From Lingula anatina (lineage: Eukaryota; Animalia; Brachiopoda): a stretch of 64,000 nucleotides of DNA. The stretch lies in the NCBI GenBank assembly GCA_051362555.1, contig CM120644.1, positions 3,914,954 through 3,978,953 on the forward strand. The letters run 5' to 3'. The translations under genes were made by a program, and so were the position numbers. Under the pieces are notes generated by a model. That model saw only the letters and a program-made list of their open reading frames with translations, had not been told where the DNA came from and did not search any database. Shown here one piece after another: positions 1-64,000 of the stretch (position 1 is the stretch's first letter; every line of letters starts with the position of its first letter).

Positions 1-3000
1 GACCCAGCTTACACTCGGCCACGCAGCCAGACATGGTGTACACAGAGTGGTAGTCTAACGTGGAAGAGGCATTGCAGTCTCCATATGGAGGCTCCATTGT
101 GGACGACTGGAAGTACGCAACAGAAGTAGGTTTGTGAAGACTGAATGGCAGCTTAACCTCTACTCACTATGCATGTTTTTATCTTTAGAGGGTGTTAAAT
201 AAAACAGTTTCTGTCATGTGCAACACTATATATCATTTTATTTTTTTAGCAAGCAACTCTAGGTTTTTAGATTTTAAGGGTAGGCCTATCGTTAACGACA
301 TTTCTGTAGCTTTCGTCCGTTAGCTGCATTCCTTTCCTTTACTCCTTATTGCATAGGGGAGAGCGGGGTGGGTTGGAACGCGGGTAAGTTGGAACATTGG
401 CTTTATTTCTTAAATCACAAGACCGATCATGTGCTCCTTCAGCATAAAAATGTCACGTGGCATGGTCATTCATCCGGTAAACTTGTGGAAGTTTCGAAAA
501 TGCAGTAAAAGTTTTATGCGAAAAAAACTTATTTTCGCTACTCGAAGTAAGTTTTCATATTTTTGACATTCATCGTACTGTAAACTAAAGTATAAGGATT
601 ATATCACTGAAATTGTGCATAGCGTTTAGGACCACCTTGATGTTCAAAAGGCTGTTGTTTTTTTAATCACTTCCCACGTGTTAAAGAAATACAGTGTCAT
701 AAGTAGGCCATGACGTCATGGGGGCTGGTCGGAACATTTGACATGGGGCCAGTTGGAACACTGTCAGGGGTGTTCCAACCCACCCCGCACGGTGTTTTTC
801 ATTTTTTAAACCTCTCTAAATGTTTTAATTTCAACTTTGAAGAGAGTAGTAACGTAGTAACCCAGTACAACTCCAACTGGAGACGGAATCTAGCTGATAG
901 AACATCTCCAAGATGCCGGAATGTACATGCGTGTAGAAGATACAAGGGGGGGGGGGGGGGGGTCATTGCTTGTTAAATCAAGGAGTTATAACTCCTTGGT
1001 TAAATGCAGTTCCTAGCTGTTTGGTCTAAAGGGGTCTGCATGCCCACTGTTGCTTTTTGCGATAAATTGCTTTTAGATGTGGAAGGAAATGTTGATTATT
1101 ACTCTGCTTTTCGCGGCAAAATGAAAATATTCTAGCTGAGAGCCTATGTTATGGATAAACTATACAACACCAATTCTGCCGATGTAGTTTTTAAATGTTT
1201 TGTGTAATGGATTGGGGGTTGCTGTTAATGTTTAGTGAACGACGGTACAAAATCCGCCAGAAAAGACAAACATTCACCTCGTAACTTAGACAAAGATTCA
1301 GTTGAAATCTCAGTTGCCCTCACCGGAAGAGGTGCTACAGCACGCTAAAGCTCACTTAAGAAAAACCCCAAACAGCTCAAGTCCAGCAATAATTAGACCC
1401 TTTCCAAAGGCTCACCGTCGCATTCCAAAGATTAAAAGAAGAAAACGATGCAGTGCAGTACTAACTGACACACCTGAAAATGAGCTACTCGAAAAAGAAA
1501 AGGCCAAGCCCAACAAAATTAAAAAGGACAAGCGCAACAAAAATAAAAAACAGTTTAAGATTTCTAGTCGATAGAGAAAATCAAGAAAAGGGAAATTAAA
1601 GATGACCAGCGATTCTGAGTCAGAAGAAGAGTGGCCATGTCTGGTTTGTGGGGAGCCGTTCATTAACAGCCGACCAAAAGAGCAATGGGTTAAATGCATT
1701 GTTTGTCTAAAGTGGTCACATGAAGACTGTACAAAGGTTGACCAAGTGTAGGGCCTACATATGTCAGAACTGCGATTTTGATTCTGAGTTGTTGAGTTGA
1801 AAGAGATACAGTTTTCATTTGTAGGTCTAACATACTGTTGTTAATAGGTTGAGTTATATGAGTTCAATTTCTTTTCTCTTAAACTACACCACTTTTGTTA
1901 TCATTATGAAATGAAGTGTAACTGGATATGGTTTATACATCGAAAAGACTATTTGAAAGCAAATTGTAAAAGTAAAAAATGCTTACAAACTATGGAGATA
2001 CGAATACAAAGTAACACGTACTTGTTGGGAAATTAATATAGATAAACCTACTCTTAAAATGAACTAGAGGATCAGAGAGGCGATACCGCCTCCGAATATT
2101 GTACCACCAGCTGGAGCAAGCGCATTCGTATAGACCCCCACATACACAAAATAAGGGACATAGCCACCAGTTTTGTGCTTGACAAGCTGTAAAAATGCAA
2201 TCAACAAGAATTTTTAAACTATTGCAAAAAATATATATGGTACAATCAAATTTAAGTTCTTCGTAAGGTAGGTCAAGGGTCAATTTCAAGGTCACAGTAA
2301 ATTGCCAGTATATGACTTCCTATTCAAGTTCAAGAGTAACTATGGACCTATCTCTGTCAAGTTTGAAGTTAAAAGAGAAAGAAATTAGCAGAGTTCAGTT
2401 CATGATAAAAAGTAGGTCAAAGGTCAATTTCAAGGTCACATTTAGATTGCCAGTATATGACTTTCTATTCAAATTCAATAGTAACTATGGACCTATCTCA
2501 GCCAGTTTTGGAGATAAAAGGAAAGCAAAATTTGCAAAATTCAGTTCATGGTGTAAAGTAGGTCAAAGGTCAATTTTAAGGTCACATTTAGATTGCCAGT
2601 ATATGACTTCCTATTCAACTTCAATAGTAACTATGGACCTATCTCAGCCAGTTTTGGAGATAAAAGGAAAGCAAAATTTGCAAAGTTCAGTTCATGGTGA
2701 AAAGTAGGTCAAAGGTCAATTTCAAGGTCACATTTAGATTGCCAGTATATGACTTCCTATTCAAGTTCAATAGTAACTATGGACCTATCTCAGCCAGTTT
2801 TGGAGATAAAAGGGAAGCAAAATTTGCAAAATTCAGTTCATGGTGAAAAGTAGGTCAAAGGTCAATTTCAAGGTCACATTTAGATTGCCAGTATATGACT
2901 TCCTATTCAAGTTCAATAGTAACTATGGACCTATCTCTGCCAGTTTTGGAGATAAAAGGGAAGCAAAATTTGCAAAGTTCAGTTTATGGTGAAAAGTAGG

Positions 3001-6000
3001 TCAAAGGTCAATTTTGAGGTCACATTTAGATTGCCAGTATATGACTTCCTATTCAAGTTCAATAGTAACTACGGACCTATCTCAGCCAGTTTTGGAGATA
3101 AAAGGAAAGCAAAATTTGCAAAATTCAGTTCATGGTGTAAAGTAGGTCAAAGGTCAATTTTAAGGTCACATTTAGATTGCCAGTATATGACTTCCTATTC
3201 AAGTTCAATAGTAACTATGGACCTATCTCAGCCAGTTTTGGAGATAAAAGGAAAGCAAAATTTGCAAAATTCAGTTCATGGTGTAAAGTAGGTCAAAGGT
3301 CAATTTTAAGGTCACATTTAGATTGCCAGTATATGACTTCCTATTCAACTTCAATAGTAACTATGGACCTATCTCTGCCAGTTTTGGAGATAAAAGGGAA
3401 GCAAATTTTGCAAAGTTCAGTTTATGGTGAAAAGTAGGTCAAAGGTCAATTTTAAGGTCACATTTAGATTGCCAGTATATGACTTCCTATTCAAGTTCAA
3501 TAGTAACTATGGACCTATCTCTGCCAGTTTTGGAGATAAAAGGGAAGAAAAATTTGCAAAGTTCAGTTCATGGTGAAAAGTAGGTCAAAGGTCACTTTCA
3601 AGGTCATAGTAAGATTGCCAGTATATGACTTCCTATTCAAGTTCAATAGTAACTATGGACCTATCTCTGCCAGTTTTGGAGATAAAAGGGAAGCAAAATT
3701 TGCAAAGTTCAGTTCATGGTGAAAAGTAGGTCAAAGGTCACTTTCAAGGTCATAGTAAGATTGCCAGTATATGACTTCCTATTCAAGTTCAATAGTAACT
3801 ATGGACCTATCTCTGCCAGTTTTGGAGATATAAGGGACTAAATGTTATAATTTTGGAGTTACCATAATGTGCCTTAAATTTCGTACAGAAAAAATTAATT
3901 AAAATAAAAAAAATGTCATTTTGGTCAAAATTCTTGAAATAGGAGGTGCTCTGAAGTTTCAGAAGTTCAAATTTGATGAAATAATGTCATTTTTGAACAC
4001 AAGTTGTCTGCTTTGCCAAGCCTTATGTTTTATTTTTCCAGAGTTCAAAATTTATTATCCATTACCGTACTGCACATTTTGCTTTTACCACCAATATGTA
4101 CTTTTTGATACAGCGTAACTCGAAAACCGTATGGAATACAAAAAAACCGAGACCACCTCCAGTGTTGGGCTTTACATGCTCTACAAAATGCAAAAAAGAA
4201 TGGGTCTCTAGCATTAACGGTTCCCGAATTAGAGACAGTTTTCAGTTTCGGTATCTTATGGCCGTTACTCCCGTGAAAATGCACCGATTGACCCCAAATT
4301 CATGGAGATGAAAGATGACCTGAAGGGTAACACCTTCCAATAATATTATTGGTTAAGTCTGTGTGGTGTCTGAATAACAGGGCAAAAAAAATTTTTTTCG
4401 TAAAAAATTTCATTTTTTTGAAAATTTTGGCCCATTTGACCTTGAAGTAAAGGTCAAAGGTCAAATCCAAGGGTATATTTGAAATCTACACATATGACTT
4501 TTGGAAAGCCGTCTATAGAAATTTTTCCCATAACTCCTTCTGTAGGGTAGATAATTAGCATTTAATTTTGCCATTTTTAGACAAGGGTGCATTGCAATGA
4601 GTGCCACACCCAGACCCCAATACCGACAAAGCCCAAATTTTACGTGGAACGAGTTGAGATTATAGGTGACCTAAATCCATGAGATGGGTACGGGGGCCCT
4701 TACCGTCTAGGAGGAGAAGCGGTAACGGTAGCCGTCCGGCGGAGCCGGCGGAGCCAACGGAGCCCGCGGAGCCGGCGGAACGATCCGGACGGGACCGAAA
4801 CCATGTGTACCGCCAGCGCTAACGCTGGTGGTACAATTATACTTTGAATTTATATGCAAGCGTTCCAACTCGCCCTCTTGTTCCAACTCACCCCACTGCC
4901 TGTTCCAACTGACCCCGCGGGTGGGGTGAGATGGAACGTTTTAGGAGCCAACTTTGAGCATTTATTACTCTAAAATAAAAAGACCTACTTGATGTTTTAT
5001 TTCATAGATAAGTGCGGCATATAATTTTCCCCTATCAGATTTTTTATTTTTTGTCCCCAAAGCTTTGACTGCTGAGATATCGCAAAAAAGGTGAAAACTG
5101 TTCCAACCAACCCCGCTCTCCCCTAGTCTTTAACCTATTTTTAAATTGTACTTTTAAAAGCTTTTAACACAGCGTCCCTTTTACAAGGTTACTGTATATT
5201 GTATATCTAATTTATTTGTCTAAAATTCTTATCATTTTTTTTTAATTCAATCCAAGTATGTGGTCTCTGGTGTACAATATTGTATGTTGTCTGCGTATTT
5301 CTGCACCGCATTCAATTAAAAAAGAACTTATCATTTACGAAATTGGTTCACATATGATAAGTCTGAAAAGATAGCTAAGCTTGCGGTTTATTCACGCGAC
5401 CTTGGCAATTTGGGAGTCAGTGCGAAAAAAAAAAGAAACAGCCTTTTGAAGGTTATCAACATACAATTTAGATAACATATACACGCTTTTTTGAACATTT
5501 TTCTTTGCCCACATGAGTGTAGGGGAGACGAGGGCTAGTTGGAATTAGGATAACAGGCGAATCAATTTATACAGAAGTACCTAAGCCGTTGCGATGTACA
5601 AAATTTCATCACAAAGCAAAACCAAAGTAAAACCACTGAAGCAGTTAAAACATTTTTTTACCTAGTTGAATTTCAGCAAAGCGCACTTAATATCTAAACC
5701 TACTTTGTAATATCAAAACATGGTTTAACTGGAACAGCTTTCGCAATTTCTATTCGTGAACATCAGTTGAAACGGAATACTGTGTAATAAGACTGAAGAG
5801 GCTACCCACATCTTTCCTGATAAGGCCGGCATAGGCGTGGAATCCCGGGGGTACGGCGCGTCCATACGCCTCCACTGATGGCGGTTCAAACTGGCTGTGA
5901 ACTTGGAAGAATATCCCGGCATCCATGCGGTCGCCACGGGACAACTTGTTAGAGTAGGAATCCTGGATGAGAAGAGACAAAAGGTAACACAATGTTAATT

Positions 6001-9000
6001 AAATGTACGGATTTCAGTTATATTTATAATAGACAGTCATAAGGTCAGTCCTTTAATATGCTTCATCTGTTTGGCACTTTGATGTAACTAACGAATTGTC
6101 TGATTTAATAAAGCAATCTCAGGAAAGAGCGCTTTAGATAATTTATCTGGAACTTGAAAACCGTTTGTAAACAAAGTGAACTTGAATTACTGAGTGAAAG
6201 ACTGTTCAATACATGCAAAAATGTTCACATAACTGATGACTCTGATCACAGACTATACTACCTTCTAGAATCTATAGACAAACTAGCAAACATTCACCAT
6301 GGAAAACTGAGTCTTTTAAAAGACCTTAAACCAATACCAAATGGGTGATTTTACTTTTTTTTTCTTAAAAATTGTTCTTATTTGTATAATGGAACATTAT
6401 CTTGTTACTTAATATCCATCGATATCCTTATAGTTAATTATTAGTAATTTAATCTGATATGGCCACGATGCAAATTATGCCATTTGGCAATCCGTGCAGG
6501 GTTGGGAAATATTAGATTAGCTGTATATTTATTTCTTACAGCTGTATGGGTGTGAAACCATGAACCCGTTTCATTGAACGCCATCGAAAAAACTGCAGAG
6601 TTTAGCTTTCGCTAGCATAAGATTCAGATTCTTTCTTCGCCTTCAAATTTCCAAATACATATTTATTATGCCCCACAGATCCTTTGATTCTTGGTACTTT
6701 TAACCAAAATCAGTACTATGAAGTAGTAAACTTTCCCCTTTTCACGAGAGATACCGGTTGGTAAGTGCCCATGTTATATGAAGGGATGCATTGTACAATT
6801 GACGAGAATTCGAAGAAACCCGTTACATGCACACTGACTGGCATTAATTTCACTTTCACTTTCATGAAGTCGTTTTATTGCTATCTAGACATCGGGGCAT
6901 GCTTAAAGTACTAATCGAATTGCCAATATGCTAACCCTGGAATGTCTTTACATGCTAACTTTTTTTTTACATAAATGCCTTTCTTGTGGCAAGCGCAGCG
7001 ATATTAATTTGGCTGAGAGTATATTTCAAGATGGCTGCCAGTTCGTTAGCAAACAGACAAACCCGGTTTTAAAAGCATATCTGCGGAAAATAGCGGCAGT
7101 GGCATTGACTAAAACTACACTCTTGTCTAAACATTCAACGCCCATATTTTGAAAAGTCTCCCTTTGCACACCCTCTACCATGGCCACAGATTAATTTTTC
7201 ATTAGATATTCGCGGATATGTCTCTGGTTAATTAATCCCACGATTCTCTTCTGTGCTGAGTTTTCCAGAAACACCCGTGAATATATAGTGAATAATCAAT
7301 CTGTGACCCTGGTAGAGGGTACCCGCTGTAACTGCTGCCTAGAGCTCGTCCTACCTGAAGTAGCCCAAACACGCTAATGATGGAACTGAGGTTAATACCG
7401 ACTAAATAAATTAATGGTAGTCTATTCAGCTATTGCACACATAAAATATACATGAGAAATTGATTTCCGTCCCGAGTTCAAAAGATGAAAGATTGTCACA
7501 GCTGGGTCCAAGGCACTGGAAAATATTCATAATCTAGAGGTTGAGGTTTAAAGGCCTGAAAGGCAAAATGATGAATAAATAAATAAATAAATTTTAAAAA
7601 ACACAAGCTTTGTCCCTTACCTGTTCGATGTCTATATGCAAGGTGAGACCGCGGCCGGCGCCAGCCTGGTCCTGATATCTGTGCAGTGCACCGTTACCGT
7701 TGAAGGTGTAACAGTTGCCAAACTGGGTGAACACGTGGGTGAAATCCTTAATAGAGAAAGAAAAAAAAAACAAGTAAAAAATGAGCTGATTTTCAAGTGT
7801 TCTCTTAGTATAAGAGTCCCCTTAGGTATTTGTTTTCGTTTCCGTGAAGGCCACCTTTTTTCCCCGATGATCCGTAAAGCACCCCTTTCCAATGATTCGT
7901 GAATGCGGCATTTTATTCCTCGTCCTTTGTGAGCTGTGGTCATTATACTAAGTGATTCGATAAAGATATATTACTGCGATTTGTCATTTTATTTCCCTTG
8001 TACCGTGAAAACTTCCTCCTCCCAAAGGGACCCATGTGTAATGCACGGATCGCGGATCCAGAATATTTTCTGACCGTCTTCCAAATTTTCTTTGTTGATC
8101 CATCCTCTATTTTTGACCGTCTTCTGACAGAAAAAATTAGATACCCGTTAATGTAAACTTGAAAATCTGACCGTCTTCCAGAAGACCCAGAAGACGGCCT
8201 CAATCCGCTCATTGACCGTCAATTATAGAAAATGTTGTCATTTAAGTCACGTCAATGACGCCCACATTGTGCGTTAAATTTGTGAGTATTATTATTATCA
8301 TTATTATTATTACTATTATTTGACATGATGCCACATGCCTCACGTAGATCATATAGTTAGCGAGCGTCATCAAATAAACCGTTAAACTGGTCATTACGTG
8401 TCCTTTAGTGAAGGCCATCCAAAAGCGCGGGAGTAGGCCCTACAAAACGATGTGATCCAACGAGCGATCCCAAGTACTGTCAAAATGTCACAGAGATCTT
8501 TGTGAACATAAAAAAGCAGAGTCACTTTTATTTAAACAACTGTTTCATTTCGACGAAAACCGCGTGCGAATTAAATAAAGACCCAATCGTAAATACGAGT
8601 AAAGTGACCCTTGATGCAAATGTCAGTGGCTGAGTAGCTGCGTATATCGCACAATGTACCAGGTATGTGTGTGCTAAGTCTGCTCCCAGTTCTAAAATTT
8701 TATTTCTGTCGTAAGAAGTGAAATTCGTCAGTCTCTAATATGCAGAAAATGAATCATGACATAAATTAGAAACAAGTGAATCAAAACACCCCGAATGACA
8801 ACGTTTGTGAGTTTGCAGCAACGTTGCTCAACACTTTTTTCACGTCAAAAATAAGATGAAAAGGTATACACTGCCCCTTGTGAATATGGTAACTAATTCT
8901 ACTGACCTTTGACGCATTACACGGAAATCCTCTGAAGGAACACATCAAGTTTTCATCATTTAAAGTCCATCCTTTATCTTTTGTAAACTTCTCCAGGTCG

Positions 9001-10177
9001 AAACCTTCAGGGTACCACTGGTTTAGGTCGTGTATCAAGGCATTCAGGTCCTGTTCCAGGGTTCTGGCGCCGTCTGCATATATCTGATCACTGTACGGGT
9101 AACTGGCGCCACTATAGTCTTCGTCGCCGTATTCTGCATAGTCATATTCATAGCCATAGTCATCTCCGTATTCAAGACTGAATAGAATGTTTGCTGTAGA
9201 ATTCAGGAATTTTTCGTCGTTTTCGGTTAGCAGCTCTTTTTTGTACCTGTGGCAAAATAGTATAAGGCTTAATTTGTGTGGAACGAGGCCGTTGCTTAGT
9301 TGTTTCAGACAAAGTTCGTCTAAATGTCACAGTCAGTGTTTATATTGTACAAGGTCGCATGCGCGCCTGTGATATTCACCACGACGCCATCTTTACCCAC
9401 CCAGTTTACGCACCACTGGTTCGTTGGCTGAATTACAATGGAGCTCATATCTAGCCCATTGCACCTTTCGGCTGAAACGCATTGACTCTCTTTTTTAATA
9501 TAATTGAGAGGTTTGCGGCCCCCCTATATTCAGTCATATATCTCCTTATGTCAATTTTGTTTGAATGTTCCATATATCACTATTGGAGAAATGAATATTT
9601 TAAAACTATAGAAATTGAGATATAAAATATAATTATTTCGGATTTCTTTCAAGCTCTTATATTCCCATTTCCCTCGAAGACGGTTTAAAAACTGGTAGAT
9701 TGTAATTGTCTCATTAGTTTTGGGTGAGATTTCCGTTTAAATTGCATTGCTGATTAAGGGGGGATTCTTTACATCAAAAGAAAAATCGATACAAATGCTT
9801 TTAAAAGGTCTAGCGAGATCTAGATGATTTTAATCTTCAAATATTATCTGATGGGTTACGTTATTTAAATGTACTCACTTGTTCGCATTACAAATAGTAA
9901 CCGCTGGAAATTGCAGCTTTTTCGGGAAAATCGTGCTCATCTTGGTGGTCGTGTCGTGTCTGAGAAAAGACAAAAAGCGGTCTCGAATATTGATGCTGGC
10001 TATAGAAAACCCAGCAAGGATTAACAACACCCAGAAAATCTTGAAAATCAGGTAACGGCTGCTGACCACCCGTGCGAATCCGTGAGCGGATGTGGACGAG
10101 GCGAAGTGGCCGAACGTTGCATCATCGTCCTCGCGGTCGTCGCTTTCTGACGCCTTTGGCGCACAGCAGCAACTCAT
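1..10177 (-). CDS. DEG/ENaC (ASIC-like) amiloride-sensitive sodium channel subunit; 5 coding exons, continues past the left edge
   Basis: Exons 10177-9879 (TSAHG pre-TM1 HG motif, TM1, FPAVTICN), 9246-8907 (..KGWTLNDENLMCSFRGFPC), 7746-7621 (FTQFGNCYTFN), 5962-5810 (AGIFFQVHSQFEPP..AVPPGFHAY) and 106-1 (EPPYGDC..YTMSGCVAEC). All introns are GT-AG with matching phases. Confidence 0.93.
1302..1790 (+). pseudogene. C-terminal remnant of a pogo-like transposase with a PHD-type zinc finger; no DDE domain seen
   Basis: SPAIIRPFPKA..RRKRCSAVLTDTP, a Lys-rich stretch, then WPCLVCGEP..WVKCIVCLKWSHEDC..YICQNCD, broken by stops and a frameshift. Confidence 0.7.
2062..4838. mobile_element. Helentron/DINE-1-like non-autonomous element nested in the pogo element
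   Basis: AACTAG start with small hairpin GAGGCG-ATAC-CGCCTC; 14-bp subterminal inverted repeat ATTGTACCACCAGC (2098-2111 / 4824-4837); terminal hairpin 4807-4834; GGAGCCGGC-type microsatellite 4730-4795; central tandem array. Confidence 0.65.
2265..3835. repeat. 146-bp tandem repeat, ~10.7 copies
   Basis: AGTAGGTCAAAGGTCA recurs at 2411, 2557 and onward every 146 bp; copies are near-identical. Confidence 0.95.
8060..8220. repeat. Interspersed repeat; diverged copy at ~60880-61025
   Basis: Shared text such as TGTTGATCCATCCTC..GAAGACCCAGAAGA.GG.CTCAATCC at both sites. Confidence 0.65.
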
Positions 10178-12756
10178 GGTTTATGATCTGAAATTTAAGA
10201 GAATTGTTTGTATGGTGATTGTTGCTTAGATTGAGATCCGGAAGGATGGAATGTTTGTGAAAACGAGAACGTTTTGCGGAGATCATGGAGAACAGATATA
10301 AGTACAGGTAAGTACTTGAGGAAAGCCTACAACTATGCCAGTACGGGGAATATAAAATATAGTTCTCGCCTATTAATGGACCAGCAAACACACATGCACG
10401 GATAGCAAACAAGTCACAATTTCAATAAAAAGATATGCCGATGAAAAAACCAATAAGAAGAAAAACGTAAGAAAAATGTTTTTAACATTACAGAAAAAAA
10501 GCTGACAAGAGTATTCACCGAATAATGTGGCTTTGAAAAAATATTAAGAACATGCTAAAATACGTTAACCGAAGAAATAAAAAACGAAGAAGATTAAAAT
10601 AAAAACAGGTGCTCACTTACTAACTGTAACAGTTTCAATGACGGTCCTTCAAGGCACAGTGTCGCTGCAAGTCCTCTCCCGCAAGATCTGTCAAAGTAAC
10701 GAACTCGCTGGATATGTCACTCGGCCAGTTACGTGAGCAGGAACAATAGCGCGCCCCTTTGCTGACTGATGGTACTATACGACAGAATATGAAATATTCA
10801 TGGACGAACGATTCAACCGCGGATGACTCACGGTGCCAATACTGTGAATTTAAAATGTTACGTAGCTTTTAGACATCAATTAAGGTAATTAACTAATTGT
10901 TATCTCACACCTGATTGGACCTTTCGGAAGTGGAATATGTGTTGTTTTCCCAGGATTGAGGTCTTTGATTGTTCTGTATGATAGCCTGGGCTCGAGTAGC
11001 ACTGCGGTTATATAATATTTTTTCCGCATCACTTCAGTCATATTTAACGCGGCAGTTGCGCTATTCTTTGCGCTACTGGTGACATCGATTCCCAGAATCA
11101 AACACCCATAAGTGACATTTAAAGGCGAACAATCAATTATTTAAGAATACCGAATGTTATTGACGCGATCGTTATAAATATTGAGTGAGTGGACTGTGAT
11201 GTATGTATAATTTTGAGAGAGAGAGAGAGAGAGAGAGATAGATACTATCAAAATAAATCAAGAACAACCTCAGCAACCAATATTTCCGACGCTGTGCCAT
11301 GAAGTATCATCTGTATCAAATGTCAAAAAAAAAAAAAAAATGCCATAGCAATGTACTGTACAAGTTCGACAAATCTTGATTTGCAAATACATATGGATGA
11401 AGAGATTTCAGAAATTCAACCAAAATCAGTGGAGTCAAAAACTCTTGTTTTCATCAATATTATTCTTATTAAGGGAACAAAGGACGCAAAGCAGTAGGAC
11501 TTGTTTCAATCAGTGTATGTCCATTTTTGAGGCGTAAAACCACACACTGATATTAGTCTACCCTCTACCGGGGCCACATATTGATTTTTCACTAGATAAA
11601 CTATTCACAGATATTTGTCTGGTTTATTACATACACTTTCTCGTTTGAGATTTTTTGCACACACTTGAGCTCATCGCCGGGTGACCTATGGTTAAGAGTA
11701 ATATCATACAAAAAGCTTGGGAAGGACAAAAGAAAAAAAAATACATTCTATGGAAAATTAAAAACTAACTTCTAGGAATCCAAAATGGAAATGTTTATTC
11801 ATCCAAGTTAATTTCACATGGTATACTTATAATACAGTTAAAACTTTTCAGAAACTTTAAAAGGTGCTTACTGACACGTTTTTTTTACCATGTTTTTCTC
11901 GATTTTCTTTTGTCCCTAAACAGGCATTATGATGCAATTGTTTAATAAGAGAATTTGTCCTAGAGGACAACTGCAAATAAATTTTGGATTGAAAAAGACC
12001 AAATGTTGGCATTCAAATTAAAACAATAGCTCGGGTAATAAATGTAGGTGCGTTGATGAAGCTGATGTGAAACTCTGACAAAACATTTGCTTTACAATAT
12101 TTATTCCAAAACCATAATAAAGGCAACGTTTCGCAGCAGACAGACTCAGAGGCAGCTTTAGCAAATTTATATTTACATCAAACAGGATTCGTTTACCTCC
12201 AAAATAAAAAATAAATAAATATCGTTGATGAGAAGTTTGCACATACTTTTTTTCATTTTCTACTTAAAATATTTTCAACTTAAAGTTAATTGATCTATTA
12301 CCGTGCCTGTGTACATATATATATCTAGCCCACTGATGTGACACATGCTGATTGGTGGCAATAATGATCGGTTAGTTCAGGCCGGTTTGCCAGGAATGGT
12401 AGTTCTAGGAATGGAAGTCCGGGGTCCCATGTGCTTAGTACAGGTTAGGTTTAGTCGGAGTATTGGGGTTAGTATATGTATATGGGAGGCATGTCACCTG
12501 TACAAAGTAATGGGGAATGGGCTACGGTTCCTACCATTCCTGTCACTCCTGTTGTTAAGAATTTACAACTGAAGCTGCAACTGAAATGCTACAAACATAA
12601 AGAACCTAACTTTGGGAAAACCAGTCCCTAGTTTTTCAACCAATGTTTTGACTTTTGAACCTGCAACTTCAATATTATTTCATCTGAGATCTAAGTGTTA
12701 TTGATAACTATATATTTTCATAATTTCCAAAGTCAACATAAAAGAAAAAATAATAA

Positions 12757-15700
12757 TTATACAACACACGTGTCCACAGTCACTGTAGCAACAGAATTCA
12801 TGATGGTAGATCTGGTATTGTAATGAAACACCCAGCGATCCTCGGCTGGTTTGTATTCCAGCGCATTGCCCAATCGGCTGGAGTCTCTCATTCCTGAAAG
12901 GATCCAGATGGATCCACCAATGACAACGGACTTCACTTGGCAAAGACGGTAGGGCATCTTGGCACAGAATGTCCACAAGTTGTAAACAGGGTCGTAGCAT
13001 TCCACGGTGTCAAGCACAGCTGAAAAGGATTGAATATTTTTAATGAATAATTGATAAACGTTAGGGTATTCATTTGATATAAAAACAAAACCCCACAGAT
13101 TCAAATGAAGACAGTGATGACATTTGAGTAGAGAGCAAATTGTTATAAATTCAAAACAATTTTAGTGTGTGTGTGCGTGACAGAGAGAGAGTGAAAGAGA
13201 CAGTGAGAATTTTGCAAAATTTTTGATTAAAGCGTCTAAAAGTGTCCATCTCAAACAGCGCTACAAGAACGCAACAGCCTCCATATCACAACGTGACCCT
13301 GCACCCTGACCAATCAGAGCTACTTACTCAATTCATCTTGGCCGCCAAATGCGTATATTTTTCCATCCACTGCTGCCAGCCCCAAACCTTTCCTGGCAAA
13401 GTGCATGGGAGGAATCTCTATCCACCTGGGTCATAGAAATCAACATTATTTAGAAAGCTAACTTAACTACGTAAGCTGGAAGGTTAAAAAAAACTTGGGG
13501 GACATGTATTGGTACTGTTCACACACATGCACTTGTTGTTGAAATATGAATGGAAAAACGGACATAAAGCTAAACACCAAAGAAATTGTCTATTCGGCAA
13601 AACCATTATCTTTTTTGAAGTAGGAAAACAGTAATTACCCTTTCATCTAACTTACTAGTTTTTGTTGTAATGAATTCATAATAATGAAAAGGTGTGCAAT
13701 ATTTGAGACAGATACTGATTAAATTAAAGAATGCGTTTCTCAAAAAATAAATAAAAAATAAAAACATGCACACAAACTTACTTGTTCAAAGTAGTAGAAA
13801 ATCTCTCGCACAGTTTAAGGGGCCTGTTGTTGCTCATGGCGCCCCCACAGGCGTAGAGGAAGCCTTTACAGACCACCAGGCCGTGCTCAAAGCGCGGGTG
13901 GATCAGAGGTTTCAGGAAAGACAGGTGATCTCTGAATGGGTCAAATAGCTCTGTCGTCCTATGAGAAGTGCTTCCTGGTGATTTTACATAAACCAATCAA
14001 TCAATAATCAATTAATTAATCAATCATTCTTTCAGTGAAAGTTTAAGGAGTAGTATTTCATACTAACCTCCCTAACGAAAAAGTCCTATAGGATCCTGTA
14101 AGATCTTATAGGATCCTATAGGACTTTTTCGTAAGGGCTACTAGGCCAGACCTGTCAACATTCTTAATTCCTTAGGGAATCTCCCAGATGGGAGACTTCT
14201 CTCCCAATCCTCTGATTTATAACAATGATTAGTATTATCGCATAGGAAAATATCTCACTCCAATGCTGACAGGTACCTGCGTTAGCAAGTAAAAAATGCA
14301 ACTGACAGAGCTCTGTGTTACTGTGATGTTATGACATACATTTTCCTTGAATCACTTCCTTTCCAAATTGCAACTGATCTCCTACTCCTTTATAATAAAT
14401 CAATTTTAGGTAGTATAAATCATATTCTATAATAATAATATTAATAATAATAATAATGAAATCCTATAGAGAAGAAGCTAGATATGAACACAACACAACT
14501 GAAGAACCAGTAAAAAGCCTACCATGTGTTGATGTCCCTCCACAGATGTACACTTTCCCATCCAGCTCACAGGCTGCAAGGTTCTCCCGGCCGTCCTCAA
14601 GTCTGAGGAGAAACACAGAGAAAATAAATAGACAGAAAAAGCTCAGGATATGTCACTGTTAACAAACTATAGGGATGATGAAACAGGGTTCTAAAGCAAT
14701 CTAAATAAGGTTGTAATACAGAATAAAACATTTATATAAGACCACATAAAATATCTGCCTGTCGAAACTCTTCTATGACATATTTAAGTATGAACCCTCC
14801 TCAGTAAAGACATTTTTTTCTTAAAATATACGATGAATTAAAGATAAAAATACGTGGACTTATAATTTATAAAATTAAATTTCTGAGTGAAAAACTTTAT
14901 CTGTGCAAAAGCTCATCTTACTCGTATTAACATGCAGAGGCACACAAAATCATATACAAAAAAACACAGTAAGTAAAGCCATTCTTACCTGGCATTAACA
15001 GAATCCCATCTCTGAGTAGCAATGCTGTACCTGTGTATCCTTGTCATGGGGAAATGGTACGATCCACCAATGATGTACACACAACTGCCCACGTTGACCG
15101 CTGAGTGACCGTTCCTTTTTTCGGGCATGGGTGGAAAGTTGGACCAACACTGTCCTGTGAATATGAAACATGCTGGACAGTGTTATGTGAGCACATATTG
15201 AAACTTGAGCCATCACCATATATAAAGTGTGAGGGAATTGAAAAGAAAGAAAATAAATGTAGTAATATGATTAAGAGTTTCAAAGAAATACTCCATGCAA
15301 TTTTTAAAAGCCTAGCAAAGATACAGTTACTTACAGTAACATTTCACATAGTTTGTTGATGGAAAAAAGTGACTATGTTTTATCAGTAATTGCAGTTTGC
15401 AATAAGTCAATGCGGGAAATCCTTTCAAGCAGAGAATCTTTCTTTTGGAAACATTTTCAAATTTGTATATATCTTACCCTTGGGATTAAAGTACTGACAA
15501 GTACCAGTTTCTGAGCCTCCAAAACAAGCGATCTGGAAGTCGTACTTCTTCCTGCGTGGTGTCACAGTGGAGACCGTCTCTGCTGCACGTCTCTCCTCCT
15601 CCCCAAGTAAGTGATACTGCATTCCTCCTGAAACACACAGAGATAAGGGGTCCACAGGCAGGTTTAAACTCATGTAGTGATGATAAAAAATTTTGTGAGT

Positions 15701-18029
15701 GGTTTTGGATATGTTGGTGAAAAGAGGAAATTGCCAAAATACTTTTTTTTTTTTTGGGGGGGGGGCTATACTGGGGTATAAAGGGCCAATTCCCACTGTA
15801 TGCCTTTTAACCTATAAAATAATAAATCTAAACATTATTTAATAAAAATACAATATTTATAAAATTATAATTAATAACTTTAACGATATAAAGAGGGTAC
15901 TTATATTGCTCATGGATTAGTCCCTATTTTAGTCTACAGTATTAACATTGGTCTCTTGCATAATGTCAGTCAAACTGAAGCTGAGAGTTTTTTGTTTTTT
16001 TTTTCATTTATGAAGTTACTGGATAATGTTTATACATATTTTGGCCAGATCTGTTCCACACAACCTACCAATGATCATCTTCAAGCAGTCACAGTTATCT
16101 TGTAACAGGTCCTCATGCTGGACATGAGTAGTCAAGTAGTGACGTGTTATCAGCGGGAAACGAATCCTTCCCAGAATGCTCTCCTTATGCTCGAACCTTG
16201 CTGGCAAATCATGCTTTAACCAGCGTATGGCAGCATCATACACCTGTAGGAAGAAGAAAAAGAATAATCAGAAAAATATAGTCTGATATAAGGTACAATA
16301 ACCAGACATCTTTTACATAAGAACAAGCTAATACCCAAGTGATCTCTTACCTACAATCTTTGTAAAAATTCAAAATTTTCAATTGCATGTCAATACTCAT
16401 TGCCATTCTCGCAAGATTTTCTAAGCCCATGTGACTAATATGACTTTTCTTCTGCATTTGGCTATGGCATTTATTTCATAAGGCCTTTAATATCTTTCCA
16501 CTGAATGAAATGAATTCCAATGAAATTAATCTTAAAACAGTTTATTTACCAAGGTCATAACAGACTTATTGATGGCTTTCACCTTTTAGCAGGCTTTGGT
16601 GAAATTGGCCTCAGGTCCAATATAAAAGCTTACCTCATCTTCGCATTTCACAGTCAATTCATCCTTAGACAACAAGTCAGTCACAGATTCTGGCCTCTGT
16701 TTCAGAAACTCCTCTCCCTGGCATACCTCTCTGAAAATGAGGCTCTAAATTAGACAACAAGGCTGGTACGTGTACAGACATCACAAATCTTGATAAAGAT
16801 AAAGCATATAATCAAGGAACTTTAAAATAGGTAAAATCATAGCAACACTTACTCAAACTGAAATAAAAATTTGGAATTGAAATCTGACTGACATTTCACA
16901 ATGTGTGAATAATGCAATGAGCTACAATACCAAATTCCATTTTCCTGACCACTGCCCTAGCCTGTTACAAAAACCAAAAACCCTAAATAATAAAATTGGG
17001 ACATTTTTTTACATTTTTTTCTTCACTATACTTACATACATTTGAACTAGAATTTAAACTATGAAGACTTTTTGTTAATCAATGAAGACCAAGTTAAAGT
17101 TTGGGCCAAAATAATGATTCACAAAAATAGTATTAAAACATTTAACTTAATCACTGTATTGAAAGTAAGAGACTGACAGTTTTATCTAAACAGCATATAC
17201 ACATATACAACATTTACCTAAAATGCAGATATGCAAAGTTACTGGCAGCTTCACACAGCTCAGGGCAGTTATGAAAATCTGCAAAGTCTTTAATCCCAAG
17301 GCAGTTTGCTGCACTCAGCTGCTGTGTTAGGTAATGGCAACATGCGTCTTTGATTGGCTGAATCTGGTAACGATTTCCAGCTGAGAGGAGCTCTTGAACA
17401 TTGGAATCATTCAACTGAATATCTGCAGTGTATGCAAAATCTATTATCGCCTCAACTGTTCCATGATAAATATCCTGCAGCTCGACCCTCGATGTTTGGG
17501 CCTCTGTCATATTGGACGTGAACATGGCATGAAAAAAGCTGCTGCAAGCTGCCAGCACTACCCTGTGTGCTTTAAACTCATGTCCCTCCACTATCAGAAT
17601 AACATCTGTCATCTCTTCTCTTTGCCTCATCCCGTTCATACAGCGAAAAAACTCTGCCTGTCTCTCTGAGATTCTAGCAACTGAACCATGGAATCCACCT
17701 TCATTATTAGTTCTATCATCCCCCAATAGGGGGCTCTGGGTGTCGCCACCACCTCTACGGGTCTGACCTAACCCCCCTGCCATAACCAATGCAGAAGAGA
17801 GTCTAGACGTCCCTCCAGATGTTCCTGCTCTGTCACCTATGGACACGTGTTGATTTGGTGTCCCTGTCGTGGTGCCACTCTCACTCATCCTCGACAGCAG
17901 TGGCTGGGACATGTGGTGATGGATTCCACCTCTCACAATTAAGCCTGTAATACTATATAAAGTTCTGCCTCTCAAAGGTCTCAAACTTGCTTCTATGGTT
18001 TCTTCTTCTTGGTCTGAACCATCTGTCAT
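12757..18029 (-). CDS. KLHL7: Kelch-like protein 7 (BTB-BACK-Kelch Cul3 adaptor), 9 coding exons, ~677 aa
   Basis: Exons 18029-17218, 16730-16634, 16243-16069, 15627-15478, 15154-14989, 14602-14523, 13974-13782, 13425-13328, 13019-12757 splice in frame. BTB FKAHRVVLAACS; BACK VYDAAIRWLKHD..IRFPLI; KLHL7-like PRRKKYDFQIACFGGS..CQYFNPK and C-terminal RLGNALEY..VDTC. Confidence 0.88.
14070..14137. repeat. 68-bp near-perfect spacerless palindrome in a KLHL7 intron
   Basis: CCCTAACGAAAAAGTCCTATAGGATCCTGTAAGA followed directly by its reverse complement with 2 mismatches. Confidence 0.9.
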
Positions 18030-20137
18030 TGCTGTAAGGATAGGATCATAGGTTACAGCACATACATGTAAAAGTACTACAATTAATGCAATGATACCTT
18101 AGGAAATATATATGCACTAGTCAGGCCTGTAGCCGGGGGTGGGGGTGGGGGGGGTAGCAGGGGGGTAGCAGGGGGGGTCGCCTGGGTTAAATTTTATTTT
18201 AGTACACCAAGGTTTCACGGTAGGTGTACTTTTTCAGAAAAAGTGAAATTTTGAAATTGCTGGATACAGGCAATGACTGGTGGTACCCAAAATATTGTTG
18301 AACCAGTTTTTGTCGAACATGAAAAAATTGGTTATAGTAGAAACTTTATGGCATGTCCTGCTATTAAGTGTTACTTTTCAGACATACGGTAGTAGTAGCA
18401 CCAGTAGCAGTAGTAGTAGTAGAAGAAGTAGAGGGTCCCATTCAAAGCGCATCTTCATTAACCGGAAAGAAAAAGCCACTTTCTGTCTCCTCAAATGTGT
18501 GAAATGTTCTTATCATTTAGCATGATCCAGGAAGAACCCCATTCTAGTGACTCATGAATGTGTTTCTTATTCTACATCATTTGTCACACTCATGAACATT
18601 ATCTGGTGTAAAAGTAAGTTTATTTTTACGACAAAGAGCCCAAATGCGATCTCAGATAGGTTTGCAATGGGTACCTAGAGGGCTATATCGGTCGATTTTT
18701 ATCCATTTCTACCTTGTACAGGACCGCAGCGCCAGTAATTTTTGTGGTATTCCAACATGAATTTAAGCCAAATGCAAGTCACTTGGTATTGGATAACTTG
18801 CCTGTAAGATTTTAGACCCCCCCCCCCCCCCTCCACACACACACACACACCCAAGTTATTGTGAACAGCTAGTAACGCAAAAGAAATTTATGTCAACAGA
18901 AATTGAGCTTTCCAGAATATGACAACTCAATATCACACAGTGAAGAAGACTCATAACAGGTAAATCCTTTCACGAACAAATATTTCAACGAAAAACTTTA
19001 CCTCACATTTTACAGCCTTTCAGCAGTCGGCTCAATAGGCAATTAACAAGACTGTAGGTGGCGCGCTTACAAGATGAGCCTATCGATCAGTTAAAAACCC
19101 GTTTTACACTGGATTGAATAGTTACAGAAGTTTGCAAATACAGGCGTCGGAAGGTGGGCACTTATGACCCCTTCCCTCGTTTTCAAGCACTTCTGACCTA
19201 CTTTAAATAAAATAAGCGCAAGAACCTTAGGGGAGGGGGCTATCAAAGAGCCAAATGCAGGCCTATACTTCTGTCCATCAGTAGATTATTGGTGCATTAT
19301 GTCGCGGGAAGGCCTAGATCTCAAGTCAATCTATGTCCATCTAAAAAAAAATTGTAACTGCGCTCACCACCCACCCCACCCCCTTATTTAGAGCCCTTGT
19401 CCCTGGGGGGGGGGGGGGAGCATAAGCTACACACACGTACGAGGGACCCATTAGGTATATTTTCGTTACCTTTTTATACATTTCCCGAGACACGTTCATA
19501 TTATTTAGCGTGATTCGTAAAGCACCCCTTCCAGTGACTTGTGACAGCGGCCTCTTACCGTGTAAAATTCACCCTTCGTGAAACGCAATCATTATGCCCG
19601 ATAATTTTTAAGGATTTTTGATTCGCATTATCAGTGAGATATGAACAAAGTTTTATTTACTGTGACTTGTGACTGATGATGTTTAGGAAAATTAATTTTT
19701 GAAGTAGGCCTACTAGTAGGCCTACCTAATGATTTCACACGTACATGTACATGTATACAACGCTTATGTAGCAATTTCACGGTCGGGATACGATTTAACA
19801 CCACCCCGGTTGGCCTACATTACTTGAAAACAAAGATGAGCCAGGGTGATTTGATACACTTGATGAGTCTCAAACCTATTTCTTCATATTTCATTTTAAA
19901 TTAACATTGAAATATTTTAGACTCAAAGGAAAAGATGAAATATAATAGTAATTACAACAATTTTACATGTGTGTTTAAAAAAGAGGCGACCAGTCCTCTT
20001 GCCATTGGCCTATTGCTTTTTTGCAACAGGCCTGTCCATCCAGCCGCCCATCGGATAAGCCCCAGTTCAATTCCATATCATTAGGACACATACAGGCACT
20101 TCAGGTTCAGCACAAGAAGGCCACCGTAACACGAACC

Positions 20138-20173
<36 letters not shown>

Positions 20174-21038
20174 ATTGTGTTATATCATTCTTAGACTCGA
20201 GTACCAAGTGGTTGTCAAGTCTTGGAAATCCGAACAGCCTTTCTGTCTCTACCCGCTATGCCCCTGGTAGGGCCTACATGTGAGGCTCTTTCTGCTTCTT
20301 TTATCACCTAATTTACCCCTTTCATCCAAAGTTCTATCTCATCCGTTAGAGATTTTGTCTTGTTCTCTGCTGCTGTTTTTGGTATGCGCCAACGCAGAGA
20401 ATATAGCTGGCCCATCCTGAAATACAGAAGAAATGACCCGCTATATAAAAGTTGACAGGACTTTAGAAGAACATTATAATTCCGTTAACTTCTTTGTCTA
20501 CTGACACTGTTCAGTAAATCATTTTACACCACCCAAATTATTTAGATTATTTACTTTCATTGAGACAAATCAATATTTATTTAGGAAGCAATATTTTTAT
20601 TAGTCGTTTTATTCCAAAATTAATTACACAAAACGTTTGTTAAAGATTACAGATTAAATAGTAAATAATGCTCCATCCAAACCTCATTCGAATTAACCTA
20701 ATAAATGCATCTTTAACTTTTAATCTGTCAGTTTTTGAATATAGCACATACTGCACGCTTGGGGTGTCCGTGGGTGTACTCGAGTTATATTGGTGTTCCA
20801 TTACGGCCTAATTCGACACGCTCTACGATTCAGTTAAGATACAGGTGCAATAGTGTTACGAATATTCGTCGGATTCAGCTGGAATCGCACGAATATTGTC
20901 AAGAATTCACTACCATTTTTTTTTTTTTGGAATCGGGAGTTCGTGGCCAAAATTTTGAACAGTTCAAAATTTATGCCACGAATTCCCGATTGATCAAGAA
21001 TTGCAAGAACTGACTACGATTATATACGAATCTGTTAA

Positions 21039-21375
21039 AGGGATAATAACTCTTCGTTTTGGCCAAAAAATGAATTTTCCTGGAGTAAACCACAATTTTC
21101 CCATACTTACCAATGATTAATGAATCCATTTTTACATTCAAAGTTAGTCCCTGTTTTTTTTCTAAAAAGTTTGTTTTTTTGTTAAAATATCTTAAGAGAT
21201 TATAACAGAGTATAGCCATCAATGGAGGTCACGCGGTTTGAAGACAGGCTCAGATATCAGAATAATAGCTATAACTGCCGTTTTTCTTGTACAACAGAAT
21301 ATATTATATTTCTATGAGTTGTTCACAATGTTTTTATTGTGAAATATAGATCTCATACGAAGAGTTATTATCCCT
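21039..21375. mobile_element. TTAA-specific MITE (Kolobok-like termini) inserted in an older ACGAAT-rich repeat
   Basis: Perfect 19-bp TIR AGGGATAATAACTCTTCGT; TTAA duplicated at 21035-21038 and 21376-21379. Confidence 0.85.
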
Positions 21376-21592
21376 TTAAGAACTTCACGAACTGATTACG
21401 ATTCAACCACGAATCCTAAAATTTGTCAGTTCCTGGCGATTCGTGGTCTGTGTGAAATAGGGGCATTAGGACTTGTGCTCTTTAAATATTCTCACATCCT
21501 GTAGGTCTAGTGTTAATATATATAGCATAAAACTCGCTTTGTTCTGACACTAGTAATTCGCATCTTTTCCCTTTTACCTCACCTTCGGCTAA

Positions 21593-22765
21593 TTATGCTT
21601 CATCGATCTCCTCCATCAAATCCTCCACTACGTCATTCAGGTCTTTACGAGACAGTTTGGACATGTCCAATTCGTCAGAGTCATCACGTGGGTCTGTCAG
21701 ATTTCTTAAAAAAAAGAAGAAAAAATAGATAGCAGATGAGCCTTAAAAATGATGATTATTTACGTATATGTGATCAGAAGCTTTATTTAGCTTTAGTATT
21801 AGCCTACAGCAAATGGCGTTCAAACCATTGATAGGGCCTATTAAAGATAAACTTCCATGGTTAAATTAAACGACATCGTTTTTATTCGCTGGACCTAACA
21901 AGTGGCAAAAATGACCTCTCTGTCTGATGACCACCGATAGCAGTGAAGATATCGCCAGAAGTCCGAGGGCTTCTCTGGACCTGCAAGGACACACCAATGA
22001 CCAATAGATCGTCCCGGTCCTCCACGCGTCCCTCAGATAGACTGGGGACAACTGAAATTACAGTGAAAAGTTTAGAGCCTGAATGATCCGTAATATGACA
22101 TAAATGTTGACATAAAATCTGATTTTGTATTTTATAATATATCACTTTCTTAAAGTTGGGTTGAGATAAATGTTTACTTCACATTAGGTTGACAAGAATA
22201 CTGAGATACTGACGAAAAGGTTTTATTTATAAAGACAGTTAACGGTAACCTTTATTCCCTCCTCCTCTGAACAAATTTGTTATCCTTTGACGGAGTCCAA
22301 ACTTCTGTTTTTTCTCTGAAATGAATCTTTACGAATTGCGCATAAATAAATCAAAAGAAAATACATTATTACAAGATATTATTCGGTAGAGCCTAATTGC
22401 AAACTAATGTTACTGCCATTTCGACCATTGAAAAGTCGTTAATTAAGCAGTCGTGATCAAAATCATAGTTTCTTTTTCATTTTTACCATTGTTCGGCTCC
22501 TCCCATGCTCCAAGATGGCTGTTAGAGACAACAGCTGTAATTAAAATAATGATGTTTATTACAACACATCCTATATTCGGGGGAAATGCCGAATACATGT
22601 ACCAAAAATTACTTGGCGCTTTTGATCCAGTTACCGTGATTTCTTTTACAAGTCAAAATAAAAATCAAATAAAATTACGGATGAAAAACGCCAACAAAAT
22701 TTAAACACTTTCAAAACGTTCAAGGAAACCACAATTTCATACTTACTAGATTGAGTGCATCCCAT
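21593..22765 (-). CDS. Small 110-aa putative N-myristoylated/palmitoylated protein, paralogue A (4 coding exons)
   Basis: Exons 22765-22747, 22315-22250, 22051-21916, 21704-21593 give MGCTQSKKKQKFGLRQRITNLFRGGGNKVVPSLSEGRVEDRDDLLVIGVSLQVQRSPRTSGDIFTAIGGHQTERNLTDPRDDSDELDMSKLSRKDLNDVVEDLMEEIDEA*. Frame and splice sites are conserved in paralogue B. Confidence 0.75.
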
Positions 22766-22857
22766 CGTATTCCTCTAAATTAAAACAACTTTGCAGCGCT
22801 AAGTCAGTGAATACTTTTCCGCTGTGCGAGAAAAGTGCATTATGGTACCGTAGCTAC

Positions 22858-22869
22858 TGTGACGTCACA
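22858..22869. promoter_or_regulatory. Full palindromic CRE (TGTGACGTCACA) ~95 bp upstream of the ATG of paralogue A
   Basis: TGACGTCA at 22860-22867, conserved at the equivalent position in paralogue B. Confidence 0.55.
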
Positions 22870-24337
22870 AAGTGAGGGCGCGTCTTGACAGCGACGATGT
22901 ACATTTCACTACCAAAGGGCGTTACGCCATAAATACGGGATAACTACACGAAAAATATTCTCATTTTCTATTAAAAAACTTGGTGTAGGCATTGAGGAAA
23001 TAAATTTCGAACAGTTCCAATATGAAAACAATAGTATAAGTTAACAATATACGTTTTAGCCAGACGGTAGCGTGCTTGGATGCAAATGAGGTACCCAAAG
23101 CGCCATCAACCATGGCAACGCAAAGTCACGAGTTCGAATCCCGGATGAGGCACGTCAGTCAATCACGACAACGACCGGGCCCCTGAATCGGGATGTCACG
23201 AGAACCAATCTGGGCTCTCGTGGGTCCTAGCAAATTACCTTTTGCATAAAAACACGGTATACTTTAGAAAGTTTACATTAAGTGATCGATTTAAAACGAA
23301 CATATTGCTGGTCATTAGAATAAAGTATCCGTCGTCAATAACATTTCCTTTCTCTTCAGTTAAAAGTACTTAGATTGGTGCCACAGATATTGCAATTAAA
23401 TTGGGCAAAATCTAACACCGAATGTACTGTATTGCATCTAAATGCCCTATCTTCTCGGTGGGATTATCAGAGAGAAATTTTTAATTGTTTAACAAAAGTC
23501 GCGTCGCCTCTGTTGTTTTTAACAAGCACACATTTTGTCTTTTCCTGCCCCTCCTTTCATTTCTTGCACCCTTGCTTCTCAAGACTGTTCATAATATGTT
23601 CATACAGTACCCGGGGGCAAGTCCGCAGTCGACATTTGAAGGAGTAAAGACTGCTCAATACTAAAACCGCCCAGGTGTGAACAGCTGTGGACCTCATTGT
23701 GCTGTATATCGTCAGGGGTGAAAGCAAACGTTATCTCAGCGCAAAACAAAATGAAAATAAAAGCATCTGAAGTCATCTAACTAGAAACGTTCCGAGCAGG
23801 CCTGTCGATGAAAGCCAAGGAATTTGAATTGATTCAGTAGTTTTTTTTAAAGTTAAAACAGCACGTCATACCATCTGTTAACCGTGTTCAGCAGAAAAAT
23901 GATATCTTCTCTGTGGAATTATTTGCAAAATGTGTTTTATTCAAAATTTCCATCGCTGCAATTGCTTATATGGAAATCGCACCAGTTACTAGACATTTGA
24001 ATGTTTTTTCCCTCTCTTCTTAGGGTCTCGCTAAAACTAAAAGACGCCTGTTGTGAGTGAACCGGCTTTGATCCCACTACATACTCTTTAATATCATGGG
24101 TAAAGCCAAAATTAATCTTAGGGTAAAACAAACTCTCAGTTCCGTGTTTTTGGTTCTCAAACACGCATGGCTTCCTGTACATCATGAATTTTACCGTTCA
24201 TGAACAGTCACTGTGCGTGGGATGAAATGCGACACCCGGATTATCGATCGGAGAAGCAGATATACACATGTACATCCAACTTGGCCCTGTCCGTGGCAAG
24301 TTTGAAAGTTTCCGTCCGATCATTGAGTAGTAACGAA

Positions 24338-24429
24338 GCTGGCGTGGCTCCGTGGTAACTTTGCTGTCTCGTGATAAGACAGAAACCGGTACGCTGGTTC
24401 GAGACTCAGGAAATGTAGTAATTTTTTTT
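24338..24429 (+). ncRNA. Vault-RNA-like Pol III gene (~90 nt); 10 copies (also 25789-25880 +, then 27249-27340 - and every ~1451 bp to ~37495)
   Basis: GCTGGCG-TGGCTCCGTGG(A box)-TAACTTTG, hairpin CTGTCT..AGACAG, GGTTCGAGAC (B box), then T8. Motif order resembles vertebrate vtRNA (GGCTGGC..TAGCTCAGCGGTTACTTCG..GTTCGAGACC..TTTT, recalled from memory). No tRNA D-stem. Confidence 0.45.
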
Positions 24430-24496
24430 CTCCAGAATTAAATCTAAAAAATTCCGATTGGTTACTATAAGAGGAAACTCGTACGTAGAGAGGGTG

Positions 24497-24697
24497 GGCG
24501 GGTCTGTCACGGCACAGTCGGTAGCGTGCTTGGATGCAAATGAGGTACCCAAAGCGCCCTCAACCATGGCAACGCAAAGTCACGAGTTCGAATCCCGGAT
24601 GAGGCACGTCAGTCAATCACGACAACGACCGGGCCCCTGAATCGGGATGTCACGAGAACCAATCTGGGCTCTCGTGGGTCCTAGCAAATTACCTTTT
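24497..24697 (+). ncRNA. ~200-nt structured Pol III-type RNA gene with a tRNA-like head; 10 full and 2 truncated copies in the array
   Basis: TATAA at 24466; A box CGGC(A/G)CAGTCGG; B box GAGTTCGAATCC; 5' GGGCGGGTCTGTC can pair with GACAACGACCGGGCCC; 3' hairpin CACGAG..CTCGTG; TTTT at 24694-24697. Confidence 0.5.
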
Positions 24698-27600
24698 GCA
24701 TAAAAACACGGTATACTTTAGAAAGTTTACATTAAGTGATCGATTTAAAACGAACATATTGCTGGTCATTAGAATAAAGTATCCGTCGTCAATAACATTT
24801 CCTTTCTCTTCAGTTAAAAGTACTTAGATTGGTGCCACAGATATTGCAATTAAATTGGGCAAAATCTAACACCGAATGTACTGTATTGCATCTAAATGCC
24901 CTATCTTCTCGGTGGGATTATCAGAGAGAAATTTTTTATTGTTTGACAAAAGTCGCGTCGCCTCTGTTGTTTTTAACAAGCACACATTTTGTCTTTTCCT
25001 GCCCCTCCTTTCATTTCTTGCACCCTTGCTTCTCAAGACTGTTCATAATATGTTCATACAGTACCCGGGGACAAGTCCGCAGTCGACATTTGAAGGAGTA
25101 AAGACTGCTCAATACTAAAACCGCCCAGGTGTGAACAGCTGTGGACCTCATTGTGCTGTATATCGTCAGGGGTGAAAGCAAACGTTATCTCAGCGCAAAA
25201 CAAAATGAAAATAAAAGCATCTGAAGTCATCTAACTAGAAACGTTCCGAGCAGGCCTGTCGATGAAAGCCAAGGAATTTGAATTGATTCAGTAGTTTTTT
25301 TTTAAGTTAAAACAGCACGACATACCATCTGTTAACCGTGTTCAGCAGAAAAATGATATCTTCTCTGTGGAATTATTTGCAAAATATGTTTTATTCAAAA
25401 TTTCCATCGCTGCAATTGCTTATATGGAAATCGCACCAGTTACTAGACATTTGAATGTTTTTTCCCTCTCTTCTTAGGGTCTCGCTAAAACTAAAAGACG
25501 CCTGTTGTGAGTGAACCGGCTTTGATCCCACTACATACTCTTTAATATCATGGGTAAAGCCAAAATTAATCTTAGGGTAAAACAAACTCTCAGTTCCGTG
25601 TTTTTGGTTCTCAAACACGCAAGGCTTCCTGTACATCATGAACTTTACCGTTCATGATAAACTGTGCGTGGGATGAAATGCGGCACCCGGATTATCGATC
25701 GGAGAAGCAGATATACACATGTACATTCAACTTGGCCCTGTCCGTGGCAAGGTTGAAAGTTTCCGTCCGATCATTGAGTAGTAACGAAGCTGGCGTGGCT
25801 CCGTGGTAACTTTGCTGTCTCGTGATCAGACAGAAACCGGTACGCTAGTTCGAGACTCAGGAAATGTAGTAATTTTTTTTCTCCAGAATTAAATCTAAAA
25901 AATTCCGATTGGTTACTATAAGAGGAAACTCGTACGTAGGGAGGGTGGGCGGGTCTGTCACGGCGCAGTCGGTAGCGTGCTTGGATGCAAATGAGGTACC
26001 CAAAGCGCCATCAACCATGGCAACGCAAAGTCACGAGTTCGAATCCCGGATGAGGCACGTCAGTCAATCACGACAACGACCGGGCCCCTGAATCGGGATG
26101 TCACGAGAACCAATCTGGGCTCTCGTGGGTCCTAGCAAATTACCTTTTGCATAAAAACACGGTATACTTTAGAAAGTTTACATTAAGTGATCGATTTAAA
26201 ACGAACATATTGCTGGTCATTAGAATAAAGTATCCGTCGTCAATAACATTTCCTTTCTCTTCAGTTAAAAGTACTTAGATTGGTGCCACAGATATTGCAA
26301 TTAAATTGGGCAAAATCTAACACCGAATGTACTGTATTGCATCTAAATGCCCATGAGTTCTCGGTGGGATTATCAGAGAGAAATTTTTTATTGTTTGACA
26401 AAAGTCGCGTCGCCTCTGTTGTTTTTAACAAGCACACATTTTGTCTTTTCCTGCCCCTCCTTTCATTTCTTGCACCCTTGCTTCTCAAGACTGTTCATAA
26501 TATGTTCATACAGTACCCGGGGGCAAGTCCACAGTCGACATTTGAAGGAGTAAAGACTGCTCAATACTAAAACCGCCCAGGTGTGAACAGCTGTGGACCT
26601 CATTGTGCTGTATATCGTCAGGGGTGAAAGCAAACGTTATCTCAGCGCAAAACAAAATGAAAATAAAAGCATCTGAAGTCATCTAACTAGAAACGTTCCG
26701 AGCAGGCCTGTCGATGAAAGCCAAGGAATTTGAATTGATTCAGTAGTTTCTCTCTGATAATCCCACCGAGAAGATAGGGCATTTAGATGCAATACAGTAC
26801 ATTCGGTGTTAGATTTTGCCCAATTTAATTGCAATATCTGTGGCACCAATCTAAGTACTTTTAACTGAAGAGAAAGGAAATGTTATTGACGACGGATACT
26901 TTATTCTAATGACCAGCAATATGTTCGTTTTAAATCGATCACTTAATGTAAACTTTCTAAAGTATACCGTGTTTTTATGCAAAAGGTAATTTGCTAGGAC
27001 CCACGAGAGCCCAGATTGGTTCTCGTGACATCCCGATTCAGGGGCCCGGTCGTTGTCGTGATTGACTGACGTGCCTCATCCGGGATTCGAACTCGTGACT
27101 TTGCGTTGCCATGGTTGATGGCGCTTTGGGTACCTCATTTGCATCCAAGCACGCTACCGACTGCGCCGTGACAGACCCGCCCACCCTCCCTACGTACGAG
27201 TTTCCTCTTATAGTAACCAATCGGAATTTTTTAGATTTAATTCTGGAGAAAAAAAATTACTACATTTCCTGAGTTTCGAACTAGCGTACCGGTTTCTGTC
27301 TGATCACGAGACAGCAAAGTTACCACGGAGCCACGCCAGCTTCGTTACTACTCAATGATCGGATGGAAACTTTCAACCTTGCCACGGACAGGGCCAAGTT
27401 GGATGTACATGTGTATATCTGCTTCTCCGATCGATAATCCGGGTGCCGCATTTCATCCCACGCACAGTTTATCATGAACGGTAAAATTCATGATGTACAG
27501 GAAGCCTTGCGTGTTTGAGAACCAAAAACACGGAACTGAGAGTTTGTTTTACCCTAAGATTAATTTTGGCTTTACCCATGATATTAAAGAGTATGTAGTG

Positions 27601-30600
27601 GGATCAAAGCCGGTTCACTCACAACAGGCGCCTTTTAGTTTTAGCGAGACCCTAAGAAGAGAGGGAAAAAACATTCAAATGTCTAGTAACTGGTGCGATT
27701 TCCATATAAGCAATTGCAGCGATGGAAATTTTGAATAAAACATATTTTGCAAATAATTCCACAGAGAAGATATCATTTTTCTGCTGAACACGGTTAACAG
27801 ATGGTATGACGTGCTGTTTTAACTTAAAAAACAACTACTGAATCAATTCAAATTCCTTGGCTTTCATCGACAGGCCTGCTCGGAACGTTTCTAGTTAGAT
27901 GACTTCAGATGCTTTTATTTTCATTTTGTTTTGCGCTGAGATAACGTTTGCTTTCACCCCTCACGATATACAGCACAATGAGGTCCACAGCTGTTCACAC
28001 CTGGGCGGTTTTAGTATTGAGCAGTCTTTACTCCTTCAAATGTCGACTGCGGACTTGTCCCCGGGTACTGTATGAACATATTATGAACAGTCTTGAGAAG
28101 CAAGGGTGCAAGAAATGAAAGGAGGGGCAGGAAAAGACAAAATGTGTGCTTGTTAAAAACAACAGAGGCGACGCGACTTTTGTTAAACAATTAAAAATTT
28201 CTCTCTGATAATCCCACCGAGAAGATAGGGCATTTAGATGCAATACAGTACATTCGGTGTTAGATTTTGCCCAATTTAATTGCAATATCTGTGGCACCAA
28301 TCTAAGTACTTTTAACTGAAGAGAAAGGAAATGTTATTGACGACGGATACTTTATTCTAATGACCAGCAATATGTTCGTTTTAAATCGATCACTTAATGT
28401 AAACTTTCTAAAGTATACCGTGTTTTTATGCAAAAGGTAATTTGCTAGGACCCACGAGAGCCCAGATTGGTTCTCGTGACATCCCGATTCAGGGGCCCGG
28501 TCGTTGTCGTGATTGACTGACGTGCCTCATCCGGGATTCGAACTCGTGACTTTGCGTTGCCATGGTTGATGGCGCTTTGGGTACCTCATTTGCATCCAAG
28601 CACGCTACCGACTGCGCCGTGACAGACCCGCCCACCCTCCCTACGTACGAGTTTCCTCTTATAGTAACCAATCGGAATTTTTTAGATTTAATTCTGGAGA
28701 AAAAAAATTACTACATTTCCTGAGTTTCGAACTAGCGTACCGGTTTCTGTCTGATCACGAGACAGCAAAGTTACCACGGAGCCACGCCAGCTTCGTTACT
28801 ACTCAATGATCGGATGGAAACTTTCAACCTTGCCACGGACAGGGCCAAGTTGGATGTACATGTGTATATCTGCTTCTCCGATCGATAATCCGGGTGCCGC
28901 ATTTCATCCCACGCACAGTTTATCAAGAACGGTAAAATTCATGATGTACAGGAAGCCTTGCGTGTTTGAGAACCAAAAACACGGAACTGAGAGTTTGTTT
29001 TACCCTAAGATTAATTTTGGCTTTACCCATGATATTAAAGAGTATGTAGTGGGATCAAAGCCGGTTCACTCACAACAGGCGCCTTTTAGTTTTAGCGAGA
29101 CCCTAAGAAGAGAGGGAAAAAACATTCAAATGTCTAGTAACTGGTGCGATTTCCATATAAGCAATTGCAGCGATGGAAATTTTGAATAAAACATATTTTG
29201 CAAATAATTCCACAGAGAAGATATCATGTTTCTGCTGAACACGGTTAACAGATGGTATGACGTGCTGTTTTAACTTAAAAAACAACTACTGAATCAATTC
29301 AAATTCGTTGGCTTTCATCGACAGGCCTGCTCGGAACGTTTCTAGTTAGATGACTTCAGATGCTTTTATTTTCATTTTGTTTTGCGCTGAGATAACGTTT
29401 GCTTTCACCCCTCACGATATACAGCACAATGAGGTCCACAGCTGTTCACACCTGGGCGGTTTTAGTATTGAGCAGTCTTTACTCCTTCAAATGTCGACTG
29501 CGGACTTGTCCCCGGGTACTGTATGAACATATTATGAACAGTCTTGAGAAGCAAGGGTGCAAGAAATGAAAGGAGGGGCAGGAAAAGACAAAATGTGTGC
29601 TTGTTAAAAACAACAGAGGCGACGCGACTTTTGTTAAACAATTAAAAATTTCTCTCTGATAATCCCACCGAGAAGATAGGGCATTTAGATGCAATACAGT
29701 ACATTCGGTGTTAGATTTTGCCCAATTTAATTGCAATATCTGTGGCACCAATCTAAGTACTTTTAACTGAAGAGAAAGGAAATGTTATTGACGACAGATA
29801 CTTTATTCTAATGACCAGCAATATGTTCGTTTTAAATCGATCACTTAATGTAAACTTTCTAAAGTATACCGTGTTTTTTATGCAAAAGGTAATTTGCTAG
29901 GACCCACGAGAGCCCAGATTGGTTCTCGTGACATCCCGATTCAGGGGCCCGGTCGTTGTCGTGATTGACTGACGTGCCTCATCCGGGACTGGAACTCGTG
30001 ACTTTGCGTTGCCATGGTTGATGGCGCTTTGGGTACCTCATTTGCATCCAAGCACGCTACCGACTGTGCCGTGACAGACCCGCCCACCCTACCTACGTAC
30101 GAGTTTCCTCATATATTAACCAATCGGATTTTTTTAGATTTAATTCTGGAGAAAAAAAATACCACATTTGCTGAGTCTCGAACCAGCGTTCCGGTTTTTG
30201 TCTGATCACGAGACAGCAAAGTTACCACGGAGCCACGCCAGCTTCGTTACTACTCAATGATCGGACGGAAACTTTCAACCTTGCCACGGACAGGGCCAAG
30301 TTGAATGTACATGTGTATATCTGCTTCTCCGATCGATAATCCGGGTGCCGCATTTCATCCCACGCACAGTTTATCATGAACGGTAAAATTCATGATGTAC
30401 AGGAAGCCTTGCGTGTTTGAGAACCAAAAACACGGAACTGAGAGTTTGTTTTACCCTAAGATTAATTTTGGCTTTACCCATGATATTAAAGAGTATGTAG
30501 TGGGATCAAAGCCGGTTCACTCACAACAGGCGTCTTTTAGTTTTAGCGAGACCCTAAGAAGAGAGGGAAAAAACATTCAAATGTCTAGTAACTGGTGCGA

Positions 30601-33600
30601 TTTCCATATAAGCAATTGCAGCGATGGAAATTTTGAATAAAACATATTTTGCAAATAATTCCACAGAGAAGATATCATGTTTCTGCTGAACACGGTTAAC
30701 AGATGGTATGACGTGCTGTTTTAACTTTAAAAAAAACTACTGAATCAATTCAAATTCCTTGGCTTTCATCGACAGGCCTGCTCGGAACGTTTCTAGTTAG
30801 ATGACTTCAGATGCTTTTATTTTCATTTTGTTTTGCGCTGAGATAACGTTTGCTTTCACCCCTGACGATATACAGCACAATGAGGTCCACAGCTGTTCAC
30901 ACCTGGGCGGTTTTAGTATTGAGCAGTCTTTACTCCTTCAAATGTCGACTGCGGACTTGCCCCCGGGTACTGTATGAACATATTATGAACAGTCTTGAGA
31001 AGCAAGGGTGCAAGAAATGAAAGGAGGGGCAGGAAAAGACAAAATGTGTGCTTGTTAAAAACAACAGAGGCGACGCGACTTTTGTCAAACAATAAAAAAA
31101 TTCTCTCTGATAATCCCACCGAGAAGATAGGGCATTTAGATGCAATACAGTACATTCGGTGTTAGATTTTGCCCAATTTAATTGCAATATCTGTGGCACC
31201 AATCTAAGTACTTTTAACTGAAGAGAAAGGAAATGTTATTGACGACGGATACTTTATTCTAATGACCAGCAATATGTTCGTTTTAAATCGATCACTTAAT
31301 GTAAACTTTCTAAAGTATACCGTGTTTTTATGCAAAAGGTAATTTGCTAGGACCCACGAGAGCCCAGATTGGTTCTCGTGACATCCCGATTCAGGGGCCC
31401 GGTCGTTGTCGTGATTGACTGACGTGCCTCATCCGGGATTCGAACTCGTGACTTTGCGTTGCCATGGTTGATGGCGCTTTGGGTACCTCATTTGCATCCA
31501 AGCACGCTACCGACTGCGCCGTGACAGACCCGCCCACCTTCCTACGTACGAGTTTCCTCTTATAGTAACCAATCGGAATTTTTTAGATTTAATTCTGGAG
31601 AAAAAAAATTACTACATTTCCTGAGTCTCGAACCAGCGTACCGGTTTCTGTCTGATCACGAGACAGCAAAGTTACCACGGAGCCACGCCAGCTTCGTTAC
31701 TACTCAATGATCGGACGGAAACTTTCAACCTTGCCACGGACAGGGCCAAGTTGGATGTACATGTGTATATCTGCTTCTCCGATCGATAATCCGGGTGCCG
31801 CATTTCATCCCACGCACAGTTTATCATGAACGGTAAAGTTCATGATGTACAGGAAGCCTTGCGTGTTTGAGAACCAAAAACACGGAACTGAGAGTTTGTT
31901 TTACCCTAAGATTAATTTTGGCTTTACCCATGATATTAAAGAGTATGTAGTGGGATCAAAGCCGGTTCACTCACAACAGGCGTCTTTTAGTTTTAGCGAG
32001 ACCCTAAGAAGAGAGGGAAAAAACATTCAAATGTCTAGTAACTGGTGCGATTTCCATATAAGCAATTGCAGCGATGGAAATTTTGAATAAAACATATTTT
32101 GCAAATAATTCCACAGAGAAGATATCATTTTTCTGCTGAACACGGTTAACAGATGGTATGTCGTGCTGTTTTAACTTAAAAAAAAACTACTGAATCAATT
32201 CAAATTCCTTGGCTTTCATCGACAGGCCTGCTCGGAACGTTTCTAGTTAGATGACTTCAGATGCTTTTATTTTCATTTTGTTTTGCGCTGAGATAACGTT
32301 TGCTTTCACCCCTGACGATATACAGCACAATGAGGTCCACAGCTGTTCACACCTGGGCGGTTTTAGTATTGAGCAGTCTTTACTCCTTCAAATGTCGACT
32401 GCGGACTTGCCCCCGGGTACTGTATGAACATATTATGAACAGTCTTGAGAAGCAAGGGTGCAAGAAATGAAAGGAGGGGCAGGAAAAGACAAAATGTGTG
32501 CTTGTTAAAAACAACAGAGGCGACGCGACTTTTGTTAAACAATTAAAAATTTCTCTCTGATAATCCCACCGAGAAGATAGGGCATTTAGATGCAATACAG
32601 TACATTCGGTGTTAGATTTTGCCCAATTTAATTGCAATATCTGTGGCACCAATCTAAGTACTTTTAACTGAAGAGAAAGGAAATGTTATTGACGACGGAT
32701 ACTTTATTCTAATGACCAGCAATATGTTCGTTTTAAATCGATCACTTAATGTAAACTTTCTAAAGTATACCGTGTTTTTATGCAAAAGGTAATTTGCTAG
32801 GACCCACGAGAGCCCAGATTGGTTCTCGTGACATCCCGATTCAGGGGCCCGGTCGTTGTCGTGATTGACTGACGTGCCTCATCCGGGACTCGAACTCGTG
32901 ACTTTGCGTTGCCATGGTTGATGGCGCTTTGAGTACCTCATTTGCATCCAAGCACGCTACCGACTGCGCCGTGACAGACCCGCCCACCCTACCTACGTAC
33001 GAGTTTCCTCTTATAGTAACCAATCGGAATTTTTTAGATTTAATTCTGGAGAAAAAAAATACCACATTTGCTGAGTCTCGAACCAGCGTACCGGTTTCTG
33101 TCTGATCACGAGACAGCAAAGTTACCACGGAGCCACGCCAGCTTCGTTACTACTCAATGATCGGACGGAAACTTTCAACCTTGCCACGGACAGGGCCAAG
33201 TTGAATGTACATGTGTATATCTGCTTCTCCGATCGATAATCCGGGTGCCGCATTTCATCCCACGCACAGTTTATCATGAACGGTAAAATTCATGATGTAC
33301 AGGAAGCCTTGCGTGTTTGAGAACCAAAAACACGGAACTGAGAGTTTGTTTTACCCTAAGATTAATTTTGGCTTTACCCATGATATTAAAGAGTATGTAG
33401 TGGGATCAAAGCCGGTTCACTCACAACAGGCGTCTTTTAGTTTTAGCGAGACCCTAAGAAGAGAGGGAAAAAAACATTCAAATGTCTAGTAACTGGTGCG
33501 ATTTCCATATAAGCAATTGCAGCGATGGAAATTTTGAATAAAACATATTTTGCAAATAATTCCACAGAGAAGATATCATGTTTCTGCTGAACACGGTTAA

Positions 33601-36600
33601 CAGATGGTATGACGTGCTGTTTTAACTTAAAAAAAAACTACTGAATCAATTCAAATTCCTTGGCTTTCATCGACAGGCCTGCTCGGAACGTTTCTAGTTA
33701 GATGACTTCAGATGCTTTTATTTTCATTTTGTTTTGCGCTGAGATAACGTTTGCTTTCACCCCTGACGATATACAGCACAATGAGGTCCACAGCTGTTCA
33801 CACCTGGGCGGTTTTAGTATTGAGCAGTCTTTACTCCTTCAAATGTCGACTGCGGACTTGCCCCCGGGTACTGTATGAACATATTATGAACAGTCTTGAG
33901 AAGCAAGGGTGCAAGAAATGAAAGGAGGGGCAGGAAAAGACAAAATGTGTGCTTGTTAAAAACAACAGAGGCGACGCGACTTTTGTCAAACAATAAAAAA
34001 TTTCTCTCTGATAATCCCACCGAGAAGATAGGGCATTTAGATGCAATACAGTACATTCGGTGTTAGATTTTGCCCAATTTAATTGCAATATCTGTGGCAC
34101 CAATCTAAGTACTTTTAACTGAAGAGAAAGGAAATGTTATTGACGACGGATACTTTATTCTAATGACCAGCAATATGTTCATTTTAAATCGATCACTTAA
34201 TGTAAACTTTCTAAAGTATACCGTGTTTTTATGCAAAAGGTAATTTGCTAGGACCCACGAGAGCCCAGATTGGTTCTCGTGACATCCCGATTCAGGGGCC
34301 CGGTCGTTGTCGTGATTGACTGACGTGCCTCATCCGGGATTCGAACTCGTGACTTTGCGTTGCCATGGTTGATGGCGCTTTGAGTACCTCATTTGCATCC
34401 AAGCACGCTACCGACTGCGCCGTGACAGACCCGACCACCCTCCCTACGTACGAGTTTCCTCTTATAGTAACCAATCGGAATTTTTTAGATTTAATTCTGG
34501 AGAAAAAAGTTACTACATTTCCTGAGTCTCGAACCAGCGTACCGGTTTCTGTCTGATCACGAGACAGCAAAGTTACCACGGAGACACACCAGCTTCGTTA
34601 CTACTCAATGATCGGATGGAAACTTTCAACCTTGCCACGGACAGGGCCAAGTTGGATGTACATGTGTATATCTGCTTCTCCGATCGATAATCCGGGTGCC
34701 GCATTTCATCCCACGCACAGTTTATCTTGAACGGTAAAATTCATGATGTACAGGAAGCCATGCGTGTTTGAGAACCAGAAACACGGAACTGAGAGTTTGT
34801 TTTACCCTAAGATTAATTTTGGCTTTACCCATGATATTAAAGAGTATGTAGTGGGATCAAAGCCGGTTCACTCACAACAGGCGTCTTTTAGTTTTAGCGA
34901 GACCCTAAGAAGAGAGGGAAAAAACATTCAAATGTCTAGTAACTGGTGCGATTTCCATATAAACAATTGCAGCGATGGAAATTTTGAATAAAACACATTT
35001 TGCAAATAATTCCACAGAGAAGATATCATTTTTCTGCTGAACACGGTTAACAGATGGTATGACGTGCTGTTTTAACTTAAAAAACAACTACTGAATCAAT
35101 TCAAATTCGTTGGCTTTCATCGACAGGCCTGCTCGGAACGTTTCTAGTTAGATGACTTCAGATGCTTTTATTTTCATTTTGTTTTGCGCTGAGATAACGT
35201 TTGCTTTCACCCCTCACGATATACAGCACAATGAGGTCCACAGCTGTTCACACCTGGGCGGTTTTAGTATTGAGCAGTCTTTACTCCTTCAAATGTCGAC
35301 TGCGGACTTGCCCCCGGGTACTGTATGAACATATTATGAACAGTCTTGAGAAGCAAGGGTGCAAGAAATGAAAGGAGGGGCAGGAAAAGACAAAATGTGT
35401 GCTTGTTAAAAACAACAGAGGCGACGCAACTTTTGTTAAACAATTAAAAATTTCTCTCTGATAATCCCACCGAGAAGATAGGGCATTTAGATGCAATACA
35501 GTACATTCGGTGTTAGATTTTGCCCAATTTAATTGCAATATCTGTGGCACCAATCTAAGTACTTTTAACTGAAGAGAAAGGAAATGTTATTGACGACGGA
35601 TACTTTATTCTAATGACCAGCAATATGTTCGTTTTAAATCGATCACTTAATGTAAACTTTCTAAAGTATACCGTGTTTTTATGCAAAAGGTAATTTGCTA
35701 GGACCCACGAGAGCCCAGATTGGTTCTCGTGACATCCCGATTCAGGGGCCCGGTCGTTGTCGTGATTGACTGACGTGCCTCATCCGGGATTCGAACTCGT
35801 GACTTTGCGTTGCCATGGTTGATGGCGCTTTGAGTACCTCATTTGCATCCAAGCACGCTACCGACTGCGCCGTGACAGACCCGCCCACCCTCCATACGTA
35901 CGAGTTTCCTCTTATAGTAACCAATCGGAATTTTTTAGATTTAATTCTGGAGAAAAAAATTACTACATTTCCTGAATCTCGAACCAGCGTACCGGTTTCT
36001 GTCTGATCACGAGACAGCAAAGTTACCACGGAGCCACGCCAGCTTCGATACTACTCAATGATCAGATGGAAACTTTCAACCTTGCCACGGACAGGGCCAA
36101 GTTGGATGTACATGTGTATATCTGCTTCTCCGATCGATAATCCGGGTGCCGCATTTCATCCCACGCACAGTTTATCATGAACGGTAAAATTCATGATGTA
36201 CAGGAAGCCATGCGTGTTTGAGAACCAAAAACACGGAACTGAGAGTTTGTTTTACCCTAAGATTAATTTTGGCTTTACCCATGATATTAAAGAGTATGTA
36301 GTGGGATCAAAGCCGGTTCACTCACAACAGGCGTCTTTTAGTTTTAGCGAGACCCTAAGAAGAGAGGGAAAAAACATTCAAATGTCTAGTAACTGGTGCG
36401 ATTTCCATATAAACAATTGCAGCGATGGAAATTTTGAATAAAACACATTTTGCAAATAATTCCACAGAGAAGATATCATTTTTCTGCTGAACACGGTTAA
36501 CAGATGGTATGACGTGCTGTTTTAACTTTAAAAAAAACTACTGAATCAATTCAAATTCCTTGGCTTTCATCGACAGGCCTGCTCGGAACGTTTCTAGTTA

Positions 36601-38775
36601 GATGACTTCAGATGCTTTTATTTTCATTTTGTTTTGCGCTGAGATAACGTTTGCTTTCACCCCTGACGATATACAGCACAATGAGGTCCACAGCTGTTCA
36701 CACCTGGGCGGTTTTAGTATTGAGCAGTCTTTACTCCTTCAAATGTCGACTGCGGACTTGCCCCCGGGTACTGTATGAACATATTATGAACAGTCTTGAG
36801 AAGCAAGGGTGCAAGAAATGAAAGGAGGGGCAGGAAAAGACAAAATGTGTGCTTGTTAAAAACAACAGAGGCGACGCAACTTTTGTTAAACAATTAAAAA
36901 TTTCTCTCTGATAATCCCACCGAGAAGATAGGGCATTTAGATGCAATACAGTACATTCGGTGTTAGATTTTGCCCAATTTAATTGCAATATCTGTGGCAC
37001 CAATCTAAGTACTTTTAACTGAAGAGAAAGGAAATGTTATTGACGACGGATACTTTATTCTAATGACCAGCAATATGTTCGTTTTAAATCGATCACTTAA
37101 TGTAAACTTTCTAAAGTATACCGTGTTTTTTATGCAAAAGGTAATTTGCTAGGACCCACGAGAGCCCAGATTGGTTCTCGTGACATCCCGATTCAGGGGC
37201 CCGGTCGTTGTCGTGATTGACTGACGTGCCTCATCCGGGACTCGAACTCGTGACTTTGCGTTGCCATGGTTGATGGCGCTTTGGGTACCTCATTTGCATC
37301 CAAGCACGCTACCGACTGTGCCGTGACAGACCCGCCCACCCTACCTACGTACGAGTTTCCTCATATAGTAACCAATCGGATTTTTTTAGATTTAATTCTG
37401 GAGAAAAAAAATACCACATTTGCTGAGTCTCGAACCAGCGTTCCGGTTTCTGTCTGATCACGAGACAGCAAAGTTACCACGGAGCCACGCCAGCTTCGTT
37501 ACTACTCAATGATCAGATGGAAACTTTCAACCTTGCCACGGACAGGGCCAAGTTGGATGTACATGTGTATATCTGCTTCTCCGATCGATAATCCGGGTGC
37601 CGCATTTCATCCCACGCACAGTTTATCATGAACGGTAAAATTCATGATGTACAGGAAGCCATGCGTGTTTGAGAACCAAAAACACGGAACTGAGAGTTTG
37701 TTTTACCCTAAGATTAATTTTGGCTTTACCCATGATATTAAAGAGTATGTAGTGGGATCAAAGCCGGTTCACTCACAACAGGCGTCTTTTAGTTTTAGCG
37801 AGACCCTAAGAAGAGAGGGAAAAAACATTCAAATGTCTAGTAACTGGTGCGATTTCCATATAAGCAATTGCAGCGATGGAAATTTTTGAATAAAACATAT
37901 TTTGCAAATAATTCCACAGAGAAGATATCATTTTTCTGCTGAACACGGTTAACAGATGGTATGACGTGCTGTTTTAACTTAAAAAAAAAAAACTACTGAA
38001 TCAATTAAAATTCCTTGGCTTTCATCGACAGGCCTGCTCGGAACGTTTCTAGTTAGATGACTTCAGATGCTTTTATTTTCATTTTGTTTTGCGCTGAGAT
38101 AACGTTTGCTTTCACCCCTGACGATATACAGCACAATGAGGTCCACAGCTGTTCACACCTGGGCGGTTTTAGTATTGAGCAGTCTTTACTCCTTCAAATG
38201 TCGACTGCGGACTTGCCCCCGGGTACTGTATGAACATATTATGAACAGTCTTGAGAAGCAAGGGTGCAAGAAATGAAAGGAGGGGCAGGAAAAGACAAAA
38301 TGTGTGCTTGTTAAAAACAACAGAGGCGACGCGACTTTTGTTAAACAATTAAAAATTTCTCTCTGATAATCCCACCGAGAAGATAGGGCATTTAGATGCA
38401 ATACAGTACATTCGGTGTTAGATTTTGCCCAATTTAATTGCAATATCTGTGGCACCAATCTAAGTACTTTTAACTGAAGAGAAAGGAAATGTTATTGACG
38501 ACGGATACTTTATTCTAATGACCAGCAATATGTTCGTTTTAAATCGATCACTTAATGTAAACTTTCTAAAGTATACCGTGTTTTTATGCAAAAGGTAATT
38601 TGCTAGGACCCACGAGAGCCCAGATTGGTTCTCGTGACATCCCGATTCAGGGGCCCGGTCGTTGTCGTGATTGACTGACGTGCCTCATCCGGGATTCGAA
38701 CTCGTGACTTTGCGTTGCCATGGTTGATGGCGCTTTGGGTACCTCATTTGCATCCAAGCACGCTACCGACTGCGC

Positions 38776-39699
38776 GAGTGCCTTCGTATTGGCCTCAATG
38801 CTTCTGCCTATGACATTTTGGAGAATGGGTCTATTTACACAAGCCATGAGGTTCATGATTCTACGGGAAACTTTTCTAATCCATACGTCAACCAAATAAA
38901 TAGCAATCTATCCGCTACTGAAGGAATCGTATCGGTGATATGCTTAGCCATAGCTTGTTAATGTATACTTATACGGATTGTCTTGCAGCCATGTGTTGCC
39001 GTCTTTCGGATGTTTCCAGGGAGGCTTCGATTTTGCCTCGTTTTTGTCCTCTTTATATCGAAAGTCCTCTTCCTAAGGAGATCATTTTTTCTTGGCAACG
39101 AAGTCGGATGCCAAATTATTGCTGTATTGTTCCACTAGAGTGTACTGTGTTCCTTTCTCTGGATGAACGCCATTGCAGTTGACATGACGTGGACATATGG
39201 CACGAAATCGTCACTGACTTCCGACTGATCTGCGGGGTCGAAAAAACGGTTCCACGCGTACTGTATCTACACCTCGCTTTGCTCCGGGTTGATTGTGGCC
39301 ACATGTCTTATTTTGGACTTTGTCGACATCAACGAAGACTTCCAAGCAAATTACGCGTCAGGTATTTGCTGGATTTCCAAGAAATACCCTCTTATTATAT
39401 TCATGGTGGCCCCAGTCGGCTTGATTATCCTTGTGAACCTGATACTTTTTACGATAGCCTCCCGAGCAATTCATGGCGCCATGAACAACGACAAAGAACT
39501 GAACTCTTCTAAAAATAAAAACCACCCCTTTTCCTTCTACGTGAAGTTGCTTACATTGATGGGAACACATTGGGTGTTTGGTTTTATTACCAGTTCGATG
39601 AGTGACCCAACAGTGTTCACTGTGTTTTGGTATATATTTATTGTCACAGCCACATTGGACGGTGCGTACATCTTTCTATCTACAGTGTACACCAAGTGA
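38776..39699 (+). pseudogene. Intronless Methuselah-like/family B (7tm_2) GPCR pseudogene, 5'-truncated
   Basis: One frame reads ECLRIGLNASAYDILENGSIY..TM1..GCQIIAVLFH*..FLWMNAIAVD..NYASGICWIS..PVGLIILVNLILF..YVKLLTLMGTHWVFGFI..LDGAYIFLS. In-frame stops at 38959, 39136 and 39226. Confidence 0.85.
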
Positions 39700-40468
39700 G
39701 AATGGAAGATTTGAGAAAAATTCAGATTGAAAACAAGCCGCCATGCTCTGGACTCTACACCCGTGTTCCTCGCCTCGTCAAAAAGGAGCAACGTAACGTC
39801 GAAGAGTAAAAGCGCATGAACAATGTATCTCTAATGTGAGAGTGATTACACAGATACTGAATCTGAAACTGTGGCGAAAACAGCTCACAAAACCTGCACT
39901 TTGAACGGAGAGGTATGCTGAAATCCCAGAAACAATAAAAAAACGTACCAAGAACAGTTCACAGGACGTTTTGTCTCTTATTTTTCTAGTAATATATCTT
40001 AATGTATTATATTTGACACCTAAAAAGCATACTGTCATTCTATATTTAAACTGTTTTCTAGAAAATCTTTTTCACAGAAAAATACCATTTAGGTAACTAG
40101 CAGAACTGTACTTTGCCTGCTAACTGTTTCAAACTGGGGAGACCACACAAGTTGTCCCAGGCGCCATTTGAAAGGGGCGTCACTGACAGGTTTTACAGGC
40201 CTTAACTTATTGGTAGTCATTATCCCCATATGGAAATGTCTTTATTATATTATATCATTACTTAATAGTAAATGCATCTATAATTTTATTTCTATTGTAC
40301 ATTTCCATCTACCCATGTGTATGTATACGTTACAATGAATAAATCATTTAAGCATCTTATTTGAAATGTGTGGCTTGACAGAGGCGCCGTTTTGAATTCC
40401 CTGGCCGGTATATTAAAAGATAAAATTAACGTAATTTATTGGGCCATAGCCGAGTAGGGTACATGTAG

Positions 40469-40700
40469 CAGGGGCGGATCCAGGATTATTTAAAGGGGGT
40501 GGGGTGGGGGACGAAGCCACTTGGCTTGGGGTTAGGGGCCTGATGTAAGGCCTCGAAAAACTTTTGGTATTTTAGAGGGTGAACGGTGCCATTTGCTTTG
40601 GTTCACCTAGTCAAAATTCTAATTTCAAAAGGGGACCAGAAATTGAGGGGGGGGGGGGGGGGGTCAGGACCCCCTAACCCCCCCTCTAAATTCGCCATTG
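40469..40700. mobile_element. G-rich MITE-like element
   Basis: CAGGGGCGGATCCAG start and CTAAATTCGCCATTG end are imperfect inverted termini; internal poly-G tracts. Confidence 0.5.
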
Positions 40701-42458
40701 AATAGGGCCGATAGTTAAGACATGATTAAATCGGCGTGTTTTCTGAAAGAACGTATTCAGTCCTGTGTATGGTTACAGTTATTTAAGAATGACACTTTTA
40801 TAAATTACATATCACGAACTTTAACACAATGATAGGCATACAATATCTTAAAAAGCGCGAAATACGGCAATGACTAAAATAATTTAATCTTCTGTAGTGA
40901 TTTTAACTTGATCGTTGGAAGTGGAAAAATGATAATTAGTTTTAAATTAGTTAAAAATGAAAGGGCATTTAAACAGCAATTACATTGCGAGTTATTTAAA
41001 TTGAGGATCAAATTGTTTTCAAAACGTACACGAAAAAAGATATATTAAGCACATATTCCTAAAAAATGGTTAAATAAATCAAAATAAACAAAATGCAAAA
41101 ATTAACGCTAAAACTACATTTTCGAAAAAAATCCTACCGTGACTTCTTAAAGCTTTTTTGGTCAGATGATTAAAATATACTTCAGTTTATCAAACTCATT
41201 CTTGATTTCTCAGAGAAAGACAAAACAAAAAAAAGTTAAGAATCTTTGAGTATTAATTTTCCGAAAGACATAAGAAGCAATTTTTATGCATCAAGTGTCT
41301 TTTTTGATTACCACAATACGACGAAAATGTGCAAAGTTATTAACTTTGAAATTGCAGAGAAATTGTTGGAATTCGTGATTATGAAAGAAAGCATATAATA
41401 AAGACATTAATTATTATGTAAAAAAGAGTTGATGTAAATAAAAGCTTTTCAAGTAAGGGTGCAGTAGTCAGAGGGGAGGGAGGGGTGCTTAAATCTTTCG
41501 ATAGGAGAAAATTGCCCTTAGTCAATTGCAAAGAAATTCCGTTTGGCCGGTAAATTCCGTGGAGATCACCTTTAACATATTCATTTTGACACAAGTCGTT
41601 CATGATTGAGTGTTTTTATTATTGAAATATGAAAGTCATAACAACAAAATAAACAATACACAATAATTATGTTTTCTTGTCAATGTTTAAAAGCGACGAG
41701 AACAGTCATGCCATTACCATCGGTTTCATCAACAGAATAAAGTACTTGTACACATGAGAAAATACCATACAAGACAGGTACCGCAGTTTAAACAAGGGGG
41801 GGGGGGGCAATCACCACATATATACATCGCAGTCAGTTTCTAAAGACAGTTCTGACTTCGCCATAAATTCTGTTAATTTTTTTCCAGACTGGTGACGTGT
41901 TTTATAATCAGAACACGTTGTCGTCCAGTTTTTCACTCCATTCTTCTTTCCAACTCTACCCTCTCTAGACCTAGTGTGACTGCTCTTTATCACCATCACC
42001 CATCATCATCAAATTAAGACTTTCCAGCGAAATCATCCTGCTATCACCGCCACTGGACTGGGTGTTGTCTTGTTCTCCGACTCGTGCTTTGATGGAACTT
42101 CAGCTAAGACGAAGAATTGCACACCCATTCCCCTCGTCTGAAATACAAAGTATAATACACGTAAAAAGGTTGGCTGGGCTCAAAAAAAGATTGTTGAGAT
42201 TGAAATATCGAAATGGATTTTGGTCGTGGTTTCTAGACTTTCCCTCGGAATGGCCACGTACATTTTGTATTTTCTTTTCAATTAATTTATCAATCAGCTG
42301 TATACATGTATATTTCATACATCGCAAGCATTGGGCATCTGTGCACGATCTTTTTTTAAAGTTTCACCTCACGTTGTTTACGTAAACATTTCAACATAAT
42401 GTACATAATGACACAAATAATTCGCATCTTGTCCCTTTTACCTCACCTGTGGCTAATT

Positions 42459-43596
42459 TTATGCTTCATCGATCTCCTCCATCAAATCCTCCACTACGTC
42501 ATTCAGGTCCTTACGAGACAGTTTGGACATGTCCAGTTCGTCAGAGTCATCACGTGGGTCTGTCAGATTTCTTATAAAAAAGAAAAGAAAAAAATAGTAA
42601 GCAGATGGGTTTAAAATGCGATGCTTATTTACTCAGTATGTATCAGCGTTCAGAAGTTCTATTTAGCTTTAGTATAACCCTTATACTATAACCACATAGC
42701 TTGATCATTGTTAAAGATAAACTCCCATGGTTAAATTAAACTAAATCCTTTTTTATTCACTGGACATAACAAGTGGCAGAAATGACCTCTCTGTCTGATG
42801 ACCACCAGTAACAGTGAAGATATCGCCAGGAGTCCGAGGGGTTCTCTGGACCTGCAAGGACACACCAATGACCAATAGATCGTCCCTATCCTCCACGTGT
42901 TCTTCAGATAGACTGGGGCCAACTGCAATAACGACGAAAGTTTAGTGCCTGATTATCCGTAATATGACATATATTCTGACGTAAATCTGATATTATATTA
43001 TATAATATATTATTTTCTTAAAGAAGACTGCTTGGGTTGGGAAATATATTTACTCCACATTTCGTTTACAAGAATAACGTGATACTAATGAAAGGCTTTT
43101 ATTTATAAAGACAATTTATAACGGTAACCTTTATTCCCTCCTCCTCTGAAGAAATTTCTTATCCTTTGTCGGAGTCCCAACTTCTTCTTATCTGAAATTA
43201 ATCATTACGTATGTATTTTTCAGTAGGGCCTAATTGCAAACTAATGTCACTGTTATTTTGGATTTGAAAAATCGTTAATAAAGCAGTTGTCTTCAAAATC
43301 ATTTTTTTTATTATTACCATTGTTAGACTCCTCCCATGCTCCGTGATGGCCGTTGGAGACAACAGCTGTAATAAGAACAATAATATTTATTACAACATAT
43401 CCAATATTCGGAGGAAAAAGCCGAATAGTGATAACTACAATACTTGGCGCGTTTATTGCCAGTACTGTGAATTCTTTTACAAGTCAAAATCAAACTGAAA
43501 TTACGAAAGATAAACACCAACAAAAAAATAACGTTTAACATACAGGAGGTAGAAGGATAACACAATTTCATACTTACTAGACTGGGTGCATCCCAT
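42459..43596 (-). CDS. Small 109-aa putative N-myristoylated protein, paralogue B (4 coding exons)
   Basis: Exons 43596-43578, 43191-43129, 42922-42787, 42570-42459 give MGCTQSNKKKLGLRQRIRNFFRGGGNKVGPSLSEEHVEDRDDLLVIGVSLQVQRTPRTPGDIFTVTGGHQTERNLTDPRDDSDELDMSKLSRKDLNDVVEDLMEEIDEA*. Confidence 0.75.
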
Positions 43597-43691
43597 AGTA
43601 TTCCTCTAAATTAAAACAATTTTTAGCAGCGCTAAGTCAGGGAATACCTTTCCGCTGTGCGAAAAAGTGCATTATGGTACCGTAGCTACTG

Positions 43692-43855
43692 TGACGTCAC
43701 AAAGTGAGGGCGCGTCTTGAAGTTCTCCACGTACATTTCACTGACAAAGGGCGTTACGTCATAGCTACGGTATAACTCATTTTCTCTTTGGAAACTTGAA
43801 GTAGACATTTAGAAAAGAAATTTAGAAGAGTCAATACGTAGCATCCATGACGTCA
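43692..43855. promoter_or_regulatory. Two CRE sites upstream of paralogue B
   Basis: TGACGTCA at 43692-43699 and 43848-43855, each within a copy of a ~90-bp module. Confidence 0.5.
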
Positions 43856-44583
43856 CAAAGTAAAGGCGTGTCTTGACGCCGTTGACGTATATTTCACTGA
43901 TGACAGGGCACCAACAATGCTATTCAAAGCAAGAGTACTTTTTATAATTCGAAGTTTTAGGAACAGATTAAAAAAGGGGAACAAGCTTTGTACTCGTATA
44001 ACGAAATTGAATATTGCCTCTTATATACAGTGCATAATTTATGAAAGTCAATTTTTGTGGAATGATTTTTTTACAAATTTCATCCCGTATTTAGTTATAA
44101 TAAATGGAAACGTCGCCTAAGTAAAAATAAATAATTGACGGACTTTCAAAAAATATCTCAAAAACTGTATCATAAAACGCGGCGCAAAGGGCTGGGATCA
44201 AACTAGTTGATCCATGGTCCGTATTTTAAACATGATCAGAGTAAGCCTGGAAAAACAAAAACAAAATCATTTCAAATAATATCGAAGGATGTTTATTTAT
44301 ATTTAAGACATAAGGTGCAAATTTTTTTGTGTACCAAGTGCCTTGATTAATTGCCACGACACACATTTTAGAATATAATGCATTTATTAGTCGAATTAAA
44401 TTCGAAATACGTTATCATGAAAGACACTGGTGATTGAGTCTGCTTATAATCAGGGAAAGATCTGAAAATCTCGTTTGAAAAAAGTGTTTTGGATGAGCAG
44501 ATAATGCCAAATACGTGTTAGTGTAGGAGAATAGGAAAAGGCTATGTAAGAACTCCCTTGAGCAATCGAAAATCAAGAAACTT

Positions 44584-45761
44584 TCACAGTTTTTCTTCCA
44601 AAAGCAACACGTCATAAACAGAGTGACCAAAAAAGCTTTTCCTGTCCTCAAGTCCTAGACGATACACGTTCTCCTTCAGTTCTCCAACTGGGAAATTTTC
44701 ATCAACAAACAACTGAACAAATACGTTATCTATATTCAGTTCCTTTGCTTTAATCTGTGTATTGTTGACATGGCAACAGATATGATTATACAAGGCAGCG
44801 CTTCTGCCGTAAATGTCGATAAGAACTCGCAGACCAACGCGTGGGCAGCGCACTTGCGTCACAGCGCTGAAACACCCCGACGTCAATTCAGCCGTTCCAT
44901 TTGACACGTACAGATCGCTCTCGTTTTCAATCTGTTCGGCGTTGCTGGGCAGGATGGAATATGGGACGCCGTTAATAACAACACCGTCAGGAAACATGGT
45001 TGCTGTGGTCCCTGAAGACAGCCAATCTGCCGCCGATATCTTGTTCACTCCGGCAATTTCAGAACCTGAAACGAAAAAAAAAATTATAAAAACTCAGTAA
45101 AATTTCAAAAGGAAAAATAAATATCCGCAAGTAACTTTTACCAAGCCTTCGCCTGCATGAGCTTTTAAGACAAACTAAAGCTTTAATACAGCATAGCATT
45201 AGTTAAATGACACCTAGCGCAATTTCACCATCTTTACGGCACCTAATACAATGAACAAAGACCACAACATGTCAGGTATGTAATAATAATAACACCAGCA
45301 CTCGTTTTATTACATTTAATGTGAGTGGTAAGGGCTCCAAAGCAGAACAGTTTTCTTCTCGATATTTCCACCATTCTGAGAGGCATCTTCACCGGTTTTC
45401 CCTCAGACGCGAACTCGATATCTCGTCTTTTCCTCAGCCCGGGATGCTTGACCCTCTCTTCTTTAATAATGAACTCCACCAGTCGCTCCGCTATCCCGTG
45501 TTTTTGATGCGTCGGCTTCACTCTTCCTGCTCTTAACACTAAGGTGGTGGCATCGTCGTTGACGTGGGCAATACAGAACGCCACGGCCTCGCCCTTCAGC
45601 TCTGCGAGGTAGGCCGTTATGTGGGGGGACGTCAAATACCGGGGGTAATAATCAGGCAGATAGTCCAGCCCCTCGTACACGTGGTCATTTATACCCAGAA
45701 CGGCGTCAAAGTCTTCCAACGCGGCGCAGCGGATTATCAAATTGTCCATTGCAGTGTCCAT
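44584..45761 (-). CDS. NAT16/histidine N-acetyltransferase-like GNAT, paralogue 1; probably two exons (45761-45296, 45065-44584)
   Basis: VYEGLDYLPDYY, TTLVLRAGRV, HQKHGIA; the second ORF has VINGVPYSILPSN. Removing a 230-bp GT-AG intron makes it colinear with the other two paralogues. The donor GTGTTA is weak. Confidence 0.78.
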
Positions 45762-46549
45762 GTAGAAAAATTCTGGTCAAACTCAAATATCCATGTTAGC
45801 TGAGAAATTATAATCGACTGCTAAGTTTCTCAAAAACAAACTGGTCTCATTGTTTACCCTGATAACGCACAGCCCTGGGGTCAATGATAACTCTGTTTAT
45901 TCATACCTAAAGGCCCTCGAGTCAGTGACGTGAAGGACGTTTGGCCAGGGCATATCTCATACAGTTATCAATGACCCTGATCGTAAGATGCCTTCCAATA
46001 TCTTTCCTGGCCTTTGCTCGGAGCAAGCAAATATGTTTTGTTCGATTAACTAAACATCTTTTTCGTTGCCTTAGTTTACAAGTGAAAACCATCAGTAGAA
46101 GTAGTCACTCAGATAATGACAGCATATATGCTAATTGTCATTCAGTCTTTTTGTGTGTGTGTGTGTGTGTGGGGGGGGGGGGGCGGCGGCAGGAAAGGAA
46201 CCGCCCTTGGACAGGGAAAGGTCCCTTCTGAATCAAAATTTAATAAACTCATAGGTTCTTTGCCATTTCTCAAGTTGGGGTTAAAAAGGTCACATTTTTG
46301 AGAAAACGAGACCCCCCACTCTGAAACTGCTGGCTACACTCCTGCTATGTTCCAGAGTCACAGCTGCCGGAGAAATAGTCTAGATACCCTCCACAGCTGA
46401 TTTCAGCACTGACCAATCCTACCGCTGCCTCCAAGTACATGATCAACATTTTCCAGCCATTTCAATCCCTTGGTGATCCTCGGCTGGAGAGATCTGTGGT
46501 AGTCTTGACTGCATAGTGTAGATTCTCCTTGGAGAGCATAGCTTTCTTT

Positions 46550-47123
46550 TTACAGCATAATATCGTCAAACTCCCGGGGTTCTCCTTGACTGGTAATTTC
46601 TGTCAAATTTTGATAGGTGGTACTAGTAGTAAGTTTCTGGAATAAATGGTAAAATTCTTTAAATAATTTGTATCCAGATAAAGGGGTGAGGATTGTTTTA
46701 TTTTTCAGTGTTAAATGGCAAGTCTTTTAATTAAAATAATAATATTTTAATCACAGCAACATTAATGATAAACTATTATTATACATGTTAAGAAACCCTG
46801 TAATACATACAAACAAACGTATTCATTTTAGTATTCTCACTCAAATGTCTAATTCATTCAATTCTACATCAACCTCTGGAAAAAAATGCACCCTTATTGA
46901 AATTTCTAAACACATCCAACTATAAACTCATCTGTCATACTGTGCATGCAATGCAAACTAAAATACAACATCTCAACTCTAAAATGATGACTGGAGAATA
47001 CTTTGTACTTACCATTTTCCTTTCGCATCTAGAAAACCTTGTTTGAAGTAGTTTCAACAGTTTAAAGTAGCCCCCTTGGTGTTTTTGTAGAACCTGGAGG
47101 AAGGCTCTGAGACCTAACCTGGA

Positions 47124-47158
<35 letters not shown>

Positions 47159-50100
47159 CCAAAAGTTTCAAAAACTATTGCAAATTGAAATGATCCCATG
47201 ATTTAAAATATTTAATATAAAGAAGAGAGAGAAGAGTGAATTTTACCTGTGGTGGTAAAAAACAAAAATCAGAAAAATCAATTAAAGGCAAAAAACTGCT
47301 TTACAGATTGTAATTTATTCTAAATCAGTGGTGCTCTCACCATTCTGTCAGATCCTCTTTGATCCTTGTTCCTGGGTCTTTATGCTTGTCCCACACTCTG
47401 TGCTTGCCATAGCAGAAAAACAGATGAATGAGCTCCTGAATCAAGCCTGGGGGAAGGGGGGGGATGAAAAGATTCAGAATATGCTTTTTTTTTAATAAAT
47501 TAAAAAAACCAAGACGAAATCTTTTAGGAATCTAAACAAAATGAAAAAAAAACAGACAAGTTAACTTATTAACAGTATTGATAAACACAACGTGAATAAA
47601 ATAAATAACACCAAATACAATATACAGATTGAATATTATTTTTAAAAAGTTGACTTATATGCCAACCACTTGTTATTAAAGAAGGAAATCTGCATCTTTT
47701 ATGTAATAACATTTAATTCAATTTCACTGGACTGTTGTTCTTCACATCTGAAATATTGTTACAGACATTTAGTTACTTTGCATTAGGTTGACAATATTTC
47801 AGATGTGAAGAACAACAGTCCAGTGAAATTGAATTAAATGTTACAGACATTTAGTTACAAAAATACTTTTCTTCCGAGTCTTTCAAATGGGGGCGTCTCG
47901 ATAGTCCAAAGGTTCATTGGTTCGAAAAATGGTAACATTTTCATCAGTTTTTTAATCAAGGGTTCACTGGTCCAAAGGTTCTATAGTGGACATTCGGACC
48001 AATGAACCTTCAGACTATTGCTCTGGCCCCTTTCAAATTATACCTAAGAAGAAAGCTGGGTTTTCATTGGCTTTCCTTCCTGTGGGGAACTTTTTCATGA
48101 AACAATGAAATCTCCTGGCTGTCATCAGGAACATCTTGTAGGTGGAAAGCAGAACAGTCGGGAGATAATTCAGCTGAAAAGCAAATTTAACATTTCAATA
48201 ACAAAATTTTAAAGTAAAAAAAAATCATTAAGGATTTGAACTATTTTTGAAGTCATAGAATACAGCATATGTACATGATTAAATATAAATATTAATTATT
48301 AACATTACACAAAAAAAAAAAAACAGAGAAGTTATTTTAGCTAGCACAGTTGATTGATGTCTGAATTCAGATAAAATTCTAAAAAGATATTCTCTGATTC
48401 ATGAGATATTAACTTACTTGGATATCCAAGAAAATTCCATGGCATCTTTGTTTGAGAGAACTGTAAGGTATGAATGTGACAGTTTCATAATTACATTAAT
48501 TTTTTTCATATGAATCATTTTGGGTATGTGAATGAAAGCATTAACAGAATCTTTTTTGGTGCAGAACAACTGTGAACTGATCTAATGGTCTGATATGAAC
48601 CCCCAGAGAGAGAAAGGGGAACAAGATAAGCCTCACTGCAATATTATCAAAATAAAGGGATGAAATGTTTTCAATACTTGAGGTATGATAATTAACATTG
48701 TATGCAAATCAAGTGGCAGCCATGATGAATAAAAACAAGCAAACAACAGAATTGCCTAATATTGTCAGTTTTATTTAAAGCAGATTCCATTAAAAACAGG
48801 CAGAACAGGGACCAAATGTCTCATTAGTTACTAGGCTATGCAGACTACTTATACTTACAATGCCAAAGTCTCCCTCAAAGCTCTTACTCCACATTCCACT
48901 GTCATTGTGTCTCTCAAATCTGGATCAAAACAAATGTATCAAATCTGAATAAACTCGAGTTAAATAAAATGTAATTGAACTAAATCTAGTTCAATAAATA
49001 ACCTTATTATCAATCAGTTAATATAAACTGACTCATTGATTAGCTCAATTCTCTTACTAAATTATTTATCTATCATCCAAAAATAAAGACTGTGAAGGAA
49101 GTGATATATAATGTGTGTAATTAATTTACAAGGTGATCATTGCAGTAAATGATGGAAACAACAATGATTTTATTGATAACATTTAATAGTAACAAGACTG
49201 AGACTACTGATATAAATAATTGAATAAATAATATAAATTGAATAAAAATTAATGATTCAGAATATAAATTAAAAATAAATAAAAATAAAATATATAAAGA
49301 TATAAAGTTCTCACTCAGTCCATTATAACGGCTGTAGTCCACCATGACCTCTAAGGTTGCCATGTGCAGACATAACCCACACCATGGAAACAGTGCTGGA
49401 AAGTATACAGGGACATAAGACCAACACTTGGGAAGAAAACAACAAAAAATTGGACTAGAGAAAAAAAAAATGATGAAATTCTTGACAGATTTGAAAGAAA
49501 AATCAACTGATATACATGATTTGATAATACATCAAAGAAAAATAACATACTATCCACAACATTTCAAGAAGTAACATATGAATATTTATTTCTATGATGT
49601 GGTAAAACTAGCTAATAAAAACTGAAACGGCCAAAAGAATGACTGGAAATGCAAACTCCATTTAACATAATGCAGCTAATATCATAATTCAACAATTTTG
49701 ATAAGGAAACTATTATTAATATTATTTTTATTACTGATATAATTTTAATATTACTATTTAATATAAATATTGTTATTATTATAATTATTACCATTACTAT
49801 TTTTATAAACATTATTATTATTATTGTTATCATTATTATTATTATAACTACTACTACCACTATTTCAAACTGTTCTAGAAGTGTAAAAGAGTCTCAATTA
49901 CAACTGTCCCCACAAGGTTACCTGCAGAACAAACAGGAATTATGTCATCACTCTCAAAACTGGCCAAGGTCTTGGACTTGTTGATGAAACAATTAAATTC
50001 TTTTATACCTAAAAGTGGAAATAAATTACCCTTGATAAAATCTATGAATGAAATATAAAATATATGTGGTGTTTAATGGGATATAGTGAAAAGAAAAACT

Positions 50101-53100
50101 GTCCAAAACCTTGTATGATAGCTAAAAACTGCATGGCTGATGAATTCATGTCCTAAATTCTTAATTAAAAGACATATTTTCGTCTTTAAATTTATTTTTG
50201 TTCCTGCAAAATGTATATGATGCTTATAATCATGATAAATTAATTGATTAAAAATAGTCCCCCTCCCATATTGTCTCATGAATTGGTAGCCCTGGAAGGA
50301 ATAATGTGTGCTTGTGCAAGCATTTGTGCATATGTGCAAGTGAGTGGAGAAGAGAGGCTGCAAGATAACAGCCAAAGAAGAGACCTACCATCACTCAATC
50401 TTTTCAAAAAAGCCCTGGCATTCTCCAAATGTGGTGTCACGAACAGGAAATCATCCACATGCCGCATGAGCAGCTCTCCCTCCGACACTGCTAACACGTC
50501 CCTCTCCATGGCAGCGTAGTACAGGTTACATAACATGGACGATAGGACGGAACCCTGGCTGATCCCTCGGAACTGGTGGTAATACCGTCTGCCAACCTGG
50601 ACATTGCAATGAAATTTCTACTGATAAAATGAAAGAGGAGAAAAAGCTAAAGACAAAATGATGGCTAATTCTGGTGAAGAATTAACAACAACGGTGTTCA
50701 AAATTTGGGTATTCAGAATTTGTTGTTTTTTTCCCCATCAAAATTACAATGTTGTACAGGGACTACATTCTGTAACAGTAAGAACTGCTGGGATAGGTAG
50801 ATGTATGTCAAATAATAAAAGAACTATTATACAGAACAATAATTCACAGCATGTTGTCTACGGAGTTGAAACAATGTAGCAAAATAAACATACAAATAAT
50901 GAGTTTAGAAAATCTTTTCACAAAAATGGCAAATACACAGACAAAACATTCCATCAAACATTTTCACATGAGCAGGTGCATTCTAGCAAACAATGAAGAA
51001 ATTATCCAAACATGCAATGCTTACAGTGACAAACTTTATGAACATTAGTTAGTTTGACATCAATATCTCTTTAGCTGATAAAGAGGTCAATCTTCAGACC
51101 CCTCGGTTAGGTAACATGTGCATCAACCTTACCTTTACCATGAACCAGCATCGCACACAAAGATAAAGATATGAACAGACTGTGAGATGGTTCCTCAACC
51201 ATAACTCCTAAACCCTTTGATATCTACACAGATATCGTAGTTTGTGATGGAGAACTTAACTTTCAAAGAAGCCACATTGCAGGATTATGATGCTGTGATG
51301 GCAATCAATGACAACATTTATGGCGGCCTAGACTACCTTCCTGACTATTATAAACTCTTCATGACAATGTCGTCCATGACAGCCTTTCTGGCAGAAAAGA
51401 AGGGTGAGACTGTGGCTTTCTGCATTGCTCAGATACTGGACAATGAAACCACCTTAGTGCTGAGAGCCGCTCGCGTCAAGGAAGTCTACCAGGGGAAAGG
51501 GATTCTAAAAGAATTGACAGCACATCTGAAGAGAAAAATGAAACAGATGTATCCAACAATACAAAGAAGATGCATTGTTACACTTCAAACCGTTGGAGAC
51601 GAGAAGCCATTTCCCACTGGATATGTTCAGATTTGTAAAAAGCGAATGCTTAGTTTTTATCAGCAAGCGTCAATCATAGAAAAAAAGTTGATGGAAATGG
51701 GAGAGTCTGCTGAAGGAATTGATGTGCATCAACTGCAGTCCGAAGAGCTACAGCAGCTGCTTGGATCAAAATGGGCTTTACATTTGTTTCCGAAGGAAAA
51801 GGTCATAATCAACTGGGTCCCTTATTCCATCATACCAAGTAATGGACCAATCATAGCAACAGAAAGTGATGCCTTCCTGACACATGAAGAAAATAAGGAT
51901 AAAGCAGAGCAAAGTCCTGATGTCTTCAGTGCAGTTAATTTCATCTTTTGCAAAAAAATTGGGCTGCGACTCAGTCTTGATCTTTATGGCATACGCCAAT
52001 CCAATATGGCTGTCGTCAAAGAGCACATTGTACATCATGCGCGGAATGCAGTCTTCAAGGCCAAAGAAGCTGGGTGTGAGGGCATACATGTTGAGTTGTA
52101 CGTAGAAGTTGATGCCCCTTTGGAAGAACTGCTGGGCATTACCTCCAGTCTGGAGCTGAAGTCAAGTGACTTCTTTGTCATGAATAAGGAAAAGTATGTC
52201 TACCTTCTAGAAGCAGTGTTGTAAACTTACCCTGAAGAGGTGCATATGGTGTCTTTTTCGACGACATTTCAACTGTTTTTTGACATCATCCAAAATGCCC
52301 TCAATGGGCTCTAAACTAAATCTTTGACATTTTGAAAGTCAAAAAAAGGATCATAGTGACAGTTTCAAATTTAAGTCAAAATGTATTTATCAGCAAGGCG
52401 AATGCAGTTTTGTAAAAAAAAATATTTTAGTGTAAACAGTAAGATGCGCTGTAATACAGCAAAACAGGAAAGACGATCCTTTAAGAACAAGGTAGTAAAA
52501 CAGGTAAATATTATGAAATAAATGAAGTGTGGAGTAATGATCCAAGTTCATTTCCAAACAAATGAAAGGTATGTTGCTATTTTAGCACTACTGATGAGCA
52601 CATTTCTATTTTTCCAATCCAATCCTTAACCTCTTAAGGCACAAAGGGTAATTTCCAGTTTCAAAAATAATTTGATCAAATCATTGATCACCAGTTTATG
52701 ATAACAAGGCAGCAAAGCTGTCAAATGTACAGACAAAAAGCAGGAAATAACAAAATAGGCTACTGTCAATTCTGATGTAAAAGTACATTATGTTAAACTG
52801 CAAATTCAACATCAAATTTTAATTATGCTCAACAGGTAATACCAATGTAAGTAAAATGTGTAACAAGCATAAGGCTTCAGGCCCATGGGAGTTCAAGTTC
52901 ACACTTTGCAGCATAAAGAATAAAAATTTTAATAATACAAGGCAGCAAAGCTGTCAAATGTACAGACAAAAAGCTGAAAATAACAATGCACAAAATAGGC
53001 TACTGTCAATTCTGATACAAAAGTACATTATGCTTAACTGCAAATTCAACATCAAAATTTAATTATGCTCAACAAGTAACACCAATGTAAATAAAATATG

Positions 53101-56100
53101 AAACAAGCATAAGGCTTCAGGCCCATGAGAGTTCACACTTTGAAAGTGCCAGAATGAGAAAAATGAAAATTTTACACAAAATTGCATAAATTCAATTATA
53201 AATGATAACCCAATTGAGCTGGCTTTCTAATTTGAACTGCATGCCAATCCTAAAAATCAAACTTGTAAGTTAAAAATAATAATAATAAGTAACACAGTTT
53301 CTTTTCATAATGTTTATCGTAGCAGTGCATTTTTGTCAATTTTGATGTAACATTACATAATAAATTACAGAATAATTATCACCAATTTTTGATTATTGAC
53401 TATAAATAGCATGGACATGTAGAAAATTTGGTTACCATTCGGCTTTATGTCCATGGGAGCTCTGAGTCCCACAATGAATGGCAACACGATAAATATGAAT
53501 ATTTCACTAAAATGTATTACTACAATAAAAAAGAAGCAAATTAGACTGCTTTTCCAACTTGGCTGCAATTTAGTCCTGTGTTTCTTTTTTGAAAGTTTGA
53601 CAATCATAAGTAACATGGTTTACCCATAATGGTCATCATGGCAGCAGCACCCAAAATTGTGTTTTCTTCTATTTTGATGCAATATTACATAATGCTTAAC
53701 AGCATAAAGACCATCAGTTTTTAATAATAAAATACACGTATCATGGATTTTCAGAAAATGTGACTAGCATGGGTCTTCAAGCCCGTAGAGGTTCTAAGTC
53801 ACACCTTGAAAATGCCAAAATGTGAAAAAATTAAATTTTCACAAAAAACTGTTTTACTGCCAGAAAAATTTACAAAATAGACTGCATTGCCCACTGAAGC
53901 TTTATTTAAGTCCCATGTTTCTTTCCCTAAGTTTGAGAACAGTAAGTGACATGGGAGCAGTGTCCAAAATAGGGGTTTCTTCAAATTTTGATGCAACGTT
54001 ACATAATGTTTAACAGCATAATGACCATCAATTTTTAATAATAAAATATTAGTATCATGGATATTCAGAAAATGTGACTAGCAAAGGTCTTCAGGACCAT
54101 GGAACTTCAAAGTCACATCTTGAAAATGCCAAAAAGTAAACAAGACAGCACTGTTCTGAAATGTTTTTTTTTTTTCATTTTTAACAATTTTTTAACATGA
54201 AACAAAATTAACAGTTTAATGCCATTTTTATATGATCAACTAAGAAAATTAATGAGATGGGGAAAATATCAATAGAACAGTGTCAAATGTCCAATTTCCT
54301 CCATTCTGAGTTTCTGAACATAATGAATGATTGAATCTTACAAACTGCAATGATATGAGTTTATTTCCATTTTTGACACTTTATTACACAATATACGATA
54401 ACAAGTTTACCATCATTTTTACATAATCAACTAACAATGTTGTAAAGATGCAGGAAATGTCAAACAAACACTTTTACGTATCTTATTAATTAAATAATGA
54501 GACTGTTAACATGCCTAAGAATTGAATCTGAAGAAATGTGAAAAAACAGCATAATTTATAAAATAATGGCCAGATTATGCTGATTTTCGAACTTGACCTG
54601 CGTTTTAGTAAGATTGATTACTCCTGTGAGTTTCATGACAACAGGCCTATGGGTTTTCCTTAAAATGTGTTAACAGTGTTGCATATATGCTGAAAAGTGA
54701 AAAAACAGCATAACTACTAAAATGGTGGCCCGATCATGCCGATTTTTGAACTTGACCTGCGTTTTAGTAAGATTGATTACTCCTGTGAGTTTCATGACAA
54801 CAGGCCTATCGGTTTTCTTTGAAATGTGTTAACAGTGTTGCATATATGCTGAAAAGTGAAAAAACAGCATAAATTCTACAATAATGGCCCGATCATGCTG
54901 ATTTTCGAACTTGACCTGCGTTTTATGAATATTCATCAGCTCTGTAAATATAAAGCCAAAAAGTAAAACTGTCTTCCACTTATGGTGTTAACGCTGAAAG
55001 TGCACGGCGACGGCGACGACGACATCGACGGCGACATGAATGGCGACGACAGACGCAGGTGATGGCAATATGTACAGACACATCTGTGTCTGTACATAAA
55101 AATACTCCACAGTAAAATCAATTACTTTTAAGCACCATCAACATAAATAAAAATCAAATATCCAAAATTATATAAAATACCATGTAAGATGCCATCAGTT
55201 AAAATGAAAGAGACAGCAATAAATTTACAATTACAGTCAAAACAACTCTAAACTTGTGATAGTCTTTCAAATTAAAATAATAGCAACTCATAAGGAAAAG
55301 TAGCACAAGCACAATCTAAATGTACCCCTAGCCTATTAATCTTAAAGTGACCTGCCTAAACCATCAGACTTCAGATAGAGTATGATACGAAGTGGATGAT
55401 ATCTTTATGTCAATAAAGTGTAAGACCCTGATATGGGGAGGAATGTCACTGAGTTAACGTAAGGGTTTTGCAGTCCACCTGATATCTTGGTGTGAGTGAT
55501 AAAAGCACACAACAGACTGGAACAATTCAGGTACAATTAGGGTGAAGCCACCTGACTTTGTCTATATCTGACAACAACGACAATGGTGGACTTAACATTC
55601 CGTACTGCGAATCTCCAGGATTACGAAGCAATCTTGGCAATTCACGACAATGTCTACTTTGGTCTGGACTACCTTCCCGACTACTATAAACGCTATGTAA
55701 CCTACGCTCATATGACATCCTATGTAGCTGAACAAGATGGAGAGATAGTGGCATATTGTATGGCACATGTTAACGATGATGAAACTTCTCTTATCATGCG
55801 AGCAGCAAGGGTGAAGCCCACTCATCAAGGGCAGGGGATTTTAAGCAAACTGAAGACGTTTCTGAAAGAACAGGAGGTACGGAACCATCCAAACCTCCGA
55901 AAGATAAAAATCACGGTCTGCATCCCACTCACAGGCAACAAAGAACTTCCAAGAAACTATGAACAGATTTTCAGACGTAAGTTGTATTGTTTTCAGCAAA
56001 AGACTGCCTCCATACGCAAAAGATTTACTTGGGATGTAGAAGAAACTACATGCAAACTGCACCAAATGTCAACAGAGGAGTTGGAGACGATTTTGGGATC

Positions 56101-59100
56101 AGAAACAAACAAACACTTATTTCCCTATGGCACTTTCATTATTAACTGGGTCCCATACGCCACTTTGACAAGCAACGCTCGGATCATTGAGGCTGAAAGC
56201 AATGTCTATGCATCGTATGATGAAAACAACACAACATCCAAGAGAACTCCAATATTTCTCAGCGCAGCTACACAAATAATGTGTGAGAATGTTAGGCTGA
56301 GGGTGGGGTTGGACTTGTTTGGAACAAATATCGATGCCGCCACTGTGCGCAATCACATCTTCTACCAAGTCTGCAAAACGGTCGACAAGGCAGAAAACAT
56401 GGGGATAGAAATCATCCATGTTGAGTTTCATGCAGAAGAAGAATTATCAAAGGAAGTCCTGATGCAAACAGCTTCAGTTTTAGGTCTAGAGCCCAGCATC
56501 GGATTTTTTGGTGCTTGTGAAAACTATGTGTATCTTCTAGAGGCAAACATTTAGGCATGCATGTACTAGTAAAAACCCCAGTACTAGGATGAATAATCTG
56601 CATCTAACGATTATAATAGATTTACAGATTTAGTCTTGGTTTTTAATTATAACAATTAAGCTGTTAAAAATCATATTTAAATAACATTATGCTGTAGATG
56701 GCAGAATCAAGTTGTGTTTTATTTACATCTATAATGGCAACTGTAAGAAGAATAATACTGGAAATAATGATGTTGAAGACACTGGTAAATGGAATGTTTA
56801 ATCCAAAATAAATTGTGTACCCATAATTTTTGTCAGTAAAGAAGGCATTAAAATTTTATCAAGGTCCATTGTTAGTACCCTGTGACTTCCCACCCACCCA
56901 GATATGGCCTTAATCTCTTAATAACATAACATCTGATTAAATTAAAAATCTCTGTTCAGTCAGTACACCTGATATTTCCAGAACTGTGTTTAATCAAAGT
57001 ATGTCCAGTTAATCAACCCCATAGGTGCAGAACTATATATCAGATAGACTGGATTAAAATTTGGGCACTTACTACAAGCCCGTAGCCAGCAATTTCAAAA
57101 GGGGGATTCTTCTTCCGAAAAATTCAAACTTTTACTGTGACACCTTTGTGTACCTAGATCAAATTTTGCCCATTTTCCTGGCAAAAAAAAAGGGGGGGGG
57201 GGGGTCATTTGAACCCCCTGAACCCCCCTGGCTACGGGCCTGTCCTGAGTAGACTTAGACAGAAGGGTGAGAGAAATAAAGGTCCAAGAACTTCAGAGTC
57301 CTGTCATATTCCCTCTCCCATGCCTCAGTGACAATTTTGTGTCATTGATGCTAAGTATTAAGTTGATAAACAGCTCCAATATGTTTACCTTGATAATGTT
57401 GTGGAACAGGTGCGTCTTTATCAGACTCAGTAGACTCTCTTTATTCTCATGTCTGTACATAACCTGTAATAGAAAAATGAGTTTACAGTGTATATATTTT
57501 AAAAGATATAATTTAGGACCAAAATCCTAACTTTGGATTTTTACTAAAAGTTGAGTAAAAAAAAAATGAGTGAAAAAAAGACGCAGTTTGTAAACCTAAA
57601 AAAATCAACAAAATATGCAAAATAAAAAAAATCCTTAATAAGAATTGGGTATTTGCAAGTGACAAAAATATAAACAACATATAATCAAGTTTTTAAATTC
57701 AATTTGTAAAAATAAAATGGCCTAATGTCTGAAATTGTAGTAAGTACTTGTCAAAATTATTTAATTCAGCAACATTTTATATACTTGAATCTGTGATTGC
57801 TTGGGTATTAAAGAAATTATAATGCTCAAAATGTAAACATTGTGCATTACCTGGTCAACAATAACAGCATTTCTTAAATGTTTCAATGATGACTTTGTAA
57901 ATTTCTGGAAATCTGGCTCAAAATCTGTAAGTGTATGAACACTCTTTCTGAACTGTTTTCTCAGTCTTCCTCTCATATTCAATACCACTGCATACCTCCT
58001 GATGATAAATTCTGAGGCCTTAACCTGAAAATGCAGAAGTTTAAGGAGAATGTTACTTTGTGGCCTAAAAAATCAACAAAAATGATAATTTCTAGTCATT
58101 TCCAGTTATCCACTGTAACATAGTATTACATTACAGCAGAGATGTTACCAGTGTTTAGCATGCTGTGTACTTGCAACAGTGAAGTCTATGTCCAGACCAT
58201 TACCTCCACTTCTTTCATTAGTTTCTTAACTGACCAAAATGCAAAGAAAATGACTGTAAAATTATCACTCAATTCCTGAAGTTGGAGTTCCAATTTTAAT
58301 AAGACTGAATGTGGTAGGTGTGGCCTGTAGCAACGAATGGTTTCCAATAGTTACTAGTCAGAATTCTGAGAAAGTTCACAAACAATTTTCTTTCCTTCCT
58401 GAATTAGTTCTTAGCATTTACTTTGACTACCACAATGAACCAAAAGTGCAGTGATATACCTGCTTTTTTGTCCTCCTTACTCACAACCAAACTACACACA
58501 CTCAAATCAACGCTTACAGAATTCAAGGCATTCTCCACAACAGAATACAGCTTCTCTGGAAGGATGGTGTCAAAGCATTTCTCAATGTCAGCTTTCACAA
58601 AATAAAGAGGCCTGGGGGATGGAAATTCAAGTTTATAAATAATAATTCAAAATTATAATGAAAACTTAGATTGTATTAAATGAGTCTTCATCACCATAGT
58701 CTGTATTATGACCACAACTGGCAGTGGGTGTACATGTACTTGTCTTTGATAAGTTAATTTTTATAAACAGCATGGATGAATTAAATAACGCCATTAGATA
58801 CCATTATACCTATATAATAAACAAATAAGGTATGGTCCTCAGTGTCTAACAAAAATCACGTCCCAGTGACAGAAATAGGAGCCCAGGTGAAGGGTAAAAA
58901 TGAATGGCAGTAAAACACATACCATACAGATTAGGGATACATACATGTATTACTGTAACTGGCCAATCAAAGACCTAGTATTCTACAAGAGGTATACACA
59001 GTTATAGCCGAGAGATAACTGCTGGGAATGTTCTGCCGAGCAGTTGTGAAAAAAAGAACCCACAAACCTAGTGTCCTCTGCTGCTCTTCTCTTCAGAACA

Positions 59101-59171
59101 AAATTTCTCCACTGAGCGTAGATATCATCTAGACCAAATACAGAGGAACCAACCAATCCAGGATTCATGTT
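46550..59171 (-). CDS. TERT: Telomerase reverse transcriptase, RT domain and C-terminal extension; 13 exons, 5' half lies beyond the right edge
   Basis: Exons 59171-59068 (PGLVGSSVFGLDDIY), 58611-58518 (motif A LYFVKADIEKCFDTI), 58024-57851, 57463-57389, 50596-50389 (B' GISQGSVLSSMLCNLYY; C LLMRHVDDFLFVT), 50008-49922 (D GIKEFNCFINKSKT), 49395-49315 (E FPWCGL), 48919-48859, 48460-48418, 48173-48044, 47446-47341, 47118-47013, 46636-46550. All phases are consistent. Confidence 0.95.
47707..47843. repeat. Perfect 53-bp inverted repeat with 31-bp spacer in a TERT intron
   Basis: Arm 47707-47759 is the exact reverse complement of 47791-47843. Confidence 0.9.
47889..48030. mobile_element. 142-bp MITE with an 8-bp target-site duplication
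   Basis: TTTCAAAT at 47881-47888 and 48031-48038; GGGGGC..GGCCCC ends; internal AAAGGTTCATTGGT-type motifs in both orientations. Confidence 0.7.
51247..52224 (+). CDS. NAT16/histidine N-acetyltransferase-like GNAT, paralogue 2; single coding exon nested antisense in a TERT intron
   Basis: Intact 325-aa ORF from the ATG at 51247; IYGGLDYLP signature; acetyl-CoA motif YQGKGI. Confidence 0.88.
   Translation: MENLTFKEATLQDYDAVMAINDNIYGGLDYLPDYYKLFMTMSSMTAFLAEKKGETVAFCIAQILDNETTLVLRAARVKEVYQGKGILKELTAHLKRKMKQMYPTIQRRCIVTLQTVGDEKPFPTGYVQICKKRMLSFYQQASIIEKKLMEMGESAEGIDVHQLQSEELQQLLGSKWALHLFPKEKVIINWVPYSIIPSNGPIIATESDAFLTHEENKDKAEQSPDVFSAVNFIFCKKIGLRLSLDLYGIRQSNMAVVKEHIVHHARNAVFKAKEAGCEGIHVELYVEVDAPLEELLGITSSLELKSSDFFVMNKEKYVYLLEAVL
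52703..55102. mobile_element. Helentron/DINE-1-like non-autonomous element between the two nested GNAT genes
   Basis: Head AACAAGGCAGCAAAGCTGTCAAATGTACAGACA (repeated at 52937); ~160-bp internal repeats (GAACTTGACCTGCG near 54590, 54750, 54907); GACGGC microsatellite 55005-55055; terminal hairpin ATGTACAGACAC-ATCT-GTGTCTGTACAT 55070-55097 matching the head. Confidence 0.65.
55583..56554 (+). CDS. NAT16/histidine N-acetyltransferase-like GNAT, paralogue 3; single coding exon nested antisense in a TERT intron
   Basis: Intact 323-aa ORF; VYFGLDYLPDYY, IMRAARV, HQGQGI, IINWVPY; colinear with paralogue 2. Confidence 0.88.
   Translation: MVDLTFRTANLQDYEAILAIHDNVYFGLDYLPDYYKRYVTYAHMTSYVAEQDGEIVAYCMAHVNDDETSLIMRAARVKPTHQGQGILSKLKTFLKEQEVRNHPNLRKIKITVCIPLTGNKELPRNYEQIFRRKLYCFQQKTASIRKRFTWDVEETTCKLHQMSTEELETILGSETNKHLFPYGTFIINWVPYATLTSNARIIEAESNVYASYDENNTTSKRTPIFLSAATQIMCENVRLRVGLDLFGTNIDAATVRNHIFYQVCKTVDKAENMGIEIIHVEFHAEEELSKEVLMQTASVLGLEPSIGFFGACENYVYLLEANI
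57075..57242. mobile_element. MITE with CAGGCCCGTAGCCAG-type TIRs; related element at ~18122-18275
   Basis: CAAGCCCGTAGCCAG start and CTGGCTACGGGCCTG end (1 mismatch); internal poly-G. Confidence 0.65.
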
Positions 59172-61260
59172 CTGAAAAAAAGGCATCTCTCACATACAGG
59201 TGAGATATTAATAATGTATGTAAACAAGGCAGCAAAGCTGTCAAATGTACAGACAAAGAACAGAAAATAAAGATGCAAATAAGTGAAAAATTAAATTTTC
59301 ACAAAAAACTGTTAAATTGCCAGAAAAATTTACCAAACAGACTGCGTTGCCTATTGAAGCTGTATGTTAGACCCATGTTTCTTTCCTGTAAGTTTGAGAA
59401 CAGTAAGTGACATGATTTCCCTTAAATGGTCATCATAGGAGCAGTGCCCAAAATAGGGGTTTCTTCAAATTTTGATGCAACATTACATAATGTTTAACAG
59501 CATAATGACAATCAAATGTTATTAATAAAATATTAGTAACATGGACATTCAGAAAATGTGACAAGCAAAAGTCTTCAAGATCATGGAACTTTAAAGTCAT
59601 ACCTTGAAAATGCCAATATGTGAAAAATTAAATTTTCACAAAAAACTGTTTAACTGCCAAAAAAAAAAAAATAAATAAATAAATAAAAATACCAAACAGA
59701 CTGCATTGCCTACTGAAGCTGTATTTTAGTCCCATGTTTCTTTCCTGTAAGTCTGAGAACAGTAAGTGACATGATTTTCCTTAAATGGTCATCATGGAAG
59801 CAGTGCCCAAAACAGGGGTTTCTTCAAATTTTGAAGCAATATTACATAATGTTTAACAGCTTAATGACCATCAATTTTTAATTATAAAATATTTGTTTCA
59901 CAGATATTCAGAAAATGTGACTAGCAAAGGTCTTCAGGCCCATGGAACTTCAAAGTCACGCCTTGAAAATGCCAAAATGTAAACAAGACAGCACTGTTCT
60001 GAAATGGGTTTATTTCCATTTTTAACACTTTTTTAACATAAAACAAAATAAACATTTTACTGCCATTTTATATGACCAACTAAGAAAATTGATGAGATGG
60101 GAAAAGTATCAATAGAACAGTGTTAAATGTCCAATTTCCTCCATTCTGAGATTCTGAACATAGTGGATGATTGAATCTGACAAACTGCAATGATATGAGT
60201 TTATTTCCATTTTTGACACTTTATTACACAATACATGATAACAAGTTTACCATGTTTTTTACATAATCAACTAACAATGTTGTAAAGATGCAGGAAATAT
60301 CAAACAAACACTTTTAGGCATCTTATAATTTAAAAATGAGACTGTTAACATGCCTAATAATTGAATCTGAGGAAATGTGAAAAACAGTATAACTTCTAAA
60401 ATAATGGCCCGATTATGCTGATTTTCGAACTCAACCTGCGTTTTAGTAAGATTGACCACTCCTGTGAGTATAATTACAATTGGCCAATCCGTTTTTCTTA
60501 TATTGTGTTATCAGTGTTGTATTTATATTGAAAATAGTGAAAAAACAGCATAAATTCCCTAAAAATGGCCCAATCATGCTGATTTTCGAACTTGACCTGC
60601 GGATTATGAATATTCATCAGTTTTGTAAGTTTCAAGTCAAAAGGTAAAATGGTTTTCCACTTATCGTGTTATCGGTGCTGCATATATGCTGAAAAAAGTG
60701 AAACAAGGCAGCAAAGCTGTCAAATGTACAGACAAAAAACAGAAAATAAAGATGCAAAAAAGGTCATTTTGTCAATTTTGATGCAATAATAAATAATGCT
60801 TATAATAGCACTGTCAGTCAACACTGAATTTTAATCTTGCACAACGGGTAACATGGTCAATAACAGGAGCAGACCCAGAGGTATTTTCTGACAGTATTAC
60901 AAAGTATCTATGTTGATCCATCCTCCATTTTGATGGTCTTCCAACAGAAAAAAATAGATACCAGTCAATATAAAGTTAATAACCTGACTGTCTTCCGGAA
61001 GACCCAGAAGATGGTCTCAATCCACCCCTTCAATAAGATTACAGTTTCAGGACCATGAGAGTTCAAATTCACATTATGAAAGTCTCAATATTTGAAAAAT
61101 GATGACAGTGCATAAAATAATATTACATAATGTTTAAAGACATAAAAAACAATACAACTGCTTATGTAGAAATACAGAAAATGTGCAGAGCCCCAGGCAG
61201 ATGAGAGTTAAAAGTCACAAATGCAAGTGTTTGAGAAAAAAATATAAAGGAAAACAACAA

Positions 61261-61497
61261 AACTAGAAAAGCACTTTGAGAGTGCAGACCTCTGCCAAGG
61301 CAGCAATTGTTGATTATTATTGATAATTGATTGATTATTGATCCGGACCACCACCAAAAATTAATCATTGTCCTCTTTGGCCCACTTCCGACAGTTCCTG
61401 AAAATTTCTGCAAAATTGGTCCATAACTTTTTGTGTTATGTGGATGACAGACAAACAGGGGTGAAAATATAACCCCCTTGGCAGAGCTTGAGGTAAA
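61261..61497. mobile_element. Short Helentron-like non-autonomous element
   Basis: AACTAGA start, hairpin GCACT..AGTGC, subterminal inverted repeat CTCTGCCAAGG / CCTTGGCAGAG, GACAGACAAACA microsatellite remnant. Confidence 0.55.
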
Positions 61498-61542
61498 TAT
61501 AATTCCAATGAAGATGCTATTCAAACATTTAATCTTCCAGTT

Positions 61543-61543
<1 letters not shown>

Positions 61544-61609
<66 letters not shown>
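61544..61609. repeat. (TA)n microsatellite
   Basis: About 32 TA units seen directly. Confidence 0.95.
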
Positions 61610-61610
<1 letters not shown>

Positions 61611-64000
61611 CTAACTTATTTGCAATATTAAACAAAATTTACCTGCATAATTATCACTGCTTCCTTATTATTAATCTAGCAGAGAGCTTTACCTTTGGGA
61701 GTTTACAGGGAAATATCAACAAGTGTGCTTTACGTAATCTCATTTAATGGCCTATTAAAGCAAATGACTTTATAACTCTGAAATTAATCTAGTGATACCC
61801 AAGGGTAATTTACAGACTGACCCACTCAAAGGTCTTCAGGCCCATAAGTCACACCTTAAGAAAAGCACAAAACCATAATGCCCAAAATAGGAGACTACCA
61901 ATCCTGATGCAATAATACATTATGTTTAACTGCACAGTCAACATCAACTTATGCACAACAGGTAACACAGACGAAAGTAAAAGCATAAGGCTCCAGGCCC
62001 ATCAGAGTTCAAGTTTATACTTAGAAAGTGCCAGAATGAGAAAAATGAAAATTTCACAAAAAATGCATAAATACAATAAACATGATAATCCAATAGAGCT
62101 GGTTTTCTCATGAGCTGAAGGCCAATCCTAAAAATCGTACTTGTAAGTTTAAAATTATAATAAGTAGCACAGTTTTCTTTTCATAATGTTTGCAGTAGCA
62201 GTGCAAAAAGATTGTTGTCAATTTTGATGTAACATTACATAATAAATTAGAGAATTATTATCACCAATTTTTGTTTATTGACTATAAATAGGATGGACAT
62301 GTAGAAAATATGATTACCATTTGGCTTCATGTCCATGGGAGCTCCGAGTCCCACAATGAATATGCCAAAAAGATAATGAATATTACACTAAAATGTATAA
62401 CTTCCAGAAAAAGAAGCCAATTAGACTGCTTTTCTAACTCAGGCTGCATTTAAGTCCTGTGTTTCTTTTTTGAAAGTTTGACAGTCATAAGTAACACGGT
62501 TTTCCCATAATGGTCATCAAGGCAGCAGCACCAAAAATTGTGTTTTCTTCTATTTTGATGCAACATTACATAATGCTTAACAGCATACTGACCATCGATT
62601 TTTAATAATTAAATATAAGTGTCATGGATTTTCACAAAATGTGACTAGCATGGGTCTTCAAGCCCATGGAGGTTCTAAGTCACACCTTGGAAATGCCAAT
62701 ATGTGAAAAATTAAATTTTCACAAAAAACTGTTTAATTGCCAGAAAAATTTACCAAACAGACTGCATTGCCTACTGAAGCTGTATTTTAGTCCCATGTTT
62801 CTTTCCTGTAAGTTTGAGAACAGTAAGTGACATGATTTTCCTTAAATGGTCATCATGGGAGCACTGCCCAAAATAGGGGTTTCTTCAAATTTTGATGCAA
62901 TATTACATAATGTTTTACAGCATAATGACCATCAATTTTTAATTATAAAATATTAGTATCATGGTTATTCAGAAAATGTAACTAGCAAAAGTCTTCAGGC
63001 CCATGGAACTTCAAAGTCACATATTGAAAATGCCAAAATGTAAACAAGACAGCACTGTTCTGAAATGGGTTTATTTCCATTTTTAACACTTTTTTAACAT
63101 AAAACAAAATAAACAGTTTACTGCCATTTTTATATGACCAATGAAGAAAATTGATGAGATGGGAAAAGTATCAATAGAACAGTGTTAAATGTCCAACTTC
63201 CTCCATTCTGAGATTCTGAACATAGTGGATGAATGCATCTGAAAAACTGAATTGATATGAGTTTATTTCCATTTTTGACACTTTATTACACAATACATGA
63301 TAACAAGTTTACCATCATTTTTACAAAATCAACTAACAATGTTGTAAAGATGCAGGAAATGTCAAACAAACACTTTTACGTATCTTATTAGTTCAATAAT
63401 GAGACTGTTAACATGCTTAAGAATTGAATCTGAGGAAATGTGAAAAAAACAGTATAACTTCTAAAATAATGGCCCGATTATGCTGATTTTCGAACTCAAC
63501 CTGCGTTTTAGTAAGATTGACCACTCCTGTGAGTATAATTACAATTGGCCAATCCGTTTTTCTTATATTGTGTTATCAGTGTTGCATTTATATTGAAAAT
63601 AGTGGAAAAACAGCATAAATTCCCTCAAAATAGCCCAATCATGCTGATTTTCGAACTTGACCTGCGTATTATGAATATTCATCAGTTCTGTAAGTTTCAA
63701 GTCAAAAAGTAAAACGGTTTTCCACTTATCGTGTTATCGGTGCTGCATATATGCTGAAAAAAGTGAAAAAACAGCATAAATTACCTATAAGTGACCCGAT
63801 CATGCTGATTTTCGAACTTGACCTGCGTATTATGAATATTCATCAGTTCTGTAAGTTTCAAGTCAAAAGGTAAAATGGTTTTCCACTTATAGTGTTATCG
63901 GTGCTGCATATATGCTGAAAAAAGTGAAAAAACAGCATAAATCCCCTAAAAGTGACCCGATCATGCTGATTTTCGAACTTGACCTGCGTATTATGAATAT

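What the first reader, a model, noticed from the sequence alone, without database searches (positions are those of the whole stretch)
24457..24697. Second, unrecognised ~200-nt structured Pol III RNA cassette paired with the vault-like gene in every unit
Seen: ~70 bp after the first terminator come ATTGG and TATAA, then an A box forming a tRNA-like D-arm (GCGC-AGTCGGTA-GCGT), a long hairpin (GCG..TTGGATGC/GTACCCAA..CGC), B box GAGTTCGAATCC, a closing stem between the 5' end and 24620-24636, a 3' hairpin and TTTT. The acceptor and T stems do not pair as in a real tRNA. Inference: the unit is a two-gene Pol III ncRNA module maintained by concerted evolution, like 5S or snRNA arrays, but it matches no family I recognise. 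This is the best candidate for an undescribed system in the window.
Basis: partly seen in the sequence, partly recalled or inferred. Interest (0 to 1): 0.8.

Follow-up and report, generated by a model that had tools for sequence, protein, structure and literature searches.

The report
Roving repeat with tRNA-like promoters
In the lamp shell Lingula, the flagged 200-base stretch is a tRNA-like cassette with polymerase III promoter signals, present in every 1.45-kb unit of an abundant tandem repeat that here abuts a truncated gene, and it is likely a passenger of a mobile repeat rather than a new working RNA gene.

Summary
The motifs are real: TATA, A box, B box, 3' hairpin and TTTT, in 10 whole and 2 truncated copies of a 1,451-bp unit (array 23061-38775). 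The host is Lingula (98% protein match). No Rfam family or tRNA matches. A selected, structured ncRNA is not supported: the fold is no better than shuffles (z 0.29), the copies show no covariation, the cassette varies as much as the spacer (6/202 vs 36/1118 columns), and only 80 reads of about 41 million records map, none 99% identical, mostly probably antisense. Three DNA runs show the whole unit, spacer included, as an abundant, diverged tandem family; the 'vault-like' partner is its least represented part. The array folds back on itself, cuts a GPCR gene, and both outer ends fall in this cassette's A box, a geometry like Penelope-type insertions. Best reading: an OAX-type Pol III tandem repeat that moves in blocks. 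A functional RNA family remains possible, because other subfamilies appear to keep two stems while loops change. The scan noted similar repeats in two other genomes.

The parts
23061..38775 (.). Fold-back tandem array of a ~1,451-bp unit, about 10.8 units; whole units differ by 6-31 substitutions
23061..26749 (+). Left arm, about 2.5 units; begins inside the A box of cassette 2 (unit position equal to 24512-24515)
26747..38775 (-). Right arm, about 8.3 units; its outer end lies inside the A box of cassette 2 (equal to 24512, at most 2 bases of overlap with the host gene)
26747..26749 (.). Inner junction of the two arms, 3-bp microhomology (TTT), joining unit positions equal to 23843 and about 24931
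24457..24470 (+). ATTGG and TATAA upstream of cassette 2
   Evidence: 24465 and 24470 vary among copies
24496..24697 (+). Cassette 2, the flagged element; start inferred from the TATA distance, end at TTTT
24510..24521 (+). A box / D-arm-like segment (tRNA nt 8-19); both array ends fall in nt 10-13
24529..24553 (+). Anticodon-arm-like hairpin with a 14-nt interior; outer stem pairs in the same register in a diverged transcribed copy
24578..24598 (+). Variable-loop/T-arm segment with B box (24584-24595); nearly identical to the heads of gastropod tRNA-derived SINEs
24644..24682 (+). 3' hairpin, the only part folding better than shuffles
24335..24429 (+). Cassette 1 ('vault-like'): A box 24345-24355, B box 24396-24406, T8 run; most variable part of the unit
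38776..39813 (+). 3' part of an adhesion-GPCR-like gene with in-frame stops; begins exactly at the array end (residue 617 of a 995-aa Lingula paralogue); the 5' part is absent from the window
21545..23022 (.). Left flank: segment duplicated at 42409-43837 (79% identical); unrelated to the right flank, no target-site duplication

Best explanation
The cassette is a tRNA-like A-box/B-box unit with a T terminator that sits in every copy of an abundant 1.45-kb Lingula tandem repeat, and it is likely a decayed tRNA-derived promoter carried by a selfish repeat (OAX / PolIII-satellite type) that likely seeds new sites in blocks, most probably by Penelope-style retro-insertion. Shown: the motifs, the array, its mosaic copies, many diverged tandem subfamilies in three DNA runs, the fold-back, the two ends in the A box, the truncated GPCR gene, no target duplication. 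Inferred: (1) tRNA origin, with insertions in the anticodon and variable arms; (2) homogenisation by unequal exchange within arrays; (3) this block was copied from a larger mixed array, because both arms share polymorphisms; (4) the copying was primed twice, once from each side of a break, on a long read-through RNA antisense to the cassettes whose 3' end lies in the A box, and the two products were joined by 3-bp microhomology. I put step 4 at about 55:45 against DNA-level capture during break repair. Any Pol III transcript would be about 200 nt and is not needed for this route.
For: Whole unit, spacer included, is covered in 30 of 30 bins in each of three runs of the species, by 878, 1426 and 1292 contigs, about 60-70% of them under 95% identical; head-to-tail joints occur in diverged forms; only 3-6% of contigs run on into unlike sequence. 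Cassette 2 varies like spacer inside the array (6/202 vs 36/1118, p 1.0); B-box or A-box letters are changed in single copies. Fold z 0.29; 0 of 67 predicted pairs covary in 10 copies (little power at 98-99% identity). RNA: 80 reads of about 41 million records in 4 runs, 0 at 99%+, spread over spacer and both cassettes with no peak, first mate mostly on +. Right end cuts a GPCR coding sequence. Both outer ends within 4 bases of the same unit position (chance about 7/1451). Inverted truncated copy, multi-copy head-to-tail units and inverted repeats flanking the whole insertion are described for Penelope-like elements, including non-autonomous ones and clades without hammerheads (PMC8557442, passages). 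No column separates the two arms. Letters private to this array are nearly absent in run X1 (for example 0 of 4745 at 24043) but present in X3 (745 of 12040), a hint of fast turnover.
Against: Cassette 2 is 3.3-3.9 times better represented than spacer in all three runs, which fits selection as well as 3'-end bias. Two diverged variants keep a stem while the loop or register changes. The RNA test is weak: poly(A), oligo-dT or unspecified libraries, 6-25% of each run read, 92% identity cut-off that excludes many subfamilies, strandedness not controlled. No autonomous partner, no hammerhead core, no 30-40-bp tail; depth shows no sharp edge at the A box genome-wide (34,719 at 24514 vs 30,563 at 24488 in X1; no common start or end listed). 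A 12-kb arm is long for one reverse-transcription event. The mechanism rests on two ends at one locus; the whole genome was not held.
Confidence: 0.5

Rival explanations
1. A functional multigene family of Pol III RNAs: promoter boxes, outer stems and 3' hairpin are kept by selection while internal segments are exchangeable (guide-like or decoy-like, as paired viral EBER/VA RNAs are recalled to be); this array would be a displaced block of it.
For: Two A/B-box cassettes per unit in 0 of 3000 shuffles. Cassette 2 bins rank 1-12 of 30 in three runs. Joints 24540->24643/24669 and 24360->24448/24458 show subfamilies that keep the cassette ends but not the middles. A transcribed variant pairs 6 of 6 positions at 24529-34/24548-53 in the same register with a different interior (from tables 3 and 7; my reading of a 3-4-read consensus). 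A DNA variant keeps a perfect 6-bp 3' stem after an apparent 5-nt duplication, with a similar loop motif (table 7).
Against: No purifying selection within the array, partner cassette hypervariable; no Rfam hit; z 0.29; no sense-strand peak; a spacer block (23637-23783) is also highly represented; the second organism's run holds only 7 contigs at depth 2-3.6, likely carry-over.
Confidence: 0.25
2. Same repeat, but the ends were made at DNA level by a nuclease aimed at the A box, such as a Dada transposase, and the broken array was captured here by repair.
For: Dada families insert at tRNA nt 8-13, with TGGCGC as target of Dada-tN and -tR (PMC8869645, passages); the cassette reads CGGCGC there and both ends fall in nt 10-13.
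Against: No transposon sequence at the right end, which abuts host coding sequence directly; left flank is a different sequence; Dada in Lingula not tested; needs extra steps.
Confidence: 0.1
3. An ordinary dispersed tRNA-derived SINE that was locally amplified with its flanks.
For: The 21-nt segment 24578-24598 matches gastropod SINE heads at all but 1-2 letters (PMC4758252 supplement passage); cassette 2 is over-represented.
Against: No copy outside the array in the window (best nhmmer E 8.4); no A-rich or repeat tail; no shared start or end among contigs, 3-6% run into unlike flanks, spacer is itself high-copy.
Confidence: 0.08
4. A tandem array of a Helenus-type mini LTR element, with the purine tract before TGTCA as polypurine tract or the A box read as a tRNA-Ser primer site.
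For: Lingula has three Helenus families with tRNA-like LTRs (PMC10886601, parts 2-3 and supplement). The likeness of the A box to a tRNA-Ser primer site is recalled, not tested.
Against: Array ends are not TG..CA and carry no 4-bp duplication; 4 cassette motifs had 0 hits in the Helenus/Ajax supplement; Helenus-1_LAn is 323 bp against 1,451.
Confidence: 0.04

Closest known systems
Amphibian tRNA-like tandem repeats: Xenopus OAX / satellite I, newt PolIII/TAN, Rana/polIII, Hy/polIII (as described in PMC10702118 and PMC12054243, passages; the OAX paper itself was not held)
   Same: Abundant head-to-tail repeat with a tRNA-like segment inside the unit, no matching dispersed SINE, function unproven.
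   Different: Unit longer (1,451 bp against about 200-360 nt for three of them), two cassettes per unit, invertebrate host, fold-back block in gene-rich DNA; Pol III transcription shown for some of those, not here.
Non-autonomous Penelope-like elements (e.g. MRC1 of the Chlamys clade) and Naiad insertions (PMC8557442, passages)
   Same: Multi-copy head-to-tail units, inverted truncated copy, inverted repeats flanking the whole insertion, no canonical hammerhead.
   Different: No partner or 3'-end similarity to an autonomous element shown, no tail; carries Pol III promoters that face away from the inferred template strand.
Schistosome Sm-alpha SINE-like repeats and newt satellite 2 (PMC6765202, passages)
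   Same: Tandem repeat with a tRNA-derived Pol III promoter (Sm-alpha).
   Different: No hammerhead core found; 9 runs of 4 or more T per unit on the sense strand argue against multimeric Pol III transcripts.
tRNA-derived SINE heads of gastropods (Nla_2, Lsa_3; PMC4758252 supplement passage)
   Same: Near-identical variable-loop/T-arm segment with the B box.
   Different: A-B spacing extended by insertions, internal terminator, no tail, arrayed with 1.2 kb of other sequence.
Helenus TRIMs of Lingula (PMC10886601)
   Same: Same host, tRNA-like A and B boxes in a mobile repeat.
   Different: No LTR ends, no 4-bp duplication, no sequence match, over four times longer.

Membership tests
tRNA gene | Cloverleaf with paired acceptor and T stems, scored by ARAGORN or Rfam RF00005 | tested here: not met
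   ARAGORN 0 genes; with introns allowed nothing at 90% threshold, and at 80% only a different, noise-level fold among 88 calls; no tRNA hit at E<=10
Type-2 Pol III transcription unit | A box, B box, downstream T run | tested here: met
   T8 of the A box is C in all copies, terminator only T4
Type-2 Pol III transcription unit | Discrete sense transcript | tested here: inconclusive
   No peak, reads diverged and mostly probably antisense; libraries and 92% cut-off poorly suited
Vault RNA (cassette 1) | Match to the Rfam vault model; terminal stem enclosing both boxes | tested here: not met
   No hit at E<=10; in the predicted fold the 5' end pairs before the B box; z 0.46. Divergent invertebrate vault RNAs can escape such searches (PMC2770079, passages)
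OAX-type tRNA-like tandem repeat | Abundant head-to-tail repeat with internal tRNA-like segment | tested here: met
OAX-type tRNA-like tandem repeat | Transcribed by Pol III in vitro or in oocytes | not testable with these tools
   needs extract transcription or staged small-RNA data
tRNA-derived SINE | Dispersed solo copies with tail and target-site duplication | tested here: not met
   none in the window; no common ends among contigs, 3-6% run on unlike; genome not held, 706 loose ends not shown
Non-autonomous Penelope-like element | Tandem plus inverted truncated copy with matching outer ends | tested here: met
   if the template strand is antisense to the cassettes; one locus only
Non-autonomous Penelope-like element | 3'-end similarity to an autonomous PLE; tail extension | not testable with these tools
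   no Lingula genome or Repbase on hand; no tail seen at the two ends
Hammerhead retrozyme / Sm-alpha type | Hammerhead core in the unit | tested here: not met
   0 cores on either strand with one substitution allowed; no Rfam ribozyme hit
Helenus (TRIM with tRNA-like LTR) | TG..CA LTRs, PBS, PPT, 4-bp duplication | tested here: not met
Dada target site | Dada termini and 6-bp duplication at nt 8-13 | tested here: not met
   position fits but right flank is host coding sequence

The most novel reading that the evidence does not exclude
A brachiopod family of paired Pol III RNAs with a conserved tRNA-like scaffold and 3' hairpin but exchangeable middles, encoded in mobile arrays that re-insert in blocks from a fixed point in the A box: a small-RNA gene array that is itself a Penelope-type passenger, diversifying guide or decoy RNAs in an invertebrate.
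Probability: 0.12. Interest if true: 0.75.

Novelty: new variant of a known kind. Interest (0 to 1): 0.36.

Why it matters
How tRNA-like satellites such as OAX arise and spread is open: the reviews read say their link to SINEs is unconfirmed. Here one locus shows a block with both ends at the same nucleotides of the A box, which gives a direct genome-wide test of whether such repeats move by a Penelope-style route or by a nuclease aimed at Pol III promoters. If the subfamilies prove to conserve structure and to be expressed, it would instead be an undescribed Pol III RNA family in a phylum whose small RNAs are poorly catalogued. As it stands it is an unannotated repeat with one odd feature.

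Tried and rejected
Whole genome: not held, so arrayed-versus-dispersed was judged from contigs laid on one unit. Run search: no RNA holder listed; not used as evidence. Run X10 (second organism): 7 contigs at depth 2-3.6 with the first organism's variant letters; not taken as cross-species conservation. Pattern scans: 0 in viral contigs; 1 in metagenome contigs, a chance match in unrelated sequence. Rfam: 0 at gathering score in 64 kb; only chance hits at E<=10. Hidden coding frame in the spacer: no long open frame; positions of 39 majority differences fall 14/17/8 by codon position, no signal. HDV-like, twister, RNase MRP/P, 7SK and Y RNA likenesses were considered by eye from recalled motifs and dropped: topology did not fit and Rfam gave nothing. 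An RT stop at a methylated G9 on the sense RNA would put ends at nt 10, but 9 T runs per unit make multi-unit Pol III templates unlikely. Cassette 1 versus cassette 2: no convincing alignment. Supplement searches for cassette motifs: 0 in PMC5786205, 0 for four motifs in PMC10886601, only the B-box motif in PMC4758252, whose file 1 could not be searched. Scan index by sequence and by relatives: nothing. OAX paper not held.

Full report
Host and setting. A BTB-kelch exon at 17214-18029 is 98% identical to a Lingula anatina protein, and two other window proteins have Lingula best hits, so the window is from a Lingula brachiopod. No whole genome was held.

The observation. The A-box/B-box pair is not chance: 17 relaxed matches in the window, all in the array; two pairs per unit in 0 of 3000 shuffles. 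The structure claim is weaker. The 216-nt RNA folds at z 0.29, with 129 of 200 shuffles as stable. Of 6 sub-windows only the 3' hairpin beats shuffles (z -2.85). In an intact copy the closing stem has pair probabilities of 0.54-0.87 and the 3' hairpin up to 1.0, but the D-arm only 0.1. RNAalifold on the 10 whole copies finds 0 of 67 pairs with a double change, which says little at 98-99% identity. ARAGORN and Rfam give nothing. A tRNA origin is still likely: the segment around the B box matches gastropod tRNA-derived SINE heads at all but 1-2 of 21 letters (PMC4758252, supplement passage).

The array. BLAST shows about 10.8 units of 1,451 bp from 23061 to 38775: a + arm of about 2.5 units and a - arm of about 8.3 units, joined by a 3-bp microhomology. 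Both outer ends lie in the A box of the flagged cassette, at tRNA positions 10-13; two random ends would fall this close about 0.5% of the time. The right end abuts an adhesion-GPCR-like coding sequence exactly at residue 617 of a 995-residue paralogue, and the first 616 residues have no match in the window. The left flank is an unrelated duplicated segment; there is no target-site duplication. Whole units differ by 6-31 substitutions, are mosaics (166 of 435 site pairs incompatible) and no column separates the arms, so both arms come from one mixed pool.

Selection inside the array. Variable columns: cassette 2, 6 of 202; spacer, 36 of 1118 (p 1.0); cassette 1, 10 of 86 (p 0.001, more variable); upstream element region 7 of 44. 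Single copies carry changes in conserved box positions. This gives no sign that the cassettes are protected.

Genome-wide view. Laying contigs of 4 DNA runs on one unit at 80% identity: 878, 1426 and 1292 contigs for three runs of the species, covering 30 of 30 bins, mostly under 95% identical; head-to-tail joints in diverged forms; 3-6% run on into unlike sequence; no common start or end. Summed depth at 24514 is 34,719 in X1 against about 26 for lone contigs, which suggests hundreds of copies, though the tool warns that this is no copy number. Cassette 2 is 3.3-3.9 times better represented than spacer and 7-20 times better than cassette 1. Joints show subfamilies in which the middle of either cassette cannot be aligned while its ends can. 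Only 40 of 265 differences, 15 of 81 joints and 25 of 731 loose ends were shown, so this view is partial. The second organism's 7 low-depth contigs were not counted as conservation.

RNA. Four RNA runs (2 unspecified, 1 poly(A), 1 oligo-dT; 6-25% of each read; 92% cut-off) gave 80 reads of about 41 million records: 0 at 99%+, 25 at 95-99%, 55 at 90-95%. They cover spacer and cassettes alike at depth under 15, at most 5 on cassette 2, with the first mate mostly on +, which in common stranded libraries means RNA antisense to the cassettes (not controlled). This looks like read-through over diverged copies. It does not exclude a short non-polyadenylated RNA.

Evidence for the other side. Two variants keep structure. 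In reads of X14 and X15 the stem 24529-34/24548-53 pairs at 6 of 6 positions in the same register although the interior and the sequence beyond differ (my reading, tables 3 and 7; 3-4 reads per run). In contigs of X1 and X6 the 3' hairpin keeps a perfect 6-bp stem after an apparent short duplication, with a similar loop (table 7). With the over-representation of cassette 2, this keeps a functional RNA family alive at about 0.25.

Mechanism. I commit to a selfish tRNA-like tandem repeat that spreads in blocks. Its geometry (multi-copy head-to-tail run, inverted truncated partner, identical outer ends) is that described for Penelope-like elements, including non-autonomous ones and clades without hammerheads (PMC8557442, passages), if the template is a long RNA antisense to the cassettes ending in the A box. 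No hammerhead core was found, no partner could be searched, and depth shows no sharp genome-wide edge at the A box, so this step is an inference from one locus. The same nucleotides 8-13 are the target of several Dada transposon families (PMC8869645, part 2 of 5 and passages; PMC3706591, passages), but no Dada end is present. Helenus, known from Lingula (PMC10886601, parts 2-3 of 6 and supplement passages), fails on ends, length and sequence.

Comparison and novelty. The nearest kind is the amphibian tRNA-like tandem repeats OAX/satellite I, PolIII/TAN, Rana/polIII and Hy/polIII (PMC10702118 and PMC12054243, passages); Sm-alpha is related in layout but has a hammerhead (PMC6765202, passages). 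Nine paper searches (listings and abstract starts only unless named above) showed no description of this Lingula repeat; Repbase and Dfam could not be searched, and most subscription papers are not held. Two earlier notes of this scan describe similar repeats in other genomes; they are unchecked leads. Verdict: real motifs, ordinary class, new variant, with one testable oddity (both ends in the A box). Interest 0.36.

Noticed in passing
window 24335-24495: Cassette 1 and the upstream region of cassette 2 are three to five times more variable among copies than the rest of the unit (17 of 130 columns), with linked variant sets shared by non-adjacent units, perhaps conversion from other subfamilies.
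   Followed up: partly
window 23637-23783 (and equivalents in each unit): A block in the spacer is as well represented genome-wide as parts of cassette 2; no open frame or Rfam hit explains it.
   Followed up: partly
window 38776-39813: Adhesion-GPCR-like 7TM gene with several in-frame stops, 59% identical to a Lingula paralogue, 5' part missing.
   Followed up: yes
window 44584-45776, 51241-52224, 55556-56554: Three intronless histidine N-acetyltransferase-like open frames or fragments in a cluster; the one searched had a single database hit, a Lingula protein at 41%.
   Followed up: partly
window 21545-23022 and 42409-43837: Duplicated segment (79%) on both sides of the array region, with short exon-like conserved blocks on the - strand and a TGACGTCA motif near its end; host gene or transposon not determined.
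   Followed up: partly
window 2268-3837; 52700-55000; 59200-64000: Tandem arrays of 146-bp and 159-161-bp units inside dispersed repeats; resemblance to Helentron-borne arrays of bivalves is recalled, not tested.
   Followed up: no
loose end at 24657 versus PMC10886601 supplement: A variant 3' end of cassette 2 shares a 12-letter word with the internal part of a sturgeon Helenus element seen in a supplement passage; probably chance.
   Followed up: no
window 8781-9326 (-): Exon that looks like a DEG/ENaC channel segment with a Tyr/Asp-rich insert (label recalled from motifs, not tested).
   Followed up: no
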